Shown: piece after piece, positions 1-64,000 of the stretch
Position numbering within the stretch: the stretch's first letter is position 1
Layout of the letters: each line of letters opens with the position of its first letter
DNA from: a virus
Virus record (IMG/VR): IMGVR_UViG_3300031772_000022
Span: 5,129 to 69,128 of that record
Strand: one strand, 5' to 3'
Length of the DNA: 64,000 nucleotides
The notes under the pieces: model-generated
The model's input: only the letters and a program-made list of their open reading frames with translations
What the model was told of the DNA's origin: nothing
Databases searched by the model: none
Made by a program: the position numbers and the translations under genes

Positions 1-3000
1 TAGGCCATGGTCCGCGAGGAAGTCGTCGATGGGAGTCCCTCCCGAGTACACGTTGAAGCCCTGGTGAACGTGCGAGATCTTCGTACGGAGGTGCTCCGGA
101 GAGGAGACGACGTTCGCCTGGTTGAGGACCTGGTGTGGCGGGATCACCAGGTCAGTGAGGGTGAGCTTCCCAAGGGAGTACTTCAAGGACGCCCATATGG
201 TCCGCGACAGCTCGAACGGGTTGAACCCTCCGAAGGCAATACACTGCCTGCCCTCGGTCACCCCGTTGAGAAAGCTCGAGGAGGAAGAAGGGAGCTTGAG
301 AGGGTCGTAGTTGATGGATATGACCGGAATGTCCCCGCCGTCCAGGAAGACCGACACGCTGTGGACGGGGTCCCGGACCAGACGATAGCTGTGGGGGACT
401 GTCCAGTCAACCTGGTGGACATAATATGAACTGAGAAGGCTCGGATCTCCCCCGCCATAAACCCCGACATATCTGCGCGAGGCAGCAAGCGGGTCCGAGA
501 CCTTCCCGTCGCGGAACACGGACACAGAGCTCCACTCGACGGAGGACTTTGCCGTGGACAAGTCGGCGTTGGAGACGGCGTTTGCGCCAGAGCCAAAGCT
601 GACGGACGGTCCGTTAAACCCTGGCTTCAGTGAGGAGTACAGGAAGGTTCCGAGGACAACGTTATCCGCCAGGACAAGGACGAGTCCGGAAAGCTTGGAT
701 GTGTAGACGTCGTACGAGTGAATGTCGCCGTCGTTCCAGTTGAACGGGAACTCCGCCATGGAGTCGAGGTTCCCGGTCATGGCGTCGTAGCTAAGGACGT
801 TCAAGAATGAGTCCCCGAATTGGTCCTGTGAGAGCTGTACTTCGACATTCTTCCCCTGAGGGCCCTCGTCGAGATTCACAAGGGCGCCGCAGAACGTCAG
901 GTTGGACCCGGTGGCGACGGGATCTCCGGCGACGAAGGAGAGAACCTTCATCCGGAAGTCGCACTTCCAGTCCTGGCTGGCGGACAATACAGGTGCGGTG
1001 AACAGCGGGTTGGAAAGGACGTACGTCCGGAAATCGGAAGTGGACGAGTCCGTGATCCGAAGAGTCCGATTGAGGAGCTCCGAAAACTGTCCGCCGGTCT
1101 GAGACCATGTCGGGAAGTCGTGGTCAGGGAAGTCCTCCCCGAACCAGGCGATCTTCGGCTCCGGGTTGGAGTCTAGGCCAAAGTATGTGCCGGGGCTCAT
1201 CCCGAGCTTGGTCAGAGCGTCCCCGCCGATGAGTTGAAACTTGGACGCCGCTCCGACCGTGGAGTCCGTGAGCTTTACGACCGTGGACGGACCGCTCGTG
1301 TTGACGGAGGTCGTGGTCGAGGCAAAGCTGAACCCGAGCGCTCCGTTGATGACGGCTGCCGCCCCAGCCGCGGTCGTGACCGGCGACGGGAACTGGATCG
1401 TGACGGGAAGCTCGTTTCCGAAGGCCAGAATGAACAGATCGTTGGCGGCTATCCCGTACGGCTCGGGGCTCGTTCCGGAGACCGTCGCCGGCGTGGGGGT
1501 CGCCTGCAGGAAGACAAACTGGGTGGAGAAGATTCCGTCATCGATGAAGACGCCGGCCGCCTTGTTGTCGAGGCTGTGAGTCCAAAAACCAAGGCTGGCC
1601 TGGAACTCCACGACGCACGTGGTTGACGCTGCCAGGATGGGCTCGAGGCGGAGGTAGCCCTTGTACGCGCCCGTCGTCAGCCCAAGGTTTGCGACGACGG
1701 ACGCGTCCGCGCTGGCCGTCGAGTCGGATATGAGAACCCCGCTGGAAACACGATCAAAGCCTGCCTGCCCAATGGTTATCCACGGGGATACAGGGTCGAG
1801 CTCTGGAACGACGGCGGGGAAGTAGTCAACGCTCTTGTTGTCCGCTATCTGGTTGGCGTCGACGGGAGTGACGTTCGCGCGGACAAAAGACCACCGGCTC
1901 GTGGATGTGGGCTGAGAGCCGACAGAGCCGAAGAACACCTGCTGCATCGGGTCCAGGCGCAGGTCCATGTTCGAGGAAAGGGGCAGGTCCGCGTGCTCAA
2001 CCGTGGCGATAGGCTCCACAAAGCCGGTCAGGAAAAGGGAGACCTTCCCGCCGGGGACACGGGATATCCGGTACGTGGCGTATTGGGACCAGTCTATGGC
2101 GTAGGAGTTCCAGCTCGAGTCAAACTCCGGGTACCCGCGGTCCGTGAGAATCCCGACCTGACGGGCGGGGACCATGAAGTTGGTCCCGTCGTTGACGTAG
2201 TGAACCCCGTACTGGATGAGGTGAGCGTTATACTTGTCGTAAAGCTCGTTCACCAGGGCCGTCGCCGTAGCCTCATCCTCGGCGTCAAGGGTGGACACAG
2301 TGTTCACGACGTCAAGGACGAGGTGGACGACGGTAGGCCCCTTGGCCAGGTGCGAGTTGTAAAACTTTTTAATCCGGTTGATGAGGATGATCAGCGACCC
2401 GAGGCTGGTTGCGTCGACCACGTCCAGGGCGCTTCCAGGATCGTTCGGCCGGTGCGTTCCCGTCAGGACGAGGTGGGCGCCGAACTTCGACTTGAGGGAG
2501 TTCGCTAGGACGATGGCGGAAGAAAGGTTGGTGGCCTTTGTGACGACGAACCCGAAAAGCGCGACCTTCGCGCCGTCCGACAGCCCGAACCCAACGCCGG
2601 TGTTGGCGCCGTCAAGCTGAAGGTGAGAGGTCTCATCCACGTCGACCTTCGCCCTGAAGGCTGCTGACGTGATGCTCTCGTACTGGAAGCTAATGGCGTG
2701 GGTGAAGAACGGGGGACGGCTGTTCGGGCCGCTTGCCGAAGTGATATCGACGATCTTCAGCTCCGTACCACCAGGGGCCAGGGAGAGATTGCCGACGCCC
2801 TCGAAGATCCACGGGTCGACGGCGTTCTGCGGAAGCGTCGTCGGGTCGTAGCGGACGGTCACCTCCTTGACGGTCTCGGACAGGACTGGGTAGAACGTCT
2901 TGTTCGACGGAACGTTTAGGAGGAGGGTCGTGGGATCGTTCAAGCACGCCGAGTACGCCCTCTCCAAGGCCTTATACTTCCATCCAACCCTCCTAGGCTG

Positions 3001-4050
3001 GAATGGCGACGACACGGTCTTGTCGAACCTGTCCGGATCCGGCAGATAGGACCTGGACCGGTACCTGTGCCCTGGAAGACCTGCAAAGTTCCCATTGCCG
3101 AACTGGTTCAGGCCGAACTCGAAAGAGTTCGTGCGCTTAAGCTGAACCGGGATGTTCGGCATGAACCCGTAGTTGACCGAGACACTGTCCAGGGCGGCGG
3201 GCTTGCTTGTCAGGACGACGGCGCCGAGGAGCCCGAACACAGCGTCTATGGAGACGGGGATGCCGTTCACCTTCGCCGTCACGTCCGATGGGTCGTCGGC
3301 GATCTGGCCTGTCCTCGGATCGGATACAGTCCAGGTGAACGGACCCGTCGTCGGACCGCTGCCGAGAACCGGACGGACGTGCTTGACGTTCACGCGGTTG
3401 AAGGAGTCGGAGACAAGGTGGAACTCAAGGTTCTGACGGTGGGCCTCAAAGGACCGTCTGAGGGCGTTCACCAGGAGGATGGCACTGGCCATGTCGTGGG
3501 CCACAGGAAGCAGGATCCTGTCCTGCTCGTCCTGAGCCTTGTGAACGTGCGGAAGGGGGCCGATAAGGTCGAGGTGGGCGGCGAATTTAGTCCGCAGCTC
3601 GTTCATGAGGATGACGGCGGACGGGAAGTCGACGGCATAGGCTGACGAGACCGGGTTGAAGGTGTCGTTCGTCCCGTGAACCCCGCTCCACGTCCTATGG
3701 AGCTCATACGTCCTCTTCAGGTCGTTCACGAGCTCCACGATCCGGGCCGTCGTGGCCTGAAAGTTCAGCACATCAAAACCGCGGCCTGAAAGCTTCAGCC
3801 TCGACGCGGACAGGACCTGGGATATGGGGAACAGACCGTCGTTGACGCCGCCAGGGGATCCCGATATGAACAGCGTATGTCCGACGTTCGACTCGGTGAA
3901 CGTCCCCGTCGGGATGCTCACGGTGTTCGAAGATAGGATGGTGAGTCCTACCCCCGTGATCAGGGGCAGAGAGCTCTTGACGATCGGACCCTTGTGAGTG
4001 AAGATGGTCCTATCGAGAACGGAGTCGAGGCCCGTAAAGCTTATGGACAA
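1..4050 (-). CDS. Large virion structural protein, >=1350 aa, truncated by the window edge; carries two triplets of the H-x6-H-x3-D helical repeat
   Basis: Absent from the ORF track because it has no stop inside the window. Hand translation gives a TTG start at 4050 preceded by GAGG (MSISFTGLDSVLDRTIFTHKGPIVKSSLP...). The same frame reads ...GFNVYSGGTPIDDFLADHGL at base 1. It shares a 'DPSDVTAKVNG...VVL...P....V.VNY' module with the sheath. Frame spot-checked at several points, not at every codon. Confidence 0.85.
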   Translation of the reverse strand, partial: MSISFTGLDSVLDRTIFTHKGPIVKSSLPLITGVGLTILSSNTVSIPTGTFTESNVGHTLFISGSPGGVNDGLFPISQVLSASRLKLSGRGFDVLNFQATTARIVELVNDLKRTYELHRTWSGVHGTNDTFNPVSSAYAVDFPSAVILMNELRTKFAAHLDLIGPLPHVHKAQDEQDRILLPVAHDMASAILLVNALRRSFEAHRQNLEFHLVSDSFNRVNVKHVRPVLGSGPTTGPFTWTVSDPRTGQIADDPSDVTAKVNGIPVSIDAVFGLLGAVVLTSKPAALDSVSVNYGFMPNIPVQLKRTNSFEFGLNQFGNGNFAGLPGHRYRSRSYLPDPDRFDKTVSSPFQPRRVGWKYKALERAYSACLNDPTTLLLNVPSNKTFYPVLSETVKEVTVRYDPTTLPQNAVDPWIFEGVGNLSLAPGGTELKIVDITSASGPNSRPPFFTHAISFQYESITSAAFRAKVDVDETSHLQLDGANTGVGFGLSDGAKVALFGFVVTKATNLSSAIVLANSLKSKFGAHLVLTGTHRPNDPGSALDVVDATSLGSLIILINRIKKFYNSHLAKGPTVVHLVLDVVNTVSTLDAEDEATATALVNELYDKYNAHLIQYGVHYVNDGTNFMVPARQVGILTDRGYPEFDSSWNSYAIDWSQYATYRISRVPGGKVSLFLTGFVEPIATVEHADLPLSSNMDLRLDPMQQVFFGSVGSQPTSTSRWSFVRANVTPVDANQIADNKSVDYFPAVVPELDPVSPWITIGQAGFDRVSSGVLISDSTASADASVVANLGLTTGAYKGYLRLEPILAASTTCVVEFQASLGFWTHSLDNKAAGVFIDDGIFSTQFVFLQATPTPATVSGTSPEPYGIAANDLFILAFGNELPVTIQFPSPVTTAAGAAAVINGALGFSFASTTTSVNTSGPSTVVKLTDSTVGAASKFQLIGGDALTKLGMSPGTYFGLDSNPEPKIAWFGEDFPDHDFPTWSQTGGQFSELLNRTLRITDSSTSDFRTYVLSNPLFTAPVLSASQDWKCDFRMKVLSFVAGDPVATGSNLTFCGALVNLDEGPQGKNVEVQLSQDQFGDSFLNVLSYDAMTGNLDSMAEFPFNWNDGDIHSYDVYTSKLSGLVLVLADNVVLGTFLYSSLKPGFNGPSVSFGSGANAVSNADLSTAKSSVEWSSVSVFRDGKVSDPLAASRRYVGVYGGGDPSLLSSYYVHQVDWTVPHSYRLVRDPVHSVSVFLDGGDIPVISINYDPLKLPSSSSSFLNGVTEGRQCIAFGGFNPFELSRTIWASLKYSLGKLTLTDLVIPPHQVLNQANVVSSPEHLRTKISHVHQGFNVYSGGTPIDDFLADHGL

Positions 4051-4057
4051 GATGACC

Positions 4058-6562
4058 TCACAGCGGGTTCCCTACAAGGTCCATAAGGCCGGAAGCGCTG
4101 AGGGTGTACGAGATCTTCTCCATGTTCATAACCCGGACTGAGGCCGTCCTTTCATCAATCCAGTCGGCCCCCTTCAGGACCAAAGATCCTCCGGAGACGG
4201 TAACGGTGCCGCCAGTCCCTCCGTTCAGCTCAGTCTTATGCATTCTCTTCGAGAAATAAACCTCGATGGAGTCTGCCTCGAAGCTGTAGAAGAGCCGTCC
4301 CTCACGGTCCTCATGGAAGACAAGTCCGGGGCGCGGGAGGGCCGAGGCCACGGCCGGGTGGGCGGCGAAGCCCAGGAATTCCGTGTCGACGGGGACGGGG
4401 CTCGAAACCTGGCGTGAGCGGAGAACATCCCATTTCACGTCCGAGGCAAGGAAACGGAGCTGATGAACTTCATCGTCAAGCATACCGTCAAGGACGAAGA
4501 CCATCGTGGAAAAGAGTTTCGCCACGAGGAAGACCTCCCCGGGGGCCAGATGGTGGCCCGCGAAATGGGGGACGACGCCCGAAGAGGACATTGAGTCCCC
4601 AGAGCCGTTGTGCGTGATGAACGCTTCCCGAAGGGAGCCCAGAAGGATGATGAGGGACGGGAAGTCGAACGCGTCGGGAGTGAGAACCTTGTCATCAAGA
4701 TTTGTATGGACGGCAACGTTCCTCACATGCCCGTTGAACTTCGACTTCAGGAGGTTCGCCTTGTACAGCGTTGTCGGAAGGTCCGTGGTGGTCGCGTAGT
4801 CCGAGGCAGAGGAGAAGAACTGGCTCTCGGGGGTGACGTGGACCGCACCGGCTGGAGCCGGACCTAGGTGCTTCGCGTAGCTGAAGACAAGGCTGTTCAA
4901 AAGCCAGACGGCGTCCGGGAGCGTGCTGGTGGGGATCATCCGCACGCCCACAGGACCTATCGGGGTCCGTACGGAGAGCGAGGAAGAGTCGGAGACGAAT
5001 ACCTCCTTGTCGAACGAAGCACGGACCTCTCGGTCCATGACGATCTCCTTGGACAGGAGAACGGCCGGAGCCCCGACGGCGCGAGCGGAAATATCCCCAG
5101 AGAAGAAGAGAGGGTCTGTGAAACTGGCGAGATCTTCACTCCGGATTGTCCCACGCACCCGTATTGGCAGCGAGGTAATGGTCGTGGTGACGTGAAGGTC
5201 GACGAAGTACGTCAGCTGGCTTATGACCGGGAATGCCGTGGCCGTAGAGGCATGGTCTGTCACAGTCCCGATCTCGACAGGATACGCGCCCGACCATGCC
5301 AAGTTCCTCTCCGCGGCAAGGTGCTGGTTGTAGAGGAGCTTGAGGCCGTTCGTGGATGAGATGAGCTGCGCGTTAGTGTACGCGACGGGGAGCACCGGTA
5401 TCCCGTCCGGCTCGGGGTATAGATGGTTGCCAGGGTCGACGTCCTCAAGAGCGTGATCCTTGAAAACACTGAGGATATAGTCGTAGACGATGCCGGCAGT
5501 GACGGAGTCAATCGCTGGCGGGATGGAGAGCAGGTAAGCACGCAAGTCCGGCTGAATTGTTCCGTGGACGGGGGCTTCCACCACATGGTCCGCGAAGGTC
5601 GTCCTGACGGCGTTCAGGAAGTTGATGGCGTCCGTCAGGGTGACGCAGTCGGGGACGAGAACCGAGTTGATGGTGTCAGGCCTGGGGTGCGGTCCTCCCT
5701 GAGTGATGTTCCAGAGCGAAAGGTTGAGGACGTCAACCGACGCGGCGGGGCCGCTGAAATAGACGCGCACCGTGGCCGCGTTCACGTTCGGAACGATCTC
5801 CGACACATAGGCGTCGACGAACTGCATCTGGCTAAGAGAGCTCGAGTTGTATGGAGGAGGAGACCGGAGCTGAAGAGCAAGATTGACTTCAAACCCGCCG
5901 ACGTTGTTCGAAGCGTCGACGATGTTGAAGGTGGTGATGAAGTAGAAGTCACCGAGAGGGGTCGTGTTCGGGTAGACGAACCTCAACGTGTTCTCGGGCA
6001 TATTTTCAGCCGCCCACGGCTGATAGATCATCGGAACGGGCAAGAAGTCCGGGTTCCGGATGTTCGCCGCCGGTGAGGTTGAAAACGGACCGACGGGCCG
6101 ATCAAAGACAACGTCCACCATCCCCCGCTTCGAGAGGAAAGCGCCGATGGCGCGCGGAGCGTCGGGGACGTTGGCAGTGAAATTCGCCGCCACTGCCGCC
6201 ACTCCTTCACCGTCGAACCCGTGGACGCCGACCACCTGCATGGAGTAGGTGGACGTCCAGGTCAGGGGCTGGGAGGTCCTGACGACGACCGACAGACGGT
6301 CTGCGTCATAGAACTCGACCTCGTCGACGCCGGGAACGACAGTCCCGGACGTAATGCCCGCAAGAATGTATGAGGACGTGGCGAGGGCGGAGTCCGTGAC
6401 GGGCCGGTCAAAGCGGACTCGGATCTCCCTCGACGACAGCACATGGACCCGGAAGCCGATTGTCGGAAGGTCGAACGCGTCCACAATCCCGAGGACGATG
6501 TCCCCGAGCTGACTGTTCTGTGTACCTATCCTTCCGGTAAAGGGCATTCTGGCCTCGATCAC
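4058..6562 (-). CDS. Virion structural protein (834 aa) with Ig-like (Big_5-type) domains and degenerate His-repeat triplets
   Basis: Repeated 'V.F(D/S)(R/K)PV' Ig-like strands. Helical repeats such as FLNAVRTTFADHVVEAPVH and KANLLKSKFNGHVRNVAVH. Lies in the tail operon. Confidence 0.75.
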   Translation of the reverse strand: MIEARMPFTGRIGTQNSQLGDIVLGIVDAFDLPTIGFRVHVLSSREIRVRFDRPVTDSALATSSYILAGITSGTVVPGVDEVEFYDADRLSVVVRTSQPLTWTSTYSMQVVGVHGFDGEGVAAVAANFTANVPDAPRAIGAFLSKRGMVDVVFDRPVGPFSTSPAANIRNPDFLPVPMIYQPWAAENMPENTLRFVYPNTTPLGDFYFITTFNIVDASNNVGGFEVNLALQLRSPPPYNSSSLSQMQFVDAYVSEIVPNVNAATVRVYFSGPAASVDVLNLSLWNITQGGPHPRPDTINSVLVPDCVTLTDAINFLNAVRTTFADHVVEAPVHGTIQPDLRAYLLSIPPAIDSVTAGIVYDYILSVFKDHALEDVDPGNHLYPEPDGIPVLPVAYTNAQLISSTNGLKLLYNQHLAAERNLAWSGAYPVEIGTVTDHASTATAFPVISQLTYFVDLHVTTTITSLPIRVRGTIRSEDLASFTDPLFFSGDISARAVGAPAVLLSKEIVMDREVRASFDKEVFVSDSSSLSVRTPIGPVGVRMIPTSTLPDAVWLLNSLVFSYAKHLGPAPAGAVHVTPESQFFSSASDYATTTDLPTTLYKANLLKSKFNGHVRNVAVHTNLDDKVLTPDAFDFPSLIILLGSLREAFITHNGSGDSMSSSGVVPHFAGHHLAPGEVFLVAKLFSTMVFVLDGMLDDEVHQLRFLASDVKWDVLRSRQVSSPVPVDTEFLGFAAHPAVASALPRPGLVFHEDREGRLFYSFEADSIEVYFSKRMHKTELNGGTGGTVTVSGGSLVLKGADWIDERTASVRVMNMEKISYTLSASGLMDLVGNPL

Positions 6563-6565
6563 ACT

Positions 6566-6596
6566 ACGGGCTCAGCCCCACGGGCTCAGCCGTGGG
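6566..6596. repeat. 12-bp direct repeat ACGGGCTCAGCC x2, overlapping a CCCACGG/CCGTGGG inverted repeat at the collagen gene stop
   Basis: Seen directly: acgggctcagcc at 6566-6577 and 6580-6591, plus hairpin cccacgg-gctcag-ccgtggg. Confidence 0.55.
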
Positions 6597-8862
6597 AGAT
6601 CTCGAGCCTTGCCATTTTCACCACTGCCTGGTCTGTCGACGTTCCTGCCTGAATCTTGAGCTGGATCTCGTAAAGGGTGTTCGAGACGGGGAGAGAAAGG
6701 TCCGAGGACACGACGAACGTGGGAACAGAGTTTGTCGTGTAGAGCTGTGAGCCGGACATTCCCGTTCCGACGGAAAGGTTGTAGAGCTGGAGCGAGGCCG
6801 TAACGCCCGTAGCCGTCTCCATGATGGCTTGGAACTTGACGTGCTGGGGCTGACTCGGGATGCCCGGGTAGTAGTCGGACGGGTTGAACAGGAATCCGCC
6901 GATCCCGACGTACCCGGTCGCGCTTGACACCTGCTTGCCGGCCGCGCCATCGACGTAGTGGTACCGGGCGACGGTGTTGATGACATAGGCCGTAAGGCCC
7001 GCGGTCGGCGTGGACCCGGGAGCGAGCACGCTCTTCAACGCATAAATCGCGCCCTGGACGTTGGTGTAGCCCATCGTCGGGGCGTAGTCGGTGATGACGA
7101 CGCCGGTCGCATTCCCGACGCCAGGAGAGCCCTGGACTCCTTGCGGGCCTGTCGGGCCTGTCGGGCCAGTGACGCCAGTGACGCCGGGGGACCCTTGGGG
7201 AGCTCCAGCAGGGCCGGTGGCTCCGGTGGCGCCAGGCGTACCCTGCGGACCCGGCGGACCCGTAGGCCCGGTCGGGCCAAGGGGCCCGGTCGGTCCGTCA
7301 GGCCCGGTCGGGCCGCCGAAGACCGAGGCTCCGGTAGGTCCGGTAGCTCCCGTGTCGCCCTTCGGGCCCGTGTCGCCCCGCGGACCGGTCGGTCCGACAG
7401 CTCCGGTGGGCCCGGCCGGCCCTGTCGACCCGGTCATGCCGGGAGTTCCCTGAGGGGCGCCCGGAGGCCCGGTCACGCCCGTAAGACCGGGAGAACCCTG
7501 AGTGCCCGGGAAGCCAGCGGGAGCCACAAACCCTGCGGCGATGACCGCCCCGGACGGCTGGTTGCCGAACAGGTTCGAAAGGACGAGGTTCGTCCCCGTA
7601 CCGCCCGTGACGCCGACGACCGTGTAATAGCCACCTGTCGGTATGAAGACGGTCTGCCCGGGCTGCTGCCAGCTCTGGCTATACCCGTTCGCGGCGCCCG
7701 TGAGGACCGTCGTAAGGGTGAAGTTGTTCTGAGCGTACGTCGGCGTTGAGTTAAAGGCGTTGAGACCTGGGGACCCCTGGGGAGCTCCTGCGGGGCCGGT
7801 CGCCCCGGTCATCCCAGGAGAGCCCTGAGGCCCACCAAACGGACCCGTCGGCCCAGGAGAGCCCTGAGGTCCTGGACCTCCGGCAGCCCCTGGAGGGCCG
7901 CCAGGTCCCTCCGGTCCTGTAGGTCCCGTAGGTCCCTCCGGTCCCGTAGGTCCTCCGAAGATGGACGCTCCCGTGTCGCCCTTTGAACCGGTGGGTCCCG
8001 TCGCACCACGCGGCCCGGTGGGTCCGGTGGCTCCAACGCCGGTCGCGCCGGTCGACCCGGCTGGACCGACCGCTCCCGCAGGGCCGAGAGGTCCCGTAAA
8101 GCCAGGAGAGCCCTGAGGCCCTGGAACGCCAGTGGGTCCGGCCGGACCTGTAGGTCCTCCGAAGACCGAAGCTCCTGTCGGGCCAGTCTGACCCGTGACA
8201 CCCTGTATACCCTGCGGTCCGGTCACACCCTGCGGACCGGTCACACCCTGGGTGCCCTGCGGTCCCGTAGGACCGATCGCACCCGGGGGCCCGGTGGGCC
8301 CCGTAGGTCCTATCGATCCTGTGGGCCCCGTGGACCCCGTGGCTCCGACGCCAGTCGGTCCGACAGGTCCAGTGTTCCCGCGCGGGCCCGTGGGCCCGGT
8401 AGCGCCCGTCGGACCCGGCAGACCGGTGGCCCCAAAGCCGGCCGGGCCTGTGGCGCCCGTGTTCCCGCGTGGGCCCGTGACACCGGCCGCACCGGCAGGG
8501 CCAGTGGTGCCGGCCGCGCCGGTCGTCCCCGCTCCCGGCGGGCCGGTGGGTCCTTCCGGCCCGGTGATTCCGGTAATATCGGCCTTGAGCTGAGCGACGG
8601 CGCCCGCCGTCAGGATATGAGTAACAAGAGCGCCGTTGGAGTGGGAGGATGAGGCCGTCCCCTCCTGACCGCGAAGGAGTGTAAAAACGTTCCCGACCAC
8701 GCCCGTGACGAGCAAGATCTCGGCGTCGATCTTGAGGCGGAACTGCGGAGCCGGCGGAAAGAGGGCGGCGGACGTGACGAAGACGGTCGTGGCGACGGGC
8801 GTGATTCCGCCGACCTGGTTGATCGTAGTCTGCGCAGCGTTAGCAAATCTCTCTGTCGTCAT
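6586..8862 (-). CDS. Collagen-like (Gly-X-Y) tail fibre protein, 758 aa
   Basis: Two long GPT/GAT/GPQ triple-helix tracts flank a non-collagen domain. The N-terminal domain ([10 protein letters not shown]...[19 protein letters not shown]) is typical of phage fibre/baseplate attachment modules. Confidence 0.9.
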
Positions 8863-8881
8863 CTTAGGATCCGCCGGTCAC

Positions 8882-9709
8882 CTAAAAGTCACCGTCGTGG
8901 GACTCGTCCTTCACGGCAACGAAGGTTTTAGAGCCGAGTATGTCCGTTCCCCTAACGCCCTCGACAAACCTTCGAAAGTCTTCATATCCATAACTCTGCA
9001 GGTTGTAGACGAAAGACTCACGGACCTTGTTCGTTCCCACGTTCGACGGCGGGTTCTCGGGCTTCGGACCGGGGCCAAGGTACTCGTCGAGCAAGATGAA
9101 CTTGAGCGTGTAGAGCGTGTGCGCAGGCCGGATTATGGCGAGGAGTATCCGGATATTCCTTTCCGCAAGGAAGACGTCCACTTGTCCAGGGCTGGACAGG
9201 ATAACGTCAACGGTGAACCCGAACTGGTCGGATATGTCGTACCCGGATCCAGGCCTCTTTGACTGCTCAAAGTTCTCCCGAACGATGACCTCCCCGCCGC
9301 AGACGAGCTCCACTGCCTTCTTCACGGAGTCGGGGACGCTTCCCGCAAAGTAGATCTTGACTATCTTACGGAGGAACTCACGGAAGTCAGAGTCACCCTT
9401 TTGGAGGTCCGGAGCTCCCTCCTTCTTCGGGAATAGGACGGACGTGACGGTCTGATAGAGGAACTCCGTTCTCGTTGTGGCGAAGTCCGTGTCTTGCTTG
9501 ACGTCCTCGAGCATGAGACGGACGCGGGAGAGCTCGATGGCGACGGCCTTCAGGTGCCTTGCGTAGTTCGGTCCGTCTATGTTGGCCTGAAAGTAAGAGG
9601 ATAGCATGGACAGCAGGATCTTGAAGTTCACCTCCGACTCTTGACTGAGACGGGACAGATACTCCTCTCCCGTCTCATACGCGTTCAAGTTATATCTGAC
9701 GATGGCCAT
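8882..9709 (-). CDS. Baseplate wedge protein, P2 gpI / Mu gp48-like
   Basis: Directly downstream of the J-like gene. Pattern 'DSDFREFLRKIVKIYFAGSVPDSVKKAVELVCG..V.VRE' and 'IRPAHT' typical of this wedge family. Confidence 0.65.
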   Translation of the reverse strand: MAIVRYNLNAYETGEEYLSRLSQESEVNFKILLSMLSSYFQANIDGPNYARHLKAVAIELSRVRLMLEDVKQDTDFATTRTEFLYQTVTSVLFPKKEGAPDLQKGDSDFREFLRKIVKIYFAGSVPDSVKKAVELVCGGEVIVRENFEQSKRPGSGYDISDQFGFTVDVILSSPGQVDVFLAERNIRILLAIIRPAHTLYTLKFILLDEYLGPGPKPENPPSNVGTNKVRESFVYNLQSYGYEDFRRFVEGVRGTDILGSKTFVAVKDESHDGDF

Positions 9710-9711
9710 CG

Positions 9712-12700
9712 TCAGCTCTTCTTGTACGTGATCGTCAAATCGCCAGGGGAAAGGTATTCCACCTGGGATGCGCCAAGGTCCTTGGAACCACGGTCCCCGG
9801 ACACGACATATGTGCAGGCGAACGAGTGGTCCGTCGGAACGTCCGGCGGGTTCAGTCCGGCGTTGAGGGAGACGAGAACGCGGTTGGCCGTCCTGCGGAG
9901 TCGCTCGGCCGCGACGGCGTCAGGAGTGATGAACAATGGCACGAGCGTAGCATCGTCCGAGTATCCGGTGATGATGGCCCCGTTCCTACCGATGATGAAG
10001 GAACGGTTGACGACGACTCCGACGTCGGCCAGCGCCGGCGAGGACTCCATAATGAGCTCGTCCTTGTAGACGCCGTGGTGGATGGTGTTCGGGCCGCCAC
10101 CGTCCGTCGTGGCGAACGGGAGCTCGTCGATGAGGATATAAACCGCGTTCGTAAACTGCGACAGGGACGGGAGGAAAGTGTAATCGGATAGGACTAGGTC
10201 GCGGATGCGGAGCGCGCCGTCCTGGAGGGTGAGCTTGGTGTATGGCTGGATGAGAAAGTCCACGCCATCCACCTTCTCCATGGAGCCGGTCATGTCGGAC
10301 TGATGGACCTGATTCCCGACGCCCTTCCTGTCAAGAAGGATGGACACGGCCGTACGAAGACCGCTGTCGACCGACGACTGAACCGCGTTCGGAAGAAGCC
10401 TTACGGTGACCTCCGCTGACAGTGGGTTCTCGACAGCTTGCTTGACCAGGGCATCGGCCGTAAGATGCTTGGAGTTTTTGACACGGGCCTGAACCTGCTG
10501 GAGAGTATCATTCACGATGTACGTGACGTCAAAGTTCTCATCGTGCTCGTAGTCGACCGAGACCGTGGCGCCGGTCGGGATGGCGGAACTTGAAGAGCGG
10601 ACGATTTTCAGCGGTTTTGTCTGGGATCCGGCGACGACAAGGTAGTCCGGGTTGGACGTACTGGGTCCGTTGTATAGGATTGTCCTGTCGAACGACAGGA
10701 CAGAGAGCGTGAAACTGTTTACGCCCACAGACCCGAGCGGCTCCTGGAACTCGCCTATAAGGACGTGTTGTTCATCGTTGACGGCAATCGCCACGCCGTT
10801 CGGAACGTTGTTGACCTGGTTTATCGTGACGTAGTCAGTGGATCCCGTGCTCTCTCCGTCGAGAAGCGGGTCTTGCAGCTTATATAGGGTATACCCGGTG
10901 GCCGAGTCGAGGGCCCCAGAACCGGTCCCAATGACAGAGGCTACGCGCCGGACGGGCTGAACTCCGGCCGTGAAATGGTTGTTGCTCCTGTACCGATAGT
11001 CCCCTTCGACGAAGTCGTCAACGAGGGTGGCCGGCTGAGGGATGAACGTGTTGAGCTTGATCGTCCTATAATCGAGGATCGTGACGCCCGTTAGGTCATA
11101 GTCCGTGGTCGGAAGGTTCGAGTGGTTTCGAAGCCCGAGTCCCTGGCTCGGGTTGTTCAGCATTTCCTGAATCGGATTCGACACGGTGAGCCTTGAGTCC
11201 CGGGCCCGGAAGACGAGCTCGGTGGCGTCGATGACGTCGAAGCGGACGCTCTTGGCCACGCTGAACTGGAACGCGAACGTCTCTGTGACGGTCCGCTCGT
11301 TCGTCCCCTTAACGTATATGTCGACCTTGCCGCCGATGTGCTTTTTGCGCACGTCATCATAATCGCGCATCATCTGAGGGTCGCCCGACTTGACGATGAA
11401 AGCGTCGAGGACGCCGGGCGTCCCGAACGTGATCCTCTCGTAACCGCCCTCCGTCCCGGTGTCGAGGGAGGAGAGCGCGCGCTGACCGTCTTCGGACACG
11501 CCAAGATTGCTCTCGATGTCCCGGCCGAAGTCCGCAGAGACCTCGTTGATCGTCTGAAACCCGCTGGCGCCGGACGTAACGGTGTCGATGGCGCCAGCCG
11601 GAACGTTCCCGATGTTTCCCGGGGTGTCGGACACCATCTGGACACGGATCTCGTAACGACGAAGGTCAGGGTTATAGTAGGCCGGAGCGTTGGCGGCGGA
11701 CAGGATGACCGCGCCCTGGGAAATATAGCGCGGGGCACTAGAGTTCGTACTGGACGAGACTATCGCTCCCTGCGACACAATCAGGTCCTTGACCGGCTTG
11801 GACGTCGTGAAGAACGTCTGATTGACGACAGCGGAACGGCTTCCCTGCCTCCCCAGCCCGAAGCTGGAGGCGAGGGAATCGAACGAAGAGTCGATGAACG
11901 ATTGGACGGCACTGTCGTCGGAGATGGAGAGAGCGGTCTTAAGGCTCTGTTTATATGAGGACTGGGATACGAGGATGCTCGTCCCGGAGAACGTCGGATC
12001 GTCGATGGCGAGCATCGCGGAGAAGGATTTGGAGCGATGGACCCAGTCCGTCAGGAAGTAGGCCTTCTGCATCTCGTTCGAGAACGGCTCAATATGGACC
12101 TCCCGGACGGTCGATCCCGGAATGAGGGCCATGGTCGGCTCTTTCTTCTGGACCTCTGAGATGTAGCCCTGGGAGATGGACCTCGAGTCGCGGATGCGGA
12201 CCCCGCGGACGGTGGCGTCAAGCGCCAACGGCGTCCCCGAGAGCTCGACGCTGAAGCGGCTTTCCTGCATGATGCCGGTCGACTTGTCGAAGTAGACGGC
12301 TGAGATGACGTAAAAGAGAGGATCCTCCGGAGAAATAACGGAGAAAACGTCGTTGTTGAGGATGCCGGAGCCAATGCTCGCCCCGCGGTCGTGTGTGAAG
12401 GTGTAGTTCTTCCTGAGGACGAGGGACTCCAGGCCGATCGAAAACCGGACGTTCGGATTCTGGATGAGCGGGTACTGATTGAGAGTCTTCTGTTCGACGA
12501 CCGCGCCGGAGACGGGGTCGACCGTCCGCGCTATGATTTGAAGGTCCAGGGACTCGGAGTCCGAGAAGTCGTACGACGGGTTCGCTATGGGGAAGGTCTC
12601 CACGGTCGTCGTCGTGGGCTTCGTCGCCGGGACCATGTCGGCGTTCACGCGAAGGTAACCGGATCCCGCACCCCCGGCGTCGGTCGACGCGTAGACGTTA

Positions 12701-13137
12701 TATCCGACGGCCTCCTGCGTCGTCAGGTCGGGCCATGCCAGCTCGACGGAGATGGCCTTCCTCTTCATCTGGAAGCCGGTGACGGGGGCGGGGACGAGGC
12801 CTATTTCGGCGTCCGCCCTCACGTCCACCGTTATGGTCGTGACCGGACTGACGGACCCGGACAGGTCGATGGCCCTCAGACGGATGGTGTTCCTGCCCTT
12901 GTCGAGGTTCAGGCCGTTCGGAAAGCTTACGAGGTTGGGGACCGTGAAGCTCGGAACGGTAAGTCCGACGAGCGTCGGGTCGGAGACGAAGCCGATTCCG
13001 TTGACGTCAATCTGGACGTCAATCGTGTTGGCGTCGACCGAGCCGGTGAAGACCAGGTTGAACAGGTTGGTCGTCAGGCCAAGCTCGGTCGTGGTCCCGG
13101 ACCCGTCGAAATAGTCGATCTTCGGAGCGGTCGCCAT
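9712..13137 (-). CDS. Baseplate J-like wedge protein (1141 aa) with N-terminal Ig/FN3-like extension
   Basis: Motifs 'GNIGNVPAGAI', 'FGRDIES', 'GTEGGYE...PGV.DA', 'GGKVDIYVKG' and C-terminal 'SDM...EKVDGVDF'. Confidence 0.85.
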   Translation of the reverse strand: MATAPKIDYFDGSGTTTELGLTTNLFNLVFTGSVDANTIDVQIDVNGIGFVSDPTLVGLTVPSFTVPNLVSFPNGLNLDKGRNTIRLRAIDLSGSVSPVTTITVDVRADAEIGLVPAPVTGFQMKRKAISVELAWPDLTTQEAVGYNVYASTDAGGAGSGYLRVNADMVPATKPTTTTVETFPIANPSYDFSDSESLDLQIIARTVDPVSGAVVEQKTLNQYPLIQNPNVRFSIGLESLVLRKNYTFTHDRGASIGSGILNNDVFSVISPEDPLFYVISAVYFDKSTGIMQESRFSVELSGTPLALDATVRGVRIRDSRSISQGYISEVQKKEPTMALIPGSTVREVHIEPFSNEMQKAYFLTDWVHRSKSFSAMLAIDDPTFSGTSILVSQSSYKQSLKTALSISDDSAVQSFIDSSFDSLASSFGLGRQGSRSAVVNQTFFTTSKPVKDLIVSQGAIVSSSTNSSAPRYISQGAVILSAANAPAYYNPDLRRYEIRVQMVSDTPGNIGNVPAGAIDTVTSGASGFQTINEVSADFGRDIESNLGVSEDGQRALSSLDTGTEGGYERITFGTPGVLDAFIVKSGDPQMMRDYDDVRKKHIGGKVDIYVKGTNERTVTETFAFQFSVAKSVRFDVIDATELVFRARDSRLTVSNPIQEMLNNPSQGLGLRNHSNLPTTDYDLTGVTILDYRTIKLNTFIPQPATLVDDFVEGDYRYRSNNHFTAGVQPVRRVASVIGTGSGALDSATGYTLYKLQDPLLDGESTGSTDYVTINQVNNVPNGVAIAVNDEQHVLIGEFQEPLGSVGVNSFTLSVLSFDRTILYNGPSTSNPDYLVVAGSQTKPLKIVRSSSSAIPTGATVSVDYEHDENFDVTYIVNDTLQQVQARVKNSKHLTADALVKQAVENPLSAEVTVRLLPNAVQSSVDSGLRTAVSILLDRKGVGNQVHQSDMTGSMEKVDGVDFLIQPYTKLTLQDGALRIRDLVLSDYTFLPSLSQFTNAVYILIDELPFATTDGGGPNTIHHGVYKDELIMESSPALADVGVVVNRSFIIGRNGAIITGYSDDATLVPLFITPDAVAAERLRRTANRVLVSLNAGLNPPDVPTDHSFACTYVVSGDRGSKDLGASQVEYLSPGDLTITYKKS

Positions 13138-13183
13138 CTTCCCCGACGGTACTCGATAAGAAACGCCTCAGCCGGCCCGGAGC

Positions 13184-14329
13184 TCACCCAATCCGGTGGA
13201 ACGGGTCGCTCTGTCCGGCAATGAAGAACGGGGAGGGGTTCCCGACAACCCTCTTGAGCTCCACGGTGCCTCGGCTCCTGGTCGTGATGCCCGCCGAGAC
13301 GACGGCGATGGTCGGGTCGACCTCCGAGTACTCGATGGTGAGCCCGTCCAGGGAGACGGGGAATTCCTCGTCCGTGACCCTCTGGAAGAGCATATTATCC
13401 TGCTGCTTCTTAATGTCCTGGTAGGCCTTGAACGCTTGAGTCACGTCCATGGTGATGAAGGCCTGGGAGTGCCCGTTCGACGTGGCCGCCTTCCCGCCTA
13501 TGCGGTCGGTGATGTTCGTCCCTATCCAAGGCCATTTCCAGTGAGAGCCCGCCTTCGTGAAAAGGAACTTGTCGAACTCCTGGAAGAGAAGGTCGGCCCC
13601 CGAGACGGTCTCGTACGTCCCGTCCTTGACCGAATAGTCGAACTCGAACCTCGAGCCGAAGCACCGACGGCAGTTCCCGGCGTCCGTCACATATCGAAGG
13701 AGGACAGTGGGGAACCTGTTCGGGATAGGCTCGTCGAAGACGAGGATCTTCTCATCCACGAAAGAGTTCGGATCGGACATGACCTCCCACCCGGGGAACA
13801 TTTTCATGCCGGCAGCCGCGCGTCCGGGCGCAATCCCGAGCTCGGCGTACGCCCCGAGGACACGGGCGGTGTTGGGCATAGAGCTCGTCCGGTCCGTCCA
13901 TCTCGGATCGTGGAAGACGAAGGCCTTATTCTTCGACGGTTGCCGCGCGGACACGCGAACACGGCCGTTCACCGCGTCAAAGGCTAACTCCGGGATCTGG
14001 CGCTGAAGGTTCAGCACAAGGTCGCGGGCCGGAACGGAGGACCCCGGGACGATCTGGACAAACTTGGGGGGCTCATTCCCGATGCCGAGATATAGGAGGT
14101 CGTTCCTCCCGACCTGAATGCGGTATGGCTCCGGACGGGTGAGTGTGATGGAGGCCGTCGAGTATAGGCCGTCAAACGGGATGCCCACGTCGTTGATGCT
14201 GACGCTGACGCGCGAGGACACCGGGGGCCTCTGGAATCGGACGGTGTTTCGAACGAACGGGTCGAGGGAGGAGAGCTCCGCGAAGACCTCATGCGTACAC
14301 ACGTTCTCCGTGGCGAAGTCGAAGCTCAT
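13184..14329 (-). CDS. Baseplate wedge / sheath initiator, gp25 (GPW)-like, with CxxC motif
   Basis: C-terminal 'VSGADLLFQEFDKFLFTKAGSHWKWPWIGTNI' matches the gp25 pattern. CRRCFG motif. Lies upstream of the J-like gene. Confidence 0.7.
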   Translation of the reverse strand: MSFDFATENVCTHEVFAELSSLDPFVRNTVRFQRPPVSSRVSVSINDVGIPFDGLYSTASITLTRPEPYRIQVGRNDLLYLGIGNEPPKFVQIVPGSSVPARDLVLNLQRQIPELAFDAVNGRVRVSARQPSKNKAFVFHDPRWTDRTSSMPNTARVLGAYAELGIAPGRAAAGMKMFPGWEVMSDPNSFVDEKILVFDEPIPNRFPTVLLRYVTDAGNCRRCFGSRFEFDYSVKDGTYETVSGADLLFQEFDKFLFTKAGSHWKWPWIGTNITDRIGGKAATSNGHSQAFITMDVTQAFKAYQDIKKQQDNMLFQRVTDEEFPVSLDGLTIEYSEVDPTIAVVSAGITTRSRGTVELKRVVGNPSPFFIAGQSDPFHRIG

Positions 14330-15054
14330 CTGAGCGCCTCACTCTGCTCTTCGTCGATGTCGGCCCGGTTTGTGAGGTCCTGGACCCGCCCGATGTTGAG
14401 CCCGAAGATGTCTATGAGGTCCTCAACGACGTTGTGAGCACCGGTTCGGATGGACGTGAGGCGGATATTCCGGATGGCGTCCTTGACCTGACGCCCTTGG
14501 TCCACATCAAGAAGGACTTCTATCACAGCGATCTCCCTCTGGAGCTGGTCCGAATAATCGAGGGCCCTCTTTATCTTGAACTCAAGGTGTTCCCGCTTGT
14601 GCTTTACGGCCTCAATCTGCCATGACTTCAGCTTGGTCACCTGGACGCCAACGTCCCTGTCGAATCTCTGCGACCCGCGAACGCGCCGGCCGTTGGAGAG
14701 CGTGTCCGAGTAGCCTGCCGTCGGGTCCGTGGCGGTCGTGGACGTGTTGATGTTCTTACCACGGGTAAGGAACACCGCCTGGTCGGTGGACCGGAGCATG
14801 AAGTCGTTCTCCGGAGTCCCTCCCAGGATGCGGTACGCCTGGAGGAGCTTGGCGGCGTAACTCCCGGCTGAGGCGGAGAACGACCTGGGGAGATGGGTCT
14901 GCGGATTATACTCGGTGGTGAATATCCCGTTCCTCGTGAGCTGGGCGGAAAGCCATGACCCGCGGGCCACCAGGTCCCTCTCCTGTATGAGAGAGAAGTC
15001 GACCAGCTGCTGGAGCTGACCGGTGGTGAAAGTCCCGTAGAACCCGAACGCCAT
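14326..15054 (-). CDS. Hypothetical baseplate-region protein (242 aa) with coiled-coil C-terminus
   Basis: ORF with ATGA overlap to the next gene; fits the operon. Confidence 0.7.
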   Translation of the reverse strand: MAFGFYGTFTTGQLQQLVDFSLIQERDLVARGSWLSAQLTRNGIFTTEYNPQTHLPRSFSASAGSYAAKLLQAYRILGGTPENDFMLRSTDQAVFLTRGKNINTSTTATDPTAGYSDTLSNGRRVRGSQRFDRDVGVQVTKLKSWQIEAVKHKREHLEFKIKRALDYSDQLQREIAVIEVLLDVDQGRQVKDAIRNIRLTSIRTGAHNVVEDLIDIFGLNIGRVQDLTNRADIDEEQSEALR

Positions 15055-15080
15055 TCTTCTCTACCATACGGATTCGAAGG

Positions 15081-15995
15081 CTAAGCAGTACGTCGTGCCT
15101 TCCAAGCCTCAAAGGCCCTACGATCACACTCAGCACAGCGGGTCGAAAGCCCGTCCTTCCGGCGCTTGTTCTTACGAAACCAGTTCAAAGGACGTGGAAG
15201 ACCGCAGGCGACGCACGCCTTCTCCTCCGAGCAAGGCGACCTCTTTGAAAGGTCGAAGTAGGCCCGGACACCCGCGCTCACCTTAGAGCGGTGGACAACG
15301 TCGAGAGGCTTCCCGCGCATCGCCTCAACGGCCGCCAGACGGGCTTCGGGAGACAAGTCGCGACCCTTCAACGCCGCGCTGATTTTGACCCTCATCTCCG
15401 GAGTGCGCTCCCAAGTCTTGTTGGAGGCAGAAAGCTTCGCGCGCGTCCCTTCCGAGTGCTTCTTACCCTTAAAGCCAGCGATGTTGTTGGCCCAGAGCTC
15501 CGGCTTCTCCGAGCGAACTTTCTTCAGAGTCGCGGACTGACGCTGACGAACTTCAGGAGTTCGAAGAGCCTCATGGTTTCGTTTACGGAACTCGGCGGCG
15601 CGCGCGGGGTCGGACCAAGCGTCCTTCAGAACGGAACCGACCTTCTCACGGAACTCAGGTCGATCCCAGGGATTCCTCTTTTCCGGGTTCGGTCTGAACC
15701 CGCCACCGCAAGCAATGTTGAACCCGAACTCGGGGTCGCGTGTCTTGAAGTGAGCTATCCACTTCTGCTCCGCTAGGTTAGCCTCCTCAAGCGTTGAGCA
15801 CGATTCGAGGACCTCGTGCGAGAAGGCGTCCTTCCCATATTTACGGATAGCGTTCGCAAAATACGACCTTCCGTCCGACGTTTGGGAAGCACTATAAACA
15901 TGACGGTTCCATCGCTTCATCATTGTGAGCTTCGTCAGCCCAATATAACGGCGACAGGTTTCCGTGTGCGTATGACAGTAAATCGTCCATCCCAT
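15081..15995 (-). CDS. Free-standing GIY-YIG homing endonuclease (Seg-like) with NUMOD3 repeats and C-terminal zinc finger
   Basis: 'TIYCHTH...RRYIGLT...RWNRH', 'AIRKYGKDAF..EVLE', 'GFNI..GG', NUMOD3 'GKKHSEGTRAKLS', and CxxC...CxxC at the C-terminus. Confidence 0.9.
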   Translation of the reverse strand: MGWTIYCHTHTETCRRYIGLTKLTMMKRWNRHVYSASQTSDGRSYFANAIRKYGKDAFSHEVLESCSTLEEANLAEQKWIAHFKTRDPEFGFNIACGGGFRPNPEKRNPWDRPEFREKVGSVLKDAWSDPARAAEFRKRNHEALRTPEVRQRQSATLKKVRSEKPELWANNIAGFKGKKHSEGTRAKLSASNKTWERTPEMRVKISAALKGRDLSPEARLAAVEAMRGKPLDVVHRSKVSAGVRAYFDLSKRSPCSEEKACVACGLPRPLNWFRKNKRRKDGLSTRCAECDRRAFEAWKARRTA

Positions 15996-16030
15996 ACTGG
16001 AACTTTACAAGAACCAGCATCATGAAAGGA

Positions 16031-18253
16031 CTAAAATGGTAGAGTGAGTATAAAGGCCAATGCCTTGAAGGCCGCGATGAACCCCTCGCCGGGCCCGCCG
16101 AACGTCATGACAAGCCCCGAGTGCAGCCCGAACGGGCTCGACGCCGGTTTGTTCTCCGACTCCTGAAGGGCCTGGGCAAGGGACTCCGCCGACCCGTTCG
16201 TGGAGGCCGTGGCGAACACGGCCACCCGGACGCTGATGTTCAGGAGATCGATGAGAGCGATGATCGACTCGACTATCTGCTCGAGGGCCTGAATCTTCCG
16301 GATGATGGTGAGGATTATGTCCTCGATGGCCTGGAGCGCGGACTGGAGGGCCTTGAGCAGTGCCAGGATAAACTGCTCTATGTCGTAGATGAAGGGGATG
16401 AAGGCCGGGAAAAGGTCGCCGACGGTGACCGAATACCAGGCCAGGTAGCTCGTCTCTCCCGACAGGGAGATGAGGGCCGAGCGGAGGAACTCGCCGAGCT
16501 TCCTGCGGTCCTCGGCGGTCACGCCGGCCTCGTTCCCCTTGGGGTCCGTGAACGGGCCGAGCGGGTACGGCCCCGCGAGCTTCGACTGCCCGTTCTTGTA
16601 ATCCTTCTCTTCAAGGAGGTAAGACTGTATCTTCTTCTCGGACTCGTCGGTGATCCCGCCAACAATTCCGAGAAGAGTCCAGGTGAACTCCGCTCCCGTC
16701 CGGTCGCTCGGGGTACGAGCTCCGTCCTTGGATACCTTCTCACCCTTCGCGCCGAGGACCTTGTTGACGGTGGCCTCGACGCCGTCATTCCACTGCTGGG
16801 CGAGGGACTTGAGAAGCCGCTTCTGAGCCAGAAGGCTCGTCAGGCTGGAGTTCGAAATCCTCCGGGCTGTGGATTTGAATAGGAAGTTGTCGTAGAGCTT
16901 GTCCGAGGTCTTGAAGGCCGATTTTATCGGGCCCATCTGGCCGCCTGCCGCGGCGAGGGTGCTCCATCCCGTCCTCTGCTCAGTGCCCGTGTCGCCCCCA
17001 GAATTGTCCGGAGGCGCGGGAAGGTCAAAGTTCAAGAGAAGCCCGGCCTTCACGGCGTCATTCACGGACTCGTACGGGTTGAAGCTAAAGCTACCGGAGG
17101 GGAGGTTCGGGACAAACCCGCGCCTCACCTCGCTCACGGGCCCCATGACGACGCCGTTGCTCCCATACTTGATTATGGGCTGTCCATTGTTCTTCGGGAC
17201 AACGTTCGTATTGCCGATGATGGCATTGGCGTCCCCGCACCCGAGATACTCCGTCGCGTCCCCGAAGTAGGCCCGGACACGATAGTAGTAGGGCGTTCCG
17301 GGCTTCAACTCATCCTTGTCTATATAACGGTATGTACCGATGAAGGCGCCCGCTGCCAGATCGGCGCCGGACACCTTGATCTTTTTCTTGAAGTTCCGGT
17401 AGGTGGTGCCGTTCGGCTCCTTCACCGCAACCTTGGTCTCAGGGGAGGCAATCTTATACTTCGCAGTAATGGCCTTGACGCTCTTGCCAGCCGTAGGAGT
17501 GTTAACCTCCGACTGCACAAGCTCCCCCTGCGGTGTCTCGCTCCGCTCTACGATAAAGTTCGGGAAGCGGAAGGAGTTGTAGAAGCTGGTCATCGCGTTG
17601 ACGAACCCAAAGGCTCCGGAGCCTCCGGGGTTGGTCGGCATCTGCCATTCGACAACGAGCTGGTCGTTCAGGGTCTCCTTGCTGTCGAACAGGCCGGCGA
17701 AGTTGGCCACCGGGCTTCCGCTCTTGCGGACCGGGTTCACCTTGACGCTCACGGGGGCGGGAAGGGCGCTGAGGACGGCGGGCGTGTTGATGAGGCGAAG
17801 GAGTGCGAAGAGCTGAGTGATGAGGTCCCCAGGGCTGTCCGTACCGATGTAAAAGACGAACATCGCGACGGAGGAGCCCGGCGGGTACTGCGGGCGGAAA
17901 ACGTCGCTCGAGTCGAAGAATTTGCTGACGACCTTGGACTCGAATCGCGGGTATGAGCCAGATACGGACAGGAGTATCTGCGCGAAGTCCTGCCGGCTGA
18001 AGTCCGGGTGGACGACGAGTATGGAGAAGCCCGTCGCCTTCAGCTGGTTGATGATGGCACGTATGGCCGCGAGAAGGAGGGCGATGAGCGCCTTCAACGG
18101 GTTGAGGAAGTCGAGCAGAAACGCCTTGATGATAGCAAGTAACGCCTCAAGGATGGCCTCGACGACCTCAAGAAGGACAAGCACCGCCTGAAGCGGCGGC
18201 TTGAGGGGCGCCAGCGGGTCGAACTTTATCGAGAGTGTATCCCAACTAGCCAT
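16031..18253 (-). CDS. Baseplate-region structural protein (740 aa) with FN3-like core and long amphipathic terminal helices
   Basis: 'LKPGTPYYYRVRAY' FN3 signature. Leu/Ile/Ala-rich helices at both ends. Confidence 0.7.
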   Translation of the reverse strand: MASWDTLSIKFDPLAPLKPPLQAVLVLLEVVEAILEALLAIIKAFLLDFLNPLKALIALLLAAIRAIINQLKATGFSILVVHPDFSRQDFAQILLSVSGSYPRFESKVVSKFFDSSDVFRPQYPPGSSVAMFVFYIGTDSPGDLITQLFALLRLINTPAVLSALPAPVSVKVNPVRKSGSPVANFAGLFDSKETLNDQLVVEWQMPTNPGGSGAFGFVNAMTSFYNSFRFPNFIVERSETPQGELVQSEVNTPTAGKSVKAITAKYKIASPETKVAVKEPNGTTYRNFKKKIKVSGADLAAGAFIGTYRYIDKDELKPGTPYYYRVRAYFGDATEYLGCGDANAIIGNTNVVPKNNGQPIIKYGSNGVVMGPVSEVRRGFVPNLPSGSFSFNPYESVNDAVKAGLLLNFDLPAPPDNSGGDTGTEQRTGWSTLAAAGGQMGPIKSAFKTSDKLYDNFLFKSTARRISNSSLTSLLAQKRLLKSLAQQWNDGVEATVNKVLGAKGEKVSKDGARTPSDRTGAEFTWTLLGIVGGITDESEKKIQSYLLEEKDYKNGQSKLAGPYPLGPFTDPKGNEAGVTAEDRRKLGEFLRSALISLSGETSYLAWYSVTVGDLFPAFIPFIYDIEQFILALLKALQSALQAIEDIILTIIRKIQALEQIVESIIALIDLLNISVRVAVFATASTNGSAESLAQALQESENKPASSPFGLHSGLVMTFGGPGEGFIAAFKALAFILTLPF

Positions 18254-18461
18254 CCGACTTCGGCTTCCTCACAATGTCCTTTGCGCCGACCATTCTCGAA
18301 AGCCGACGACGTTCAAAGTCGACGGCCTGCTGGACGGCGAACTGGAGCGTCTTCAGGTGCTCGTTCACGCGGTTGAAGGAAAGCTCTTGGTCGTGCAGCC
18401 ACGTTCCCTTTTTCAAGAGCTCGGGGTCGACCTTCTCCTCGTCTTTCTTTTCTTCCGACAT
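18246..18461 (-). CDS. Small hypothetical coiled-coil protein (71 aa)
   Basis: Fills the gap between two large genes with overlapping stop/start; GGA SD-like element upstream. Confidence 0.65.
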   Translation of the reverse strand: MSEEKKDEEKVDPELLKKGTWLHDQELSFNRVNEHLKTLQFAVQQAVDFERRRLSRMVGAKDIVRKPKSDG

Positions 18462-18465
18462 GTTC

Positions 18466-21400
18466 CTACGCTATCTGGCTGGAGATCAATTTCTTCTGCT
18501 GGTCCGAGATGAGCTTGTCGAGGGTTTCCTGGCGCTTCGCCGCCGCCTGGCTTATCTTGACGACGAGCCCTTCCTTCCTGTCGATCCTTTGCTTGATCCA
18601 AAGATACCGAGTGTCGTAGATCTTCTCATCCTTCTTCAAAAGACTCTGAACCTTCGAAACATAGTCCTTGACGGCCAAAATTCGGGCGTTGACGTCAACC
18701 TGGCGTCCGGGAAGTCCGGCCGAAGAAGGAGAGGACCCCCACGCGGAGGTGGCAGTCGTCCATGTCAAGGCGCTCTTGATGAACTCTGTGGCGAAGGCCG
18801 GCTGCTTGGGGGTGACGAACTGCCATGGCTGAATGACATAGTACTGAACAGCCGTGGCGCCGACCCCCGGGAAGGAGCCATACGGGGCGGCCGGGTCAAG
18901 CTTCAACTTCGTCGAGTGCACTTCCTTGACCTTGTAAAGGCCGTAGTTCGAACCTGAAGGAATGTAGATAAAGCAGGAATTGGTGACCGGAATCTGGAGC
19001 CCGAGAAAGTTCCCTCCTGGGTCCGTCAGCTCGTCCGCCGCGGTGATGTTCCCGCCGACCCGGTTTATCAGAATAGGTCCATAGCTGAGGATGGCCTTGT
19101 CGAGAGACTTGAGCTCCGAGTCAAGATGTCCGATGATGGCCGGGGCGACGGGGGCGACAGCAGTGTTCGACGACACAAGCCCGTTCTCCTGCGCCGTCAG
19201 GGACGGAATTTCACCCGCGTGAGTGATGACGTAAAGGTCCCTGGGGACGGCGTCGATGAACACGAACGCCGGATTGACCGTGAAGGTGCCGACAGCCGGG
19301 CCGATCGTCGCGACAGTCCGCTGCTGGCCCGCGTTCAGGCCGTTGAGAAAACGAACGGTCTGTCCGATCTCCACCGGCACAAGACAACTACTGACGGTGT
19401 TCGTCACGGAGACCACTCCCGTGCCGAGATGATTGTTCGCGTAGAGCTCCAGGGAGAGAGTGTTCAGCTCGCTCTGATAGGCCAGAGGAGGGAAGCTCAG
19501 AGCTCCGCCGTCCGTTAGCTCAAGGCCGTCGAGGGCGGGAATGCGCTTCGGCGACACGTCCTTGTTGACGAAGGTGACGTTCGCCTCCACTATCTCGTTG
19601 CCGGACCTGGTACCAATCGGGCCGAACGGCGGAGGGAACTGATCATTATGGACCTGCCCATTGTCCATATCCACGGTGACATAGTCGCTGTTATACCCGT
19701 TGACCCCCGGGGCGGTCGTATCCGAGTTTTCAGCCATGACGGAGCCAATAATGGACGTGACCGCTGTATCGAGGACTATGAAGTCCGGACCGGCGCTCGA
19801 GACGGTGGCCGAGCCCTGTCTAACACCGTCGGGCCCGAAGAAGGAAACCTTCATGCTGTTGGCGAATGGAGGGACAAGGTTCTTCGCGTCCCCGTTCGTG
19901 CCGGCCAACAACAGGGTCTTCTTGTCCGGACTGACAGATATGTATTCTGACCGGGCCCGGGCGGTTATGAACGTGCTGACGGACGTGAGGTTGCCGATGC
20001 CGATGCTTCCGACCGTGCTCCCATAGTTGAGAATCGGTGTGAACTTGTCGTTGAAGGCAACGGGAACCGACGCGCGGGTCGTCCCGTAAAACCTCGAGAG
20101 ACTGTTATAATCCCATATCGGCCCGAAGACGGGCCCGTCCGCGAAAGTCAGGGGGCTGAAGCTGACGAGGACGACCCCGTCGTAAAGCTTCACCTGATCG
20201 TCGATGTCGTTCTGGACCTCGGCGTAGCTGTTGCGCTTCACCCCGCTCACGTCGCCGTTGAACCGCATTCGGCCTGACGAGCCGCCGACCACCCGCCCGT
20301 CGAAGTTGGCGAGCATGTCCTCGTAATAGTTCGCTTGGTCGTTGTAGAACTTCAAGAGACGAGATATGACCACATCGAGGTTCCGCAAGTGTTGCTCGTC
20401 GAAGTACAGGCTGGCCGAGCCGTAGTCCTTCGTCTGAAGGGAAGACGCACTCGACGTGCTCGGACCGGACGATCCGCTAGACGACGAGGCGAGCTCTTTG
20501 ACGACCTCGGGGATGAACGTCTTTATTGATTCAACACGGTAGAAGAACGTGTCCGAGTTTTTCAGGCGATACTTCGCTATGAGCTTCTGCCCTTTGATCC
20601 CGTTCGTCTGGGTCGGAGCTATCTGGAACGCGTAGTTGAACGCGAAAGAGGTACCGACCGGCTGCTCCTTGCGGGCCACGTAGAAGGCGCGGACCGTGTC
20701 GCCGAAAGCGAGGTTCGTGGTCATCTTGACGACTCCTCCCTCGCCCGTGTCGTAGTCGACGCCCTGCTTCAGCGTCTTGTTCACGGTGCCAGTCCGAACC
20801 AGCGTAAACGGATAGCCTGCGTGCATTGGTTTCAACGTCTTGAACTCGGCCGTCGAGTTATAGACAGGGCGTACCGTCCGCTTCACCTCCGGAAGGATAT
20901 AGTTACGGTTGGCGTTCACCGCCAGGATGACGTTCGTGCGGTTGCTTGAAGCCACGTAGGACGAGGAAACAACGTAATACGGGTCACTGTCGATGAGGAC
21001 AACAGTCCCGGCGGGATAGACAACGCTCCCTCCGATGGAAAGCGTATTCGTACCCTTTGTCAGGACATCAACGGGGTTTGTCTCGGACACGAGGTACGGG
21101 CCGGAGATGGGAGCACAAACCTTCAGGGGAGCTCCCCCGGAGTCGACCGTCGGCTCCGGGTTGAAGGTGATGGAAGTCGTGTCGGCCGTAGGGTTATAGA
21201 CTACCCCGCTGACGAGGACGACATCCTTGTCGTTGATGAGCATCGCGGAGCCAGGGGACACGATGCTCGTCTGGTCGCCGTTGTAGACGGTGACGACCTC
21301 CCCGTCCGTGACGAGAGGGAAGTCCACGTCGACAGGGCTGTTGACGAGGGTGAAGAAAGTGTTACCTCCGGGCGATTCGGCGACAAAATAATTGATGGTG

Positions 21401-23733
21401 ACGGTGGTCGTGTCAAGAAGGAGCTGGCTGACCGTGATCGTCCCAGGGGCCGAGAACACGAGATTCTCGGGAGGGATGGTTATCCCGTCCACGTACAGCG
21501 CGATAGGGTAGGCCGTCAGGACGGTCTTCCCGTCCGGGTTGAAGTGCACGACGCCGCTGTTCGGGACGACCGACCCTATCTCCTGACGGATCTTGAACCC
21601 GGCAAACTCCGTGACGGGCGTGGGCGTGACCGTGACGCCCTCGTCGGGTGACTGTAGCCAGGTATATTCAACCTTGAAGACCTCGGTCGGCTTTGCGGCG
21701 ACGGACAGGTTGATCTGCCCGGTCGAGGCCAGGATCGTGAACTCCGACGTGTCGAGCAGTCCGAAGGGACCAGCCACACTCGCCGCGCGGTAGACCTTGA
21801 GCTTCTTGAAAGGTGGAAGGAAGGACGTCCAAAAGCGGTCCGCCACGACCTCAAGGGCAGTCCGAACGTCGGCAGTCCCGATCCCGTGGATCACCGGGAA
21901 AGCTCCGGAGACGAACAGAGTGGTCGTACCCGAGCTCGCCAGGATGGGGTAAATACCGAAGTTCGGGCCGTCCTTGACGAAAAGATACTTCCCCTCCTGT
22001 GACGTCGCGGGGAAAGAGCCCGGAACGGCGTCCCACTTGATAGAAGTGGTCGCCTTCCCGCTAAAGCCGACGGAGTTTGCAGGGTCGTTCTCACCAACGG
22101 GCTCTATGAACTCGACAAGCCCAACATCCTGGTTGAAGTCGAAGTCAACTCCAGGGCGTATTTCAACACCGTTCCTGGTGGTCTCGAAACCGTATGGGTT
22201 TACGACGGAGTCATCCAGCTTGAAGGCCGAGGTGGCCTTGTCGAGGACCTTCAGGACTGTCTTGCGGTTCGAGAACTTGAACTGCTTGGCCTCGAGGTCG
22301 AGAATATACCCGTTACCGGGCCTGGTCGGATCGTTCGAGTCGACCAGGTTCCCCGTGAAGGTTCCGCCGCTAGTGCCCTGATCAACCTTGTACTCGAGGA
22401 ACGCGTCGACGGTCGGAACAGTGGGGAGCATGACGAACGGAGACGACCCGATCCCGTCCGCAATGACCTGAGAGAGGACTGAGTACGTGTCGACGAAGTC
22501 CGGGGTAACCTCTTCGCCGGAGACGTTCAGACCGCTCTTGTAGAACTGGACGGACACACCGTTCTCAAGCTCGTGAACGCCGTCAACGAACTGAATCGTG
22601 GCCCCCGTCTGGGCGCCGGGGTCGGAGCCCGACACGTAGAGACTCCCAGTGACCGGACTGATGTAACAGGTCCCATCGGCCGGAGGGCCAGAGGAGATCG
22701 TGTCCGAGTCCGCCAGTTGGACCTGGAAATAATAACGGGGCTTTCCGGGAGCCTCGTTGAAAATGATGAAGCGAGAGGCGTCCGTCGCTCCGATGAACTC
22801 CGTCTTCGTCCCGACCGCGACGGGCCATGTGCTGGCGGGCACACCAACCGTACCCCGGTGTAGCTGAAAAGAGCCAAGGATGATACCATCATAGTAGACG
22901 GGCATCTCGGCGTAAGCGTCTATATCGGCCGCCGAGAAGGCCAGTTTTCCCGTATCGAGCGAGAACTTGAAGAAGCCCGCGGACGGCAGCGGGTGCAGCG
23001 CAGCCTCCGTAGCTACGGGGATTCCGGTCAAGTGAGATCGGAATCCGATGCGCACGAGCGGCGTCTGACCGGATCCGGGAATTGGGTTGAGCCACAGCGT
23101 ATAGCTCCCGGCCGACGAGCTCGGGAGGACGCCAATCTTCCCTTTGACCTTTGTCCTGTCGAAGAAGCTCTGCCTCGCAAGGTATACGGGCTGATTCACG
23201 AAAACCTGGTTTCCGAGGTCCGCCGTTCCGAAGTTCAGCTCTCCCTTGTCCGAAGAGATCTCGACCGTTCCGGCCGGAGGGTCTCCGAAGTCCTCGGAAG
23301 AGCCGATGATGGAGACGTTGAAGGTGGCGGTCCGGTCCGGACTTCCGGCGTAGATGGCGTAGGGGGCTTCAGAAGTGGGAACCACCTTGTCGGGCACGGG
23401 AGCGACAATGCGCGGGGAGTTCGCACACTTTCCGACCTTCTCCTGACCGGATCCGGGAGCCGTGCTCCACCGTTTGGCGAAACCGTCCCAGTCGAACCGG
23501 ATAACGGTCCCGTTGTTCCGGGTCCAGAGGAACTTGAGGTTCGCGTCGGCGATCTCGATGCCGGAGAGAGCGGGATCCTGGCCAGAGACGAAAATGGCGT
23601 ACTCCGCGCGTCCGGGAGAGGCGTCTATCGCCCCCTGGTTAGTGACGAGGGTCCGCGCCGGAAATGTGTACGGGCTGTTGGCCGTCGCGACGCGCATGCC
23701 CTCCAGCAGGAACCCGGACGTGTTCAAAGCCAT
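18466..23733 (-). CDS. Very large baseplate/tail structural protein (1755 aa), beta-rich repeated modules
   Basis: Long ORF in the tail operon with repeated 'GVD(F/Y)D...G.V.(F/M)' beta modules. Confidence 0.8.
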   Translation of the reverse strand: MALNTSGFLLEGMRVATANSPYTFPARTLVTNQGAIDASPGRAEYAIFVSGQDPALSGIEIADANLKFLWTRNNGTVIRFDWDGFAKRWSTAPGSGQEKVGKCANSPRIVAPVPDKVVPTSEAPYAIYAGSPDRTATFNVSIIGSSEDFGDPPAGTVEISSDKGELNFGTADLGNQVFVNQPVYLARQSFFDRTKVKGKIGVLPSSSAGSYTLWLNPIPGSGQTPLVRIGFRSHLTGIPVATEAALHPLPSAGFFKFSLDTGKLAFSAADIDAYAEMPVYYDGIILGSFQLHRGTVGVPASTWPVAVGTKTEFIGATDASRFIIFNEAPGKPRYYFQVQLADSDTISSGPPADGTCYISPVTGSLYVSGSDPGAQTGATIQFVDGVHELENGVSVQFYKSGLNVSGEEVTPDFVDTYSVLSQVIADGIGSSPFVMLPTVPTVDAFLEYKVDQGTSGGTFTGNLVDSNDPTRPGNGYILDLEAKQFKFSNRKTVLKVLDKATSAFKLDDSVVNPYGFETTRNGVEIRPGVDFDFNQDVGLVEFIEPVGENDPANSVGFSGKATTSIKWDAVPGSFPATSQEGKYLFVKDGPNFGIYPILASSGTTTLFVSGAFPVIHGIGTADVRTALEVVADRFWTSFLPPFKKLKVYRAASVAGPFGLLDTSEFTILASTGQINLSVAAKPTEVFKVEYTWLQSPDEGVTVTPTPVTEFAGFKIRQEIGSVVPNSGVVHFNPDGKTVLTAYPIALYVDGITIPPENLVFSAPGTITVSQLLLDTTTVTINYFVAESPGGNTFFTLVNSPVDVDFPLVTDGEVVTVYNGDQTSIVSPGSAMLINDKDVVLVSGVVYNPTADTTSITFNPEPTVDSGGAPLKVCAPISGPYLVSETNPVDVLTKGTNTLSIGGSVVYPAGTVVLIDSDPYYVVSSSYVASSNRTNVILAVNANRNYILPEVKRTVRPVYNSTAEFKTLKPMHAGYPFTLVRTGTVNKTLKQGVDYDTGEGGVVKMTTNLAFGDTVRAFYVARKEQPVGTSFAFNYAFQIAPTQTNGIKGQKLIAKYRLKNSDTFFYRVESIKTFIPEVVKELASSSSGSSGPSTSSASSLQTKDYGSASLYFDEQHLRNLDVVISRLLKFYNDQANYYEDMLANFDGRVVGGSSGRMRFNGDVSGVKRNSYAEVQNDIDDQVKLYDGVVLVSFSPLTFADGPVFGPIWDYNSLSRFYGTTRASVPVAFNDKFTPILNYGSTVGSIGIGNLTSVSTFITARARSEYISVSPDKKTLLLAGTNGDAKNLVPPFANSMKVSFFGPDGVRQGSATVSSAGPDFIVLDTAVTSIIGSVMAENSDTTAPGVNGYNSDYVTVDMDNGQVHNDQFPPPFGPIGTRSGNEIVEANVTFVNKDVSPKRIPALDGLELTDGGALSFPPLAYQSELNTLSLELYANNHLGTGVVSVTNTVSSCLVPVEIGQTVRFLNGLNAGQQRTVATIGPAVGTFTVNPAFVFIDAVPRDLYVITHAGEIPSLTAQENGLVSSNTAVAPVAPAIIGHLDSELKSLDKAILSYGPILINRVGGNITAADELTDPGGNFLGLQIPVTNSCFIYIPSGSNYGLYKVKEVHSTKLKLDPAAPYGSFPGVGATAVQYYVIQPWQFVTPKQPAFATEFIKSALTWTTATSAWGSSPSSAGLPGRQVDVNARILAVKDYVSKVQSLLKKDEKIYDTRYLWIKQRIDRKEGLVVKISQAAAKRQETLDKLISDQQKKLISSQIA

Positions 23734-23749
23734 GAGCGACAGTACCTCG

Positions 23750-24328
23750 TCACAGAAGTTTCCCGATGCCGGTTCCTGCCCCGGGCAGGATGTTCGGCGG
23801 TCCGACTATCACGACGGGGGCAATCGAGGCCGGAAGGACTAGGTCGAGGCCGACCGCGACCGCCGAGGCGAGCTGGATAGTGCTGGGGCCGAGCATGCCG
23901 GCGGCCTGGAAGGCGGCAAAGAAGATGCCCGCCGACGCCCCGGGGTTTGGAATGCAGAAGCCGACTCCGGCACCGAGCCCGACTCCAGCGGCCACGGTCT
24001 GGACGATGGCGAGAGCGAAGGCCATCTGCATCCCGTTGGCGACGCCCGTGGCGGTGGGGATGGAGAAAGGGCCAAGAATACCGTGCGCGATGAAGGAGCC
24101 GATCATCGAAGGGACGATGAGAGGGGGGACGACGACTCCGGCACCGAGCCCGACTCCGGCACCGAGCGTCCCCGCGTCTATCGACTGAAACTGAATGGCT
24201 GTGTTAGCATAGATGGACGTGCCGTTGGCGAGCCCCGTCGCCAGCTGAATCGTGCTAGGACCTATTAGGCCAACCGAGACAAGGTTGAGCAGGAAGATGG
24301 GCGTCAGAGTACCGGGGTCCATAGGCAT
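23750..24328 (-). CDS. Hydrophobic three-repeat protein (192 aa), putative spike tip/cap
   Basis: Immediately downstream of the spike gene. Three ~62-aa repeats (GLIGPSTIQLA / GILGPFSIPTA / GMLGPSTIQLA); very few charged residues. Confidence 0.7.
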   Translation of the reverse strand: MPMDPGTLTPIFLLNLVSVGLIGPSTIQLATGLANGTSIYANTAIQFQSIDAGTLGAGVGLGAGVVVPPLIVPSMIGSFIAHGILGPFSIPTATGVANGMQMAFALAIVQTVAAGVGLGAGVGFCIPNPGASAGIFFAAFQAAGMLGPSTIQLASAVAVGLDLVLPASIAPVVIVGPPNILPGAGTGIGKLL

Positions 24329-24375
24329 AGGTCAGGCAGCCTTCCTCTTCATCTTCTCTTCCCAATATTAGACCA

Positions 24376-26556
24376 TCACCCTATGATGATCGTGGGTATA
24401 CCCAAGTGCGGAATTCCGAGAAGATAGTCGATCATCGGACCCGGGGGACCCGGGATGCCGGCCATGCAGAACCCGGCGACGCTCGCGCCGATCTTGTGGA
24501 ACGGCGCGGTGAGGACGTTCATGGTCGCGGCCGTAATGGAGTTCATCAGGCCGGACGTTATGGACACCGGGCCGCCCGCCGCGGTAAGGGAGAGAGCGCC
24601 TGCGCCCACAGTCGCGGAAAAGCTGCCCGCGCCCACCGTCATGGACATGGCGCCCGTGGCCGCCGTGAAGGACATGGCGCCGGCCACGCAGGTCGTCGAC
24701 ATGGCGCCGGCAAGGATGGTCGTAGTCTTCGCGCCGGCCAGGATGGTCTTAGTGTCGATGCCGGCAAGGATGGTCTCCATCCTGCCGAGGGCCCAGGTGG
24801 ACGTCGAAAGCTGCGCGAACTGGCGCTGAGTCTTGCCAAGGATGGTCATACCCCAGTCGCCGGCCGACGTGACCTTGTACCCCCCGGCTCCGGCGTTCGT
24901 CAGGACTGAGGTGGCGACGGTGGTGTCGTCCCCGCCAATCTCCCTGACCGAGTTGCCGCCGATTATGGACATGTCGGTGGCGGAGATAGTCCGTAGGGTC
25001 GATCCGCCGACCTGCTGCTGGAAGGCCGGCGCGTTCGACGCCGGATTATTCATGATGCGCTGAAGGACTCCGCCGTGGAGGGTAACCTCGATGGAATTGC
25101 CGGCGTCGTTCCGCCCAATGTCCAGGTTGAGGCCGCCGACCAGCTTCAGGTCGAGGCTGGTGTTCCGTGAGTTCCCGTCCGCGCCAATGATGGCCTTCAC
25201 GAGGCCCTGAATGTTGAGGTCGACGGACTTCCCCTTCATATCGGGCGTCCCGACGCGCGACTTCGGGATATGGACGTAAACGCGGCCTTCCTTCGAGACG
25301 CCGAACGCGTACTGGTTCGAGCCGTGCGGACTCATCACACGGAACAGCCGCGCGAGCCCGATGTCGTCCATAATGTCGAGGTCCTGGATGGTGTCCACGG
25401 CCTCGAACGTAGGACCGTCTGACGGGGCTCCCTGCTCAAGGTTCTTGAACACCGCCATCTTCAGCGGGTGCTTGTAGAGCGGACGCCCGCCGGACGAGTG
25501 GAAGTCGTTGCCGACGACCGTCCCCATAACGTCCTCAATGAAGATCGGGTAAGGAGGGTCTATCTGAAACCCATCCCCTTCCTCGGTGACGGCCATAATG
25601 CCGTCCGAAAGGTGGCGTATCTCCTTCCTATCCTCAACATAGCACAAGTGCGCGGAAGAGAAAGTGTGATTGTGCTCGCCGTGAACGATGTACGCGATAT
25701 GCTGACCGTCCGGCGTCACGACATGAGAATAGAACGGCTCTTCAGGGTTGTCAGGGAATGTTTTCTTCCCTGCCGCGTCTATGAGCCCGAACTCGAGCAG
25801 TATGGGGTACGCCGGGCTGTCTTTCGATATGGTCGTCGGAACTTTTCCCTTGTCGTCCTCAGGGAAGAGGTCCGGCAGAAAACTGTAAGCGTTCCTCTTG
25901 ATGAGGCCGCGACGGTAATAACCAGCTGCGTTGCTCGTAAACTCGTTGATGGTCTGCAGGATGGCCGTCTGGTCCGCGTCCCGGAGACGGAACTCGTTTC
26001 CCGCCCGGTTCGTGACGAGGGCATCCCGGTCGAGCAGAACGTCCGCGCCGTCGGAAGCGGAGGCCATGAAGTCGCCGGGATAGACTTTCCGGTGCTTGAG
26101 GCGGACGATGCCGAGGTTCACGCCCGGATCGTCCTCAAGGCTCGGGTTCTGGTTCATCGCCGTCTTCGCGTCCGCCGGGTCGACGGTGGAGAACGGCTCG
26201 AAGTCCCGGGCGAGGTAGATGCCCGAGGTCATGAACTCGATGATGTACGGCTTGAATCCGCGATGGCCGAACTTCTGCCACCCGATTATGACCTTCGAGT
26301 TCCGGTCGGGGACAGACCCGGCCCAACTCCTCGGCCCACCGCCTCCGGGTGCCGGGATGGGAACGTCATGGAACTCACCAAACCCGGACTCCAGCCGGAT
26401 GGAGCAGCACATTGTCTCCGTGTCGACGTGGACTATCCGGGCGGACCAAAGGTACGTCCTCGCGTCGCGAGAGGCGTTAGTCTGTTCCTTGAAGCCGCCG
26501 ATAGCCCGAGGGTCGGACGTCATCGGAACGCTGTGCTTGGACCTTCGGTCGCTCAT
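24376..26556 (-). CDS. Baseplate central spike (gpV / gp5 / VgrG C-terminal-like), 726 aa
   Basis: N-terminal OB-fold pattern 'ARIVHVD....C.IRL...VP..NSKVIIGW'. C-terminal 9-residue beta-helix repeats (ETILAGIDT-KTILAGAKT-TTILAGAMS...). Confidence 0.8.
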   Translation of the reverse strand: MSDRRSKHSVPMTSDPRAIGGFKEQTNASRDARTYLWSARIVHVDTETMCCSIRLESGFGEFHDVPIPAPGGGGPRSWAGSVPDRNSKVIIGWQKFGHRGFKPYIIEFMTSGIYLARDFEPFSTVDPADAKTAMNQNPSLEDDPGVNLGIVRLKHRKVYPGDFMASASDGADVLLDRDALVTNRAGNEFRLRDADQTAILQTINEFTSNAAGYYRRGLIKRNAYSFLPDLFPEDDKGKVPTTISKDSPAYPILLEFGLIDAAGKKTFPDNPEEPFYSHVVTPDGQHIAYIVHGEHNHTFSSAHLCYVEDRKEIRHLSDGIMAVTEEGDGFQIDPPYPIFIEDVMGTVVGNDFHSSGGRPLYKHPLKMAVFKNLEQGAPSDGPTFEAVDTIQDLDIMDDIGLARLFRVMSPHGSNQYAFGVSKEGRVYVHIPKSRVGTPDMKGKSVDLNIQGLVKAIIGADGNSRNTSLDLKLVGGLNLDIGRNDAGNSIEVTLHGGVLQRIMNNPASNAPAFQQQVGGSTLRTISATDMSIIGGNSVREIGGDDTTVATSVLTNAGAGGYKVTSAGDWGMTILGKTQRQFAQLSTSTWALGRMETILAGIDTKTILAGAKTTTILAGAMSTTCVAGAMSFTAATGAMSMTVGAGSFSATVGAGALSLTAAGGPVSITSGLMNSITAATMNVLTAPFHKIGASVAGFCMAGIPGPPGPMIDYLLGIPHLGIPTIIIG

Positions 26557-26596
26557 CTAAACCACGATACTCCCATCAGACCTGTAAGGTTCCATC

Positions 26597-26989
26597 ATGC
26601 CGATAGTCCTTCAGGTGGCGACGCTGCAGGGAAAGACCCTGGAGGGGGGCCGGTGGGAACTGGAGAACGTCCCGGGCCTCCAGGAGGGACAGAGCTTCGC
26701 CCTATCGTTCCCGACCAAGGACAAACAGCTCGTGGCGTACCTCATGAAGGTGCAGAACGGGGACTGCGCGGTGGACCGCGACAACGGAGAGTACTCGGTG
26801 GCACTCTCCTTTCAGGTCCGGCGAATACGACACATGCTGACGGTCGGAACTGAAAAGCTGGACACGATGGCGGTCCTGACACCCGTGAACAGGAACGTCG
26901 AGCTCGTCGTCCAGTACCTGGTGGATCCGAAGAAGGTCGACCAAAAGTTCTTTAAGATGGTCCGGGAGACCGTCAGCCCGGGGTCTTGA
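26597..26989 (+). CDS. Hypothetical protein (130 aa), lone plus-strand gene inside the tail operon
   Basis: Occupies the gap between the spike and hub genes. TAAGGT 6 nt upstream of the ATG; plausible codon usage. Confidence 0.7.
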   Translation: MPIVLQVATLQGKTLEGGRWELENVPGLQEGQSFALSFPTKDKQLVAYLMKVQNGDCAVDRDNGEYSVALSFQVRRIRHMLTVGTEKLDTMAVLTPVNRNVELVVQYLVDPKKVDQKFFKMVRETVSPGS

Positions 26990-29900
26990 GGGGAATGCCG
27001 TCGCGGCCGAGGTAGACGGGGACGCCCGCGTTATCATAGCGCCTCTGGTTGATAGGATCACTGACAGTCGGGGCGGGGGGCTGATACTGAGGGGCGGTGT
27101 CCGTGGTAGCGGACACGAGTGGGGAAGCCTTTTGCTTGCCGATCTGGTTCAGCCTTTCGGCCGCGTTTTTGCCCGCCTGGTCGACGGTGGGTCCGAAGTT
27201 CTTCAGCGCCGCGTTCGTCTGACCGAAGTTGAAGTTCGCCTGCTTCTGCAGGGCGGCAAGCGCGGCCGGGTCGCCCAAGGAGGCCCGGGCGAACAGGGGG
27301 TTGTCCGGGTCGCCGAGGACGTTGTCCTGTTCGTCATCGCCGAGCCCGAGCGGATTTGTATCAACGTTCGCAGGGTTGTCAATACCCCCTAGAGTGTAGG
27401 CCGTCTCCCGCTTAACGTTCTCCTTCAGCTCCGTGTCGAACTTCGTCAAAAGAAAGACGTCGAGAGCCTCGAAGAAACCCTTGCTGGAGAGGATCCCCAC
27501 CTCTTTATCCCTCCCAGTCGACCCGGGGGAGCTCAAAAGCACCTGGCCTCCGCCCTTGGCGCCCGCCCGCGACATGCCGTTCACCGCAATCGAACCGGGC
27601 TCAGTGTTTGAGCCAATCTCGCCCGTGATGGGGTTGACAAGCGTCTTATTGTCTTCTTCAGTATAACGTCTATCCTCCCCTTCGGCCGTGGCGTCGGCCA
27701 GGACGGAGGATATGAGGTTTGATGGGAGGAGCGAAAGCCAGTTCGCCCTGTTCAGACCACATCCGCACTTCGTGAACGCGGCGTCGATGCCAAGGTCTAT
27801 CGAAGGAACCATCTCGCCGAGGGTCTTCGCGCGGCGGGTAGCATCCGCCTCCACATAGAGCCCGGTCCCCTTGTCCGCGTTAATCAGGTTCGTGTACGTC
27901 GAGGCGCTCGTCGTCTGGACGTTCGACACACCCTGACCCGGCGACACCGTCCCGGTGAACGAGGCCCCAGTCTTGTAGTCCTCAGGAGTCATCTGCTCGA
28001 ATAGGCTGGAGAAGTTCACGGCCTGACCGTCAACGTTCGACCCTATCCCGGCGTCCGTCAAAAAACCGCCCGTGGGGGCGAACTGAATGTTCAGCTGGTT
28101 CGCGACGCTCGGCATGTCCGCGCCCTTCACCGGCACTTGGAGCTTGCCACGGTCAATATAAGCCCCACGCCCATACCGGTTATGACCTATGACCTCGAAC
28201 CCGAACTCGTCGGACACGGGACGAATGAGGACGTTGAGCTCCGGGATGTACGTGACGACCGGGTTGGCGGCCTTGACCGCGACGAGCCTCTTCTGCGCGG
28301 ATTCCAGATCAGCGGCGGCCTTCTTCTGATCTTCCGTAATCACGGCGAGCTCGGCGTTCAGGAGGGTTACACCGGCAGTGAAGTTGGCAAGGCCGGTGGG
28401 ACTGAAATCAGGCGGTTTACTCTTGCCAAACTTCTGACTCAGGTCCGTGACCTCCTTGGATTTCTTCTTAAGCTTGACGTTAAGTCCGTCGAACTTCTCC
28501 TTCGCGGCCTTTATGTCGGCCAGCTGCGCGTCGACCAGCTTCTTCTGCTCTTCCTTGTCCGGACGCTCTTGGTCCTTACTCTTGATGGTCGTGGTCGCGG
28601 CGTCGTCCACCTTCGGGTGGTTCTGGTACGAACTCAACGGGATGAGGGCAAACTCTCGGAAGTTTCGACCCTTGTCCCAGGCATAATCATATGCCCCCGC
28701 GTTCGTCATCCCAGCCTCATACCGGTGGGCGCGAAGCCTGGCAATCAAAATGTCCTTGTTCGCGGACTGTGACTGAATGAGGGTTTGGCTAACTTGTGCT
28801 TTATGTGCGAGGGGCGTGATCTGATTCTTGTTCCCCTTGGCGGCGGGAGCAGCAGTGTTCGGCTGGGTCTGCTGCCCCTGGCTCTCCATGATCTTCTGGA
28901 GGTCCTTTCCGGCGTACGTCTGCTTGAAGACCATGACGACGTTGGGGAAGCCGAGTATTTTCCCTGTCTTCGGATCGCGGATGATGGCAGGACCGCCGCC
29001 GGAGACGTCCTGTCCAAGGCCGCTGGTCGCGTCTTGCTTTCCCGGCCACGTGACGGTATAAACTTGGTCCTGACCCTCTAGACCACGTTTCTTGTCGCCG
29101 ACCACATTCCGGGTCGCGCCCGGAGTCTTGTTGATCTCCCCGATGCCCTTCGGGGCGATGAACTTGGAGCGCTTGGCCGTCAGGGTGACGGTCGTCGTGG
29201 CCTGACCCCCGACTGAGTACTGGTGGGCGATACCCTGGACGTAGAAGAAAGAGTCGTACTTCGGGACCCAGACCGGGAAGCCCATCCGAAGCTCCGGACG
29301 CATGGGGATGGAAATGGTCCCGTTCTGCCGCTTCGCATTAAGGCGGTCCATCCAGTCGAGCAGATAGAAGAAGAGCTTCCGAGGGTTTCCCGCCCATTCC
29401 AGCTGCAAGTCCGCGCGGCGCCAGCCGTAGCGCCGTAGGAGGTGAAAATCGTAGACGCCGGTTCGCGGAGTAGTGATTTCGTCGTTAAGACCCCAGTCTG
29501 TAGCGCCGCCGAAAGCGTTTCCGGACGAGGTGACCTGGGTCACGACCTCGGCCTCGGAATCGGTCAGCTGATCGTCGATGATGTCGAAGTCCTGGATCCA
29601 GGAGACAGGCTTGTTCGGCAGAACGTTCAAGTTATAGAACGGAGGCTTGAAGATAATGTCGCCGGTCGTATCGCAGTAGAATTCAAACCCCATCTGATCA
29701 CGGGCGTGCATGGCGAGGGAAAGCTTGCTCTGGGTCTCGTTCTGGAAGAATTCCACATCTCCGGCCCGGGCGACCTCGATCTTCGCGGTGGTGACATCCT
29801 TCGGATTAGTCTGGAGAAGGACGGTCGAATGGTTGTTCTTGAGGGATCGGACCTCCTCTTTTATTATCGTCTCCAACATTTGGTTGGGGGACACGGTCCC

Positions 29901-30653
29901 GTCGACGGCGGAGAACGAGTATGCCTGGCCTGATGTTCCGAACATGACCAGGGCGGTCTGAATGTTCGCAAACTTCAGCTGCCAATATGACATGACGTCC
30001 TTCATGAAGCCGCCGATAGTCGGGACCTCGGGACCCTTTTCAGGAGTGTAGGACGTAAAGGATCCGGTCGTATAGAAGAAGTCGCCCATAGCGTCTTTGG
30101 CGAGCTGGGCTATGGTTGCGTAAGGATTCTGTCCCGAGAACTGGTTCTGGAAGAGCTGATACCCACCAGCGCTGGACCCCCCGGCCTCAAGGAAAGCGGG
30201 GTTCGTCGTCGCGTTCGTCAGCTCCCACCAGCGCAGAATGTCCTTACAGCTGACGGTCATAGAGCTCGTCCCGTTGGACCACGACTTCGACACCGACGAG
30301 ACGATCCCCCAGAAAATCCGGTAGTACTGGGGAAAGCCTCCGATCAGATAGTAACCTTTCGCAAAGATCTCCACCTCCATCATCGGCTGGATGAGGAACT
30401 GCCCGTCAGAAAAGAATTCGTTGACGTCGTTGTCCGGAATGGAGAGGTTGATCGTTGCACTCCCGGGAGGGGAGTCCACAGAGGCCTCCGTTGATATCTG
30501 AGTGATATAGTCGTTGTAGTTAACTTTGCGAAGGCACTCGCCACATCCAATGACCGTCGTCTCCCCCTGAAGGGATACATACGCGTCCGGTGCGACCGTG
30601 ATGAACGGTCGCTTATTGGGCTCCCATGTGCCACGCCAGGCGGACTTCCTCAT
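26973..30653 (-). CDS. Baseplate hub protein (gp27 / gpD-like), 1226 aa
   Basis: 'GFEFYCDTTGDIIFKPPFYN', 'LLRRYGWR', 'GTISIPMRPELRMGFPV...FYVQGIAHQYSVGG..TTTVTL' hub signatures. Confidence 0.8.
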   Translation of the reverse strand: MRKSAWRGTWEPNKRPFITVAPDAYVSLQGETTVIGCGECLRKVNYNDYITQISTEASVDSPPGSATINLSIPDNDVNEFFSDGQFLIQPMMEVEIFAKGYYLIGGFPQYYRIFWGIVSSVSKSWSNGTSSMTVSCKDILRWWELTNATTNPAFLEAGGSSAGGYQLFQNQFSGQNPYATIAQLAKDAMGDFFYTTGSFTSYTPEKGPEVPTIGGFMKDVMSYWQLKFANIQTALVMFGTSGQAYSFSAVDGTVSPNQMLETIIKEEVRSLKNNHSTVLLQTNPKDVTTAKIEVARAGDVEFFQNETQSKLSLAMHARDQMGFEFYCDTTGDIIFKPPFYNLNVLPNKPVSWIQDFDIIDDQLTDSEAEVVTQVTSSGNAFGGATDWGLNDEITTPRTGVYDFHLLRRYGWRRADLQLEWAGNPRKLFFYLLDWMDRLNAKRQNGTISIPMRPELRMGFPVWVPKYDSFFYVQGIAHQYSVGGQATTTVTLTAKRSKFIAPKGIGEINKTPGATRNVVGDKKRGLEGQDQVYTVTWPGKQDATSGLGQDVSGGGPAIIRDPKTGKILGFPNVVMVFKQTYAGKDLQKIMESQGQQTQPNTAAPAAKGNKNQITPLAHKAQVSQTLIQSQSANKDILIARLRAHRYEAGMTNAGAYDYAWDKGRNFREFALIPLSSYQNHPKVDDAATTTIKSKDQERPDKEEQKKLVDAQLADIKAAKEKFDGLNVKLKKKSKEVTDLSQKFGKSKPPDFSPTGLANFTAGVTLLNAELAVITEDQKKAAADLESAQKRLVAVKAANPVVTYIPELNVLIRPVSDEFGFEVIGHNRYGRGAYIDRGKLQVPVKGADMPSVANQLNIQFAPTGGFLTDAGIGSNVDGQAVNFSSLFEQMTPEDYKTGASFTGTVSPGQGVSNVQTTSASTYTNLINADKGTGLYVEADATRRAKTLGEMVPSIDLGIDAAFTKCGCGLNRANWLSLLPSNLISSVLADATAEGEDRRYTEEDNKTLVNPITGEIGSNTEPGSIAVNGMSRAGAKGGGQVLLSSPGSTGRDKEVGILSSKGFFEALDVFLLTKFDTELKENVKRETAYTLGGIDNPANVDTNPLGLGDDEQDNVLGDPDNPLFARASLGDPAALAALQKQANFNFGQTNAALKNFGPTVDQAGKNAAERLNQIGKQKASPLVSATTDTAPQYQPPAPTVSDPINQRRYDNAGVPVYLGRDGIPLKTPG

Positions 30654-32308
30654 CTTCCGCCTATGCTTCCGCCTACTTGAGCGTCGGTCACGGACTCAAC
30701 CTCCATGTCATACCGGACCGTAAACTTGAAGCTGTACTCCAGGTTGTAGGGCTTATCCGCACTGTCAGTAACGCTGAAGTCGTCGAACGAGCCGATGTAG
30801 AAGTGGCCGTCGAAGTAAATGTAGACGCTCATTCCGATGAGGCGGACGTGGTCGTTCCTGTCGCCGAAGTTCTCTTTTCCTGAAAAGAGGTACCCGTTGT
30901 TCTTGTACGTCCGGACGAGGGACATGAGGTTGCGATAGCTTAGGCTGTGGACTCGCTTCTGGTGGGTAAGGCCTCCGGTGCCGGCGGAGTTCATGATGTA
31001 CTGGGCGGCCGTCACCCCCTTGCAGGAGATCGTCATGGGCTTCTCCAGCCACATGTGCACAATATGATTCCTGCGGCCCTTCGGGGTATCAATCGAATGC
31101 TCGTAACTCCGAGAGAACGTTTGAGGCGAGATGAGCATGTAGAGAGCCGGAATCGACTTCGCGGCAGCTACCTGGTTCTGAAGGTACTTCACCTGTTTCT
31201 GGACGGTCTCTTGCCTGACCCCATCGACCGGACGGATGTTCCGACCCGTCCGTCCCCCGATAGGATCGTCCTTCTCCAGGTCCGTGATGTTCCCGCCCGA
31301 CATGACGTCTGCCCTAATCCGCGGTGCGTCCGTATCGATCTTGTTCAGGTCACCAGCGGATGGGGAGACGGCAGGTTCATTGCCGGTGAGGATACCGTCC
31401 GGATCAGGCTGGGACGGATCTTTGTTACTCGAACTGTACATATTCGCGCCCGACTGAACGTTCCGTCCATAGCCTATGACAAAAGGGTCGGTAGGCGAGT
31501 CGCCGGCCGTGAAGTACGGACCGTTGTTCCCGCCCTTGCTCTCGGGGAAAATGTCGGGGCGAAGCGCTTTCGCAAAGTCCTGACCGTCTTTGGCGTTGCG
31601 AACTTGCTTCCAACCGAGGGTAGCGCCGACCCAACGGTTTACTCCGTCGTCCAGGTTCGTGGCGCCGACAAAGTATGTGTCGTACGGCTTTCCAACCTTC
31701 CCAGGAGGGAGACCCTTCTCACCGGAGCCGTGGAAGTCCTGACCTTTGTAGTACTGCCCACCCTGCTTAGGGCCACCCGAGTGGACGTTCCCGATATTGA
31801 AACAGTCCGTCTTGAAGTTCGTGCTCCCTTTCGGCTCCCTGTCCAACTCAGCTCCGGCGTGGCCTACGAGCAGCGGCGTAAGGCGTTTGGCGTCCGGTTC
31901 GCTGAAACCCCGCTTCTTCAGGTTGTTGTATATGGCGTTCCCCAATGCCTTCTGGGTGAACACCGTCTTAGTCTTCACGAGCTCGTTCGGACCCGAAGCC
32001 CCGCCGCTCGCCGACTGACCTTTGGCAGTCGAATTCCCGGTGGCCGAACCCAGGTTCGTCTTTGTCTGCTCGATCGCCACAAAGTTGACGGTCACATCAG
32101 GAGGGATGATCCCGATGACGAAAGGCTTGTAGGGGGTCTTCGCCCCGACGAGGCTCGCGTAGACCTCCGGGGCGAGCTTATCCACATCGGTGGAGATTGT
32201 GGAGACAAGGTCGTCCAGCCACGGGTTGATGTCCGAGGACGGCGCCTGCGCCGTGGGTCCCCCGATGGTGTTCGGTGCGTTGACGAAGATCCGGTCGCGG
32301 ACGGACAT
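30650..32308 (-). CDS. Tail tube initiator-like protein with inserted lysozyme-fold (GH73/FlgJ-like) domain, 552 aa
   Basis: C-terminal domain is paralogous to the next ORF ('YIGSFDDFSVTDSADKPYNLEYSFKF'). Central region has HAGAE, FNIGNV, 'QDFAKAL' and 'YFTA'. Confidence 0.6.
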   Translation of the reverse strand: MSVRDRIFVNAPNTIGGPTAQAPSSDINPWLDDLVSTISTDVDKLAPEVYASLVGAKTPYKPFVIGIIPPDVTVNFVAIEQTKTNLGSATGNSTAKGQSASGGASGPNELVKTKTVFTQKALGNAIYNNLKKRGFSEPDAKRLTPLLVGHAGAELDREPKGSTNFKTDCFNIGNVHSGGPKQGGQYYKGQDFHGSGEKGLPPGKVGKPYDTYFVGATNLDDGVNRWVGATLGWKQVRNAKDGQDFAKALRPDIFPESKGGNNGPYFTAGDSPTDPFVIGYGRNVQSGANMYSSSNKDPSQPDPDGILTGNEPAVSPSAGDLNKIDTDAPRIRADVMSGGNITDLEKDDPIGGRTGRNIRPVDGVRQETVQKQVKYLQNQVAAAKSIPALYMLISPQTFSRSYEHSIDTPKGRRNHIVHMWLEKPMTISCKGVTAAQYIMNSAGTGGLTHQKRVHSLSYRNLMSLVRTYKNNGYLFSGKENFGDRNDHVRLIGMSVYIYFDGHFYIGSFDDFSVTDSADKPYNLEYSFKFTVRYDMEVESVTDAQVGGSIGGR

Positions 32309-32309
32309 T

Positions 32310-32978
32310 TCAACGACCCTCCGACGGTTTGTTCGGCTTGGTGAAGAAACCTTCCGGGCCGGAATCGCTAGCTGTGTCCGGAATCCGATAGATGACGCTC
32401 TCTATTTTGAACTCCCATGACAGCTCGAACGAGAAGGGGTGGGAGTCGTCCTCGTTCTCTTCAAAGGTCGTGAAATGGCCCAGGAAGATGCCGCGGTCAT
32501 ATATGCACATGATACGGCCGCGGATGACGGGCTGACCGACCGAGTTGAAAACGCAGCCGTTCATGCGAAAGAGTTCCAGAAAGTCCTCTTTCCGCTCCCA
32601 CGCCATGGTTCCGCGCCTGCCGGGGTTCTTACCTCCAGTCTGGGTCCCGCTTGAGCCGCGGGCCTTGCGCTCGTTCCCGGCGGTCAGACCGGACTCGGCA
32701 GAGAAGAAGGCACCCGTGGAGGACTCACAGGAGAGGCTTCCGAGCTCGTCCGGCCAGACGAACTCCACCCAGCCCCCGTAGGTCATGACGACGTTCTTGG
32801 ACTTCGCCATCTTTTCGTCGATAGAGCGGGGGTTCACGTGTAGGGCGAGGAACGTCGTATATAGAGGCTGCATGGAGTCCGGCCGCATGACCTGGAAAAG
32901 CATGGGCCGGCCGCGGCGGGCCTCGTAGTTATACCCGTTCTCGACCCTCGGATTCGGAATCGCCCGTATCTGAGCCAT
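32310..32978 (-). CDS. Tail tube initiator-like protein (T4 gp48/gp54 analogue), 222 aa
   Basis: Follows the tape measure gene. 'LHVNPRS', 'FLGHFTTFEENEDDSHPFSFELSWEF'. Confidence 0.65.
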   Translation of the reverse strand: MAQIRAIPNPRVENGYNYEARRGRPMLFQVMRPDSMQPLYTTFLALHVNPRSIDEKMAKSKNVVMTYGGWVEFVWPDELGSLSCESSTGAFFSAESGLTAGNERKARGSSGTQTGGKNPGRRGTMAWERKEDFLELFRMNGCVFNSVGQPVIRGRIMCIYDRGIFLGHFTTFEENEDDSHPFSFELSWEFKIESVIYRIPDTASDSGPEGFFTKPNKPSEGR

Positions 32979-35900
32979 CAGTGCGCCCTGTAGAGCTCGT
33001 GGACGGCCGCCGCAATCTGCTTCGGATCCGCGTCGGTCTGGACGTTGATAGTGGCGTTCACGTTCACGATCTTCCCACCGCTGCCCTCGCCCCCCTTGAC
33101 GAGCATGCCGCCCTTCGGGACGACCATCTCGCCCTTGTGGACCCTAGCCATCTGGTCATAGTCGACCGATCCACCAGTCGCAAACCCGTACTTGGCTGGA
33201 GAGACTTCCTGGGCCCATTTCCCGGTCTGTTTCAAAAAATCAGATCCGGACGAAGGCTTCATGTTCTTTTCCCCAAGGTCCTTACCCCATTGACTGACTT
33301 TGTCCCATTCAGTGAGCATGGCGAATTCGAAGAGGGCCGTACGGAACGATTCCAAGGTGGCATCCTTCAGGACGTTCGAGTATTTCGTGGTCAGCCAGCT
33401 TTGTTCATACTTAATGCCCTTCTTGAAGAGCGAAAGCGTGTCGTTTATGCCCCTGTAGATGTCCTCATCCTGGGAAAGAGCCGCGTCGGCAGTCTTCGCA
33501 TGCTCTTCTTGAATCTTCGTAGAATCCTGGGCAGCAACGTTGGCGAGCTTCACGTCGGCAGGCTTTGGGCCCGGGCCCGGGCCCGGGCCCGCGGCGGGAG
33601 CGCCGATGGTAGCTGCCGGCCCGGCAGCCGCGTCGGCAGCGACCTTCTTTATCGCAGCGACCTGCTCGGGAGTGAGTCCGGCTTTCGGAGGCGCAGGAGG
33701 TCCGATAAACCCTGGATCTCCGGGCTTCGGCACGGCGGCTCCAGACTTCGGAGGGGCGGGCTGACCTGTCTCCTGCGCAATCTTCGCGGCGGCGGCGTCG
33801 CCGACTCCCTTGCCGTAGAGGTCGGCCGTCCTCTTGTCGAGATCAGTCCCTCCCGTCCGCTGCTTCGCATGCAGAACGCCGGCCTCATTTGCGGCCGTCC
33901 CGCGACCGAGGCCCTTCGCGTCAGTAGCCTGATCCTTGCTAAGCTCACCAAGTAGCTTCACCATTTTGTCGGTGTCCATACCTTTGAGCAGCTTGTCCGT
34001 CTCTACAATTTTGCCTTCCTTATATGAATTGACGAACTTGTCGATGTCCTCACGGCTAAGACCGGCCGTCGCCATCTGACCGCGCACCTTAGTCTCCTTT
34101 TCCCAGTCCCAGTGCCTTTCACCGGTCTTCGCGTCGGTGACCTTCCCGAACCCGAGGCCCATGAGCTTGTCACCAAACTGATTAGCAAGGTCCTTGGAGT
34201 CCTTACCCGACGCGACTGCACGCTGGACAGCGTCCATATCGCCTGAAAACTTGGCGTACGCGGCGTCGTTCCCGGCGAAGGACTTCTTGGCGTCGTCGCG
34301 CATCGCGTTGATGGCGGCGACAGACTTCTTCTCCGCCTCACCACCACTCATCCACGAGAAGATCCCGTTGAGCTCCGACAGGACCGAGTCCATCGCGTAA
34401 TAGATCTTCTCGAGCAGGAAGGCGAGAACGTTCTCCATCTTGTCACCAAGCGAAGTCGTCGCAATGACCTGCTGTTGAGCGATCTCGTCCGCACTCTGGG
34501 CGTTCTCCTTGTCCTCCGCCATCTGCATTGTGGATGCGAGCTTGATCTTCTCCTGAATGTCGCCGTCGGTCAGGCCCTTCATGGTGCTCTCGAACGTCTC
34601 GTCCGAGTCGTCCTTGAGCTTGCCCTCCTGCTTCAAGATCTTCTTCAGGTTGGTGTTTATGGACACGCTCGACGTGCGGCCCGTCTTCCTGACGGAGGCG
34701 GTGTTCACCGCCATGTTGTCCTTGAGCTTTTGGATGGCCTTCAGCTCCTGCTCCGATATTCCGAGCTGCTTCGCGACATGCTCGCCGAGGCCTGTAAGAT
34801 CCCCACCGGTAAAAGCACCAGCGTGGGCTTCCAAGGCCTCCATGCGGCCGAGCATACCCATGCCCTTCATGCCCGTGGCCATCTTGAGAGGGTCTCCGGA
34901 CGCCCCGAGTTTTTTACTTCGCGCAAGGTCCTGCATCGCAGAGATCTTCGTCGGATCGATTCCGGCAGCCGCCGCCTTAGCGGAGATCGCGGCTATGTCC
35001 TTCGTTATATCCTTCGTGGGCCCCTTGCCGGACATGGCCTGCTTGAACTCGTCACCAAGGTCGCCAAGCTGGCCCGCCATGGACTCCGTAGAGCGAGCAA
35101 AGTCCTTCTCCATGATCTTGCCCATCTTGCCGGGGCCGACGACCAGGACCATCTTCAAGCGCTGCTTGAAGTCCATCTGGTCGAAGCCCTTCCCGAAGGC
35201 CTTCATGAAGTCCTTGAGCTGCCGGGGGTCCATCGTCTTGCTCATCATCTTGACGACGCCCGTCACCTCCTCAATGCGATTGGTGAACATGTCGAGCTCT
35301 GGAATGGCGTCCTTGAAGATCGCCATGAACTTGTTCACCGGAATGCCGGCCTGGGAGGCCTGCTTCACCACGTCCGCCATCACCTTCGACACGTTCTGGT
35401 GCGAGATGCCTATCTCGCTCACCATCTGGCCCATGAAGCCGGCCACCTCGGTGGCCTCCATTCCGAGGGCCTTCCCGTAGACCTGGGCGTTCTTGGCGAG
35501 CTCGAACATCCCCTGCTGGAGGTCCTTGCCGCCCATGTCCTTGATCATCGCCTCGGCCTGGACGATTGAGCCGGTGGACTCCCGGGCGAACGCCCCGGCG
35601 GCGGCCATAGCGGTCTCGGAGCTTCCGCCGAACTTGATAAGGGCGCCGTGGGCGTCCATCGCCGCCTCGCGCATGTTCTTCAGGGACTTGGCGTAGTCGG
35701 CGCCGGAAACGCCAATATCCTTGGCAAACCCCGTCCCCTCAAGCATCTTCTTGTTGAGGTCGGCCATCGCCCCGGAGGCCTTGTTGATGAACTTCGCAAG
35801 GGCGGCGAGGCCGGCGACGGCCATCGATAGGCCCGTGGCGGCCTTCCCCATCATCTCCCCGGCGCCTGCCATCTTCTCGGCGCCCTTGGCACCGCCTGCA

Positions 35901-36541
35901 GCGTCACCCTTCTCCTGAACCCCGCGGGCCGTCTTCCCGGCCGCGCCCTTGGAGATGGAGGAGAGCATCCCGGCCAGACCGCCCTTAATGTCCCCGGAGA
36001 CGGCCCTGATGAGCCCATCTCCGACGCCCTTGAACATGTCCTTCCCGCTGAAGGACGCCATCTCGTTGAGCTTGTCGATGCCCTTCTTCTGTGCGACCGA
36101 CGCGCGCTTTATCTCGGACGTGTAGCTTTTCAGCGTCCCCTTCTGGGCGTTGATCTGCTTGTTCAGGTCGCCCATGACGGACGAGAGGTCCGAGAGCTTC
36201 TTCTGAATGTCCCCCTTCTTGGTGTCGTCAGACTCCGCCGCGTAAGCGCTCTCGAGGGCCTTGGCCTCCTGCTTCGCCTCAGAGAGCTTCTTGCCGAGCT
36301 CCTTCAGCTTGCCGAGGGACGCGTTGGCGGCCGAGCTAAGGTTCTTCGAGAAGGCCTCCGCGGCCTTCGAGATCTCGTTTATGGCCTTGACGTTGAGGTT
36401 GGCCTGCTTGATCGTCTTCGTGAAGTTGACCGCGCTGCCCTTCTTGGCGATCTTCTCCAGGTCCCGTATAACGTTGGTCGTCGCACGCTGGTCGAGGACC
36501 GGCGTGATCATGGTCTTGATGCTTATGTTCTCTTTGGCCAT
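32978..36541 (-). CDS. Tape measure protein (1187 aa)
   Basis: Long alpha-helical Ala/Lys/Gly/Met-rich ORF between the tail chaperones and baseplate genes. Confidence 0.85.
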   Translation of the reverse strand: MAKENISIKTMITPVLDQRATTNVIRDLEKIAKKGSAVNFTKTIKQANLNVKAINEISKAAEAFSKNLSSAANASLGKLKELGKKLSEAKQEAKALESAYAAESDDTKKGDIQKKLSDLSSVMGDLNKQINAQKGTLKSYTSEIKRASVAQKKGIDKLNEMASFSGKDMFKGVGDGLIRAVSGDIKGGLAGMLSSISKGAAGKTARGVQEKGDAAGGAKGAEKMAGAGEMMGKAATGLSMAVAGLAALAKFINKASGAMADLNKKMLEGTGFAKDIGVSGADYAKSLKNMREAAMDAHGALIKFGGSSETAMAAAGAFARESTGSIVQAEAMIKDMGGKDLQQGMFELAKNAQVYGKALGMEATEVAGFMGQMVSEIGISHQNVSKVMADVVKQASQAGIPVNKFMAIFKDAIPELDMFTNRIEEVTGVVKMMSKTMDPRQLKDFMKAFGKGFDQMDFKQRLKMVLVVGPGKMGKIMEKDFARSTESMAGQLGDLGDEFKQAMSGKGPTKDITKDIAAISAKAAAAGIDPTKISAMQDLARSKKLGASGDPLKMATGMKGMGMLGRMEALEAHAGAFTGGDLTGLGEHVAKQLGISEQELKAIQKLKDNMAVNTASVRKTGRTSSVSINTNLKKILKQEGKLKDDSDETFESTMKGLTDGDIQEKIKLASTMQMAEDKENAQSADEIAQQQVIATTSLGDKMENVLAFLLEKIYYAMDSVLSELNGIFSWMSGGEAEKKSVAAINAMRDDAKKSFAGNDAAYAKFSGDMDAVQRAVASGKDSKDLANQFGDKLMGLGFGKVTDAKTGERHWDWEKETKVRGQMATAGLSREDIDKFVNSYKEGKIVETDKLLKGMDTDKMVKLLGELSKDQATDAKGLGRGTAANEAGVLHAKQRTGGTDLDKRTADLYGKGVGDAAAAKIAQETGQPAPPKSGAAVPKPGDPGFIGPPAPPKAGLTPEQVAAIKKVAADAAAGPAATIGAPAAGPGPGPGPKPADVKLANVAAQDSTKIQEEHAKTADAALSQDEDIYRGINDTLSLFKKGIKYEQSWLTTKYSNVLKDATLESFRTALFEFAMLTEWDKVSQWGKDLGEKNMKPSSGSDFLKQTGKWAQEVSPAKYGFATGGSVDYDQMARVHKGEMVVPKGGMLVKGGEGSGGKIVNVNATINVQTDADPKQIAAAVHELYRAH

Positions 36542-36553
36542 GACACCTCAGGG

Positions 36554-37732
36554 CTAAGCCCCACCATCCTCCCCCTCATCGGAACTCTGTTTAGCGCCCT
36601 CGACCATCTGACGCTGGGCGGACTCTGCCTGGTCAAGGCGAAGGGCATCCATGCGCTTCATGTAGGCGTCCGCAGCAGCGCGTCCCCCGAGTATCCTCGA
36701 ACCACCCCCTCCGATCGACGGCCCTCTCGCTTCCATCTCAGGGCGCCGAAGGTAGGAGTTCTTCTGAAGCTCTATCGTCTTGGCCCTCTCCTGGTACTCC
36801 GCGCGCTTTCGCTCGATCACGAGGTCGTGATAGTCCTTCTCGCCTGAAAGGGCCGCGGACAGCTCCTCAGCCAGCTCCTCAGCGCTCTCCGCTTTGAACT
36901 TCTTAGCGACGGACGCCTTCCGTCCGTCCGGAAGGGTGATGGTCTCCTCCGGTTCTTTGTTGTCCGTTCCGCGATTCAGATAACGGAAGAGGACTTTGAG
37001 CTTAAGCTCCTCCCTCTCGACACGCTCCGTCTCGAGACGTCCACGGTCGCGTTCTTCGATGGCCTTCACGCCCTTTCCGGCGAAGCACCCACCTATGAAC
37101 TTGGCGTTCGACCAGTCCCTCTCCATCTCCTCACGGTTCTCGATCATGCGGGACAAGGAAGTCCAGGTCTGCTGGCACAGGTTCATGCCAAGCTCGTCTG
37201 TTCCCGGGATACCGGTGTGAAGACCAGAGTGGATGGGGGAGCCTTTGGTGTGCAGCCACTTGAAGCGAGAACGGTTCTCGTAGACGTATATCTCGACGAG
37301 AGGATATAGGTTGGAAGCCCGCTCGTTCAGGGACGAGAGGCTGGATAGGATCTTCTCCTGGACAGGGGCGGGGATCTTCGACACAGTCTTGACAAGCCTT
37401 CCGATGTGGCGGGGTCTGTCGAAGAGCGCGTTCTGACCGTTCACGAAGAAGATGGAATGGGCGATGAAGGCCGTCCGAAAGAACGAGCGGGCTTCCGGGA
37501 CAGAAGCCCGACCAGGCTTCATGAACTCGACGAGGCGGAGCTCGTTATGGTTCATGGACTTGAACACGAAAGGCTGACCGACGACCGTCGAAACGCTCGT
37601 CAGGAAACCGCAAAAGAGGTACTTTTCAAGCTCCTCCCAGACGGTCTCGTCGATCTTCTTGTATGTCTCCGGGACACGGATCTCGACGCGACGCCGGGCG
37701 CTCGGCTGCGGCTTCTCCGTCGACATGGTCAC
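36554..37732 (-). CDS. Putative tail assembly chaperone (392 aa)
   Basis: Synteny (tube - chaperones - tape measure). N-terminal half resembles the upstream ORF ('AFIAHSIFFVNG' vs 'ITLAYAIVGVG'). Confidence 0.6.
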   Translation of the reverse strand: MTMSTEKPQPSARRRVEIRVPETYKKIDETVWEELEKYLFCGFLTSVSTVVGQPFVFKSMNHNELRLVEFMKPGRASVPEARSFFRTAFIAHSIFFVNGQNALFDRPRHIGRLVKTVSKIPAPVQEKILSSLSSLNERASNLYPLVEIYVYENRSRFKWLHTKGSPIHSGLHTGIPGTDELGMNLCQQTWTSLSRMIENREEMERDWSNAKFIGGCFAGKGVKAIEERDRGRLETERVEREELKLKVLFRYLNRGTDNKEPEETITLPDGRKASVAKKFKAESAEELAEELSAALSGEKDYHDLVIERKRAEYQERAKTIELQKNSYLRRPEMEARGPSIGGGGSRILGGRAAADAYMKRMDALRLDQAESAQRQMVEGAKQSSDEGEDGGA

Positions 37733-38643
37733 CTGGAGGGCCGGGCGAACCTTGGGTTGATGCTCGTGGCGGGCGGCCGGTCAATGGCGGGCGGCTGAAC
37801 CGGAGGCCGGGTTTCCCCGCGCTCTTCTATCACCTCCCCGGAGACAAAGCGCGGGACGTGAGGTGTCTGCGGAGAGCTGGCGGTCGGGGCGGTCGGAACG
37901 ATGTCGAGATCGACCGGAGAGGGATCTGATTGCGGGGGCGGGGGCGGGGGCGGGGGCGGGGGAGAGTCCGGGACGGGGACGGAAACAGAGCGCACGACTC
38001 TCCTCGCCGGCTCCCCATGGGCGACAGCCTTGAAGGGATCGAAGTCAGGACCGACCGCCGACTGCTCCTCTCCTTCGTTCGGATCCGGAACTCTCGCCTT
38101 CGGCTTCGAGTCATCCTCTTCGGGGTCCACGAGCTGCGGCAAGTGAAGCTGATCTCGAATCTCGGCGACTCGCGCCATGAGCTCGACCATCTCCTCCACA
38201 GGGCTTTTCGAATTCTCGAAGCGGATCTCCTGAAGGTTTTCCTTCTGGAACGACTCCATGAGGTCAGCGTAGACACTGAAAAGGTCATCCACGAGCTGGC
38301 CGCCCCACTTTTGGCTCTTCTCGTATATGTACTTGTCGAGAGTGACCGACACCTTCTTCCCATCACGGTTTGTCGCGGGGAAGCTCGGACCGGAGTTGCG
38401 GTATTCGCGAAGGTCGTGCTTGCCGACGCCGACGATAGCGTATGCCAAGGTGATGCGCTTGGCCTCGTTGAGGGAGTTGGAGCCGGCCTCCTGACTCACC
38501 ATAGCCTCGTTTATCTTTCCCTGGGCCTCATAGGAGACCGGGGACAGCAGGAACTTTATCCCACCGACGGTCCGCTCCCACACCTTGTCGGTGCCGAGCG
38601 ATGTTATAGCGCTGTCGAGCTCGGATATGAAGTCGGCGTCCAT
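37729..38643 (-). CDS. Putative tail assembly chaperone (304 aa) with Pro-rich C-terminal tail
   Basis: Directly downstream of the tube gene. Poly-Pro tract encoded by (CGGGGG)5 at 37933-37962. Confidence 0.6.
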   Translation of the reverse strand: MDADFISELDSAITSLGTDKVWERTVGGIKFLLSPVSYEAQGKINEAMVSQEAGSNSLNEAKRITLAYAIVGVGKHDLREYRNSGPSFPATNRDGKKVSVTLDKYIYEKSQKWGGQLVDDLFSVYADLMESFQKENLQEIRFENSKSPVEEMVELMARVAEIRDQLHLPQLVDPEEDDSKPKARVPDPNEGEEQSAVGPDFDPFKAVAHGEPARRVVRSVSVPVPDSPPPPPPPPPPQSDPSPVDLDIVPTAPTASSPQTPHVPRFVSGEVIEERGETRPPVQPPAIDRPPATSINPRFARPSR

Positions 38644-38660
38644 GGGGACACGATACCAAT

Positions 38661-38709
38661 ACGGCCAGGTCCCTAAGGGAACCCGGCCGTGAGGGTGTCA
38701 GGGACCTGG
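38661..38709 (-). terminator. Stem-loop downstream of the tube gene, with an alternative pairing
   Basis: acggccaggtccc-taa-gggaacccggccgt hairpin (38661-38690). ccaggtccct (38665-38674) is also perfectly complementary to agggacctgg (38700-38709). No long U-tract. Confidence 0.5.
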
Positions 38710-39384
38710 TCAGACGGCGAAGATGCGCGAGCCGGAGCCGGGCTTGAGGATCGGGTTGTTGCCCGAGTTCAGAAGGTCGCCGTACGTGTCCTCGGAGTTG
38801 CCGTAGAGGCTGAAGCCGTCGGTCACGTCGGTGGCCGTAGCGGCGCAGTCCTCCATGACGATGGCCGAGTCGGACGGGAACGAGACGCTGTAGGAGTTGA
38901 TCCAGCAGGCCTCGAAGAACGTCACCATGGCGAAGTTCGGGTCGTCGGTGCCCGTGCGCTTGATGGAGATAGCGGCGGCGTCGCGGGCCGTGACCAGCTC
39001 GGAGAAGACCAGCTCGGAGCGGATGTCGAACGGCCACTTGTGCTGGCGGAGCGAACGGACGAGGCCGTCGATGCCGCCCTTATAGCCGAGCTCCTGGATG
39101 ATGCCGGCCGTGTACATGAGCGTCCGGTTGAGCGTCAGGGCCATGGGCTCCGTGACGCCGGGGACGAGCTCGACGACGCGGTCGCCAAACCCGACCGCAC
39201 GCACGGGGTCGACCGCGCGGCTCTCGGACTGGTCGAAAGTCGACAGGACGCCGATCTGCTTCTCGGTGGGGGCACCGGTGCCGAAGGGCTTCGAGAAGAC
39301 GCGGTTCTTCTGGGAGATCGCGATTCTCGTGTTGGGCGATGAGCCCTTGCGGTAGATCTGGCCAACATCTGCGTCTCGTGCCAT
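38710..39384 (-). CDS. Tail tube protein (224 aa)
   Basis: 'IGVLSTFDQSESRAVDPVRAVG....VELVPG....LTLNRT', 'PFDIR', 'FEACWINSYSVSF' typical of T4 gp19-like tubes. Strongly GC3-biased codons. Confidence 0.85.
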   Translation of the reverse strand: MARDADVGQIYRKGSSPNTRIAISQKNRVFSKPFGTGAPTEKQIGVLSTFDQSESRAVDPVRAVGFGDRVVELVPGVTEPMALTLNRTLMYTAGIIQELGYKGGIDGLVRSLRQHKWPFDIRSELVFSELVTARDAAAISIKRTGTDDPNFAMVTFFEACWINSYSVSFPSDSAIVMEDCAATATDVTDGFSLYGNSEDTYGDLLNSGNNPILKPGSGSRIFAV

Positions 39385-39437
39385 ATCTAGTCCCTCACAT
39401 CAAAGACTCAATAAATGACTCAACGGCGTGGGTGCGG

Positions 39438-40307
39438 TCACCCCGTCTCGGGCCAGCTGTCGTAGCGGATTCCGTCCAGAAAGTCCTCGACGGCCTCGAC
39501 GATCTCCGACTGGTCTTCAGAGTTCTGGACGACCTGGGACATCCTGTCGAGGGACTTCATGAACTTTGGTTTCGGAGGAGGTCCTGGGCGGCGGCGGCCC
39601 GACGACTCCGGCTTCTGCGAATCTCCGGAAGGGCTCCCCTTCGGCGCCCCGGCCTTAGGCGCTTCCTGCTTCTCGGGCTTCGGTTCAGCCTTTCCCGCAG
39701 GCTTTTCGTCCTTGATCAGCTTCTTGGACGGTCTCGCCGGACGGTCGTCCTCGGGAGTTTTCCTAAGCCGACCGCGCGGAGGGACACCGAACGCGTCTCC
39801 AAGCTCGTTCCAGTCGTCAGCGGGATCGTCCGGCAAAAGCCTTTCCGGCTTCTCGTCCGGTTTGTCATTCTCCGGCTTCTTGGCCTTCTCTTTCTTCTCG
39901 AGCTTCTTCTCCTGGTCGCGCTCCCACTTCTCCGACTTCTTCTCGAGCTTCGGGTCGACTTTCTTGTCGACAGTGACGGGCTTATCCTTCGCGCCCTTGT
40001 CGCGCTCCCAGTGCATACCCTTCTTGGAGTCGAAGAGCTTGCCGAACGCCTTGTCAATTCCGGACAGGTTCTTGATGTCTTCGAGCGCGGACTCGGCCTT
40101 ATCGGCCGGGACGTCGAAGACGAGCCCATCCTCCTCGTACTTCGGGTGCTTCCCGCCGTGCTTTTTGACGATGTCGACGACAGCTTCCTTCGACGCGCCA
40201 GGAAACTTGCCCGACTTCTCGAGCTTCCACATATCCGTCCCGCGGGCATATGGTATCTCTACGCGCGCCTGACCCTTCGCAATGCGAATGAGTCCGGCCA
40301 CGATCAT
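39438..40307 (-). CDS. Lys/Glu/Pro-rich low-complexity protein, possible internal virion protein
   Basis: Highly charged ORF. Start placed at ATG 40307 (MIVAGLIRIAKG) downstream of a late-motif-like site; the ORF track starts at 40343. Confidence 0.65.
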   Translation of the reverse strand: MIVAGLIRIAKGQARVEIPYARGTDMWKLEKSGKFPGASKEAVVDIVKKHGGKHPKYEEDGLVFDVPADKAESALEDIKNLSGIDKAFGKLFDSKKGMHWERDKGAKDKPVTVDKKVDPKLEKKSEKWERDQEKKLEKKEKAKKPENDKPDEKPERLLPDDPADDWNELGDAFGVPPRGRLRKTPEDDRPARPSKKLIKDEKPAGKAEPKPEKQEAPKAGAPKGSPSGDSQKPESSGRRRPGPPPKPKFMKSLDRMSQVVQNSEDQSEIVEAVEDFLDGIRYDSWPETG

Positions 40308-40348
40308 CGAGATACGAAGAAGCCTGACGGATGAGAGGCCCATGCGGC

Positions 40349-40936
40349 TCAGGCGTGCTGCGTGAGCTTTTCGAGAAGACCCTTGAACTTGGCCTCATCG
40401 CCGGAGTCGAGCGCCTTCTGAGCGTCGGCGAGCATCTTGGTAAGCATGGTCTTGCCGGTGCCCGACTGCGGGAGTGCCTGCTGCTCCTGCTGTCCCTGCT
40501 GCTCCTGCTGTCCGTAGCCCTGTTGCTGGGACTGCTGCTCCTGCTGCTCCTGCTCGCCCACGTTTGCCATGTTCGCGAGGACGAACTTGAGGTCGCGGAT
40601 GACGAGGGCCTTGTTCGGCGTCGACGACTTGTCGAGCTTCGAGGCGATCTGGCGAAGATGTTCGGCGGTCTGCTTGGGTCCCATTTGAGTCCTCCTGGAT
40701 GATCGTAGATTAAAAACAGCTGAAGACGCCGTCGAGGGCGTCCCAGTGCTCTTTTGAGCCCACTGGTCGCCTTCGGGCGTCTCAAAGACGGAAGCACGGT
40801 ACCCCTCGACGGTCAGGAAGCCGGAGAACTTGGCGCCGGAGAGGACGTCCGGAGGCAGCTTCTCTGTCTTCCACTGGCCCTGGGGATCAAGGTGCCACGC
40901 GATCCCGGGCGTCAGCGAGGGGCTGGCCTCAGCCAC
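40349..40936 (-). CDS. Hypothetical protein (195 aa) with a strong internal start at 40684 (111-aa Gln-rich product MGPKQTAEHLRQIAS...)
   Basis: GTG start overlaps the upstream stop. Internal AGGAGG-N6-ATG at 40684. Confidence 0.65.
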   Translation of the reverse strand: MAEASPSLTPGIAWHLDPQGQWKTEKLPPDVLSGAKFSGFLTVEGYRASVFETPEGDQWAQKSTGTPSTASSAVFNLRSSRRTQMGPKQTAEHLRQIASKLDKSSTPNKALVIRDLKFVLANMANVGEQEQQEQQSQQQGYGQQEQQGQQEQQALPQSGTGKTMLTKMLADAQKALDSGDEAKFKGLLEKLTQHA

Positions 40937-41453
40937 CTTCGGACTTGGTGTGGTGGCCCTTGCCGCGGCGGTCGAAGTAGAACGTTGCGTTCTTGCTCTG
41001 GTCGCCGTAGAGGCCGTGGACCGCCTTCTCGATGGCCTCGAGATCTTTGTCGAGGTCCGCGACGGTGTCCACCTCGGCGAAGACGCCGGCCACGTGCTCG
41101 GCGATCTTGGCGATGCGCGGACGGAGTCCGGCGAATTGCGGCTTCTCTGCCGCCTGGAGGGCCCGGTGAAGGCCCGCCGTGATGGCGAGGATGCGCTGAT
41201 AGCGCGCCGCCGGGACGACGGCCGCCGAATGGAGCTTCTTGATCTGCTCCTTCAGGAAGTCCGTGTCCTGCTTGTTCGAGTTCTCCCCGAAGCTCCCCTT
41301 GAAGCCGCTGGGCTTCTCGACCCCGCCCCCGAGAAGCTGGGCTTCGGCCTGAAGAACGTCCACCGTCCGGGACACGGCCTCGGACTGGGGATCAGTCTCG
41401 GCGAGCCTTTTGACGGCGGCAATGACCTTCTTGACCTGAGCGTGGTTGTTCAT
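40929..41453 (-). CDS. Hypothetical helical protein (174 aa)
   Basis: GAGG SD and late-motif upstream; strongly biased codons. Confidence 0.75.
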   Translation of the reverse strand: MNNHAQVKKVIAAVKRLAETDPQSEAVSRTVDVLQAEAQLLGGGVEKPSGFKGSFGENSNKQDTDFLKEQIKKLHSAAVVPAARYQRILAITAGLHRALQAAEKPQFAGLRPRIAKIAEHVAGVFAEVDTVADLDKDLEAIEKAVHGLYGDQSKNATFYFDRRGKGHHTKSEGG

Positions 41454-41493
41454 CGGGGTCCTCTTCTCACGAAGTATATCAACAGCTTATCGA

Positions 41494-42990
41494 TCAGCCG
41501 GCCTTCAAGAGACCCTCGACGGAGGCCTCCAGGTCGACATGGTGCTTCTTGGCCCGCTTACCCAGCTGGTAGTTGCGCATGGACTGTTCTGCCGCGGCGA
41601 TGAGGTGGTCCGCCGAGAACGTGGCGCAAACCCCGTCAAAACAGCCGGAGTCGACCGCGCGAATGACGCAGCTCTTGGCCACATCGCGCATGTAGGCGCC
41701 CGTAAAGCCGTCCGTCATCCCGATGACGTTCTTCCAGATCTCCGGAGTCACGGACGCGTCGGGCCCGGACTTGTAGGAGTCGAAGAACGTGACGAGCATC
41801 TTGTGGCGCTCCTCCTCGTCGGGGAACGGGATCTCCACCTTCACGTCGAAGCGCCCGGGGCGGTTGACAAGAGCCTCGTCCATGCAGCTGAAGTCGTTCG
41901 TCGAGGCCACGACCACGACGCCGAAGTTCTCCTGCGCGCCGTCAAGGCAGGCCAAGAACTCGTTGAGCACGGACTGGCTCGAAAGCCCCGAGCTCCGGTC
42001 CGCCCCGAAGAGGTCCATGTCCTCAATGAAGAGAATGCAGGGAGCGAGGGAGCGAGCCGCGGAGAAGAGGGCGGTGACGTGCTCGGCGTACTCGATGGAC
42101 TTTCCGGTGCACCAAATGCGCGTCATCTGCTGCTCGAGCTCGTGGGAGATCGCGCGGAAGATGCTCGTCTTCGCCATGCCGGGCGGCGAGATGAGGAGCG
42201 TGTTCCTGTTCGGGCACAGGTTGATGCTCGCCAGCGCCTCCATGTTGTTGAGGACGGACACCGTGTTCTGGCGTATCACGTCCTTGATCTGGGGTTTGAG
42301 GATGATCCCGCCCCAGGACGTCTTCGTGACGGCCGTGAAGTCGAGGTACCCCTTCGTGAACGTGAGGCATTGACGATGGTATATATCGTTCGCGACGAGC
42401 GACTGGGCGAGCGCTGCCAGGAAGTTCTCCGCCGCTGCCGCGCTGCCGGGACTCGACATGACCGTCAGGTTGCAGCTGAAGGGGTCGTCGTGGACGAAGT
42501 CGACGTTGACGAGGACCTGCTGGCCAGTTCCGCGGTCCTTCACGAAGAACGTCCCGAAGACCGGAAGCTTCATCGACTCCCCGAGCGCGATCGGGAGCAT
42601 GGCGGACTGGATGCGGAGCGCGTAGACGCCCTTGACCGCCTCCTTGAAGGCGTAAGAGTCGATGAAAGGGACAGCATCGTACGTGGAAGAGTCGCCGGTG
42701 AAGAGGCACCAGAAGGCGTACGCCATCTGTCCCTTCATCCAGGCCGGGCGCTTCTCGTTCAGCGTGACCGCCTGGTGAATCTCGCAGCCGAGCCAGAGCT
42801 CCTTAAGGTACCCGACCGGGTCGTACGGGATCTCCGGGCCACGGTCCATCGCGGCCATCCGGGCGTCAATCTTGGCGAAATAACTGTCGACCAGATAGTT
42901 AACGGCGCCTGAGAGGACGGGCGTGACGCCATACTCTTGTTCTTGGAGCTTTCCAAGGTACGACGCAGTCCTTTTCAGAAGGCCCTTCAT
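41494..42990 (-). CDS. AAA+ ATPase (classical clade, BCS1/Cdc48/FtsH-like module), 498 aa
   Basis: Walker A variant SPPGMAKTS, Walker B ILFIEDMD, 'LNEFLACLDG', second region of homology 'STN....DEALVNRPGRFD'. Confidence 0.9.
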   Translation of the reverse strand: MKGLLKRTASYLGKLQEQEYGVTPVLSGAVNYLVDSYFAKIDARMAAMDRGPEIPYDPVGYLKELWLGCEIHQAVTLNEKRPAWMKGQMAYAFWCLFTGDSSTYDAVPFIDSYAFKEAVKGVYALRIQSAMLPIALGESMKLPVFGTFFVKDRGTGQQVLVNVDFVHDDPFSCNLTVMSSPGSAAAAENFLAALAQSLVANDIYHRQCLTFTKGYLDFTAVTKTSWGGIILKPQIKDVIRQNTVSVLNNMEALASINLCPNRNTLLISPPGMAKTSIFRAISHELEQQMTRIWCTGKSIEYAEHVTALFSAARSLAPCILFIEDMDLFGADRSSGLSSQSVLNEFLACLDGAQENFGVVVVASTNDFSCMDEALVNRPGRFDVKVEIPFPDEEERHKMLVTFFDSYKSGPDASVTPEIWKNVIGMTDGFTGAYMRDVAKSCVIRAVDSGCFDGVCATFSADHLIAAAEQSMRNYQLGKRAKKHHVDLEASVEGLLKAG

Positions 42991-43013
42991 GTCAGATATG
43001 GGCTAGTGAAAGC

Positions 43014-43334
43014 CTAACCGACACTACCATCAGGAGGGGAACGGTCGTCCGGGTCGCTCTGATCCGGATCAACCTGCTCGACGTACTGGAGGAAAGCCTT
43101 CCGTGACGCCAGCTTCGAGCTACCCTCGCGGATCATATACTCCATGAGCCTCGACTCCCCGTCCTGGAAGGTATCGGAGGTGAAGGTCATACCGGATGGG
43201 TCGTCTGTCTGCAAAAGCTCGGCCGTCCCGTCAGAACCGACCTGGAGCGTAAGCCCAAGCGGATGCAGGATGGTCCTGTTGACTTCGAACAGCAGCCCGT
43301 TGTCCTTTAGAAACTGTAGGGGCAGTGTCTTCAC
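43014..43334 (-). CDS. Hypothetical phage protein (106 aa)
   Basis: 'GLLFEVNRTILHPLGLTL' ORF filling the gap; TACAAT immediately upstream. Confidence 0.7.
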   Translation of the reverse strand: MKTLPLQFLKDNGLLFEVNRTILHPLGLTLQVGSDGTAELLQTDDPSGMTFTSDTFQDGESRLMEYMIREGSSKLASRKAFLQYVEQVDPDQSDPDDRSPPDGSVG

Positions 43335-43365
43335 AATTGTACAGTTGTAATAAGGCGCTACGGGT

Positions 43366-43821
43366 ATGGATCCGCCTGATGGCCTTATCTACCAGAGCGA
43401 GCTCCCGTTTGAGCGCGACGCCGTCCAGTGCCGGGACGGAAAGTGGGTGTTCGTCAAGCTCCGAAAGGCGCCGTCGAGCATCGTAGCCGAGGCCGGCACG
43501 AGAAAGGAAATATTGGAGCTGGCCGAAGCGTCGGTGGAAATGCCGCTCTGGGAAGAGCACTACGTCGGCATGTCCATGATAAAGTGCGTCCCACCGAAAG
43601 GCGTCTACAGGCACCCACAGACGTGCTTCCTGGTCACAGACGGATCACCAATGCCGGGAAAGTCACGTACGGAGCCGGAAAGTCACGTGCGCTTGAAGAC
43701 ACTCCAGTCCGAGCCAGCCCCGGAGACCCCTCGGTCGGCAGAATGGCATGAAGAGCAGCGTCCGGCCGACTGGAAAGAACGAATGAAGAAGATAATCAAG
43801 AAGAAGGTTCAAGGCCTATGA
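43366..43821 (+). CDS. Hypothetical protein (151 aa)
   Basis: Divergent from the previous gene across an AT-rich spacer; fills the gap. Confidence 0.55.
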   Translation: MDPPDGLIYQSELPFERDAVQCRDGKWVFVKLRKAPSSIVAEAGTRKEILELAEASVEMPLWEEHYVGMSMIKCVPPKGVYRHPQTCFLVTDGSPMPGKSRTEPESHVRLKTLQSEPAPETPRSAEWHEEQRPADWKERMKKIIKKKVQGL

Positions 43822-44691
43822 GGCCATGGTCTCGAGGACCTTCTCTCGGTCGGCGGATATGAGGACCTTCACGGCCCCGAGAGCAGACTCCGGGACCGGC
43901 CATGATCCCCACTCTCCTCGCTCCCGGATGGGAATAACAGAGGCCCAGGTTCCAGCGCGAGGGTCTATGGCGAGGACGGCAGCGAGGACGTCATGGAGGG
44001 CCTTCCCGTCCGGGTGCTTGCCGAAGTAGCAGTCCATCCCCTCGCGCATGAGGTCCAGGCCACGGTGAGCTCCGGACGGGACGCTCGCGTGCATATCCTG
44101 ATCATAGCGGAAGCCGTGACAAACGTTCTTGGAGACCATGCGCGTCTTCCCCATTCGAAGGTGACCTAGGAGCTCCTTCGCCGCCGGAGTGTTCCCGTTA
44201 AGGTTGAACGTCGGGCACGTGATCTTGCCGCGGAACTTCTCGAGTCTATGCTCTTCAGGGACGACGTTATCCCCGGCAAAACCGCCCTGGCAAGTCCACT
44301 CCTTATACATGGTCGCGCCGCCGCTCTTGAGATAGCCGTTGTAAACGTTCGTCAAGGCGGCCCCGGTCACAAGGCACAGTCCCGAACGTCGACACTGATC
44401 GGCTATCATGGAGGCCGAGTCCATCAGCGGTGATGAGTCTTCGAGTGGGCCGAGCCAGTCGTAATGAAACTGCGATACATGCCTCTTCGGACTCGGATTC
44501 ATGGACCCGCCGACCGCCACATGGTCGGCTTGCACCAGCTTGAGAACATGCTTGACGACGGCAATCTGGTCCCACCCTCCGGGATGGACGGTCACCAGCC
44601 GAAGGTTGACCCGAGGGTGGCTCGCAAGAAGGCAAAGGGCGAGGACGTCGTCCGGGTCGGCCGTCTCCATGTCGAAGTGTAAATCGATCAT
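43816..44691 (-). CDS. Inosine/uridine-preferring nucleoside hydrolase family protein (291 aa)
   Basis: N-terminal Asp cluster 'DMETADPDDVLAL', 'TGALTN', 'QGG', 'FNL', C-terminal 'LHDVLAA'. Confidence 0.85.
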   Translation of the reverse strand: MIDLHFDMETADPDDVLALCLLASHPRVNLRLVTVHPGGWDQIAVVKHVLKLVQADHVAVGGSMNPSPKRHVSQFHYDWLGPLEDSSPLMDSASMIADQCRRSGLCLVTGAALTNVYNGYLKSGGATMYKEWTCQGGFAGDNVVPEEHRLEKFRGKITCPTFNLNGNTPAAKELLGHLRMGKTRMVSKNVCHGFRYDQDMHASVPSGAHRGLDLMREGMDCYFGKHPDGKALHDVLAAVLAIDPRAGTWASVIPIRERGEWGSWPVPESALGAVKVLISADREKVLETMAS

Positions 44692-44697
44692 GTGAGG

Positions 44698-44707
44698 ATC
44701 GTACGCT
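44698..44707. promoter_or_regulatory. Overlapping divergent -10 elements (TACGAT minus, TACGCT plus) serving two apparently leaderless genes
   Basis: atcgtacgct: minus-strand hexamer is 6 nt from ATG 44691; plus-strand hexamer is 5 nt from ATG 44713. Confidence 0.55.
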
Positions 44708-44712
44708 CGGAC

Positions 44713-45831
44713 ATGGAAAGCCTCTTCACCGGGACGAGCGCGCAGGCGAGGGAATATCAGGAGAGAATCTGCCGAAAGGTCCTTTCGATGATGGACGGGA
44801 CGTGGCAGGCGAGGGATAGCCGGGTCCCCGACGCCGCAAAGTCAGTCCTGATCGAGGCCCCCACAGGGTCCGGAAAGACGGTCATGGCCCTCGCCATCGC
44901 GCAGTGGGGTGCGGCGCATGGGCAGCGCGTCGGGTTCGTCGCCATGCGCCGCAATCTGCTGACGCAGGCGGCATCGATGAAGGACCACTTCGGGTTCAGC
45001 ATTCCGAACATGCGCTTCATCTCCATGTTCGACGCCGAACCCCCGACGGACGTGGACTGGCTGATCGTGGACGAGGCGCAGCACGACAGCACGACGAGCA
45101 TGGCGCACATCCACGCGATGATCCGTCCGAAGAAGGTCATCGGTCTGTCGGCCACGCCGTACAGGTCGGACCACGCTCAGCTCGCGTTCGAGCGCGTCGT
45201 CCGGGACGTAGGAATCCACACCCTCATTCAGGAGGGATGGCTGTCCGAGTACGATCATTACACCATCCCGAAGTACTCTCCGGAGGCTATCGCCAACCTC
45301 TTCAAGGCCGACCGGGGCAAGTGGGGGAAGTCGGTCGTGTTCTTCCTCACAAAGAGCGACTGCGACAGGGCGTCAGAGCTGCTCACCGCTGCGAAGGTAA
45401 GCAACGAGGTCGTGTGGGGCGGGTCCGACCGCGAGGCGCAGATTGACGCCTTCCGGAAGGGGAAGGTCCAGGTGTTGGTGTCCATGAGCATTCTATCCGA
45501 AGGGTTCGACGCGGACGACATGAAGACCGTCTTCATCCGTCCGTCGTCCCGGCTTCCGGCGGTCCAGATGGGAGGGAGGGTCCTCAGGAAGCATGAAGAC
45601 CACCTCTTCAAGCAGATAGTCCAGTGCCAGGACACTCGACACCCGTTCGTCAAGACGGCGCGGGCGAAGAGCGCGTGGGTGCAGGTCGGGGACGAGTTCC
45701 GGTCCCTTACGAAGAACGAGAACATCGAAGCGACCGCACGCCATTACGCCCGGCAGGTGGTCCACGCGGACTCTGCCCTGCCGGCGTTCATGCTGAAGCG
45801 TAAATCCAAGAGGCGCTCGCGTAGTGTATAA
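44713..45831 (+). CDS. SF2 DExH helicase (ResIII / UvsW-like)
   Basis: APTGSGKT, IVDEAQH, GLSATPYRSD, 'ILSEGFD', 'QMGGRVLR'. Start placed at ATG 44713; the ORF track starts at GTG 44692. Confidence 0.9.
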   Translation: MESLFTGTSAQAREYQERICRKVLSMMDGTWQARDSRVPDAAKSVLIEAPTGSGKTVMALAIAQWGAAHGQRVGFVAMRRNLLTQAASMKDHFGFSIPNMRFISMFDAEPPTDVDWLIVDEAQHDSTTSMAHIHAMIRPKKVIGLSATPYRSDHAQLAFERVVRDVGIHTLIQEGWLSEYDHYTIPKYSPEAIANLFKADRGKWGKSVVFFLTKSDCDRASELLTAAKVSNEVVWGGSDREAQIDAFRKGKVQVLVSMSILSEGFDADDMKTVFIRPSSRLPAVQMGGRVLRKHEDHLFKQIVQCQDTRHPFVKTARAKSAWVQVGDEFRSLTKNENIEATARHYARQVVHADSALPAFMLKRKSKRRSRSV

Positions 45832-45832
45832 T
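45827..45832 (+). promoter_or_regulatory. Perfect TATAAT -10 hexamer upstream of the DUF932-like gene
   Basis: TATAAT in otherwise GC-rich sequence, 39 nt upstream of ATG 45872. No consensus -35. Confidence 0.5.
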
Positions 45833-45871
45833 CCCGGGGATCCCCCTCCCCCAGATACCAGGAGACAGACG

Positions 45872-46999
45872 ATGTCAGAAGAGAATCCTCAGGTCCACGT
45901 GTCACATCAGAGCCGCCTCGGCCACAGCACCTCCAAGGAGATCGCCCCGCTGGAGTACAAGATCGCCCGCCTGGAGAAGGCCAAGATGACGGCCATCGGC
46001 AGCGAAAAGCAGCCGCTCCGAGCCATGCTCAAGGTCGGAGGCCAGTCCTTCGAGACGACGCAGCGGTTCTGGAACTCGTTCATGGCCCGGTTCGGCCTCT
46101 CCGAGTCCGTCTTCCGGTACTTCAACCACCAGGAGGTCCTCGACCGCATCTGCGAGCGGAAGCCGGACACGGAGCTTCGCTTCTGCCTCGATCCGGAGAG
46201 CAAGCTCGCCTTCGCGGTCTCGAACCCGAAGAGCCCGGTCGTCCGGCCCGAGTCCTTCATGGAGATCGCGCGCAAGTACCGCGGCTCCGACGTGCAGTAC
46301 GCCCGCGGCGTGGTCCTCAGCACCTACGTCCCGCCGTCCGGCGAGCGCAACATGAGCATCGGCCCCGATATGTTCGCGAACCGCTTCGTCGTCGAGACCC
46401 CGCTCGACGGGTACGGCAAGCCGTCGATCTACCTGTCGCTGCTCCGCCAGGTCTGCTCCAACGGCAACGTGGCGTACGCCCCGGCCTTCCGGAACGACAT
46501 CACCCTCGGCGACGACCCCGGGTACGCCATCGGCCGTGCCCTGGAGAGCTTCGACTCGGACGAGGGTTACAGCGCCGTCCGCCAGCGGTTCCAGGCCGCA
46601 CAGTCCTCCCCCGCGTCGCTCTGGGAGTGCCGAAAGCTGTTCCAGACCGTCCGGAGGATCGACGACAAGGGAAGCCTCATCCTGAAGGCGTACGAGAAGG
46701 TCGTCGGGGACATCTATGGCCAGTACGGCGTGGCGAACTTCGACGCCATCACGGAGAAGAAGCTCCGGCTCCTGCCGGCAAAGTGCAAGGTCTACGACCT
46801 CATCAACCTCGCCAGCGAGGTCGCCACCCACCGTTCGGCCGGGATTCAGTCCATGGCGCTCCAGGCGTGGCTCGGGACGACGATCTCCGAGGAATACGAC
46901 CTCGAGGGGACGTCCGACAAGAAGGAGGACTTCGAGGGAGTCTTCGTCAAGGACCGCGATCGTCACCCGCAGCGCCCGCGCCGACGCGGCGCGAACTGA
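45872..46999 (+). CDS. DUF932-like protein
   Basis: 'LLRQVCSNG' matches the R.VC.NG signature of DUF932-type phage/plasmid proteins; 'VYDLINLASEVATH'. AGGAG SD before ATG 45872. Confidence 0.6.
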   Translation: MSEENPQVHVSHQSRLGHSTSKEIAPLEYKIARLEKAKMTAIGSEKQPLRAMLKVGGQSFETTQRFWNSFMARFGLSESVFRYFNHQEVLDRICERKPDTELRFCLDPESKLAFAVSNPKSPVVRPESFMEIARKYRGSDVQYARGVVLSTYVPPSGERNMSIGPDMFANRFVVETPLDGYGKPSIYLSLLRQVCSNGNVAYAPAFRNDITLGDDPGYAIGRALESFDSDEGYSAVRQRFQAAQSSPASLWECRKLFQTVRRIDDKGSLILKAYEKVVGDIYGQYGVANFDAITEKKLRLLPAKCKVYDLINLASEVATHRSAGIQSMALQAWLGTTISEEYDLEGTSDKKEDFEGVFVKDRDRHPQRPRRRGAN

Positions 47000-47035
47000 C
47001 CTGGAGGTCCGTCATGGCCTGGTGTAATCCAGTCC

Positions 47036-47506
47036 ATGACGGACCAAAAGGATTATGATCATATCCGAATCGTGAACGTCGAGGAGCCCGCCATGGGCTC
47101 GGCCGAGGACGTTCGGAAGACCCTGTCCCAACTCTCGTTCGCGCCGTCGTGCGTGGACATGGGATGGGAGTGGGAGGTGGAAGTCGTCTACAGGATGGAC
47201 GCCGAGAACCCGCTGCCGGGGAGACCGCAAATGGTGGGCTGCAGCTACCGCCTCCGGACCACGTTCATGCGGCCGGACAGGGAGACGAGGGAGATCAAGA
47301 AAGGGTTCGGTCGCTGGTGGGAGGTCCCACTGGACGTGACCGTCTCAGGGGTTGTGAAAACGGCCTTTGCCGCCGCCAAGATGATCCTCGAGCATGAGCT
47401 TATGGAGAGCTTCAAATGGCGAGACGCCCGCGTGTTCGATCCGCACCACACGGTCGGAGAGCTGGCCTCAATCCAGCCGGGCCGTTACACCGACTCCATT
47501 CTGTAA
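47036..47506 (+). CDS. Hypothetical phage protein (156 aa)
   Basis: 'RPDRET......GRWW....SGVVKTAFAA......HELMESF......FDPH' pattern; fills the gap. Confidence 0.75.
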   Translation: MTDQKDYDHIRIVNVEEPAMGSAEDVRKTLSQLSFAPSCVDMGWEWEVEVVYRMDAENPLPGRPQMVGCSYRLRTTFMRPDRETREIKKGFGRWWEVPLDVTVSGVVKTAFAAAKMILEHELMESFKWRDARVFDPHHTVGELASIQPGRYTDSIL

Positions 47507-47512
47507 TATCGA

Positions 47513-47926
47513 TCATTTCTCCGCGTGACATGACTTTCCTCTCTGGGTCTTGTTCGCGGCCACCATGTGACGGCGACAACCGCGAAGCCGAAAGGCTATG
47601 GCGCCGTCGAAGGGGTCCAGTTCGGCCATCAGCTCGGGGTACGGGCTCGGCATCAGGCCGTGGACGTCGGCGGAGACGCGGTCCCACCGGTCGATTTCGG
47701 CCTGGGAGGTGACTATCTTCTGGCCGCGGCGGGCCTTGTCGCCCATCAGGTTGACGTACTTCTGGAGAGAGTTTTTGAACTTGGCGAGGGCGCTTCGGAA
47801 CGCTTCCGGAGGGCCCTCCGCGTGGGCGGACACGAGGGCACGGGCGTCGGCCTCCACAGCATCTCCAGCCACGGCCGTCTCCTCGCGCAGCTTTCCGTCA
47901 CCCGGGACTTTCGGTCTTGAGGTCAT
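47513..47926 (-). CDS. Hypothetical protein (137 aa)
   Basis: ORF with TACTTT 5 nt upstream of the ATG; fills the gap. Confidence 0.55.
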   Translation of the reverse strand: MTSRPKVPGDGKLREETAVAGDAVEADARALVSAHAEGPPEAFRSALAKFKNSLQKYVNLMGDKARRGQKIVTSQAEIDRWDRVSADVHGLMPSPYPELMAELDPFDGAIAFRLRGCRRHMVAANKTQRGKSCHAEK

Positions 47927-47956
47927 GACCGAAAGTACAGCCAGGGCGAACGGGAT

Positions 47957-48442
47957 CTAGGTCCTGAAAAAAGACCGGGAGCTCACAAGGAAATTGCACG
48001 ATATGGAGACGCGAAGCCCGTCCGACTCGTTCACCTCGACGCTGTGGGTAAGGCTCCCGTCAAAGGTGAGGAGGAGCCCTGGCTCCGGCTCTATGCGTCG
48101 GCCTCGAACGCCGGGAAAGACGATGGCCGCGGCCGGGCGGGGGACTTGGATATAGTATGCGGCTGAGACCCGGCCCGGGTTGTGCTTGTGCTGGCGGTTG
48201 AAATGCCCCTTCCCGTTGACGATAGCCCATAGCTCGTCAAAACCGCCGACTTCCTTTCGAAGGAAGGCGGACAGTGCGTCGAACCCGGGAAGGACCGCGG
48301 TGCTGAGGTCGTGACTGTGCCATCCGCCAACAGAGCTCTTCCCGGGCCTCCCGAGGTCGGTGCGGCGAAGGAGGTCAATCGAGTCCAGGATGTCCCGATT
48401 GGTCCTTTCAAAGCCGGGAAGGTACGACCGTCTGATGTCCAT
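47957..48442 (-). CDS. Putative 2OG-Fe(II) oxygenase (TIGR02466-like)
   Basis: 'SSVGGWHS', HxH (HKH), 'SAAYY', 'PEPGLLLTF...L.HSV..N.....RVSISCN'. Confidence 0.85.
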   Translation of the reverse strand: MDIRRSYLPGFERTNRDILDSIDLLRRTDLGRPGKSSVGGWHSHDLSTAVLPGFDALSAFLRKEVGGFDELWAIVNGKGHFNRQHKHNPGRVSAAYYIQVPRPAAAIVFPGVRGRRIEPEPGLLLTFDGSLTHSVEVNESDGLRVSISCNFLVSSRSFFRT

Positions 48443-48516
48443 TCAGCGCCAAGACGGTACAGGAGAGCGTTGAGACTGGAGTACATCCGCCGATTTACTC
48501 GGATGTACGGTCCCGG

Positions 48517-49086
48517 ATGAGAGACGACGAGACGCGCGTCTGCCGGCTTTGCGGCGGAGACCCGAAGCCCAAGTCCGAGTTCTACAGCTACAAACAGAAG
48601 CAACGAAACGGAAAGGTCCTCACCCTGACAAGGACGGAATGTCGGAGGTGTCAGGACGGGAGGACACGTAAGTACCACCGAGACAATCGGGATAGGTACA
48701 TGCTTAACAACTGCCGCCGGGGAGACAGGGAAAATGGCCTCGCCACAGTCATCACTAGGGAAGACCTTCGACACCTGATGGTTCAGGCGTGCCATTACTG
48801 CGGACAAAATGATGGCAAAGTCGGAGTGGACCGCGTCGATAACTCCAGGGGGCATTCCCTAGAGAACTGCGTCCCATGTTGCATTCGTTGTAACTGTCTC
48901 AAACGGGACATGCCGACCGTGGCATGGCAGTTCTTAGTCCCGTACGTGAAACAGGCCCACGACCTCGGCCTATTCGGAGAGTGGATAGGTCACAACGTCG
49001 GATCCCAAATACGCGGAAACCGTCGATCTCTGCAGCCGAAGCCTGAAGACCGACGGTTTCGAACGGCGCCAACTGGCACCAGTTGA
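48517..49086 (+). CDS. HNH-family (His-Me finger) endonuclease with zinc-binding Cys motifs
   Basis: 'CHYCG.....GVDRVDNSRGHSLENCVPCCIRCNCLK'. Lower GC; convergent and abutting the sheath stop. Confidence 0.85.
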   Translation: MRDDETRVCRLCGGDPKPKSEFYSYKQKQRNGKVLTLTRTECRRCQDGRTRKYHRDNRDRYMLNNCRRGDRENGLATVITREDLRHLMVQACHYCGQNDGKVGVDRVDNSRGHSLENCVPCCIRCNCLKRDMPTVAWQFLVPYVKQAHDLGLFGEWIGHNVGSQIRGNRRSLQPKPEDRRFRTAPTGTS

Positions 49087-52000
49087 TTACGCGCGGATGC
49101 GTACGGAAAGAGTGACCACTATATACTCGAGCGGGAAGACCGGGACGTAGATGGCCGACGCCCGGAGGATGGTCGGGTCGTTGTCGTCGACCGTGACCTC
49201 GATGCCCGTGGCCTTCTGCACGATCTGCTGGTCGACGAGCTGCGAGAAGGCGCCGACCATCGAGTTCTCGACCGACTTGATCAGGGAGCCCGTGAGCTTC
49301 TGGCCAATGTACGGGTCGAGGACCTTCCGCATCGTCTGCTGGACGTAGTGGATGGTCAGTGTGACGGACGGCGTGCGCGTGATGACCGTGTCGACGTTCG
49401 TCGTCAGGCCGTGGCGGACGCGCATTCCGGTGTCGACCTGCTCGATGATCGAGACTCCGGCGACGGCGACCTGGTTGGCCTCCGTCGGGTCGAGCAGGCG
49501 CCCGAGCCGCTTGAAGCCAACGATGGAGCGCCGGGTGAGCGGAGTGGCCACGTCGAACGCGGAGTTCGTCAGGGTTCCGGCGAGCGCCGCGGCCATGTAT
49601 GAGCTGTCGACGAGCTGGTCGGTCAGGTTGCCCTGGTCGTCCGAGACCGAGAGGACGTACGTGTCGGGGTAAGACACGAGCATCAGCTCGGAGTTGAGCC
49701 CCTTGGCGATGGCCTGGACGCCGAGCGGATTGGTCCCCGCGGCGACGCCCACAACGCCGATCCGCTCACCCTCCTGGCGCGGCGTGCTCATGAACACGCA
49801 GTGCTGGTTCAGGGAGGAGAAGATCGTCGGATCGGTGGCGAGCGGGACGATGACGTCCGGCTTGACCGATCCCTGGATGGGCTTGCGCTGCTCGTCGATG
49901 GCCGCGATGAACGACCCGCCGCCGGCTTGCGAGGACCCCTCCGCCCTCAGGACCTGCTTGAGGCCGATGAGGATGGCGCCGTTGAGGAGGCAGATGCGGG
50001 CGGCCAGCGAGAGCGGGTTATCCGGCGTCGGGGAGCCGAAGTTCTGCTGGATCTTCTTGATCTCCCGGAAGAGCTGCGTGGAGAGGTCCGTCTTGGCGTA
50101 GTCGTAGGAGACGTAGTAAACGTCGCCGATGGCCGGCTCCGTCCCCGAACGGGCGTACGTGCTGACGAGCGCCGTCGTCCCCGGGTTCATGTTGTTGGTG
50201 TTGAACACCGTGATCTCGACGCCTGAGATGGCCTTGATCGGGATCGAGGCGTCCGTGATGAACGACTGACCGACTACGAGGGTGAAGTTTCCACCACTGG
50301 CGTAGTCGCCTGCGACCGCCTTGAGGACGGTGAACCGGAGTCCCGTCGTGACATCCGTGTACGTCTGGCCCGGGAACCCGGTGCCGTGAGAGCCCAGAAG
50401 GCCCTGGGAGGAGGAGACGGAGAAGCCCGCCTGGGCGTTCTCGCCGACATCACCCGAGGTACCCGGAACGATTCCGAGCTTCGTGTCCGTGACGAAGGCC
50501 GTGTTCGAGACGTTCGAGAACGCCACAGTCGATAGGTTGCCCGTCGTGAGGGAGTCGATGCGGAGGAACCCGCCGAGGCCGGGAGATGCGACGCGGTACG
50601 ACACGCCGACGGCCTGGAAGGACGCGTTGGCATTGAGGGCGTTGGCGATATCGGAGGCCGTCGGCTGCTTGCGCTGGGCCGAACCGCCGGAGACGAAGCC
50701 GAGGACGTCGTTCGCCGTGCTAGTCGACTTGACATTCAGGGAGGACAAGGCGTTGTTGAGGCGTGAGGTGAGTACCAGCTTCCCAGCGTTGATACCGGCG
50801 CCAGTACGAGCCACGAGCTCCGTCATAGACGTGGTCGCCTGGTTCACAGCGTCCTTCGTGCCGTGGACGTGGTACGGGCCCTGGGTCTGCGCCAGGTGGA
50901 CTGGGTACTTGACCTGGAGCTCCGCCGTCAGGGCGACGAGGGACGCCGGGCTGGAGGCGGCGACCGACGTGATGACGTTGGTCGTGTCCGCCACGAAGTG
51001 GTAGTTCGTGGAGGCAAGGTGGACGTTGAGCTTCGTCTTGATGTCGTTCGCGAGGGCCTCACCCGTGAGCTGGGAGAAGGCGGCGGGCGCCGTGATCGTG
51101 TCCGTCACATCGTTGATGATGTGAACGCCGGCCAGCAAGAAGTGAGCGTTGAGCTTCGCCTTGATGTCGTTGAGGATCGGGTAGCAGTCGGTGTTGACGA
51201 CCGGAGGGAGGGCCGGGGTCAGCGTGTCGACCGTGTCGTCGAAGCCGTGGACACCAATCTGGACGAGGTGGGAGTTGTAGAACTCCTTGAGGTCGTTCGC
51301 GAGGACAACGGCCGACTGGAGGTTGGTCGCGTTCCCGGTGGCGACGGCGTTGGACGTGTCGCTGAGCTGGTGGACGCCGCCCTGAGAGAGGTGGGCGTTA
51401 TACTTCGCCTTGATGTCGTTGAGAAGGGCCTGGGCGTCGGCGAGGGTGACGGCGGCAGGAAGGACGACAGAGTTGGTCCCGTCGGCCGCCACGTGGTAGG
51501 CCGTTGAGACGCGGTGGAGGTTGTAGTCGCTACGGATCTCGTTCGCCAGGGCGATCACGTCGGCCGTGTAGGTCGCGATGTCGGCCGTGGAGGCGAGGGC
51601 GATGTACGAGTCGTTGATCGACGTAACGACGTCCTGGAGGAGGACCGCCGTGCCGCCCGGGAGGGTGGTCGTAACGTCCTTGCCGTCGACGTTGAGCTGG
51701 AACGAGTCGTTGACGCCCGTGGAGATGTTGAACGGACCGGTCTGGGTGCCGACGAGGGTCGCCACCTGATTGATCGCGTTGTACGAGCCCGTGGCCGCCT
51801 GGTTCGGCTCGAGGCCGACCTTTCCGGAGGCGTCCGTCTCGCCGGCCGCCGTGGGCGACATGATGAGGACGCTCGAGACGAGGCCGTTCGTGAACGAGGG
51901 GAGGCTCCGGGCCTTGATCGAGAGGATCTTCTGGAGCCCGTACGTCACGACTGACACGAGGTTGTTGGGGGCCGTCGCGGCGAAGGTCACCGACCCATCC

Positions 52001-54141
52001 GCGTGGACCTGGACGTCAGCGTCGATGACCGCGTTGACGGCCGCAGCGACGGCGGCAAGGGTCGTCAGGCCGGTCATGTTGACGGGTATGAGGTTCACGC
52101 CGTCGACGTTGAGGACGAGGCGGTCCGTCGAGAGCATCGACAGGGGCTCAGTCACGCCGCTGGAGAGAAGGACCGCCTTGTACTGCAGCGAAAGGTCGAC
52201 GGAGACCGCGGGGTTCCCGTCGATGATCATCCCGCCGAAGATGCGGGTCGCCTGGTAGATGTCGTACGGCTCCTGCTTCTGGTTGGAGAAGGAGGCGTGG
52301 GTCGCCGGGTCGAGGGCCGTGTTGAAGGTGACGGTGACGGTCTCAGCGACGGGGTTTCCGGCGCCGGTGTGAATGGCGTCCGGAAGGCTCTCGGTACCGG
52401 AGGGCCACTGGATGGTTTGCGGAAGGGAGGCTTTAACGCCAAACTTGGCTCCGAAGACCAGGGCCCCGCTGAGCGCGGACGCGATCGAGTAGCTTCCGGT
52501 GCCGGACGAACCGGGCGTGAGGACCGAGAGGGTGAAGGTGTCGTCCGTGATCCGGTTGTACCAGAACGTCGCGAACGCCCTGTACTCGGCCGACACGGGG
52601 GTGGCGAGCGTCACGATGTTCGTGGAGCTGTCGACCTCGAGGACCTTGACCGGAGGGCGGGATGAAGCGTCCCGCCAGGTCTTGCCGACGTAGACCGTGA
52701 CGAGGTCCGGGCGGTTCGTCGGAAGGTCAAGGCGACCGTTCGTGATGGTGGTGTAAGTCGCCTGGCCGAGGGGCGTATCGCGACCGTTTCCGCTGGTGGG
52801 GACCTCCGGAAGGAGGAACTTGGTCGTGGAGACAGTGCTCGTGGTCGTGTCGACGAACCTGGCGCAGGGAGCGCCGAAGATCCTGTCGTCGACCAGCATG
52901 CCGACGATCTGGGTGGAGTCAAAGGACGCGGACCCGGTCTTGTCGCCGGCCTGGACCTGAAAGGCCGTCCCCCATTGGATCTTGGACTGGTCGCCGTCGT
53001 TGACGACGATGAAGTCCGGACCGTTGAGGAAGTCGCGGCGGCCGGGCGCAATGCCGACGTTCCCGACCGTGATGATGTTGCTGTTCGGGAGGTAGTCGAA
53101 CGTATCCTGGAACGTGTTGAAGTAGTAGGTGATGAGGACCTTCGAGCCACTCTTCGGCGCGAAGGGAAGGCCGACGAGGCGCTGGGAACCGTCGACCGAC
53201 TTGGCGAGGACTTGGGTCCCGTTCACCGTCACCGTCACCTTGGACGGGTCTGTCGTCGTGATGCCACCATCAGAGCCATCGACCACGGGGCCGTTGAACA
53301 CGCGGAATGACTGCGTGCGAGCGGTGTAGTCGCCCGCATTGAAGCCGAGGACTCCGTTCGCGCCGCCGCTACCGACGAGGATGTTTCCGAGGGCGATCAG
53401 CTGGACGTGGGCGAGCCCCTCGTTGTCGATGTGCACCGAGGCTGTGAGACCCGGGACGTTCGCGGCGTTCACGTCGTTGGCGACGTCCGTGGCGGTCCGC
53501 GTGACGCCCGACGTCAGGACGATCGTCACGGGGACCGTGTCGTCGAGCGTGATGTCGAGCTTGTCGTTCGAGCCGAGGGTGACCGCGTAAGTCTCCGTCT
53601 TCGGAGCGACGAGGATGGCCGGACCGTCGGTGATCTGGGCCGACACGTCGTCGGTGATCCGTGTATCCTTGCGGTGGAAGAAGTAGTTGATCGTGACCTT
53701 GTCGTCCTCAGCCGGAGGCACGAGGAGCGAGACGAGTCCGTTCGGACCGTCGATGGCCGCGACGACGACGGGGGCTCCGTTAACGGAGACCGAGACCTTG
53801 CTCGCGTCGTAGGTAGCCGAGCCACGGCCTTGGCCGTCGACGATCGGATAATTGCGGACCTTGAACTTCGATTTGTTTCCGTCCTGGTTCCCGAGGATCG
53901 GGCTTTGGACGGTTCCACCGGAAATCCAACGACCTTGGGCGTCCTCGCCGAAGATCGGTGTATCCGCGACGCTCGAGGATCCGCGGATCATCTCGAAGTT
54001 CGTCTGGGAGAGAGACTCTTTGCCCACGCCGATCAGGACCGGGACCCGGAGGCCCCCAAGGAGCAGGCCAACCGCCGGCTCGACAACGGTCTGCGCGTAG
54101 ACGCCCGGAGGTGCGTAGGTCGTAAAAGGTCCGATGCCCAT
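49087..54141 (-). CDS. Tail sheath protein, unusually large (1684 aa)
   Basis: N-terminal 'Y.PPGVY' and 'VPVLIGVG'. C-terminal sheath domain '...YIGQK...A.YVPVFPLEYIVV'. Strong codon bias; GGGAG SD. Confidence 0.92.
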   Translation of the reverse strand: MGIGPFTTYAPPGVYAQTVVEPAVGLLLGGLRVPVLIGVGKESLSQTNFEMIRGSSSVADTPIFGEDAQGRWISGGTVQSPILGNQDGNKSKFKVRNYPIVDGQGRGSATYDASKVSVSVNGAPVVVAAIDGPNGLVSLLVPPAEDDKVTINYFFHRKDTRITDDVSAQITDGPAILVAPKTETYAVTLGSNDKLDITLDDTVPVTIVLTSGVTRTATDVANDVNAANVPGLTASVHIDNEGLAHVQLIALGNILVGSGGANGVLGFNAGDYTARTQSFRVFNGPVVDGSDGGITTTDPSKVTVTVNGTQVLAKSVDGSQRLVGLPFAPKSGSKVLITYYFNTFQDTFDYLPNSNIITVGNVGIAPGRRDFLNGPDFIVVNDGDQSKIQWGTAFQVQAGDKTGSASFDSTQIVGMLVDDRIFGAPCARFVDTTTSTVSTTKFLLPEVPTSGNGRDTPLGQATYTTITNGRLDLPTNRPDLVTVYVGKTWRDASSRPPVKVLEVDSSTNIVTLATPVSAEYRAFATFWYNRITDDTFTLSVLTPGSSGTGSYSIASALSGALVFGAKFGVKASLPQTIQWPSGTESLPDAIHTGAGNPVAETVTVTFNTALDPATHASFSNQKQEPYDIYQATRIFGGMIIDGNPAVSVDLSLQYKAVLLSSGVTEPLSMLSTDRLVLNVDGVNLIPVNMTGLTTLAAVAAAVNAVIDADVQVHADGSVTFAATAPNNLVSVVTYGLQKILSIKARSLPSFTNGLVSSVLIMSPTAAGETDASGKVGLEPNQAATGSYNAINQVATLVGTQTGPFNISTGVNDSFQLNVDGKDVTTTLPGGTAVLLQDVVTSINDSYIALASTADIATYTADVIALANEIRSDYNLHRVSTAYHVAADGTNSVVLPAAVTLADAQALLNDIKAKYNAHLSQGGVHQLSDTSNAVATGNATNLQSAVVLANDLKEFYNSHLVQIGVHGFDDTVDTLTPALPPVVNTDCYPILNDIKAKLNAHFLLAGVHIINDVTDTITAPAAFSQLTGEALANDIKTKLNVHLASTNYHFVADTTNVITSVAASSPASLVALTAELQVKYPVHLAQTQGPYHVHGTKDAVNQATTSMTELVARTGAGINAGKLVLTSRLNNALSSLNVKSTSTANDVLGFVSGGSAQRKQPTASDIANALNANASFQAVGVSYRVASPGLGGFLRIDSLTTGNLSTVAFSNVSNTAFVTDTKLGIVPGTSGDVGENAQAGFSVSSSQGLLGSHGTGFPGQTYTDVTTGLRFTVLKAVAGDYASGGNFTLVVGQSFITDASIPIKAISGVEITVFNTNNMNPGTTALVSTYARSGTEPAIGDVYYVSYDYAKTDLSTQLFREIKKIQQNFGSPTPDNPLSLAARICLLNGAILIGLKQVLRAEGSSQAGGGSFIAAIDEQRKPIQGSVKPDVIVPLATDPTIFSSLNQHCVFMSTPRQEGERIGVVGVAAGTNPLGVQAIAKGLNSELMLVSYPDTYVLSVSDDQGNLTDQLVDSSYMAAALAGTLTNSAFDVATPLTRRSIVGFKRLGRLLDPTEANQVAVAGVSIIEQVDTGMRVRHGLTTNVDTVITRTPSVTLTIHYVQQTMRKVLDPYIGQKLTGSLIKSVENSMVGAFSQLVDQQIVQKATGIEVTVDDNDPTILRASAIYVPVFPLEYIVVTLSVRIRA

Positions 54142-54176
54142 GTTAGCTCCCTTCAGTGAGCAGAAGTCTAAATACC

Positions 54177-54267
54177 GGTATGCGTCTCTTCTCTAGAGCA
54201 GTGTGGGGTATGCGTATGCGTCTACGTGAAGGGTCACTTCAACCCTGCACGCCGCATGAAGAGCCTA
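54177..54267 (-). promoter_or_regulatory. Sheath 5' leader: late-promoter-like motif, hairpin and three CGCATAC repeats
   Basis: TAGGCTCTTCAT at 54256-54267. Hairpin cgtg-a-agggt...accct-g-cacg at 54225-54251. gtatgcg at 54178, 54208 and 54214. Confidence 0.55.
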
Positions 54268-54277
54268 TTGGAGGGGC

Positions 54278-54730
54278 CTACTCGGATGTCTTCGGGGCGG
54301 ACTTCTTCGCCTTGTCGAGCAGCTTCAGAGCCTTCTCACGGTCGCGAATCGTGCTGGCGTCGGCAGGGGCTATTGTGTCCCCGGCCTGGGACACTGCGTT
54401 CGTCCCGGCCTCCCGGCGCACCTTGTCGCGAGCTTCCTTGCGGGCGTTATATTCACCCCACTTGACCTCAGCCGACCGGCCGACCGCCTTGTCAACAACC
54501 GGATAGTCAAGATCGTGCACCCCGCTGTTCCCGTGAACGCCGCTGCCGGCCCCCTTGTCGACCCCTCCGGCAAACTTGAAGCTGAAGGAGGAAACGCGGA
54601 TGCGCTCCGCCCTGTTCTTGCAGTTCGGGCACGGGTGATGGTCGAAGTACTCCTGGATCTCCTCCTTCTTCAGGAGAAGCTCTTCGAACTCGGCATCACA
54701 GTCGTCACAAAAGTACTCAAAGGTCGGCAA
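54278..54730 (-). CDS. FmdB-family zinc ribbon protein (150 aa)
   Basis: 'MPTFEYFCDDC...FEEL..........CPNC' signature. Confidence 0.85.
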   Translation of the reverse strand: MPTFEYFCDDCDAEFEELLLKKEEIQEYFDHHPCPNCKNRAERIRVSSFSFKFAGGVDKGAGSGVHGNSGVHDLDYPVVDKAVGRSAEVKWGEYNARKEARDKVRREAGTNAVSQAGDTIAPADASTIRDREKALKLLDKAKKSAPKTSE

Positions 54731-54750
54731 GGTTCACCTGCCGAACCTTA

Positions 54751-55959
54751 CTAACGGACTCGCTCGTAAGTGAGGTCCCGCCCGATAGATACGCCGACCC
54801 CGGCGGCCCCAAGCTGACCCGTCGACCGGAGAAGGTCAAGCGGATAGCTCCCGTCAAGGTACCCATGCTCGACCTCCGCAGCGCGAGAGGTGTTCTCCGC
54901 ACGGATGACGGTTATCGGCAGAGGCACGTACACCTCCCAGTCGACGCGAAGGGAGAGCGAGACGGTCGTCTCGTAGTAATACTCGTCCGTGTCAGAGTTA
55001 TATACCTCCTCATTCTCGCCGCCGGGGGCGATGTCGAGGAGCTCCAAGCCCTCGAACCCAAGGGAGTTCTGAATTTCGAGGACCTTCACGATCACATAGT
55101 CCGCGAGCTTCTCGCGATCCTCAGCGTCGCGGGCGAACACGATGAGTTCAAACGCGACCTCATACTTCCCGCCGTAGACCTCGGCCACGTCCGTCCGCTC
55201 GTCCGTGACGACCACACACTGCTTGTCGCACTCTTGCGGCCGGTCGCCGAAGGCGATGACGACGCCCGGTACAGCGTCCAGATTCACCTGCTCTCGCTCG
55301 TAGTGGAACGGACCCTGGGTCGGCATGACATAGCGATAGTCAGCATAGATCACACCGCCTGTCGGAGTCTCCTTCAGGAAGGTGACCTCACCGGTCTCAT
55401 AGTCGGTGATGAAGTCAGTTCCGGGGACCAGCGCGCGGCGGCCGTCCAGCCAAAGACGAACGGACCCCGGGTAAAGGTTGCGCCTTGATATTTGCGCCTC
55501 CTTATCCCCGGAGCTCGTGAAGGTGATGAGAGGCTCGTTGATCTCCGTGAGGAGAGGCTCAACGACGAACTCTCCAGGAACCTTCCGCGCCTCGTCCGGA
55601 ACGGAATTCACCAGGATGTTATAGACGCCGGACGGTGCGGGAAACACGTCCCTCCTCGGGGAAACCCGCTCGAGGACGTTGAAATTCTCCCGCACCCATT
55701 CTATCGTCGTCCCAGGAGCGTTCTCCACGGGAGCGAGCATGCAGAAGGAAGACAGGCGCCCGACGTAGTTGTCGGCGGACAGCCGCACGCGGTCCGCCGA
55801 AGCGCTGTTGACGATTATTCCACGCTGCGGGCGCTCTTCGAACGAGTACTTGTTAGTGACGTTCTCCGAGTCAGATCTGTACCTTGGGTGATCATAGAGG
55901 ATCTTGCGAAGCTCCTTGATCACCCTCTTCTTAGTGGCATTGATCAGCCAGACCTTCAT
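54751..55959 (-). CDS. Putative tail terminator / tail completion protein (402 aa)
   Basis: Synteny between neck and sheath. 'GGKYEVAFELIVFARD..DREKLAD', 'YYY...VSLSLRVDW'. Confidence 0.6.
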   Translation of the reverse strand: MKVWLINATKKRVIKELRKILYDHPRYRSDSENVTNKYSFEERPQRGIIVNSASADRVRLSADNYVGRLSSFCMLAPVENAPGTTIEWVRENFNVLERVSPRRDVFPAPSGVYNILVNSVPDEARKVPGEFVVEPLLTEINEPLITFTSSGDKEAQISRRNLYPGSVRLWLDGRRALVPGTDFITDYETGEVTFLKETPTGGVIYADYRYVMPTQGPFHYEREQVNLDAVPGVVIAFGDRPQECDKQCVVVTDERTDVAEVYGGKYEVAFELIVFARDAEDREKLADYVIVKVLEIQNSLGFEGLELLDIAPGGENEEVYNSDTDEYYYETTVSLSLRVDWEVYVPLPITVIRAENTSRAAEVEHGYLDGSYPLDLLRSTGQLGAAGVGVSIGRDLTYERVR

Positions 55960-56288
55960 CAGCCTTTGACGCTACGGCTTGTCTTCTTTTTCTTCCCATC
56001 CGGGGTCTCGGCGGGAGTCGCCGCGCCTTCTACGTCCTCGGGGAGGGGAGCGGGCTGCGTCTCCGGCTCTGGCTCTGGTACGAAGGAAGGGAATGGATCC
56101 GACTCCACCGTCACGACCATGTCGACCGGCTCACGGTCCGGCACGGAGACGGCAAAGTCGGGTTCGGAGGGGGCCGGGGCCGGGGCCGGGGCTGCGGGGT
56201 CTCCAGAGGGAGTGGCCGCATTGTGGGCGTGGAGGTCTTCCTCACGATGGAAAGCCTGCTCGAAGTAAACTCCCTTATAGTAGGGCAT
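55959..56288 (-). CDS. Pro/Glu-rich hypothetical protein (109 aa)
   Basis: AAGGAGG SD; stop overlaps the next start. Confidence 0.7.
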   Translation of the reverse strand: MPYYKGVYFEQAFHREEDLHAHNAATPSGDPAAPAPAPAPSEPDFAVSVPDREPVDMVVTVESDPFPSFVPEPEPETQPAPLPEDVEGAATPAETPDGKKKKTSRSVKG

Positions 56289-56324
56289 GGATTGCCTCCT
56301 TTACCGGGGGCCCCGATAGAAGGA

Positions 56325-57101
56325 CTAGTCCTCTTTCGAGTAACACCCGTCGGGTCCCCTGAGTTGACGATGGGTGGCTTCGGAGATCTTTTGACGAACT
56401 TCGTCGGAATGAGTTCTTCCTTTGAAGGAATTTCCCATCCGTTCTCTAGCCTCTTCACTCATGTTTCTGGCAGCTTCAAGAAGCTTCTCTTTTCTTTCCG
56501 GTGAAAGACGCTTCCCGCGATTGGCGTCCGCGATTTTCTTCACCACTTCAGGAGTCTTTGCACGTAAACCAGCCATCACAAACTTGGAGATCATTTCAGG
56601 ACTGCGAGAACGATTACGGGCTGCAATGCTCTCACCGTTTTTCTTCGCAGACGCGCTGATCTTCGCCCGGGTTTCTTCACTAAGAGGTTTACCCTTACGT
56701 AAAGAAGATAGGTAAGCACGTCGGTCTGAAGTCATACTCTTTTTGGTGGCCGCCGAAAGCTTCTCCCGAGTAGTCAAGGAGTTCGATGAGGTGGCAGTGC
56801 CACCCTTCATTAAATTAAACCCAAACTGCGGAACCCAAGAAGAGAAAGACCTGATCCAGTCTTTCTCCGCCTCGTTCGCCTCCTCAAGTGAAGAACAGAC
56901 CTCGAGGACCTTGTGGTTGAACGCGTCTTTCCCGTACTTGCGGATCGCGTTCCAGAAATGAGCACATCCGCGCCCTATTCTTGTCTTCGCGTTCTTCAAG
57001 TGCTGGTTCCATCGCTTCATCATCGTGAGCTTTGTCAACCCGATGTAGCAGCGACCAGTCTCCGTATGTATGTGGCGATATATTGTCCAGCGGAGTTCCA
57101 T
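56325..57101 (-). CDS. Second GIY-YIG homing endonuclease with NUMOD3 repeats (258 aa)
   Basis: 'TIYRHIH...CYIGLTKLTMMKRWNQH'; NUMOD3 'GKPLSEETRAKIS' and 'GRTHSDEVRQKIS'. Lower GC. Confidence 0.9.
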   Translation of the reverse strand: MELRWTIYRHIHTETGRCYIGLTKLTMMKRWNQHLKNAKTRIGRGCAHFWNAIRKYGKDAFNHKVLEVCSSLEEANEAEKDWIRSFSSWVPQFGFNLMKGGTATSSNSLTTREKLSAATKKSMTSDRRAYLSSLRKGKPLSEETRAKISASAKKNGESIAARNRSRSPEMISKFVMAGLRAKTPEVVKKIADANRGKRLSPERKEKLLEAARNMSEEARERMGNSFKGRTHSDEVRQKISEATHRQLRGPDGCYSKED

Positions 57102-57134
57102 ATGGACACTCTACCAGACCAATATTCGTAAACG

Positions 57135-58136
57135 TCAGTCCTCCATTTGGCTCAGCACGAGAAGCCCGGTGGCGACGGCCGTCATAGGGTCTCCGGCAGG
57201 CCTGACCTCTGAGATCTGGATGGGAAAACGGTCGCGCTTCTCTTCGAAACGTTCCTGGAACTTTTCGAGGAACCCGCCGGCTAGGGAGGTGCCGCCGGAG
57301 ACGATGATCGGGATGGGCTTGGGGACGAGAAGCTCACTCTTGACCTTCACGAACTGGGCTATGATGTTGTCGATCGTGTAGTCGATGAGGGTCGACACAA
57401 AGAGGGCTATGGCCTCCTCACTCCGATCCTTCGGCTTCGTAATGTCGATGCCCGACTCCTTGAGAGAGCACATCTTGGCCTTCGTGGACCCGACGGCCTT
57501 GGCAGCGCCATTGTCGATCCAGTCACCCCCGCGGCCAAGAGAGAACTCGAGGGCCGACATGGCGTTGAACGCCAGGCAGACGTTCGTCATGCCCGAACCA
57601 TAAGAGATGCCGAGACCGCAGAAGTTCTCGGCCGTGCACTCGGAGAAGATGATGGCGAGGGCCTCGTTCGCGGGCTCAGCGTCGTAGCCGAGCTCCTTGA
57701 CGATCTTCCCGAGGATCGCGGCGTGGTATGTCACGTCCGAACCCCCGACGTCGACCGCGGCGGACGGAACCGAATAGCAGCATTTTTCCCCGGGCTTCTT
57801 CGGCTCGCCGAGAATCTGCTTCATCATGAGAGAGATGATCGTCTGGGCGTCGAGCTCGCCGGCGGAGATGAGGCCGCCCTGGAGCGGACGGCGGGCCTCC
57901 CGGTTGAGAAGGTTGGCGGTGTTCAGCGCGTCGTCCCCGACGACGATGAGCTTTCCGTCCACCTCGGCGAAGGCCGTGTTCGAGAGCTTCAGCATGCGCT
58001 TGTGCTCAGGGGGCAGATCGATGAACGCATCCCGGACGCGGGCCGTGGTGACCTTCTTCCCAGATCGCCTAGCGGAGACAAAGTTCATCGTCCCGCAGTC
58101 CAGGCCCACTCCGCAATCCTCCGGCAATTTGCTCAT
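57135..58136 (-). CDS. Actin-fold ATPase (MreB/ParM superfamily; volactin-like), 333 aa
   Basis: Phosphate 1 GLDCGTMN, 'VGDDA', 'RPLQGG', connect 1 NEALA, phosphate 2 ISYGSGMTN, GGDWID, adenosine SGGTS, connect 2 DPMTAVATG. Confidence 0.9.
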   Translation of the reverse strand: MSKLPEDCGVGLDCGTMNFVSARRSGKKVTTARVRDAFIDLPPEHKRMLKLSNTAFAEVDGKLIVVGDDALNTANLLNREARRPLQGGLISAGELDAQTIISLMMKQILGEPKKPGEKCCYSVPSAAVDVGGSDVTYHAAILGKIVKELGYDAEPANEALAIIFSECTAENFCGLGISYGSGMTNVCLAFNAMSALEFSLGRGGDWIDNGAAKAVGSTKAKMCSLKESGIDITKPKDRSEEAIALFVSTLIDYTIDNIIAQFVKVKSELLVPKPIPIIVSGGTSLAGGFLEKFQERFEEKRDRFPIQISEVRPAGDPMTAVATGLLVLSQMED

Positions 58137-58148
58137 TTGAAAGTCTCC

Positions 58149-58171
58149 GTATCTGTCTTACGACAGAATAC
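58149..58171 (-). promoter_or_regulatory. GNRA-capped hairpin directly upstream of the actin gene ribosome-binding site
   Basis: Minus strand reads GTATTCTGTC-GTAA-GACAGATAC followed by GGAG and ATG. Confidence 0.45.
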
Positions 58172-58182
58172 CCTACCCGGCG

Positions 58183-58809
58183 TCAGGGCTTCTTGCGCAT
58201 CTTCCGGAGGGCGTCGACGCTCGAGCCCACGTCGGTCTGCACCTCCCCCTCCTGAACCTTGATGTTCGCCTGCGCGTCGTCCGGGACGATCTTCGTGGGT
58301 ATGAACATCGGATCGGCCCCGCGGGCCGAGGGAGAGTACTCGTGAGCCTGGACGGAGCCTGGCCTGTATGGAACGACGGCCGGAGCGGGCATGGCCTGGA
58401 TCGACTTGTTGATCTGGTCCATTCCCGCCGGGACGGCCCCCGCGAGCCCCGTCATCATCCTCATGAGCTCCTCCTGGTTCTTGAGGAACCTGTCGAAGGA
58501 CTCCTGGGACACCGGAACGCCGGACACGGCCGGCGTGTCGATTCTCGACTGCGAGACCGGGGGAGACGGGTCCTGAGGGACCAGGGCCGACGGGGGTTGG
58601 CGAACGGACATGACGGAGGAAGGAGGCTGGCCCTGAACGTACTGCTTGTCCGCCCGGACCCACCTCTTGGCCTCGAGGCTTCGGGCGTCGTTCGATTGTG
58701 CCCAGGAGTCAGCGCGGACAGTGCAAGAGCCCTTCGCAGGCAGGAGAATTCCGAGGTCCTCCACAGTCAGGCTCGTGGAGAGCAGGTTGGTTATCTTGTA
58801 GAGCATCAA
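58183..58809 (-). CDS. Hypothetical protein (208 aa), putative partner/adaptor of the actin homolog
   Basis: Directly upstream of the actin gene. Small N-terminal domain, Pro-rich linker, central helix, C-terminal amphipathic 'SSVDALRKMRK'. Confidence 0.7.
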   Translation of the reverse strand: MMLYKITNLLSTSLTVEDLGILLPAKGSCTVRADSWAQSNDARSLEAKRWVRADKQYVQGQPPSSVMSVRQPPSALVPQDPSPPVSQSRIDTPAVSGVPVSQESFDRFLKNQEELMRMMTGLAGAVPAGMDQINKSIQAMPAPAVVPYRPGSVQAHEYSPSARGADPMFIPTKIVPDDAQANIKVQEGEVQTDVGSSVDALRKMRKKP

Positions 58810-59492
58810 CTCAGACGCCTCGCGAGGAGTTCCTCAAGCTCAGGGACGAAGTTTTCGACCATGACCTTCTCGAGGCTCTCCATGAACTTCCCAATAACGC
58901 CCTGAAACTTACCCTTCGGCATGCGAACGCCGCCCTCCGGAGTGTCCTCCACTGTCTTCGTCATCTTCAGGGAGACCTTGCCCTCCCTACTGACCTTCAT
59001 GGACCTCGGAGAGTGGAGGGCGGCCTCGTGCTCTATCAGGCGAGTCTGGGCTGTCTTCGCGCGGCTGTTGAGGGTCTTCGGCGGTTTCCGGGCATCACGC
59101 CGTCCATCCCACACCGACTTCCGGGCGTCGCGCCGGGCGTCGCGCCGGCCGGTCAAGCGACCCGGCTTCGAAGTCGGCTGGAACCCGTACGTGCGTACGC
59201 CAGGGTCGTGGTCGGCGTCTTCAGAGTCATCACGTGCTTTACTAAGGGCGTCCTTGGTGTCCGCGTCATTGGTGTCGAAAGCGTCCTTCGGGACGAGAAT
59301 TTCAAAGGTGATCGTCCTTCCGCTTACATGGGCGTAGACCTCATAGTCCTTGAGGGCCTCCGACTTTGAAAATCCCGCGTCGTCAAGGACGTGCTTCAAC
59401 GCCGTAACGCCGTCGACAGCTATAGCGTCGATCACGGCGTCGACGATCCTCAACATCGAGGCGTTCAGGGTCGTGGCAATGTCGTACGCCAT
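58806..59492 (-). CDS. Putative neck / virion morphogenesis protein (228 aa) with RRDA repeats
   Basis: In the neck cluster. Basic insert RRDARRDARKSVWDGRRDARK. Confidence 0.55.
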   Translation of the reverse strand: MAYDIATTLNASMLRIVDAVIDAIAVDGVTALKHVLDDAGFSKSEALKDYEVYAHVSGRTITFEILVPKDAFDTNDADTKDALSKARDDSEDADHDPGVRTYGFQPTSKPGRLTGRRDARRDARKSVWDGRRDARKPPKTLNSRAKTAQTRLIEHEAALHSPRSMKVSREGKVSLKMTKTVEDTPEGGVRMPKGKFQGVIGKFMESLEKVMVENFVPELEELLARRLS

Positions 59493-59494
59493 GT

Positions 59495-60820
59495 TCAGCG
59501 ACGATGAGCGTTCTCAAACGCGACGGTGTTTCCCCGGAACTCGCGCTCGTCAGGGATTGCCTTGCGCTCGGTGACCATGGGCTGAGCGACGCCCGTGCCG
59601 GGAGGGGCGTACCTCGTCCGCGGAGACTCCATGACGGCCGTGTCGAGGACCGGAACCTTGGAGCGAATGTCCTGCTCGTCGAGGTGGGACAGGTTGAAGA
59701 ACTGTTGAAGCTGCATCCCGCGGGCGGTCGGCATGCGGACGGGCCCGACGCCGTACCTGTCGCCGTTGAGCTTTACGACAAAGTCCCTCTGGGAGAGGAG
59801 GGGGCTCGGCCCGGTCCACGACTCATAGGAGTGTTCGAGAGTACGGCCACGGTTGTTCTGGGCCTTCTTGCGCTCCGCGTCGTCCGGCGCGACGATGAGG
59901 TCATATGGGCCGTCGTACCCGCCGATAACTCCAGTCCCATAGCAGACGAGGCAGTCCGAGGACGGCTGTTTGTGGAGGTCGGAGCTGCACCCGCACCTCG
60001 GACCGACGTCGCGCCGTATGAACACCTTCACGCGCTCGCCTCCCTGATGGAGAAGGAAGCGGTTGCGGCGGACGGCCTCACGCCAAATCCAGTCGAGTGT
60101 CTCCGTCTGCTGGTTGTTGCCCTGGGCAGCCCGGTCCAGGGCGGTCTCCATGAGCTGTCCGGTTTCCCGGTCGCGCGCGACCGTCGTGATGCGGTAGAAG
60201 ATGCGCTGCCCAAGGTCCGTGCGGACCTTCTTGGAGACATACCTGTACGTCGCCAGGACGACGTCCGACTCGTTCAAGGGGAGGACGGCCGGGAACTGCT
60301 GCTGGGATGCAACGTCGAACGTCGGAAACGGCTCGAGCTCAACCTCCCCGAGATAAGCCACGATCCGGCGGATCCAGGCCCGGACGCCGTTCACGGTCAC
60401 ATAAACGTTGAGGTCCGTGCACTCTGTCCCTCCGATGACCGGGTCGAGGACTATGGGGCTGTTGGCCGTCCGGAAAACCCAGGTTCTGGACGGGTCCGTG
60501 TCCCCGCGCGAGACGAATTTTTTGGACACGTCCTCGCGAAGGGCGACGGACACGGTCGTCCGGTCTCTCCAGAACGTCGACCCCACGGGAAGAGAGTTCA
60601 TCCGGAAGTACGGGCCGAACTCCGAGTCGAAGCTCCTGTAGACGTTCACCCCAACAAGGTCGAACTTCGTGTTCGAGGATATCGCCGCCGGGGAAGTCCA
60701 CCGGAGGTCGATGACGCCCTTTTCAAGCCCGGACTGTACGGAGAAGTTGAGAGGAGGGTGTGGGGCGGCCGGATACTGTTGCTCGAGTATGTGGGGCGGC
60801 CTGTCCGGCGGGAACGGCAT
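59495..60820 (-). CDS. Putative head-closure / neck protein (441 aa) with FN3-like domain and CxC...CxxC motif
   Basis: 'GERVKVFIRR..GPRCGC........CLVCYGTG.IGGY' pattern of myophage neck proteins; N-terminal 'PPLN.....IDLRW....VGVNVYRS'. Confidence 0.7.
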   Translation of the reverse strand: MPFPPDRPPHILEQQYPAAPHPPLNFSVQSGLEKGVIDLRWTSPAAISSNTKFDLVGVNVYRSFDSEFGPYFRMNSLPVGSTFWRDRTTVSVALREDVSKKFVSRGDTDPSRTWVFRTANSPIVLDPVIGGTECTDLNVYVTVNGVRAWIRRIVAYLGEVELEPFPTFDVASQQQFPAVLPLNESDVVLATYRYVSKKVRTDLGQRIFYRITTVARDRETGQLMETALDRAAQGNNQQTETLDWIWREAVRRNRFLLHQGGERVKVFIRRDVGPRCGCSSDLHKQPSSDCLVCYGTGVIGGYDGPYDLIVAPDDAERKKAQNNRGRTLEHSYESWTGPSPLLSQRDFVVKLNGDRYGVGPVRMPTARGMQLQQFFNLSHLDEQDIRSKVPVLDTAVMESPRTRYAPPGTGVAQPMVTERKAIPDEREFRGNTVAFENAHRR

Positions 60821-60845
60821 TTCGGGACCTCACTTGGAGGTCCAA

Positions 60846-61184
60846 TCAAGAGGCTGGCGCCGCGGCCTCGGCGGGGGCGGCCTCGGCGGGGGCGTCCGGT
60901 ACTCCGTCAACGGGCTCGTCCTGGACGGCGACCTCCACGAAGACGTCCTCCCCGTCCTTGACCAGGCGTGCCTGGACGACCCTTTCCATCCCGAAGCCGG
61001 CCGCCTTGCACAGCTCGGTCACGACCTTGTTCTTGGCCGAGGTGAGGTCCCGGAAGGTCGACAGGGCATCTTGTGACGCTGCGGCGTGCCTGGAATGCTC
61101 CAGGGCCCAGTGCGTGGCGGACTGGTCGATGTGGACGACCTTGTCGTAGTCCTGAGGCTTGATGGGGGCGCGCTTTATTTGCAT
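60846..61184 (-). CDS. Hypothetical protein (112 aa)
   Basis: TACCGT 6 nt upstream of the ATG; fills the gap. Confidence 0.7.
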   Translation of the reverse strand: MQIKRAPIKPQDYDKVVHIDQSATHWALEHSRHAAASQDALSTFRDLTSAKNKVVTELCKAAGFGMERVVQARLVKDGEDVFVEVAVQDEPVDGVPDAPAEAAPAEAAAPAS

Positions 61185-61205
61185 GCCCGGACGGTACCGA
61201 GCACC

Positions 61206-61586
61206 TCAGTCGTCGTAGTCGTGGTCGCCGCCGTCGCGGGAGTCATAGTCGCTGGACGCGATGACGCAGTCGAAGGACGTGGGGCGGACGCGCACGTCCG
61301 ACGGCTTCAGCTTGAGATCCCGGGCGGTGATTTTCACCGCGGACTCCAGCATGGCCGACACTTCCGACTTGAGCTTTTTGACCAGGGCGGACTTCGAGGT
61401 CTCCCCCTCGAACTCCACCTCCACGGAGAGCTCCATCCTACACGCCCACTCTGTGGGCGGGGCGAGAACGGACTTGCTCTTCGCCTTCGCCTTCGCCTTC
61501 GGAGCCTTCTTCTTGCTCCGGGTCTTCTTGCGGGCGGCCTCGACGTTCAAGGAGGCGACCTGGGAGGCTATGCGGCTAAAGTCCAC
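61206..61586 (-). CDS. Small basic protein (126 aa) with histone H1-like KA tract
   Basis: MDFSRIASQVA leader, then ARKKTRSKKKAPKAKAKAKSK. Confidence 0.7.
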   Translation of the reverse strand: MDFSRIASQVASLNVEAARKKTRSKKKAPKAKAKAKSKSVLAPPTEWACRMELSVEVEFEGETSKSALVKKLKSEVSAMLESAVKITARDLKLKPSDVRVRPTSFDCVIASSDYDSRDGGDHDYDD

Positions 61587-61609
61587 GTTCCAGGCTCCGG
61601 ACGAAAAGC

Positions 61610-61849
61610 CTAACCGGCCTTGAGGCCGAGGTCCTTGCCGATCTTGGCGGCCTCGTCGTGAATGGCGTCCGCGAGGGCCTGGATCGCTCCGTGGACGGGG
61701 GACTCCATGATGTGGACCGCGACCGCGTCGTGGTCGTCCGTGCCGACCGCACGGGAGATTTCCTCGATCGCGAGCATGTTGATCTTCATCTTCGTCTTGA
61801 AGTCGTATGCGGCAACGCGCGCGGCTATTCTGTAAAGGTCAAGCCTCAT
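61610..61849 (-). CDS. Small hypothetical protein (79 aa)
   Basis: MRLDLYRIAARVAA leader; ATGA overlap with the upstream gene. Confidence 0.7.
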   Translation of the reverse strand: MRLDLYRIAARVAAYDFKTKMKINMLAIEEISRAVGTDDHDAVAVHIMESPVHGAIQALADAIHDEAAKIGKDLGLKAG

Positions 61850-62745
61850 ATTCCGAGGAACCTCCTGGGCGTGAGCGCTCCGCGGCCGACTGACGGGCCG
61901 AAGCTGCTGCGGATGCCGACCCCGAACTTGGACTGCTTGAGGCCCCGGATGACCTTCACGGTCTCCTTCGCCGCCACGACGAACTCTTTGAACCGGGCAT
62001 CGGCGTCCGAGGCCATCGACTGGTACTTTGAGCTCTTCTCAATGTCAAGCGAAACCCCGCCGATAGAGTATGTGAACTCGTCGGCGACCCAGTTCAGGGC
62101 GAGGGCCTGGATGGCGTAGACCATCGCGCCCGTCAAAAGGAGGGTCCTCCAGCTCCGGTGCTGCGTGATGAGCGCGTTGAGGTCCTGGTAGAACGTCTGC
62201 GGCGGGTACATGTTGATGGAGTCGTTGGAGACTCGAAGGAACTCGAGCAGCTCCGCGTCCTCCCAGAGGAACCCGAAGACGCGAGTGAACTGGTTGACCG
62301 ACTCCTCGCCGGACGGCGGGATGAAGTGGTAGTTCCTCGCCGGGTTGTTGTCGCGGAGGAGCACCCGGATGCCGCGGACGAGATCGAGCTCGATGGGGGT
62401 TATTCCGGGCAGCGACACGACCTGGGTCGCGTCCTGGACGACGCCGAACTCCTGGAGGACCGTCGCCTGCGGCGACCCGACGTACTCACGGAAGTACCAG
62501 CGTATCCGATACCTGCCTATGTTCGCGTCGAGCGGGACGATGAACGACGCGTAGTACTCTCCGATGGCCGGATTGACCGGCTTGCGGCCCTGGGGTGGAA
62601 GCAGGACCTCGCAGCCCGTCGTGAAGTCGAAAAGATCGTAGGAGATCTCGGCCGAGTTCTTCGGGGAGCCGTCGCGCGCCTTCAAGAAGATGTTGAGCCC
62701 GTTCGAGCGGGAGAGCTCCTGACCGCGCTTGAACGTCGTCGACAT
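61846..62745 (-). CDS. Putative head-tail adaptor / neck protein (299 aa)
   Basis: 'RVLLRD', 'WEDAELLEFL....IN..PP', 'FTYSIGGVSLDIEKSSKY' pattern of adaptor proteins; position in the neck cluster. Confidence 0.65.
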   Translation of the reverse strand: MSTTFKRGQELSRSNGLNIFLKARDGSPKNSAEISYDLFDFTTGCEVLLPPQGRKPVNPAIGEYYASFIVPLDANIGRYRIRWYFREYVGSPQATVLQEFGVVQDATQVVSLPGITPIELDLVRGIRVLLRDNNPARNYHFIPPSGEESVNQFTRVFGFLWEDAELLEFLRVSNDSINMYPPQTFYQDLNALITQHRSWRTLLLTGAMVYAIQALALNWVADEFTYSIGGVSLDIEKSSKYQSMASDADARFKEFVVAAKETVKVIRGLKQSKFGVGIRSSFGPSVGRGALTPRRFLGI

Positions 62746-62753
62746 GCGGGACC

Positions 62754-63080
62754 TTACTCCGAACCGGAGTTGTAGGAGGAGAGAAGGTCGTGCAGGATTT
62801 CGAGCCGAAACGCACTCGGGGGCTCTGAGGAGAGGATCATATCGCAGTAGGACGCGACGAACTCCGCCTCGGCCGCGGAAAGGCCGGAGGACGCCTTCGC
62901 GTGCTTCGCGGCCTCGACCTGCTCCAGCCGCTTGTCGGCCTCACCCTTCGTCGGGTAACATCCGCCGCTCCAGTCCGGGTTTTTCTCGGACTTGACGCAA
63001 TAGCCCTTTCCCGGGGTCTTCCTGACCACGCCCGTTTGCTCTTCCGCGGCGACGCGAGCGCATATGGCGAAAAGGTCCAT
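62754..63080 (-). CDS. Small hypothetical protein (108 aa)
   Basis: Start re-assigned to MDLFAICARVAA. Contains 'YCVKSEK....GCYPTK.EA.KRL.QVE..KH'. Confidence 0.65.
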   Translation of the reverse strand: MDLFAICARVAAEEQTGVVRKTPGKGYCVKSEKNPDWSGGCYPTKGEADKRLEQVEAAKHAKASSGLSAAEAEFVASYCDMILSSEPPSAFRLEILHDLLSSYNSGSE

Positions 63081-63096
63081 CGCTTTGGATGAGGCA

Positions 63097-63315
63097 TTAG
63101 AAGGCTCGACGTGACATTCGGTCGGCCTCGTCCCGTATGTCGCACGCAAGCCTGGCGATGTCCGAGTGGAGCGTATCACACATCTCCGCCGCGACAGCGT
63201 TGAACTGCTCGTCGGTTGGGTTCGGGCCGTAGACGAGGTGGGCAACCTCGCCTATGACGAGAGCGTTCAGCCGGTTCTTAGCCTCGAACTCGGCAAGGGT
63301 GATCGACACGGCCAT
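63097..63315 (-). CDS. Small hypothetical protein (72 aa)
   Basis: GGAGG SD before MAVSITLAEF; late-motif upstream. Confidence 0.6.
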   Translation of the reverse strand: MAVSITLAEFEAKNRLNALVIGEVAHLVYGPNPTDEQFNAVAAEMCDTLHSDIARLACDIRDEADRMSRRAF

Positions 63316-63387
63316 GACCGCCACCTCCAACCACACCGCCGGATGAACAGTTTATGTAAGTCCGACACGGGTCCGAGTACAATCGGC

Positions 63388-64000
63388 ATGGGGTTCTGGA
63401 TTTTCCCGTTCAAGCCGATGAAGATCAACGAGTCGCTGCTGGGGAGCCTCAACCTCGACGACTACGTGCTCGAAAAGAAGTACGACGGGTATCGAGCCCT
63501 TCTCATTGTCGAGGAGGGAGGGTTCAAGCTCTTCACCCGCCAGAAGGTGGAGATTCCCGTTCCGAACAACCTTCGACCTCAGCTGGAGTCGCTAAAGCTG
63601 CCAGCGGGAACGGTCCTTGACGGAGAGCTGTGGACTCCGACGAGCCGCGGGTCCTGGACTCATGACAGGAACGTCGTGTGTTCGCTCACCTTCTGGGACG
63701 TCATGGCACAGGATGGAAAGTCGGTCGGGGCGAAGACCCTTGAAGAACGCCGGGCTATCCTGGAGGAGCTGGTCGGTGTGGGGACGGAGAACGTCGGACT
63801 GGTCATCCAGGAGCCCGTCACGAAGGAGCGCATCGAGGAGATCCGCAAGGAGGCCATGGAGCACCGAGTGGCCTCGCAGTCCCGGTCCGGCTTCGTCCAC
63901 GGAGTCGTCCTGAAACGGAAGGGATCTCCGCGAAGGGACAACCCAAACCGCTCAGTCGAACACGCCGACTGGATGAAATTGGTTTACTGGGCCCAAAACT
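63388..64000 (+). CDS. ATP-dependent DNA ligase family adenylation domain, truncated by the window edge
   Basis: Not in the ORF track. Hand translation gives MGFWIFPFKPM...EKKYDGYRA (motif I KxDG), FTR, VLDGELW (III), FWDV (IIIa), 'LEERRAIL', HGVVLK (IV), WMK (V). Confidence 0.85.
   Translation, partial: MGFWIFPFKPMKINESLLGSLNLDDYVLEKKYDGYRALLIVEEGGFKLFTRQKVEIPVPNNLRPQLESLKLPAGTVLDGELWTPTSRGSWTHDRNVVCSLTFWDVMAQDGKSVGAKTLEERRAILEELVGVGTENVGLVIQEPVTKERIEEIRKEAMEHRVASQSRSGFVHGVVLKRKGSPRRDNPNRSVEHADWMKLVYWAQN

What the first reader, a model, noticed from the sequence alone, without database searches (positions are those of the whole stretch)
2180..5650. The same His repeat occurs in triplets in two other virion proteins
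Seen: the >=1350-aa ORF has one triplet at ~3395-3750 (LVNDLKRTYELHRTWSGVHGTND, LMNELRTKFAAHLDLIGPLPHVHKAQD, LVNALRRSFEAHRQNLEFHLVSD). It has a second at ~2180-2520 (LANSLKSKFGAHLVLTGTHRPND, LINRIKKFYNSHLAKGPTVHLVLD, LVNELYDKYNAHLIQYGVHYVND). The 834-aa ORF has two degenerate triplets at ~5320-5650 and ~4550-4920. Copies come as 3+3, 3+3 and 6. Inference: the folding unit is a pseudo-three-fold three-helix bundle with up to 6 His + 3 Asp, inserted as a mobile module into unrelated beta-rich scaffolds. This points to a virion-wide system rather than a one-off expansion.
Basis: partly seen in the sequence, partly recalled or inferred. Interest (0 to 1): 0.8.

Follow-up and report, generated by a model that had tools for sequence, protein, structure and literature searches.

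The report
Three-helix histidine module in phage tail proteins
Three tail proteins of a giant soil-type phage carry an undescribed 125-residue domain made of three helix-plus-loop repeats with six conserved histidines, which is always gained and lost three repeats at a time and may be a metal-stapled building block.

Summary
All four in-window triplets lie at the stated places. The sheath (window 49087-54141) has six copies. The ">=1350-aa ORF" is cut by the window edge. In the contig it is 2591 aa with 27 copies (3+3+18+3).

The three-repeat unit has independent support:
- AlphaFold2 folds one triplet as three helices plus three ordered loops (pLDDT 94, pTM 0.89).
- In 24 sheath homologues the helix count is 6 (21), 3 (2) or 5 detected (1).
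- Array lengths in 38 homologues of the long protein cluster at 3, 6, 9, 12, 15 and 18 copies. All 7 outliers resolve by eye to multiples of three with a foreign domain nested inside.
- Of 162 clean isolated blocks with at least 3 helices, 155 are multiples of three.
- Small proteins carry a circularly permuted unit.

The family is large (1941 clusters at 50% identity). It has no Pfam, PHROGs or NCBIfam model and no PDB or BFVD match.

Not supported:
- "Virion-wide": in four complete relatives the module sits only in the sheath and these two baseplate-distal proteins, plus one extra frame in one genome.
- The His6Asp3 metal cluster and the parallel pseudo-threefold geometry remain inference, because model coordinates were not visible.

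The parts
1..4050 (-). N-terminal 1350 codons of protein A. The full ORF is 2591 aa and continues beyond window position 1 (contig G000:C1 1403-9178). It lies downstream of the baseplate and fibre genes and ends in a lectin-like beta-sandwich.
   Evidence: ORF list. Full length from the contig. No Pfam family. The C-terminal domain of the AF2 model best matches legume lectins (Foldseek E 0.02, prob 1.00, TMt about 0.5).
3370..3750 (-). Protein A, triplet 1 (residues 101-227).
   Evidence: Three HMM copies with iE 1.6e-14, 1.6e-12 and 5.5e-14. Triplet profile E 1.5e-42. Coordinates checked. All six His are >=90% conserved in 31 homologues.
2149..2526 (-). Protein A, triplet 2 (residues 509-634).
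   Evidence: Three HMM copies with iE 2.9e-14, 1.4e-12 and 4.3e-16. Triplet profile E 6.7e-43. Coordinates checked.
4058..6562 (-). Protein B, 834 aa. It has an N-terminal Ig-like region (Big_5, just under the cut-off) and two degenerate triplets.
   Evidence: ORF list. Pfam Big_5 E 1.4e-4, 23.0 bits against a cut-off of 23.6. 38 homologues of 750-1230 aa.
5243..5638 (-). Protein B, triplet 1 (residues 309-440), degenerate.
   Evidence: HMM copies at 309 (iE 4.2e-12) and 399 (iE 0.38). The middle copy was found only by the regular expression. Triplet profile E 1.5e-31.
4493..4921 (-). Protein B, triplet 2 (residues 548-690), degenerate, with long loops.
   Evidence: HMM copies with iE 2.6e-10, 2.1e-4 and 1.2e-6. 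Triplet profile E 2.0e-31.
49087..54141 (-). Protein C, the tail sheath, 1684 aa. It has a large variable central cassette.
   Evidence: phrog_2839 tail sheath E 1.5e-22 over residues 1333-1682. Pfam Phage_sheath_1C 20.5 bits, below the cut-off of 26.9. tblastn to the annotated tail sheath of Tunturiibacter phage Tunturi_5, E 9e-50. Residues 627-1141 (against LR745208) and 558-1253 (against Tunturi_5) do not align.
50827..51567 (-). Sheath sextet: six contiguous repeats (residues 859-1105), equal to two triplets.
   Evidence: Six HMM copies with iE 4.6e-17 to 4.6e-7. Two triplet-profile hits with E 8e-45 and 1.4e-39. AF2 model of the first triplet has pLDDT 94.1. Homologues split the sextet exactly between copies 3 and 4 or keep only the first three.

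Best explanation
**Repeat and domain.** The repeat is about 41 residues long. It is an amphipathic helix of about 20 residues ending in His, followed by an ordered loop of about 20 residues that carries a second His seven residues later, then Asp and Asn. The family consensus is roughly L-x-N-x-L-K-x-x-Y-N-x-H ... G-V-H-x-x-x-D-x-x-N-V-V. Three consecutive repeats fold together, within one chain, into one compact domain of about 125 residues: three helices plus three return loops. That domain, not the single repeat, is what is inserted, duplicated, deleted and circularly permuted.

**Where it sits in this phage.** The phage is a jumbo myovirus, and the module occurs in three tail proteins:
- twice in the outer variable cassette of the sheath;
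- twice in an 834-aa baseplate-distal protein;
- nine times in a 2591-aa fibre-like protein that ends in a lectin-like domain.

**Most likely role (inferred).** It is a rigid, surface-exposed building block. On the sheath it acts as decoration. In the long protein it acts as a length-tunable spacer of 3 to 18 repeats.

**Metal hypothesis (inferred, not shown).**
- The three helices run parallel around a pseudo-threefold axis.
- The first His sits in a core 'd' heptad layer.
- The 3+3 His, backed by three Asp, form a structural metal site. This would be a single-chain analogue of the inter-chain His clusters of trimeric phage fibres.
For: **Fold**
- AF2 of sheath residues 857-982, with an alignment of the contig's 13 triplets, gave mean pLDDT 94.1 and pTM 0.89.
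- The model has helices 2-21, 44-62 and 85-103. The loops are non-regular but confident, with 10-residue pLDDT blocks of 95-99 through the first two loops.
- AF2 of A residues 1405-2591 gave exactly 18 helices in the array, then 3 more, then a beta-sandwich.

**Unit of three**
- Sheath family, 24 proteins: 21 have 6 helices, 2 have 3 and 1 has 5 detected.
  - P0188 is 1557 aa, that is 1684 minus 127.
  - P0063 and P0176 carry a foreign stretch exactly between copies 3 and 4.
- A-family arrays measured between conserved flanks: 31 of 38 fall within 0.75 repeat of 3, 6, 9, 12, 15 or 18.
  - The 7 others, read by eye, have 6, 9, 9, 3, 9, 9 and 12 helices plus a nested non-repeat domain.
- B-family blocks scored as 5: 3 of 3 inspected have a degenerate sixth helix.
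- Under criteria fixed beforehand (isolated, canonical spacing, away from the termini) there were 208 blocks.
  - Of the 162 with at least 3 helices, 155 are multiples of three (135 of 3, 17 of 6, 3 of 9).
  - In proteins outside the three families the figure is 27 of 28.
- Small proteins carry loop-(helix-loop)-(helix-loop)-helix, a permuted unit that still has 3 helices and 3 loops.

**Conserved residues**
- H20, H27, H61, H68 and H102 are invariant in the 13 triplets. H109, D31 and D72 are >=90% conserved.
- In 31 homologues that are 23-56% identical, all six His of each of the first two triplets are >=90% conserved. Mean column identity is 31%.
- Over 1043 repeats: His1 100%, His2 100%, Asp 96%, helix Asn 83%, loop Asn 79%.
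- Hydrophobic positions 3, 7, 10 and 14, followed by His at 17, follow a 4-3-4-3 heptad spacing.
- In protein A, His makes up 6.1% of repeat residues and 1.7% elsewhere.

**Modularity and surface location**
- The module is absent from the whole records of Tunturi_5 and LR745208.
- In the sheath it lies in the cassette that does not align to those two sheaths.
- It is also inserted in siphovirus major tail proteins (P0099 and P0131, phrog_9522) and in a fibre-like protein (P0118).
- It also lies between the PA14 and ABC_toxin_N regions of two TcA-like proteins.

**Analogy.** Paired His (HxH) of the trimeric T4 gp37 tip bind seven iron ions (PMC11705849, passages read).
Against: **Geometry and metal**
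- No coordinates or PAE were available. Helix orientation, His-His distances and domain independence inside arrays were not seen.
- No metal evidence of any kind exists.
- The His spacing is H-x6-H on a helix end and a loop, not the HxH on beta strands of the known phage iron sites.

**Phase within the 18-copy array**
- Repeats three apart are no more alike than neighbours. Mean BLOSUM scores are 32-39 at lags 1-9, with no peak at lag 3.
- The pLDDT dips (78-126, 269-310, 381-421, 501-503) fall only partly on the 3n boundaries. The phase of the triplets is therefore not settled.
- The long model is only moderately confident (pLDDT 74.7, pTM 0.44).

**Counting noise**
- Raw automatic counts are noisy because degenerate copies are missed.
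- With strict thresholds, block sizes of 1 (126), 2 (69), 4 (23), 5 (20) and 7 (9) appear beside 3 (124) and 6 (27).
- The clean-block test still has 46 blocks of 1-2 helices and 7 of sizes 4, 5, 7 or 8.
- Homologous positions in related proteins are not independent events.

**Variants and function**
- Some metagenomic proteins have helix-only (24-residue period) or loop-only units. The helix-loop pairing is therefore not obligatory.
- No assay speaks to function, whether spacer, decoration or binding.
Confidence: 0.7

Rival explanations
1. The fold and the three-repeat unit are as above, but there is no metal. The invariant His, Asp and Asn would form a buried hydrogen-bond network that fixes the return loops onto the helices. 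It might be pH-sensitive. The domain would be purely a spacer or decoration.
For: The loops are confidently modelled without any ligand. Asp (96%) and two Asn (83%, 79%) are conserved beside the His, as expected for a polar network. The nearest cultured relative infects an acidobacterium from tundra soil (PMC11924767, listing and abstract only). In that setting His protonation would matter.
Against: His is 100% conserved at two positions over 1043 repeats. A core-layer position for His1 is more typical of ligand or metal sites than of packing. Three buried His in a core layer without a ligand would be destabilising (inference).
Confidence: 0.3
2. The module is mainly an adhesin. It would be a glycan- or cell-surface-binding domain that gives weak, multivalent attachment, as proposed for Ig-like domains on phage virions, and the His cluster would be part of the binding site.
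For: The module is always found in exposed parts of extracellular machines:
- the sheath outer cassette;
- major tail proteins and a fibre-like protein;
- the region of TcA-like proteins between PA14 and the ABC_toxin_N domain;
- a protein ending in a lectin-like domain.

Copy number is highly variable between close relatives.
Against: The surface is not variable in the way binding sites usually are. The most conserved residues are the same in every copy and every host protein. Eighteen near-equivalent copies in a row look more like a rod than like eighteen binding sites. No ligand is known.
Confidence: 0.2
3. There is no intrachain unit. The proteins would be trimers, and each repeat would pair with the same repeat of the two other chains in a long three-stranded coiled coil, as in many fibres.
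For: The helices have a heptad pattern. Protein A lies where tail fibres are encoded.
Against: - An interchain coil sets no rule on copy number, yet counts are multiples of three.
- The module sits in sheath and tail-tube proteins, which form hexameric rings rather than trimers (established knowledge of contractile and siphovirus tails).
- AF2 folds a single chain with pTM 0.89.
- Permuted units keep 3 helices and 3 loops.
Confidence: 0.03
4. The His/His/Asp set is catalytic, for example a small hydrolase or depolymerase site.
For: His and Asp are invariant.
Against: - Up to nine units occur in one protein, and hundreds per tail.
- There is no match to any enzyme family in Pfam, NCBIfam or the PDB.
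- The fold is a small helical bundle without an evident cleft (inference).
Confidence: 0.03

Closest known systems
HxH iron sites of trimeric phage fibres and spikes (T4 gp37 tip; spike apex proteins)
   Same: Both are virion tail proteins. Pairs of conserved His are repeated along the protein, and three-fold related copies would bring six His together. In T4 gp37 seven iron ions are held by paired His (PMC11705849, passages read). The spike examples are recalled, not read here.
   Different: - There the three-fold axis is made by three chains and the His lie on beta structure two residues apart.
- Here one chain supplies three repeats, His1 ends a helix and His2 lies seven residues later in a loop.
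- No sequence or fold similarity was found.
- Metal binding here is untested.
Ig-like and other accessory domains displayed on phage virion proteins (Big_2, FN3, Hoc-type)
   Same: It is a small autonomous domain inserted or appended to sheath, tail-tube and fibre proteins. It is present or absent between close relatives and variable in copy number. That Ig-like domains behave this way is recalled knowledge.
   Different: It is all-alpha with ordered loops rather than a beta sandwich. It is built from three internal repeats and has invariant His/Asp. No Pfam, PHROGs or NCBIfam model covers it.
Single-chain 'trimer-of-hairpins' bundles such as gp41-5 (PDB 3o3x)
   Same: This is the best structural alignment found: Z 6.6, rmsd 3.2 A over 111 residues. 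That protein has three parallel core helices with return segments lying in the grooves (recalled). This is the topology inferred here.
   Different: The score is below the noise level that the tool gives for helical bundles. The return segments here are loops, not helices. There is no sequence relation (4% identity).
Designed three-stranded coiled coils with a His3 metal layer (TRI / alpha3D type; recalled)
   Same: His lies in an a/d core layer of a three-helix bundle, as the heptad reading suggests for His1.
   Different: Those are designed peptides. The natural module has a second His layer in the loops, and its orientation and metal are untested.
PHROG 'head fiber protein' families phrog_6994 and phrog_4366
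   Same: Short, weak matches inside the repeat region of some metagenomic homologues (P0132 E 5.4e-6, P0126 E 6.2e-5, P0134 E 1.8e-4, P0099 E 7.1e-4).
   Different: Only 1 of the contig's 13 triplets matches phrog_6994, at E 0.072. The profile is 67 positions long and the matches cover about 30 of them. tblastn of P0132 and of the sheath sextet against 50,697 phage records found nothing.

Membership tests
Phage tail sheath (protein C as host of the module) | Conserved C-terminal sheath domain | tested here: met
   phrog_2839 'tail sheath' E 1.5e-22 over residues 1333-1682. tblastn to annotated sheaths of Tunturi_5, Bacillus phage G and Mycobacterium phages. Pfam Phage_sheath_1C scores only 20.5 bits, below its cut-off of 26.9.
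HxH iron-binding motif of trimeric phage fibres | Two His separated by one residue (His-x-His) | tested here: not met
   The conserved His are seven residues apart: positions 17 and 24 of the repeat profile, and H20/H27, H61/H68 and H102/H109 in the triplet.
HxH iron-binding motif of trimeric phage fibres | Site built by three chains of an intertwined beta-structured homotrimer | tested here: not met
   A single chain is predicted as three helices plus loops with pTM 0.89. The multiple-of-three rule points to an intrachain unit.
HxH iron-binding motif of trimeric phage fibres | Bound iron (or another metal) coordinated by six His | not testable with these tools
   No coordinates, no metal modelling and no experiment were available.
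Ig-like virion accessory domains (Big_2, FN3, I-set) | Beta-sandwich fold or a match to the Pfam models | tested here: not met
   The model is all-helical. No Pfam match within the repeats. Big_5 matches only the N-terminus of protein B, outside the repeats.
Ig-like virion accessory domains (Big_2, FN3, I-set) | Sporadic insertion into exposed parts of virion proteins | tested here: met
   This is a likeness in behaviour, not membership.
Any curated family (Pfam-A, NCBIfam, PHROGs v4) or solved structure | Significant profile or fold match to the triplet | tested here: inconclusive
   - Pfam: best E 0.0061, below the cut-offs.
- NCBIfam: best E 0.02.
- PHROGs: best is phrog_37030 (unknown function), E 8.9e-4, in 3 of 13 triplets.
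- PDB sequences: best E 0.024, triosephosphate isomerase.
- Foldseek against the PDB and BFVD: no hit at E <= 0.001.
- VIA-align against 48,161 chains: best Z 6.6.
phi29-type / PHROG 'head fiber protein' (phrog_6994) | Profile match across the family model | tested here: inconclusive
   1 of 13 triplets at E 0.072. Partial matches of about 30 of 67 positions in four metagenomic homologues.

The most novel reading that the evidence does not exclude
Each triplet would be a new single-chain metalloprotein fold. Three parallel helices place three His in a core layer, and the return loops add three more His backed by three Asp. Together they would form an octahedral His6 (or double His3) metal centre on a pseudo-threefold axis. 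This would be an intrachain reinvention of the inter-chain iron sites of trimeric fibres.

The sheath carries two units per subunit and the long protein carries nine. One virion would then hold many hundreds of metal ions. The module would be a widespread (about 1,900 clusters at 50% identity) and so far unnamed metal-binding building block of phage tails and related injection machines.
Probability: 0.35. Interest if true: 0.8.

Novelty: new variant of a known kind. Interest (0 to 1): 0.6.

Why it matters
**An unnamed, abundant domain.** It names and delimits a large protein domain family that current libraries miss.
- It has 1941 clusters at 50% identity.
- Nearly all members with a recorded origin are viral.
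- No homologue was detectable by BLAST in 50,697 phage records.

**A rule for annotation.** Copies come in threes, and the unit may be permuted or may host nested domains. This lets annotators parse very long 'hypothetical' tail proteins of soil jumbo phages.

**A target for structural biology.** The model is confident yet has no known fold match.

**If the His cluster binds metal.** Tails of these phages would carry hundreds of metal ions. That bears on the idea that phage tails act as metal ligands in the environment (PMC11705849). It would also give a natural example of a His-lined three-helix metal site.

**Length tuning.** Copy number in the long protein varies from 3 to 18 in units of three. 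This suggests a simple way by which these phages tune the reach of a lectin-tipped fibre.

Tried and rejected
**Phase of triplets inside the 18-copy array**
- A lag analysis of repeat similarity showed no period of three.
- The pLDDT dips of the long model fit the 3n boundaries only partly.
- The phase is left open.

**Automatic counting with strict thresholds**
- The counts were too noisy because degenerate copies are missed.
- I replaced them by flank-anchored array lengths, reading by eye and a clean-block test with criteria fixed beforehand.

**Fold searches**
- Foldseek against the PDB and BFVD gave no hit at E <= 0.001.
- VIA-align wide gave a best Z of 6.6, within the noise for helical models.

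**Family libraries and PDB sequences**
- Nothing significant was found.

**Protein Atlas**
- It returned 27 clusters at score >= 0.9. All are 'hypothetical' and mostly viral.

**Names from sources**
- Only 'hypothetical protein' was given.

**Cultured phages**
- tblastn of the sheath sextet and of P0132 against 50,697 phage records found no match.

**Bacterial and archaeal genomes**
- The alignment could not be used for the scan (error).
- A single protein (P0099) found only 2 metagenome-assembled contigs.
- The range in cellular genomes is therefore barely tested.

**Literature**
- I searched for the motif word 'YNAH' with 'phage' (0 papers).
- I searched histidine / pseudo-threefold / three-helix bundle / phage (78 papers, 12 listed, none relevant by title or abstract).
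- I searched tail sheath / insertion domain / helical bundle / jumbo phage (11 papers, none relevant by title or abstract).
- I therefore found no description in print. Subscription journals and supplements were not searched.

**Earlier findings of this scan**
- Nothing was on record.

**Not used**
- Complex prediction was not used, because no protein-protein binding claim is made.
Full report
**What the window is**

The window is G000:C1 5129-69128 of a 69,128-base IMG/VR virus record, which CheckV rates 16% complete. On the minus strand it carries a contractile-tail module:
- a 1684-aa tail sheath at 49087-54141 (phrog_2839, E 1.5e-22);
- a baseplate-J/wedge protein at 9712-13137 (Pfam Baseplate_J E 4.1e-7; phrog_6 E 6.6e-14);
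- a collagen-like protein at 6586-8862 (Pfam Collagen E 3e-41);
- the 834-aa protein B at 4058-6562;
- protein A, which starts at 4050 and runs off the window.

Relatives of the sheath lie on complete, terminally redundant genomes of 362-436 kb. This is therefore a jumbo myovirus. The nearest named relative of the sheath is Tunturiibacter phage Tunturi_5, whose host is an acidobacterium.

**Checking the observation**

- A loose motif scan of all six frames hit only these three ORFs, 11 times.
- A repeat HMM gave 39 rows, most at independent E-values of 1e-9 to 1e-17. The reversed-sequence control was clean.
- There is no DNA-level tandem repeat. Triplets are only 21-35% identical to each other, so the copies are old.
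- The main correction is that protein A is 2591 aa in the contig.
  - Outside the window it has a contiguous run of 18 repeats (residues 1420-2188) and one more triplet (2283-2405).
  - Its total is 27, arranged 3+3+18+3.

**The fold**

- I aligned the 13 triplets of the contig and folded the first sheath triplet with AlphaFold2.
  - Mean pLDDT was 94.1 and pTM 0.89.
  - The model has three helices (2-21, 44-62, 85-103), each followed by about 22 residues without regular secondary structure but with high confidence.
- The long model of A residues 1405-2591 shows exactly 18 helices in the array, three more in the last triplet, and a C-terminal beta-sandwich (mean pLDDT 74.7, pTM 0.44).
  - The best Foldseek matches of that sandwich are legume lectins (E 0.02, prob 1.00, TMt about 0.5).
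- I could not see coordinates or PAE. Three points are therefore inferences:
  - that the helices are parallel;
  - that the loops return in the grooves;
  - that the His cluster together.
- The basis for these inferences is:
  - the equivalence of the three repeats;
  - the length of the loops;
  - the 4-3-4-3 spacing of hydrophobic positions, which puts His1 in the next core layer;
  - weakly, the best structural alignment, which is to a single-chain gp41-type bundle (Z 6.6, within noise).

**Is three really the unit?**

Several lines that do not depend on the model say yes.

1. *Sheath family* (24 proteins).
   - 21 have six helices.
   - P0188 is full length at 1557 aa, exactly one unit (127 residues) shorter, and has three.
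   - P0183 (1027 aa, probably cut) has three.
   - P0178 has five detected plus a stray loop hit.
   - In P0063 and P0176 a foreign stretch sits exactly between copies 3 and 4. In P0063 it gives a sub-threshold Pfam E1_FCCH match.
   - In P0072 and P0146 the two triplets also lie apart.
2. *Arrays of the A family.* Measured between conserved flanks in 38 homologues, 31 have lengths within 0.75 repeat of 3 (4 proteins), 6 (7), 9 (5), 12 (8), 15 (1) or 18 (6) copies.
   - I read the seven outliers by eye. They have 6, 9, 9, 3, 9, 9 and 12 helices, each with a non-repeat domain of about 85-290 residues nested after a repeat.
3. *B family.* The three blocks scored as five that I inspected each have a degenerate sixth helix.
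4. *Clean-block test.* The criteria were fixed beforehand: isolated by at least 150 residues, canonical spacing, away from the termini.
   - 155 of the 162 blocks with at least three helices are multiples of three.
   - In proteins outside the three families the figure is 27 of 28.
   - The same test leaves 46 blocks of one or two helices. I take these to be weak hits and degenerate units.
5. *Permuted units.* Many small proteins carry loop, helix-loop, helix-loop, helix. This is a circular permutation that keeps three helices and three loops, as expected for a closed unit whose ends meet.

Evidence pointing the other way:
- Raw strict-threshold counts contain many blocks of other sizes.
- There is no lag-3 similarity in the array.
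- The pLDDT dips mark the 3n boundaries only in part.
- The repeats of a unit are therefore interchangeable in sequence, and the phase within long arrays is not settled.

**Conserved chemistry**

- Five His are invariant and a sixth is >=90% conserved in the 13 triplets, with Asp four residues after His2.
- In the positionally homologous first and second triplets of 31 diverged A-family proteins, all six His are >=90% conserved. Mean column identity is 31%.
- Over 1043 repeats from 150 proteins the aligned His1 and His2 are 100%, Asp 96% and two Asn 83% and 79%. The HMM selects for these residues, so those figures are upper bounds.
- His makes up 6.1% of repeat residues in protein A and 1.7% elsewhere.

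**Distribution**

- A triplet profile finds 1941 clusters at 50% identity with E <= 1e-3, and 1112 with E <= 1e-10, among 1.84 billion representatives.
- None of the libraries has a model for the triplet. No solved chain is related by sequence and no fold match is significant.
- Sources name the homologues 'hypothetical protein' at best.
- No cultured phage record matched by tblastn.
- The whole genomes of Tunturi_5 and LR745208, whose sheaths are clear homologues, have no copy. The sheath region that holds the module is the part that does not align to them.
- Elsewhere the unit sits inside siphovirus major tail proteins (P0099, P0131) and a fibre-like protein (P0118). It also sits between PA14 and the ABC_toxin_N region of two TcA-like proteins.
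- All of these are exposed parts of extracellular machines.

**"Virion-wide"?**

- In this contig the profile hits 13 places, all in A, B and C.
- In four complete relatives it hits only the sheath, the A-like and the B-like frames, with one further 2016-aa frame in G002. The sheath of G001 has a single unit.
- The trio is thus a conserved feature of the tails of this clade. No capsid or other virion protein carries the module.

**How it most likely works**

- *Shown or strongly supported:* a 125-residue, three-repeat, all-alpha domain that behaves as an autonomous, insertable and permutable unit on exposed parts of tail proteins.
- *Inferred, on the sheath:* it decorates the outside of every subunit, two units each.
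- *Inferred, in protein A:* strings of units form a rod whose length changes in steps of one unit between relatives (3 to 18 repeats). The strings separate beta-rich domains and lead to a lectin-like tip, consistent with a long receptor-binding fibre.
- *Inferred and untested:* the His layers hold a structural metal, by analogy with the paired His that bind iron in the trimeric T4 gp37 tip (PMC11705849, passages read).
- The module is not a member of that motif family. The His spacing, the secondary structure and the single-chain origin all differ.
- A metal-free polar network and a binding role remain live rivals.

**Verdict**

The core of the interpretation (unit of three, modular insertion) is supported by independent tests. 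The metal cluster and its geometry are open. The "virion-wide" reading should be narrowed to "three tail proteins". This is an undescribed domain family of clear structural interest.

Noticed in passing
contig G000:C1 1406-1960 (outside the window, C-terminus of protein A): The last ~190 residues of protein A are predicted as a beta-sandwich. Its best Foldseek matches are legume lectins (E 0.02, prob 1.00). A similar 'NWNDG..H.Y' stretch also occurs at A residues ~1101-1115 inside the window, so A may hold more than one such domain (seen by eye).
   Followed up: partly
window 6586-8862 (-): A 758-aa collagen-like protein (Pfam Collagen E 3e-41) with a non-collagen C-terminal ~150 residues. It lies between the baseplate genes and protein B and is probably another fibre.
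   Followed up: no
window 15081-15995 (-) and 56325-57101 (-): Two GIY-YIG / homing-endonuclease genes sit among the structural genes. The first has Pfam GIY-YIG E 6.8e-6 and NUMOD3. The second has phrog_314 E 2.4e-39.
   Followed up: no
window 47957-48442 (-): A 161-aa ORF just downstream of the sheath gene matches 2OG-Fe(II) oxygenase (phrog_81 E 8.7e-19). An overlapping 254-aa frame at 48091-48855 has no match.
   Followed up: no
homologues P0015, P0021, P0011, P0044, P0053, P0062, P0034; sheath homologues P0063, P0176, P0178: Foreign domains of about 75-290 residues are nested inside or between triplets. Several share a 'GD.V.I.G..G....NG...VT.V....F.L'-like stretch. In P0063 the insert gives a sub-threshold Pfam E1_FCCH match (E 1.8e-4), and a source lists PF16190 for P0178. 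The module therefore tolerates domain insertion in its loops.
   Followed up: partly
metagenomic proteins P0051, P0107, P0050, P0037: Variant architectures of the same elements occur. There are runs of helices without loops (24-residue period; 41 spacings of exactly 24) and extra loop-only elements. P0037 has 9 helices and 9 loops but in irregular order. How these fold is unknown.
   Followed up: no
metagenomic proteins P0085 (3370 aa) and P0092 (2977 aa): Two TcA-like proteins (Pfam TcA_TcB_BD, ABC_toxin_N, Neuraminidase, PA14, VRP1) carry six helices of the module between the PA14 and ABC_toxin_N regions. The module is therefore not confined to phages.
   Followed up: no
window 49087-54141 (-) and 1-4050 (-): Outside the His modules, short stretches resembling the flagellin 'IN' motif recur in the sheath and in protein A (seen by eye). 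The sheath homologue P0146 gives a sub-threshold Pfam Flagellin_IN match (E 7.2e-4).
   Followed up: no
contig G000:C1 3-509 (-), outside the window: A 169-aa ORF two genes downstream of protein A gives a weak, sub-threshold match to Pfam BW3TFN, 'baseplate wedge 3 tail fiber network component' (E 0.0048, 17.3 bits against a cut-off of 27).
   Followed up: no
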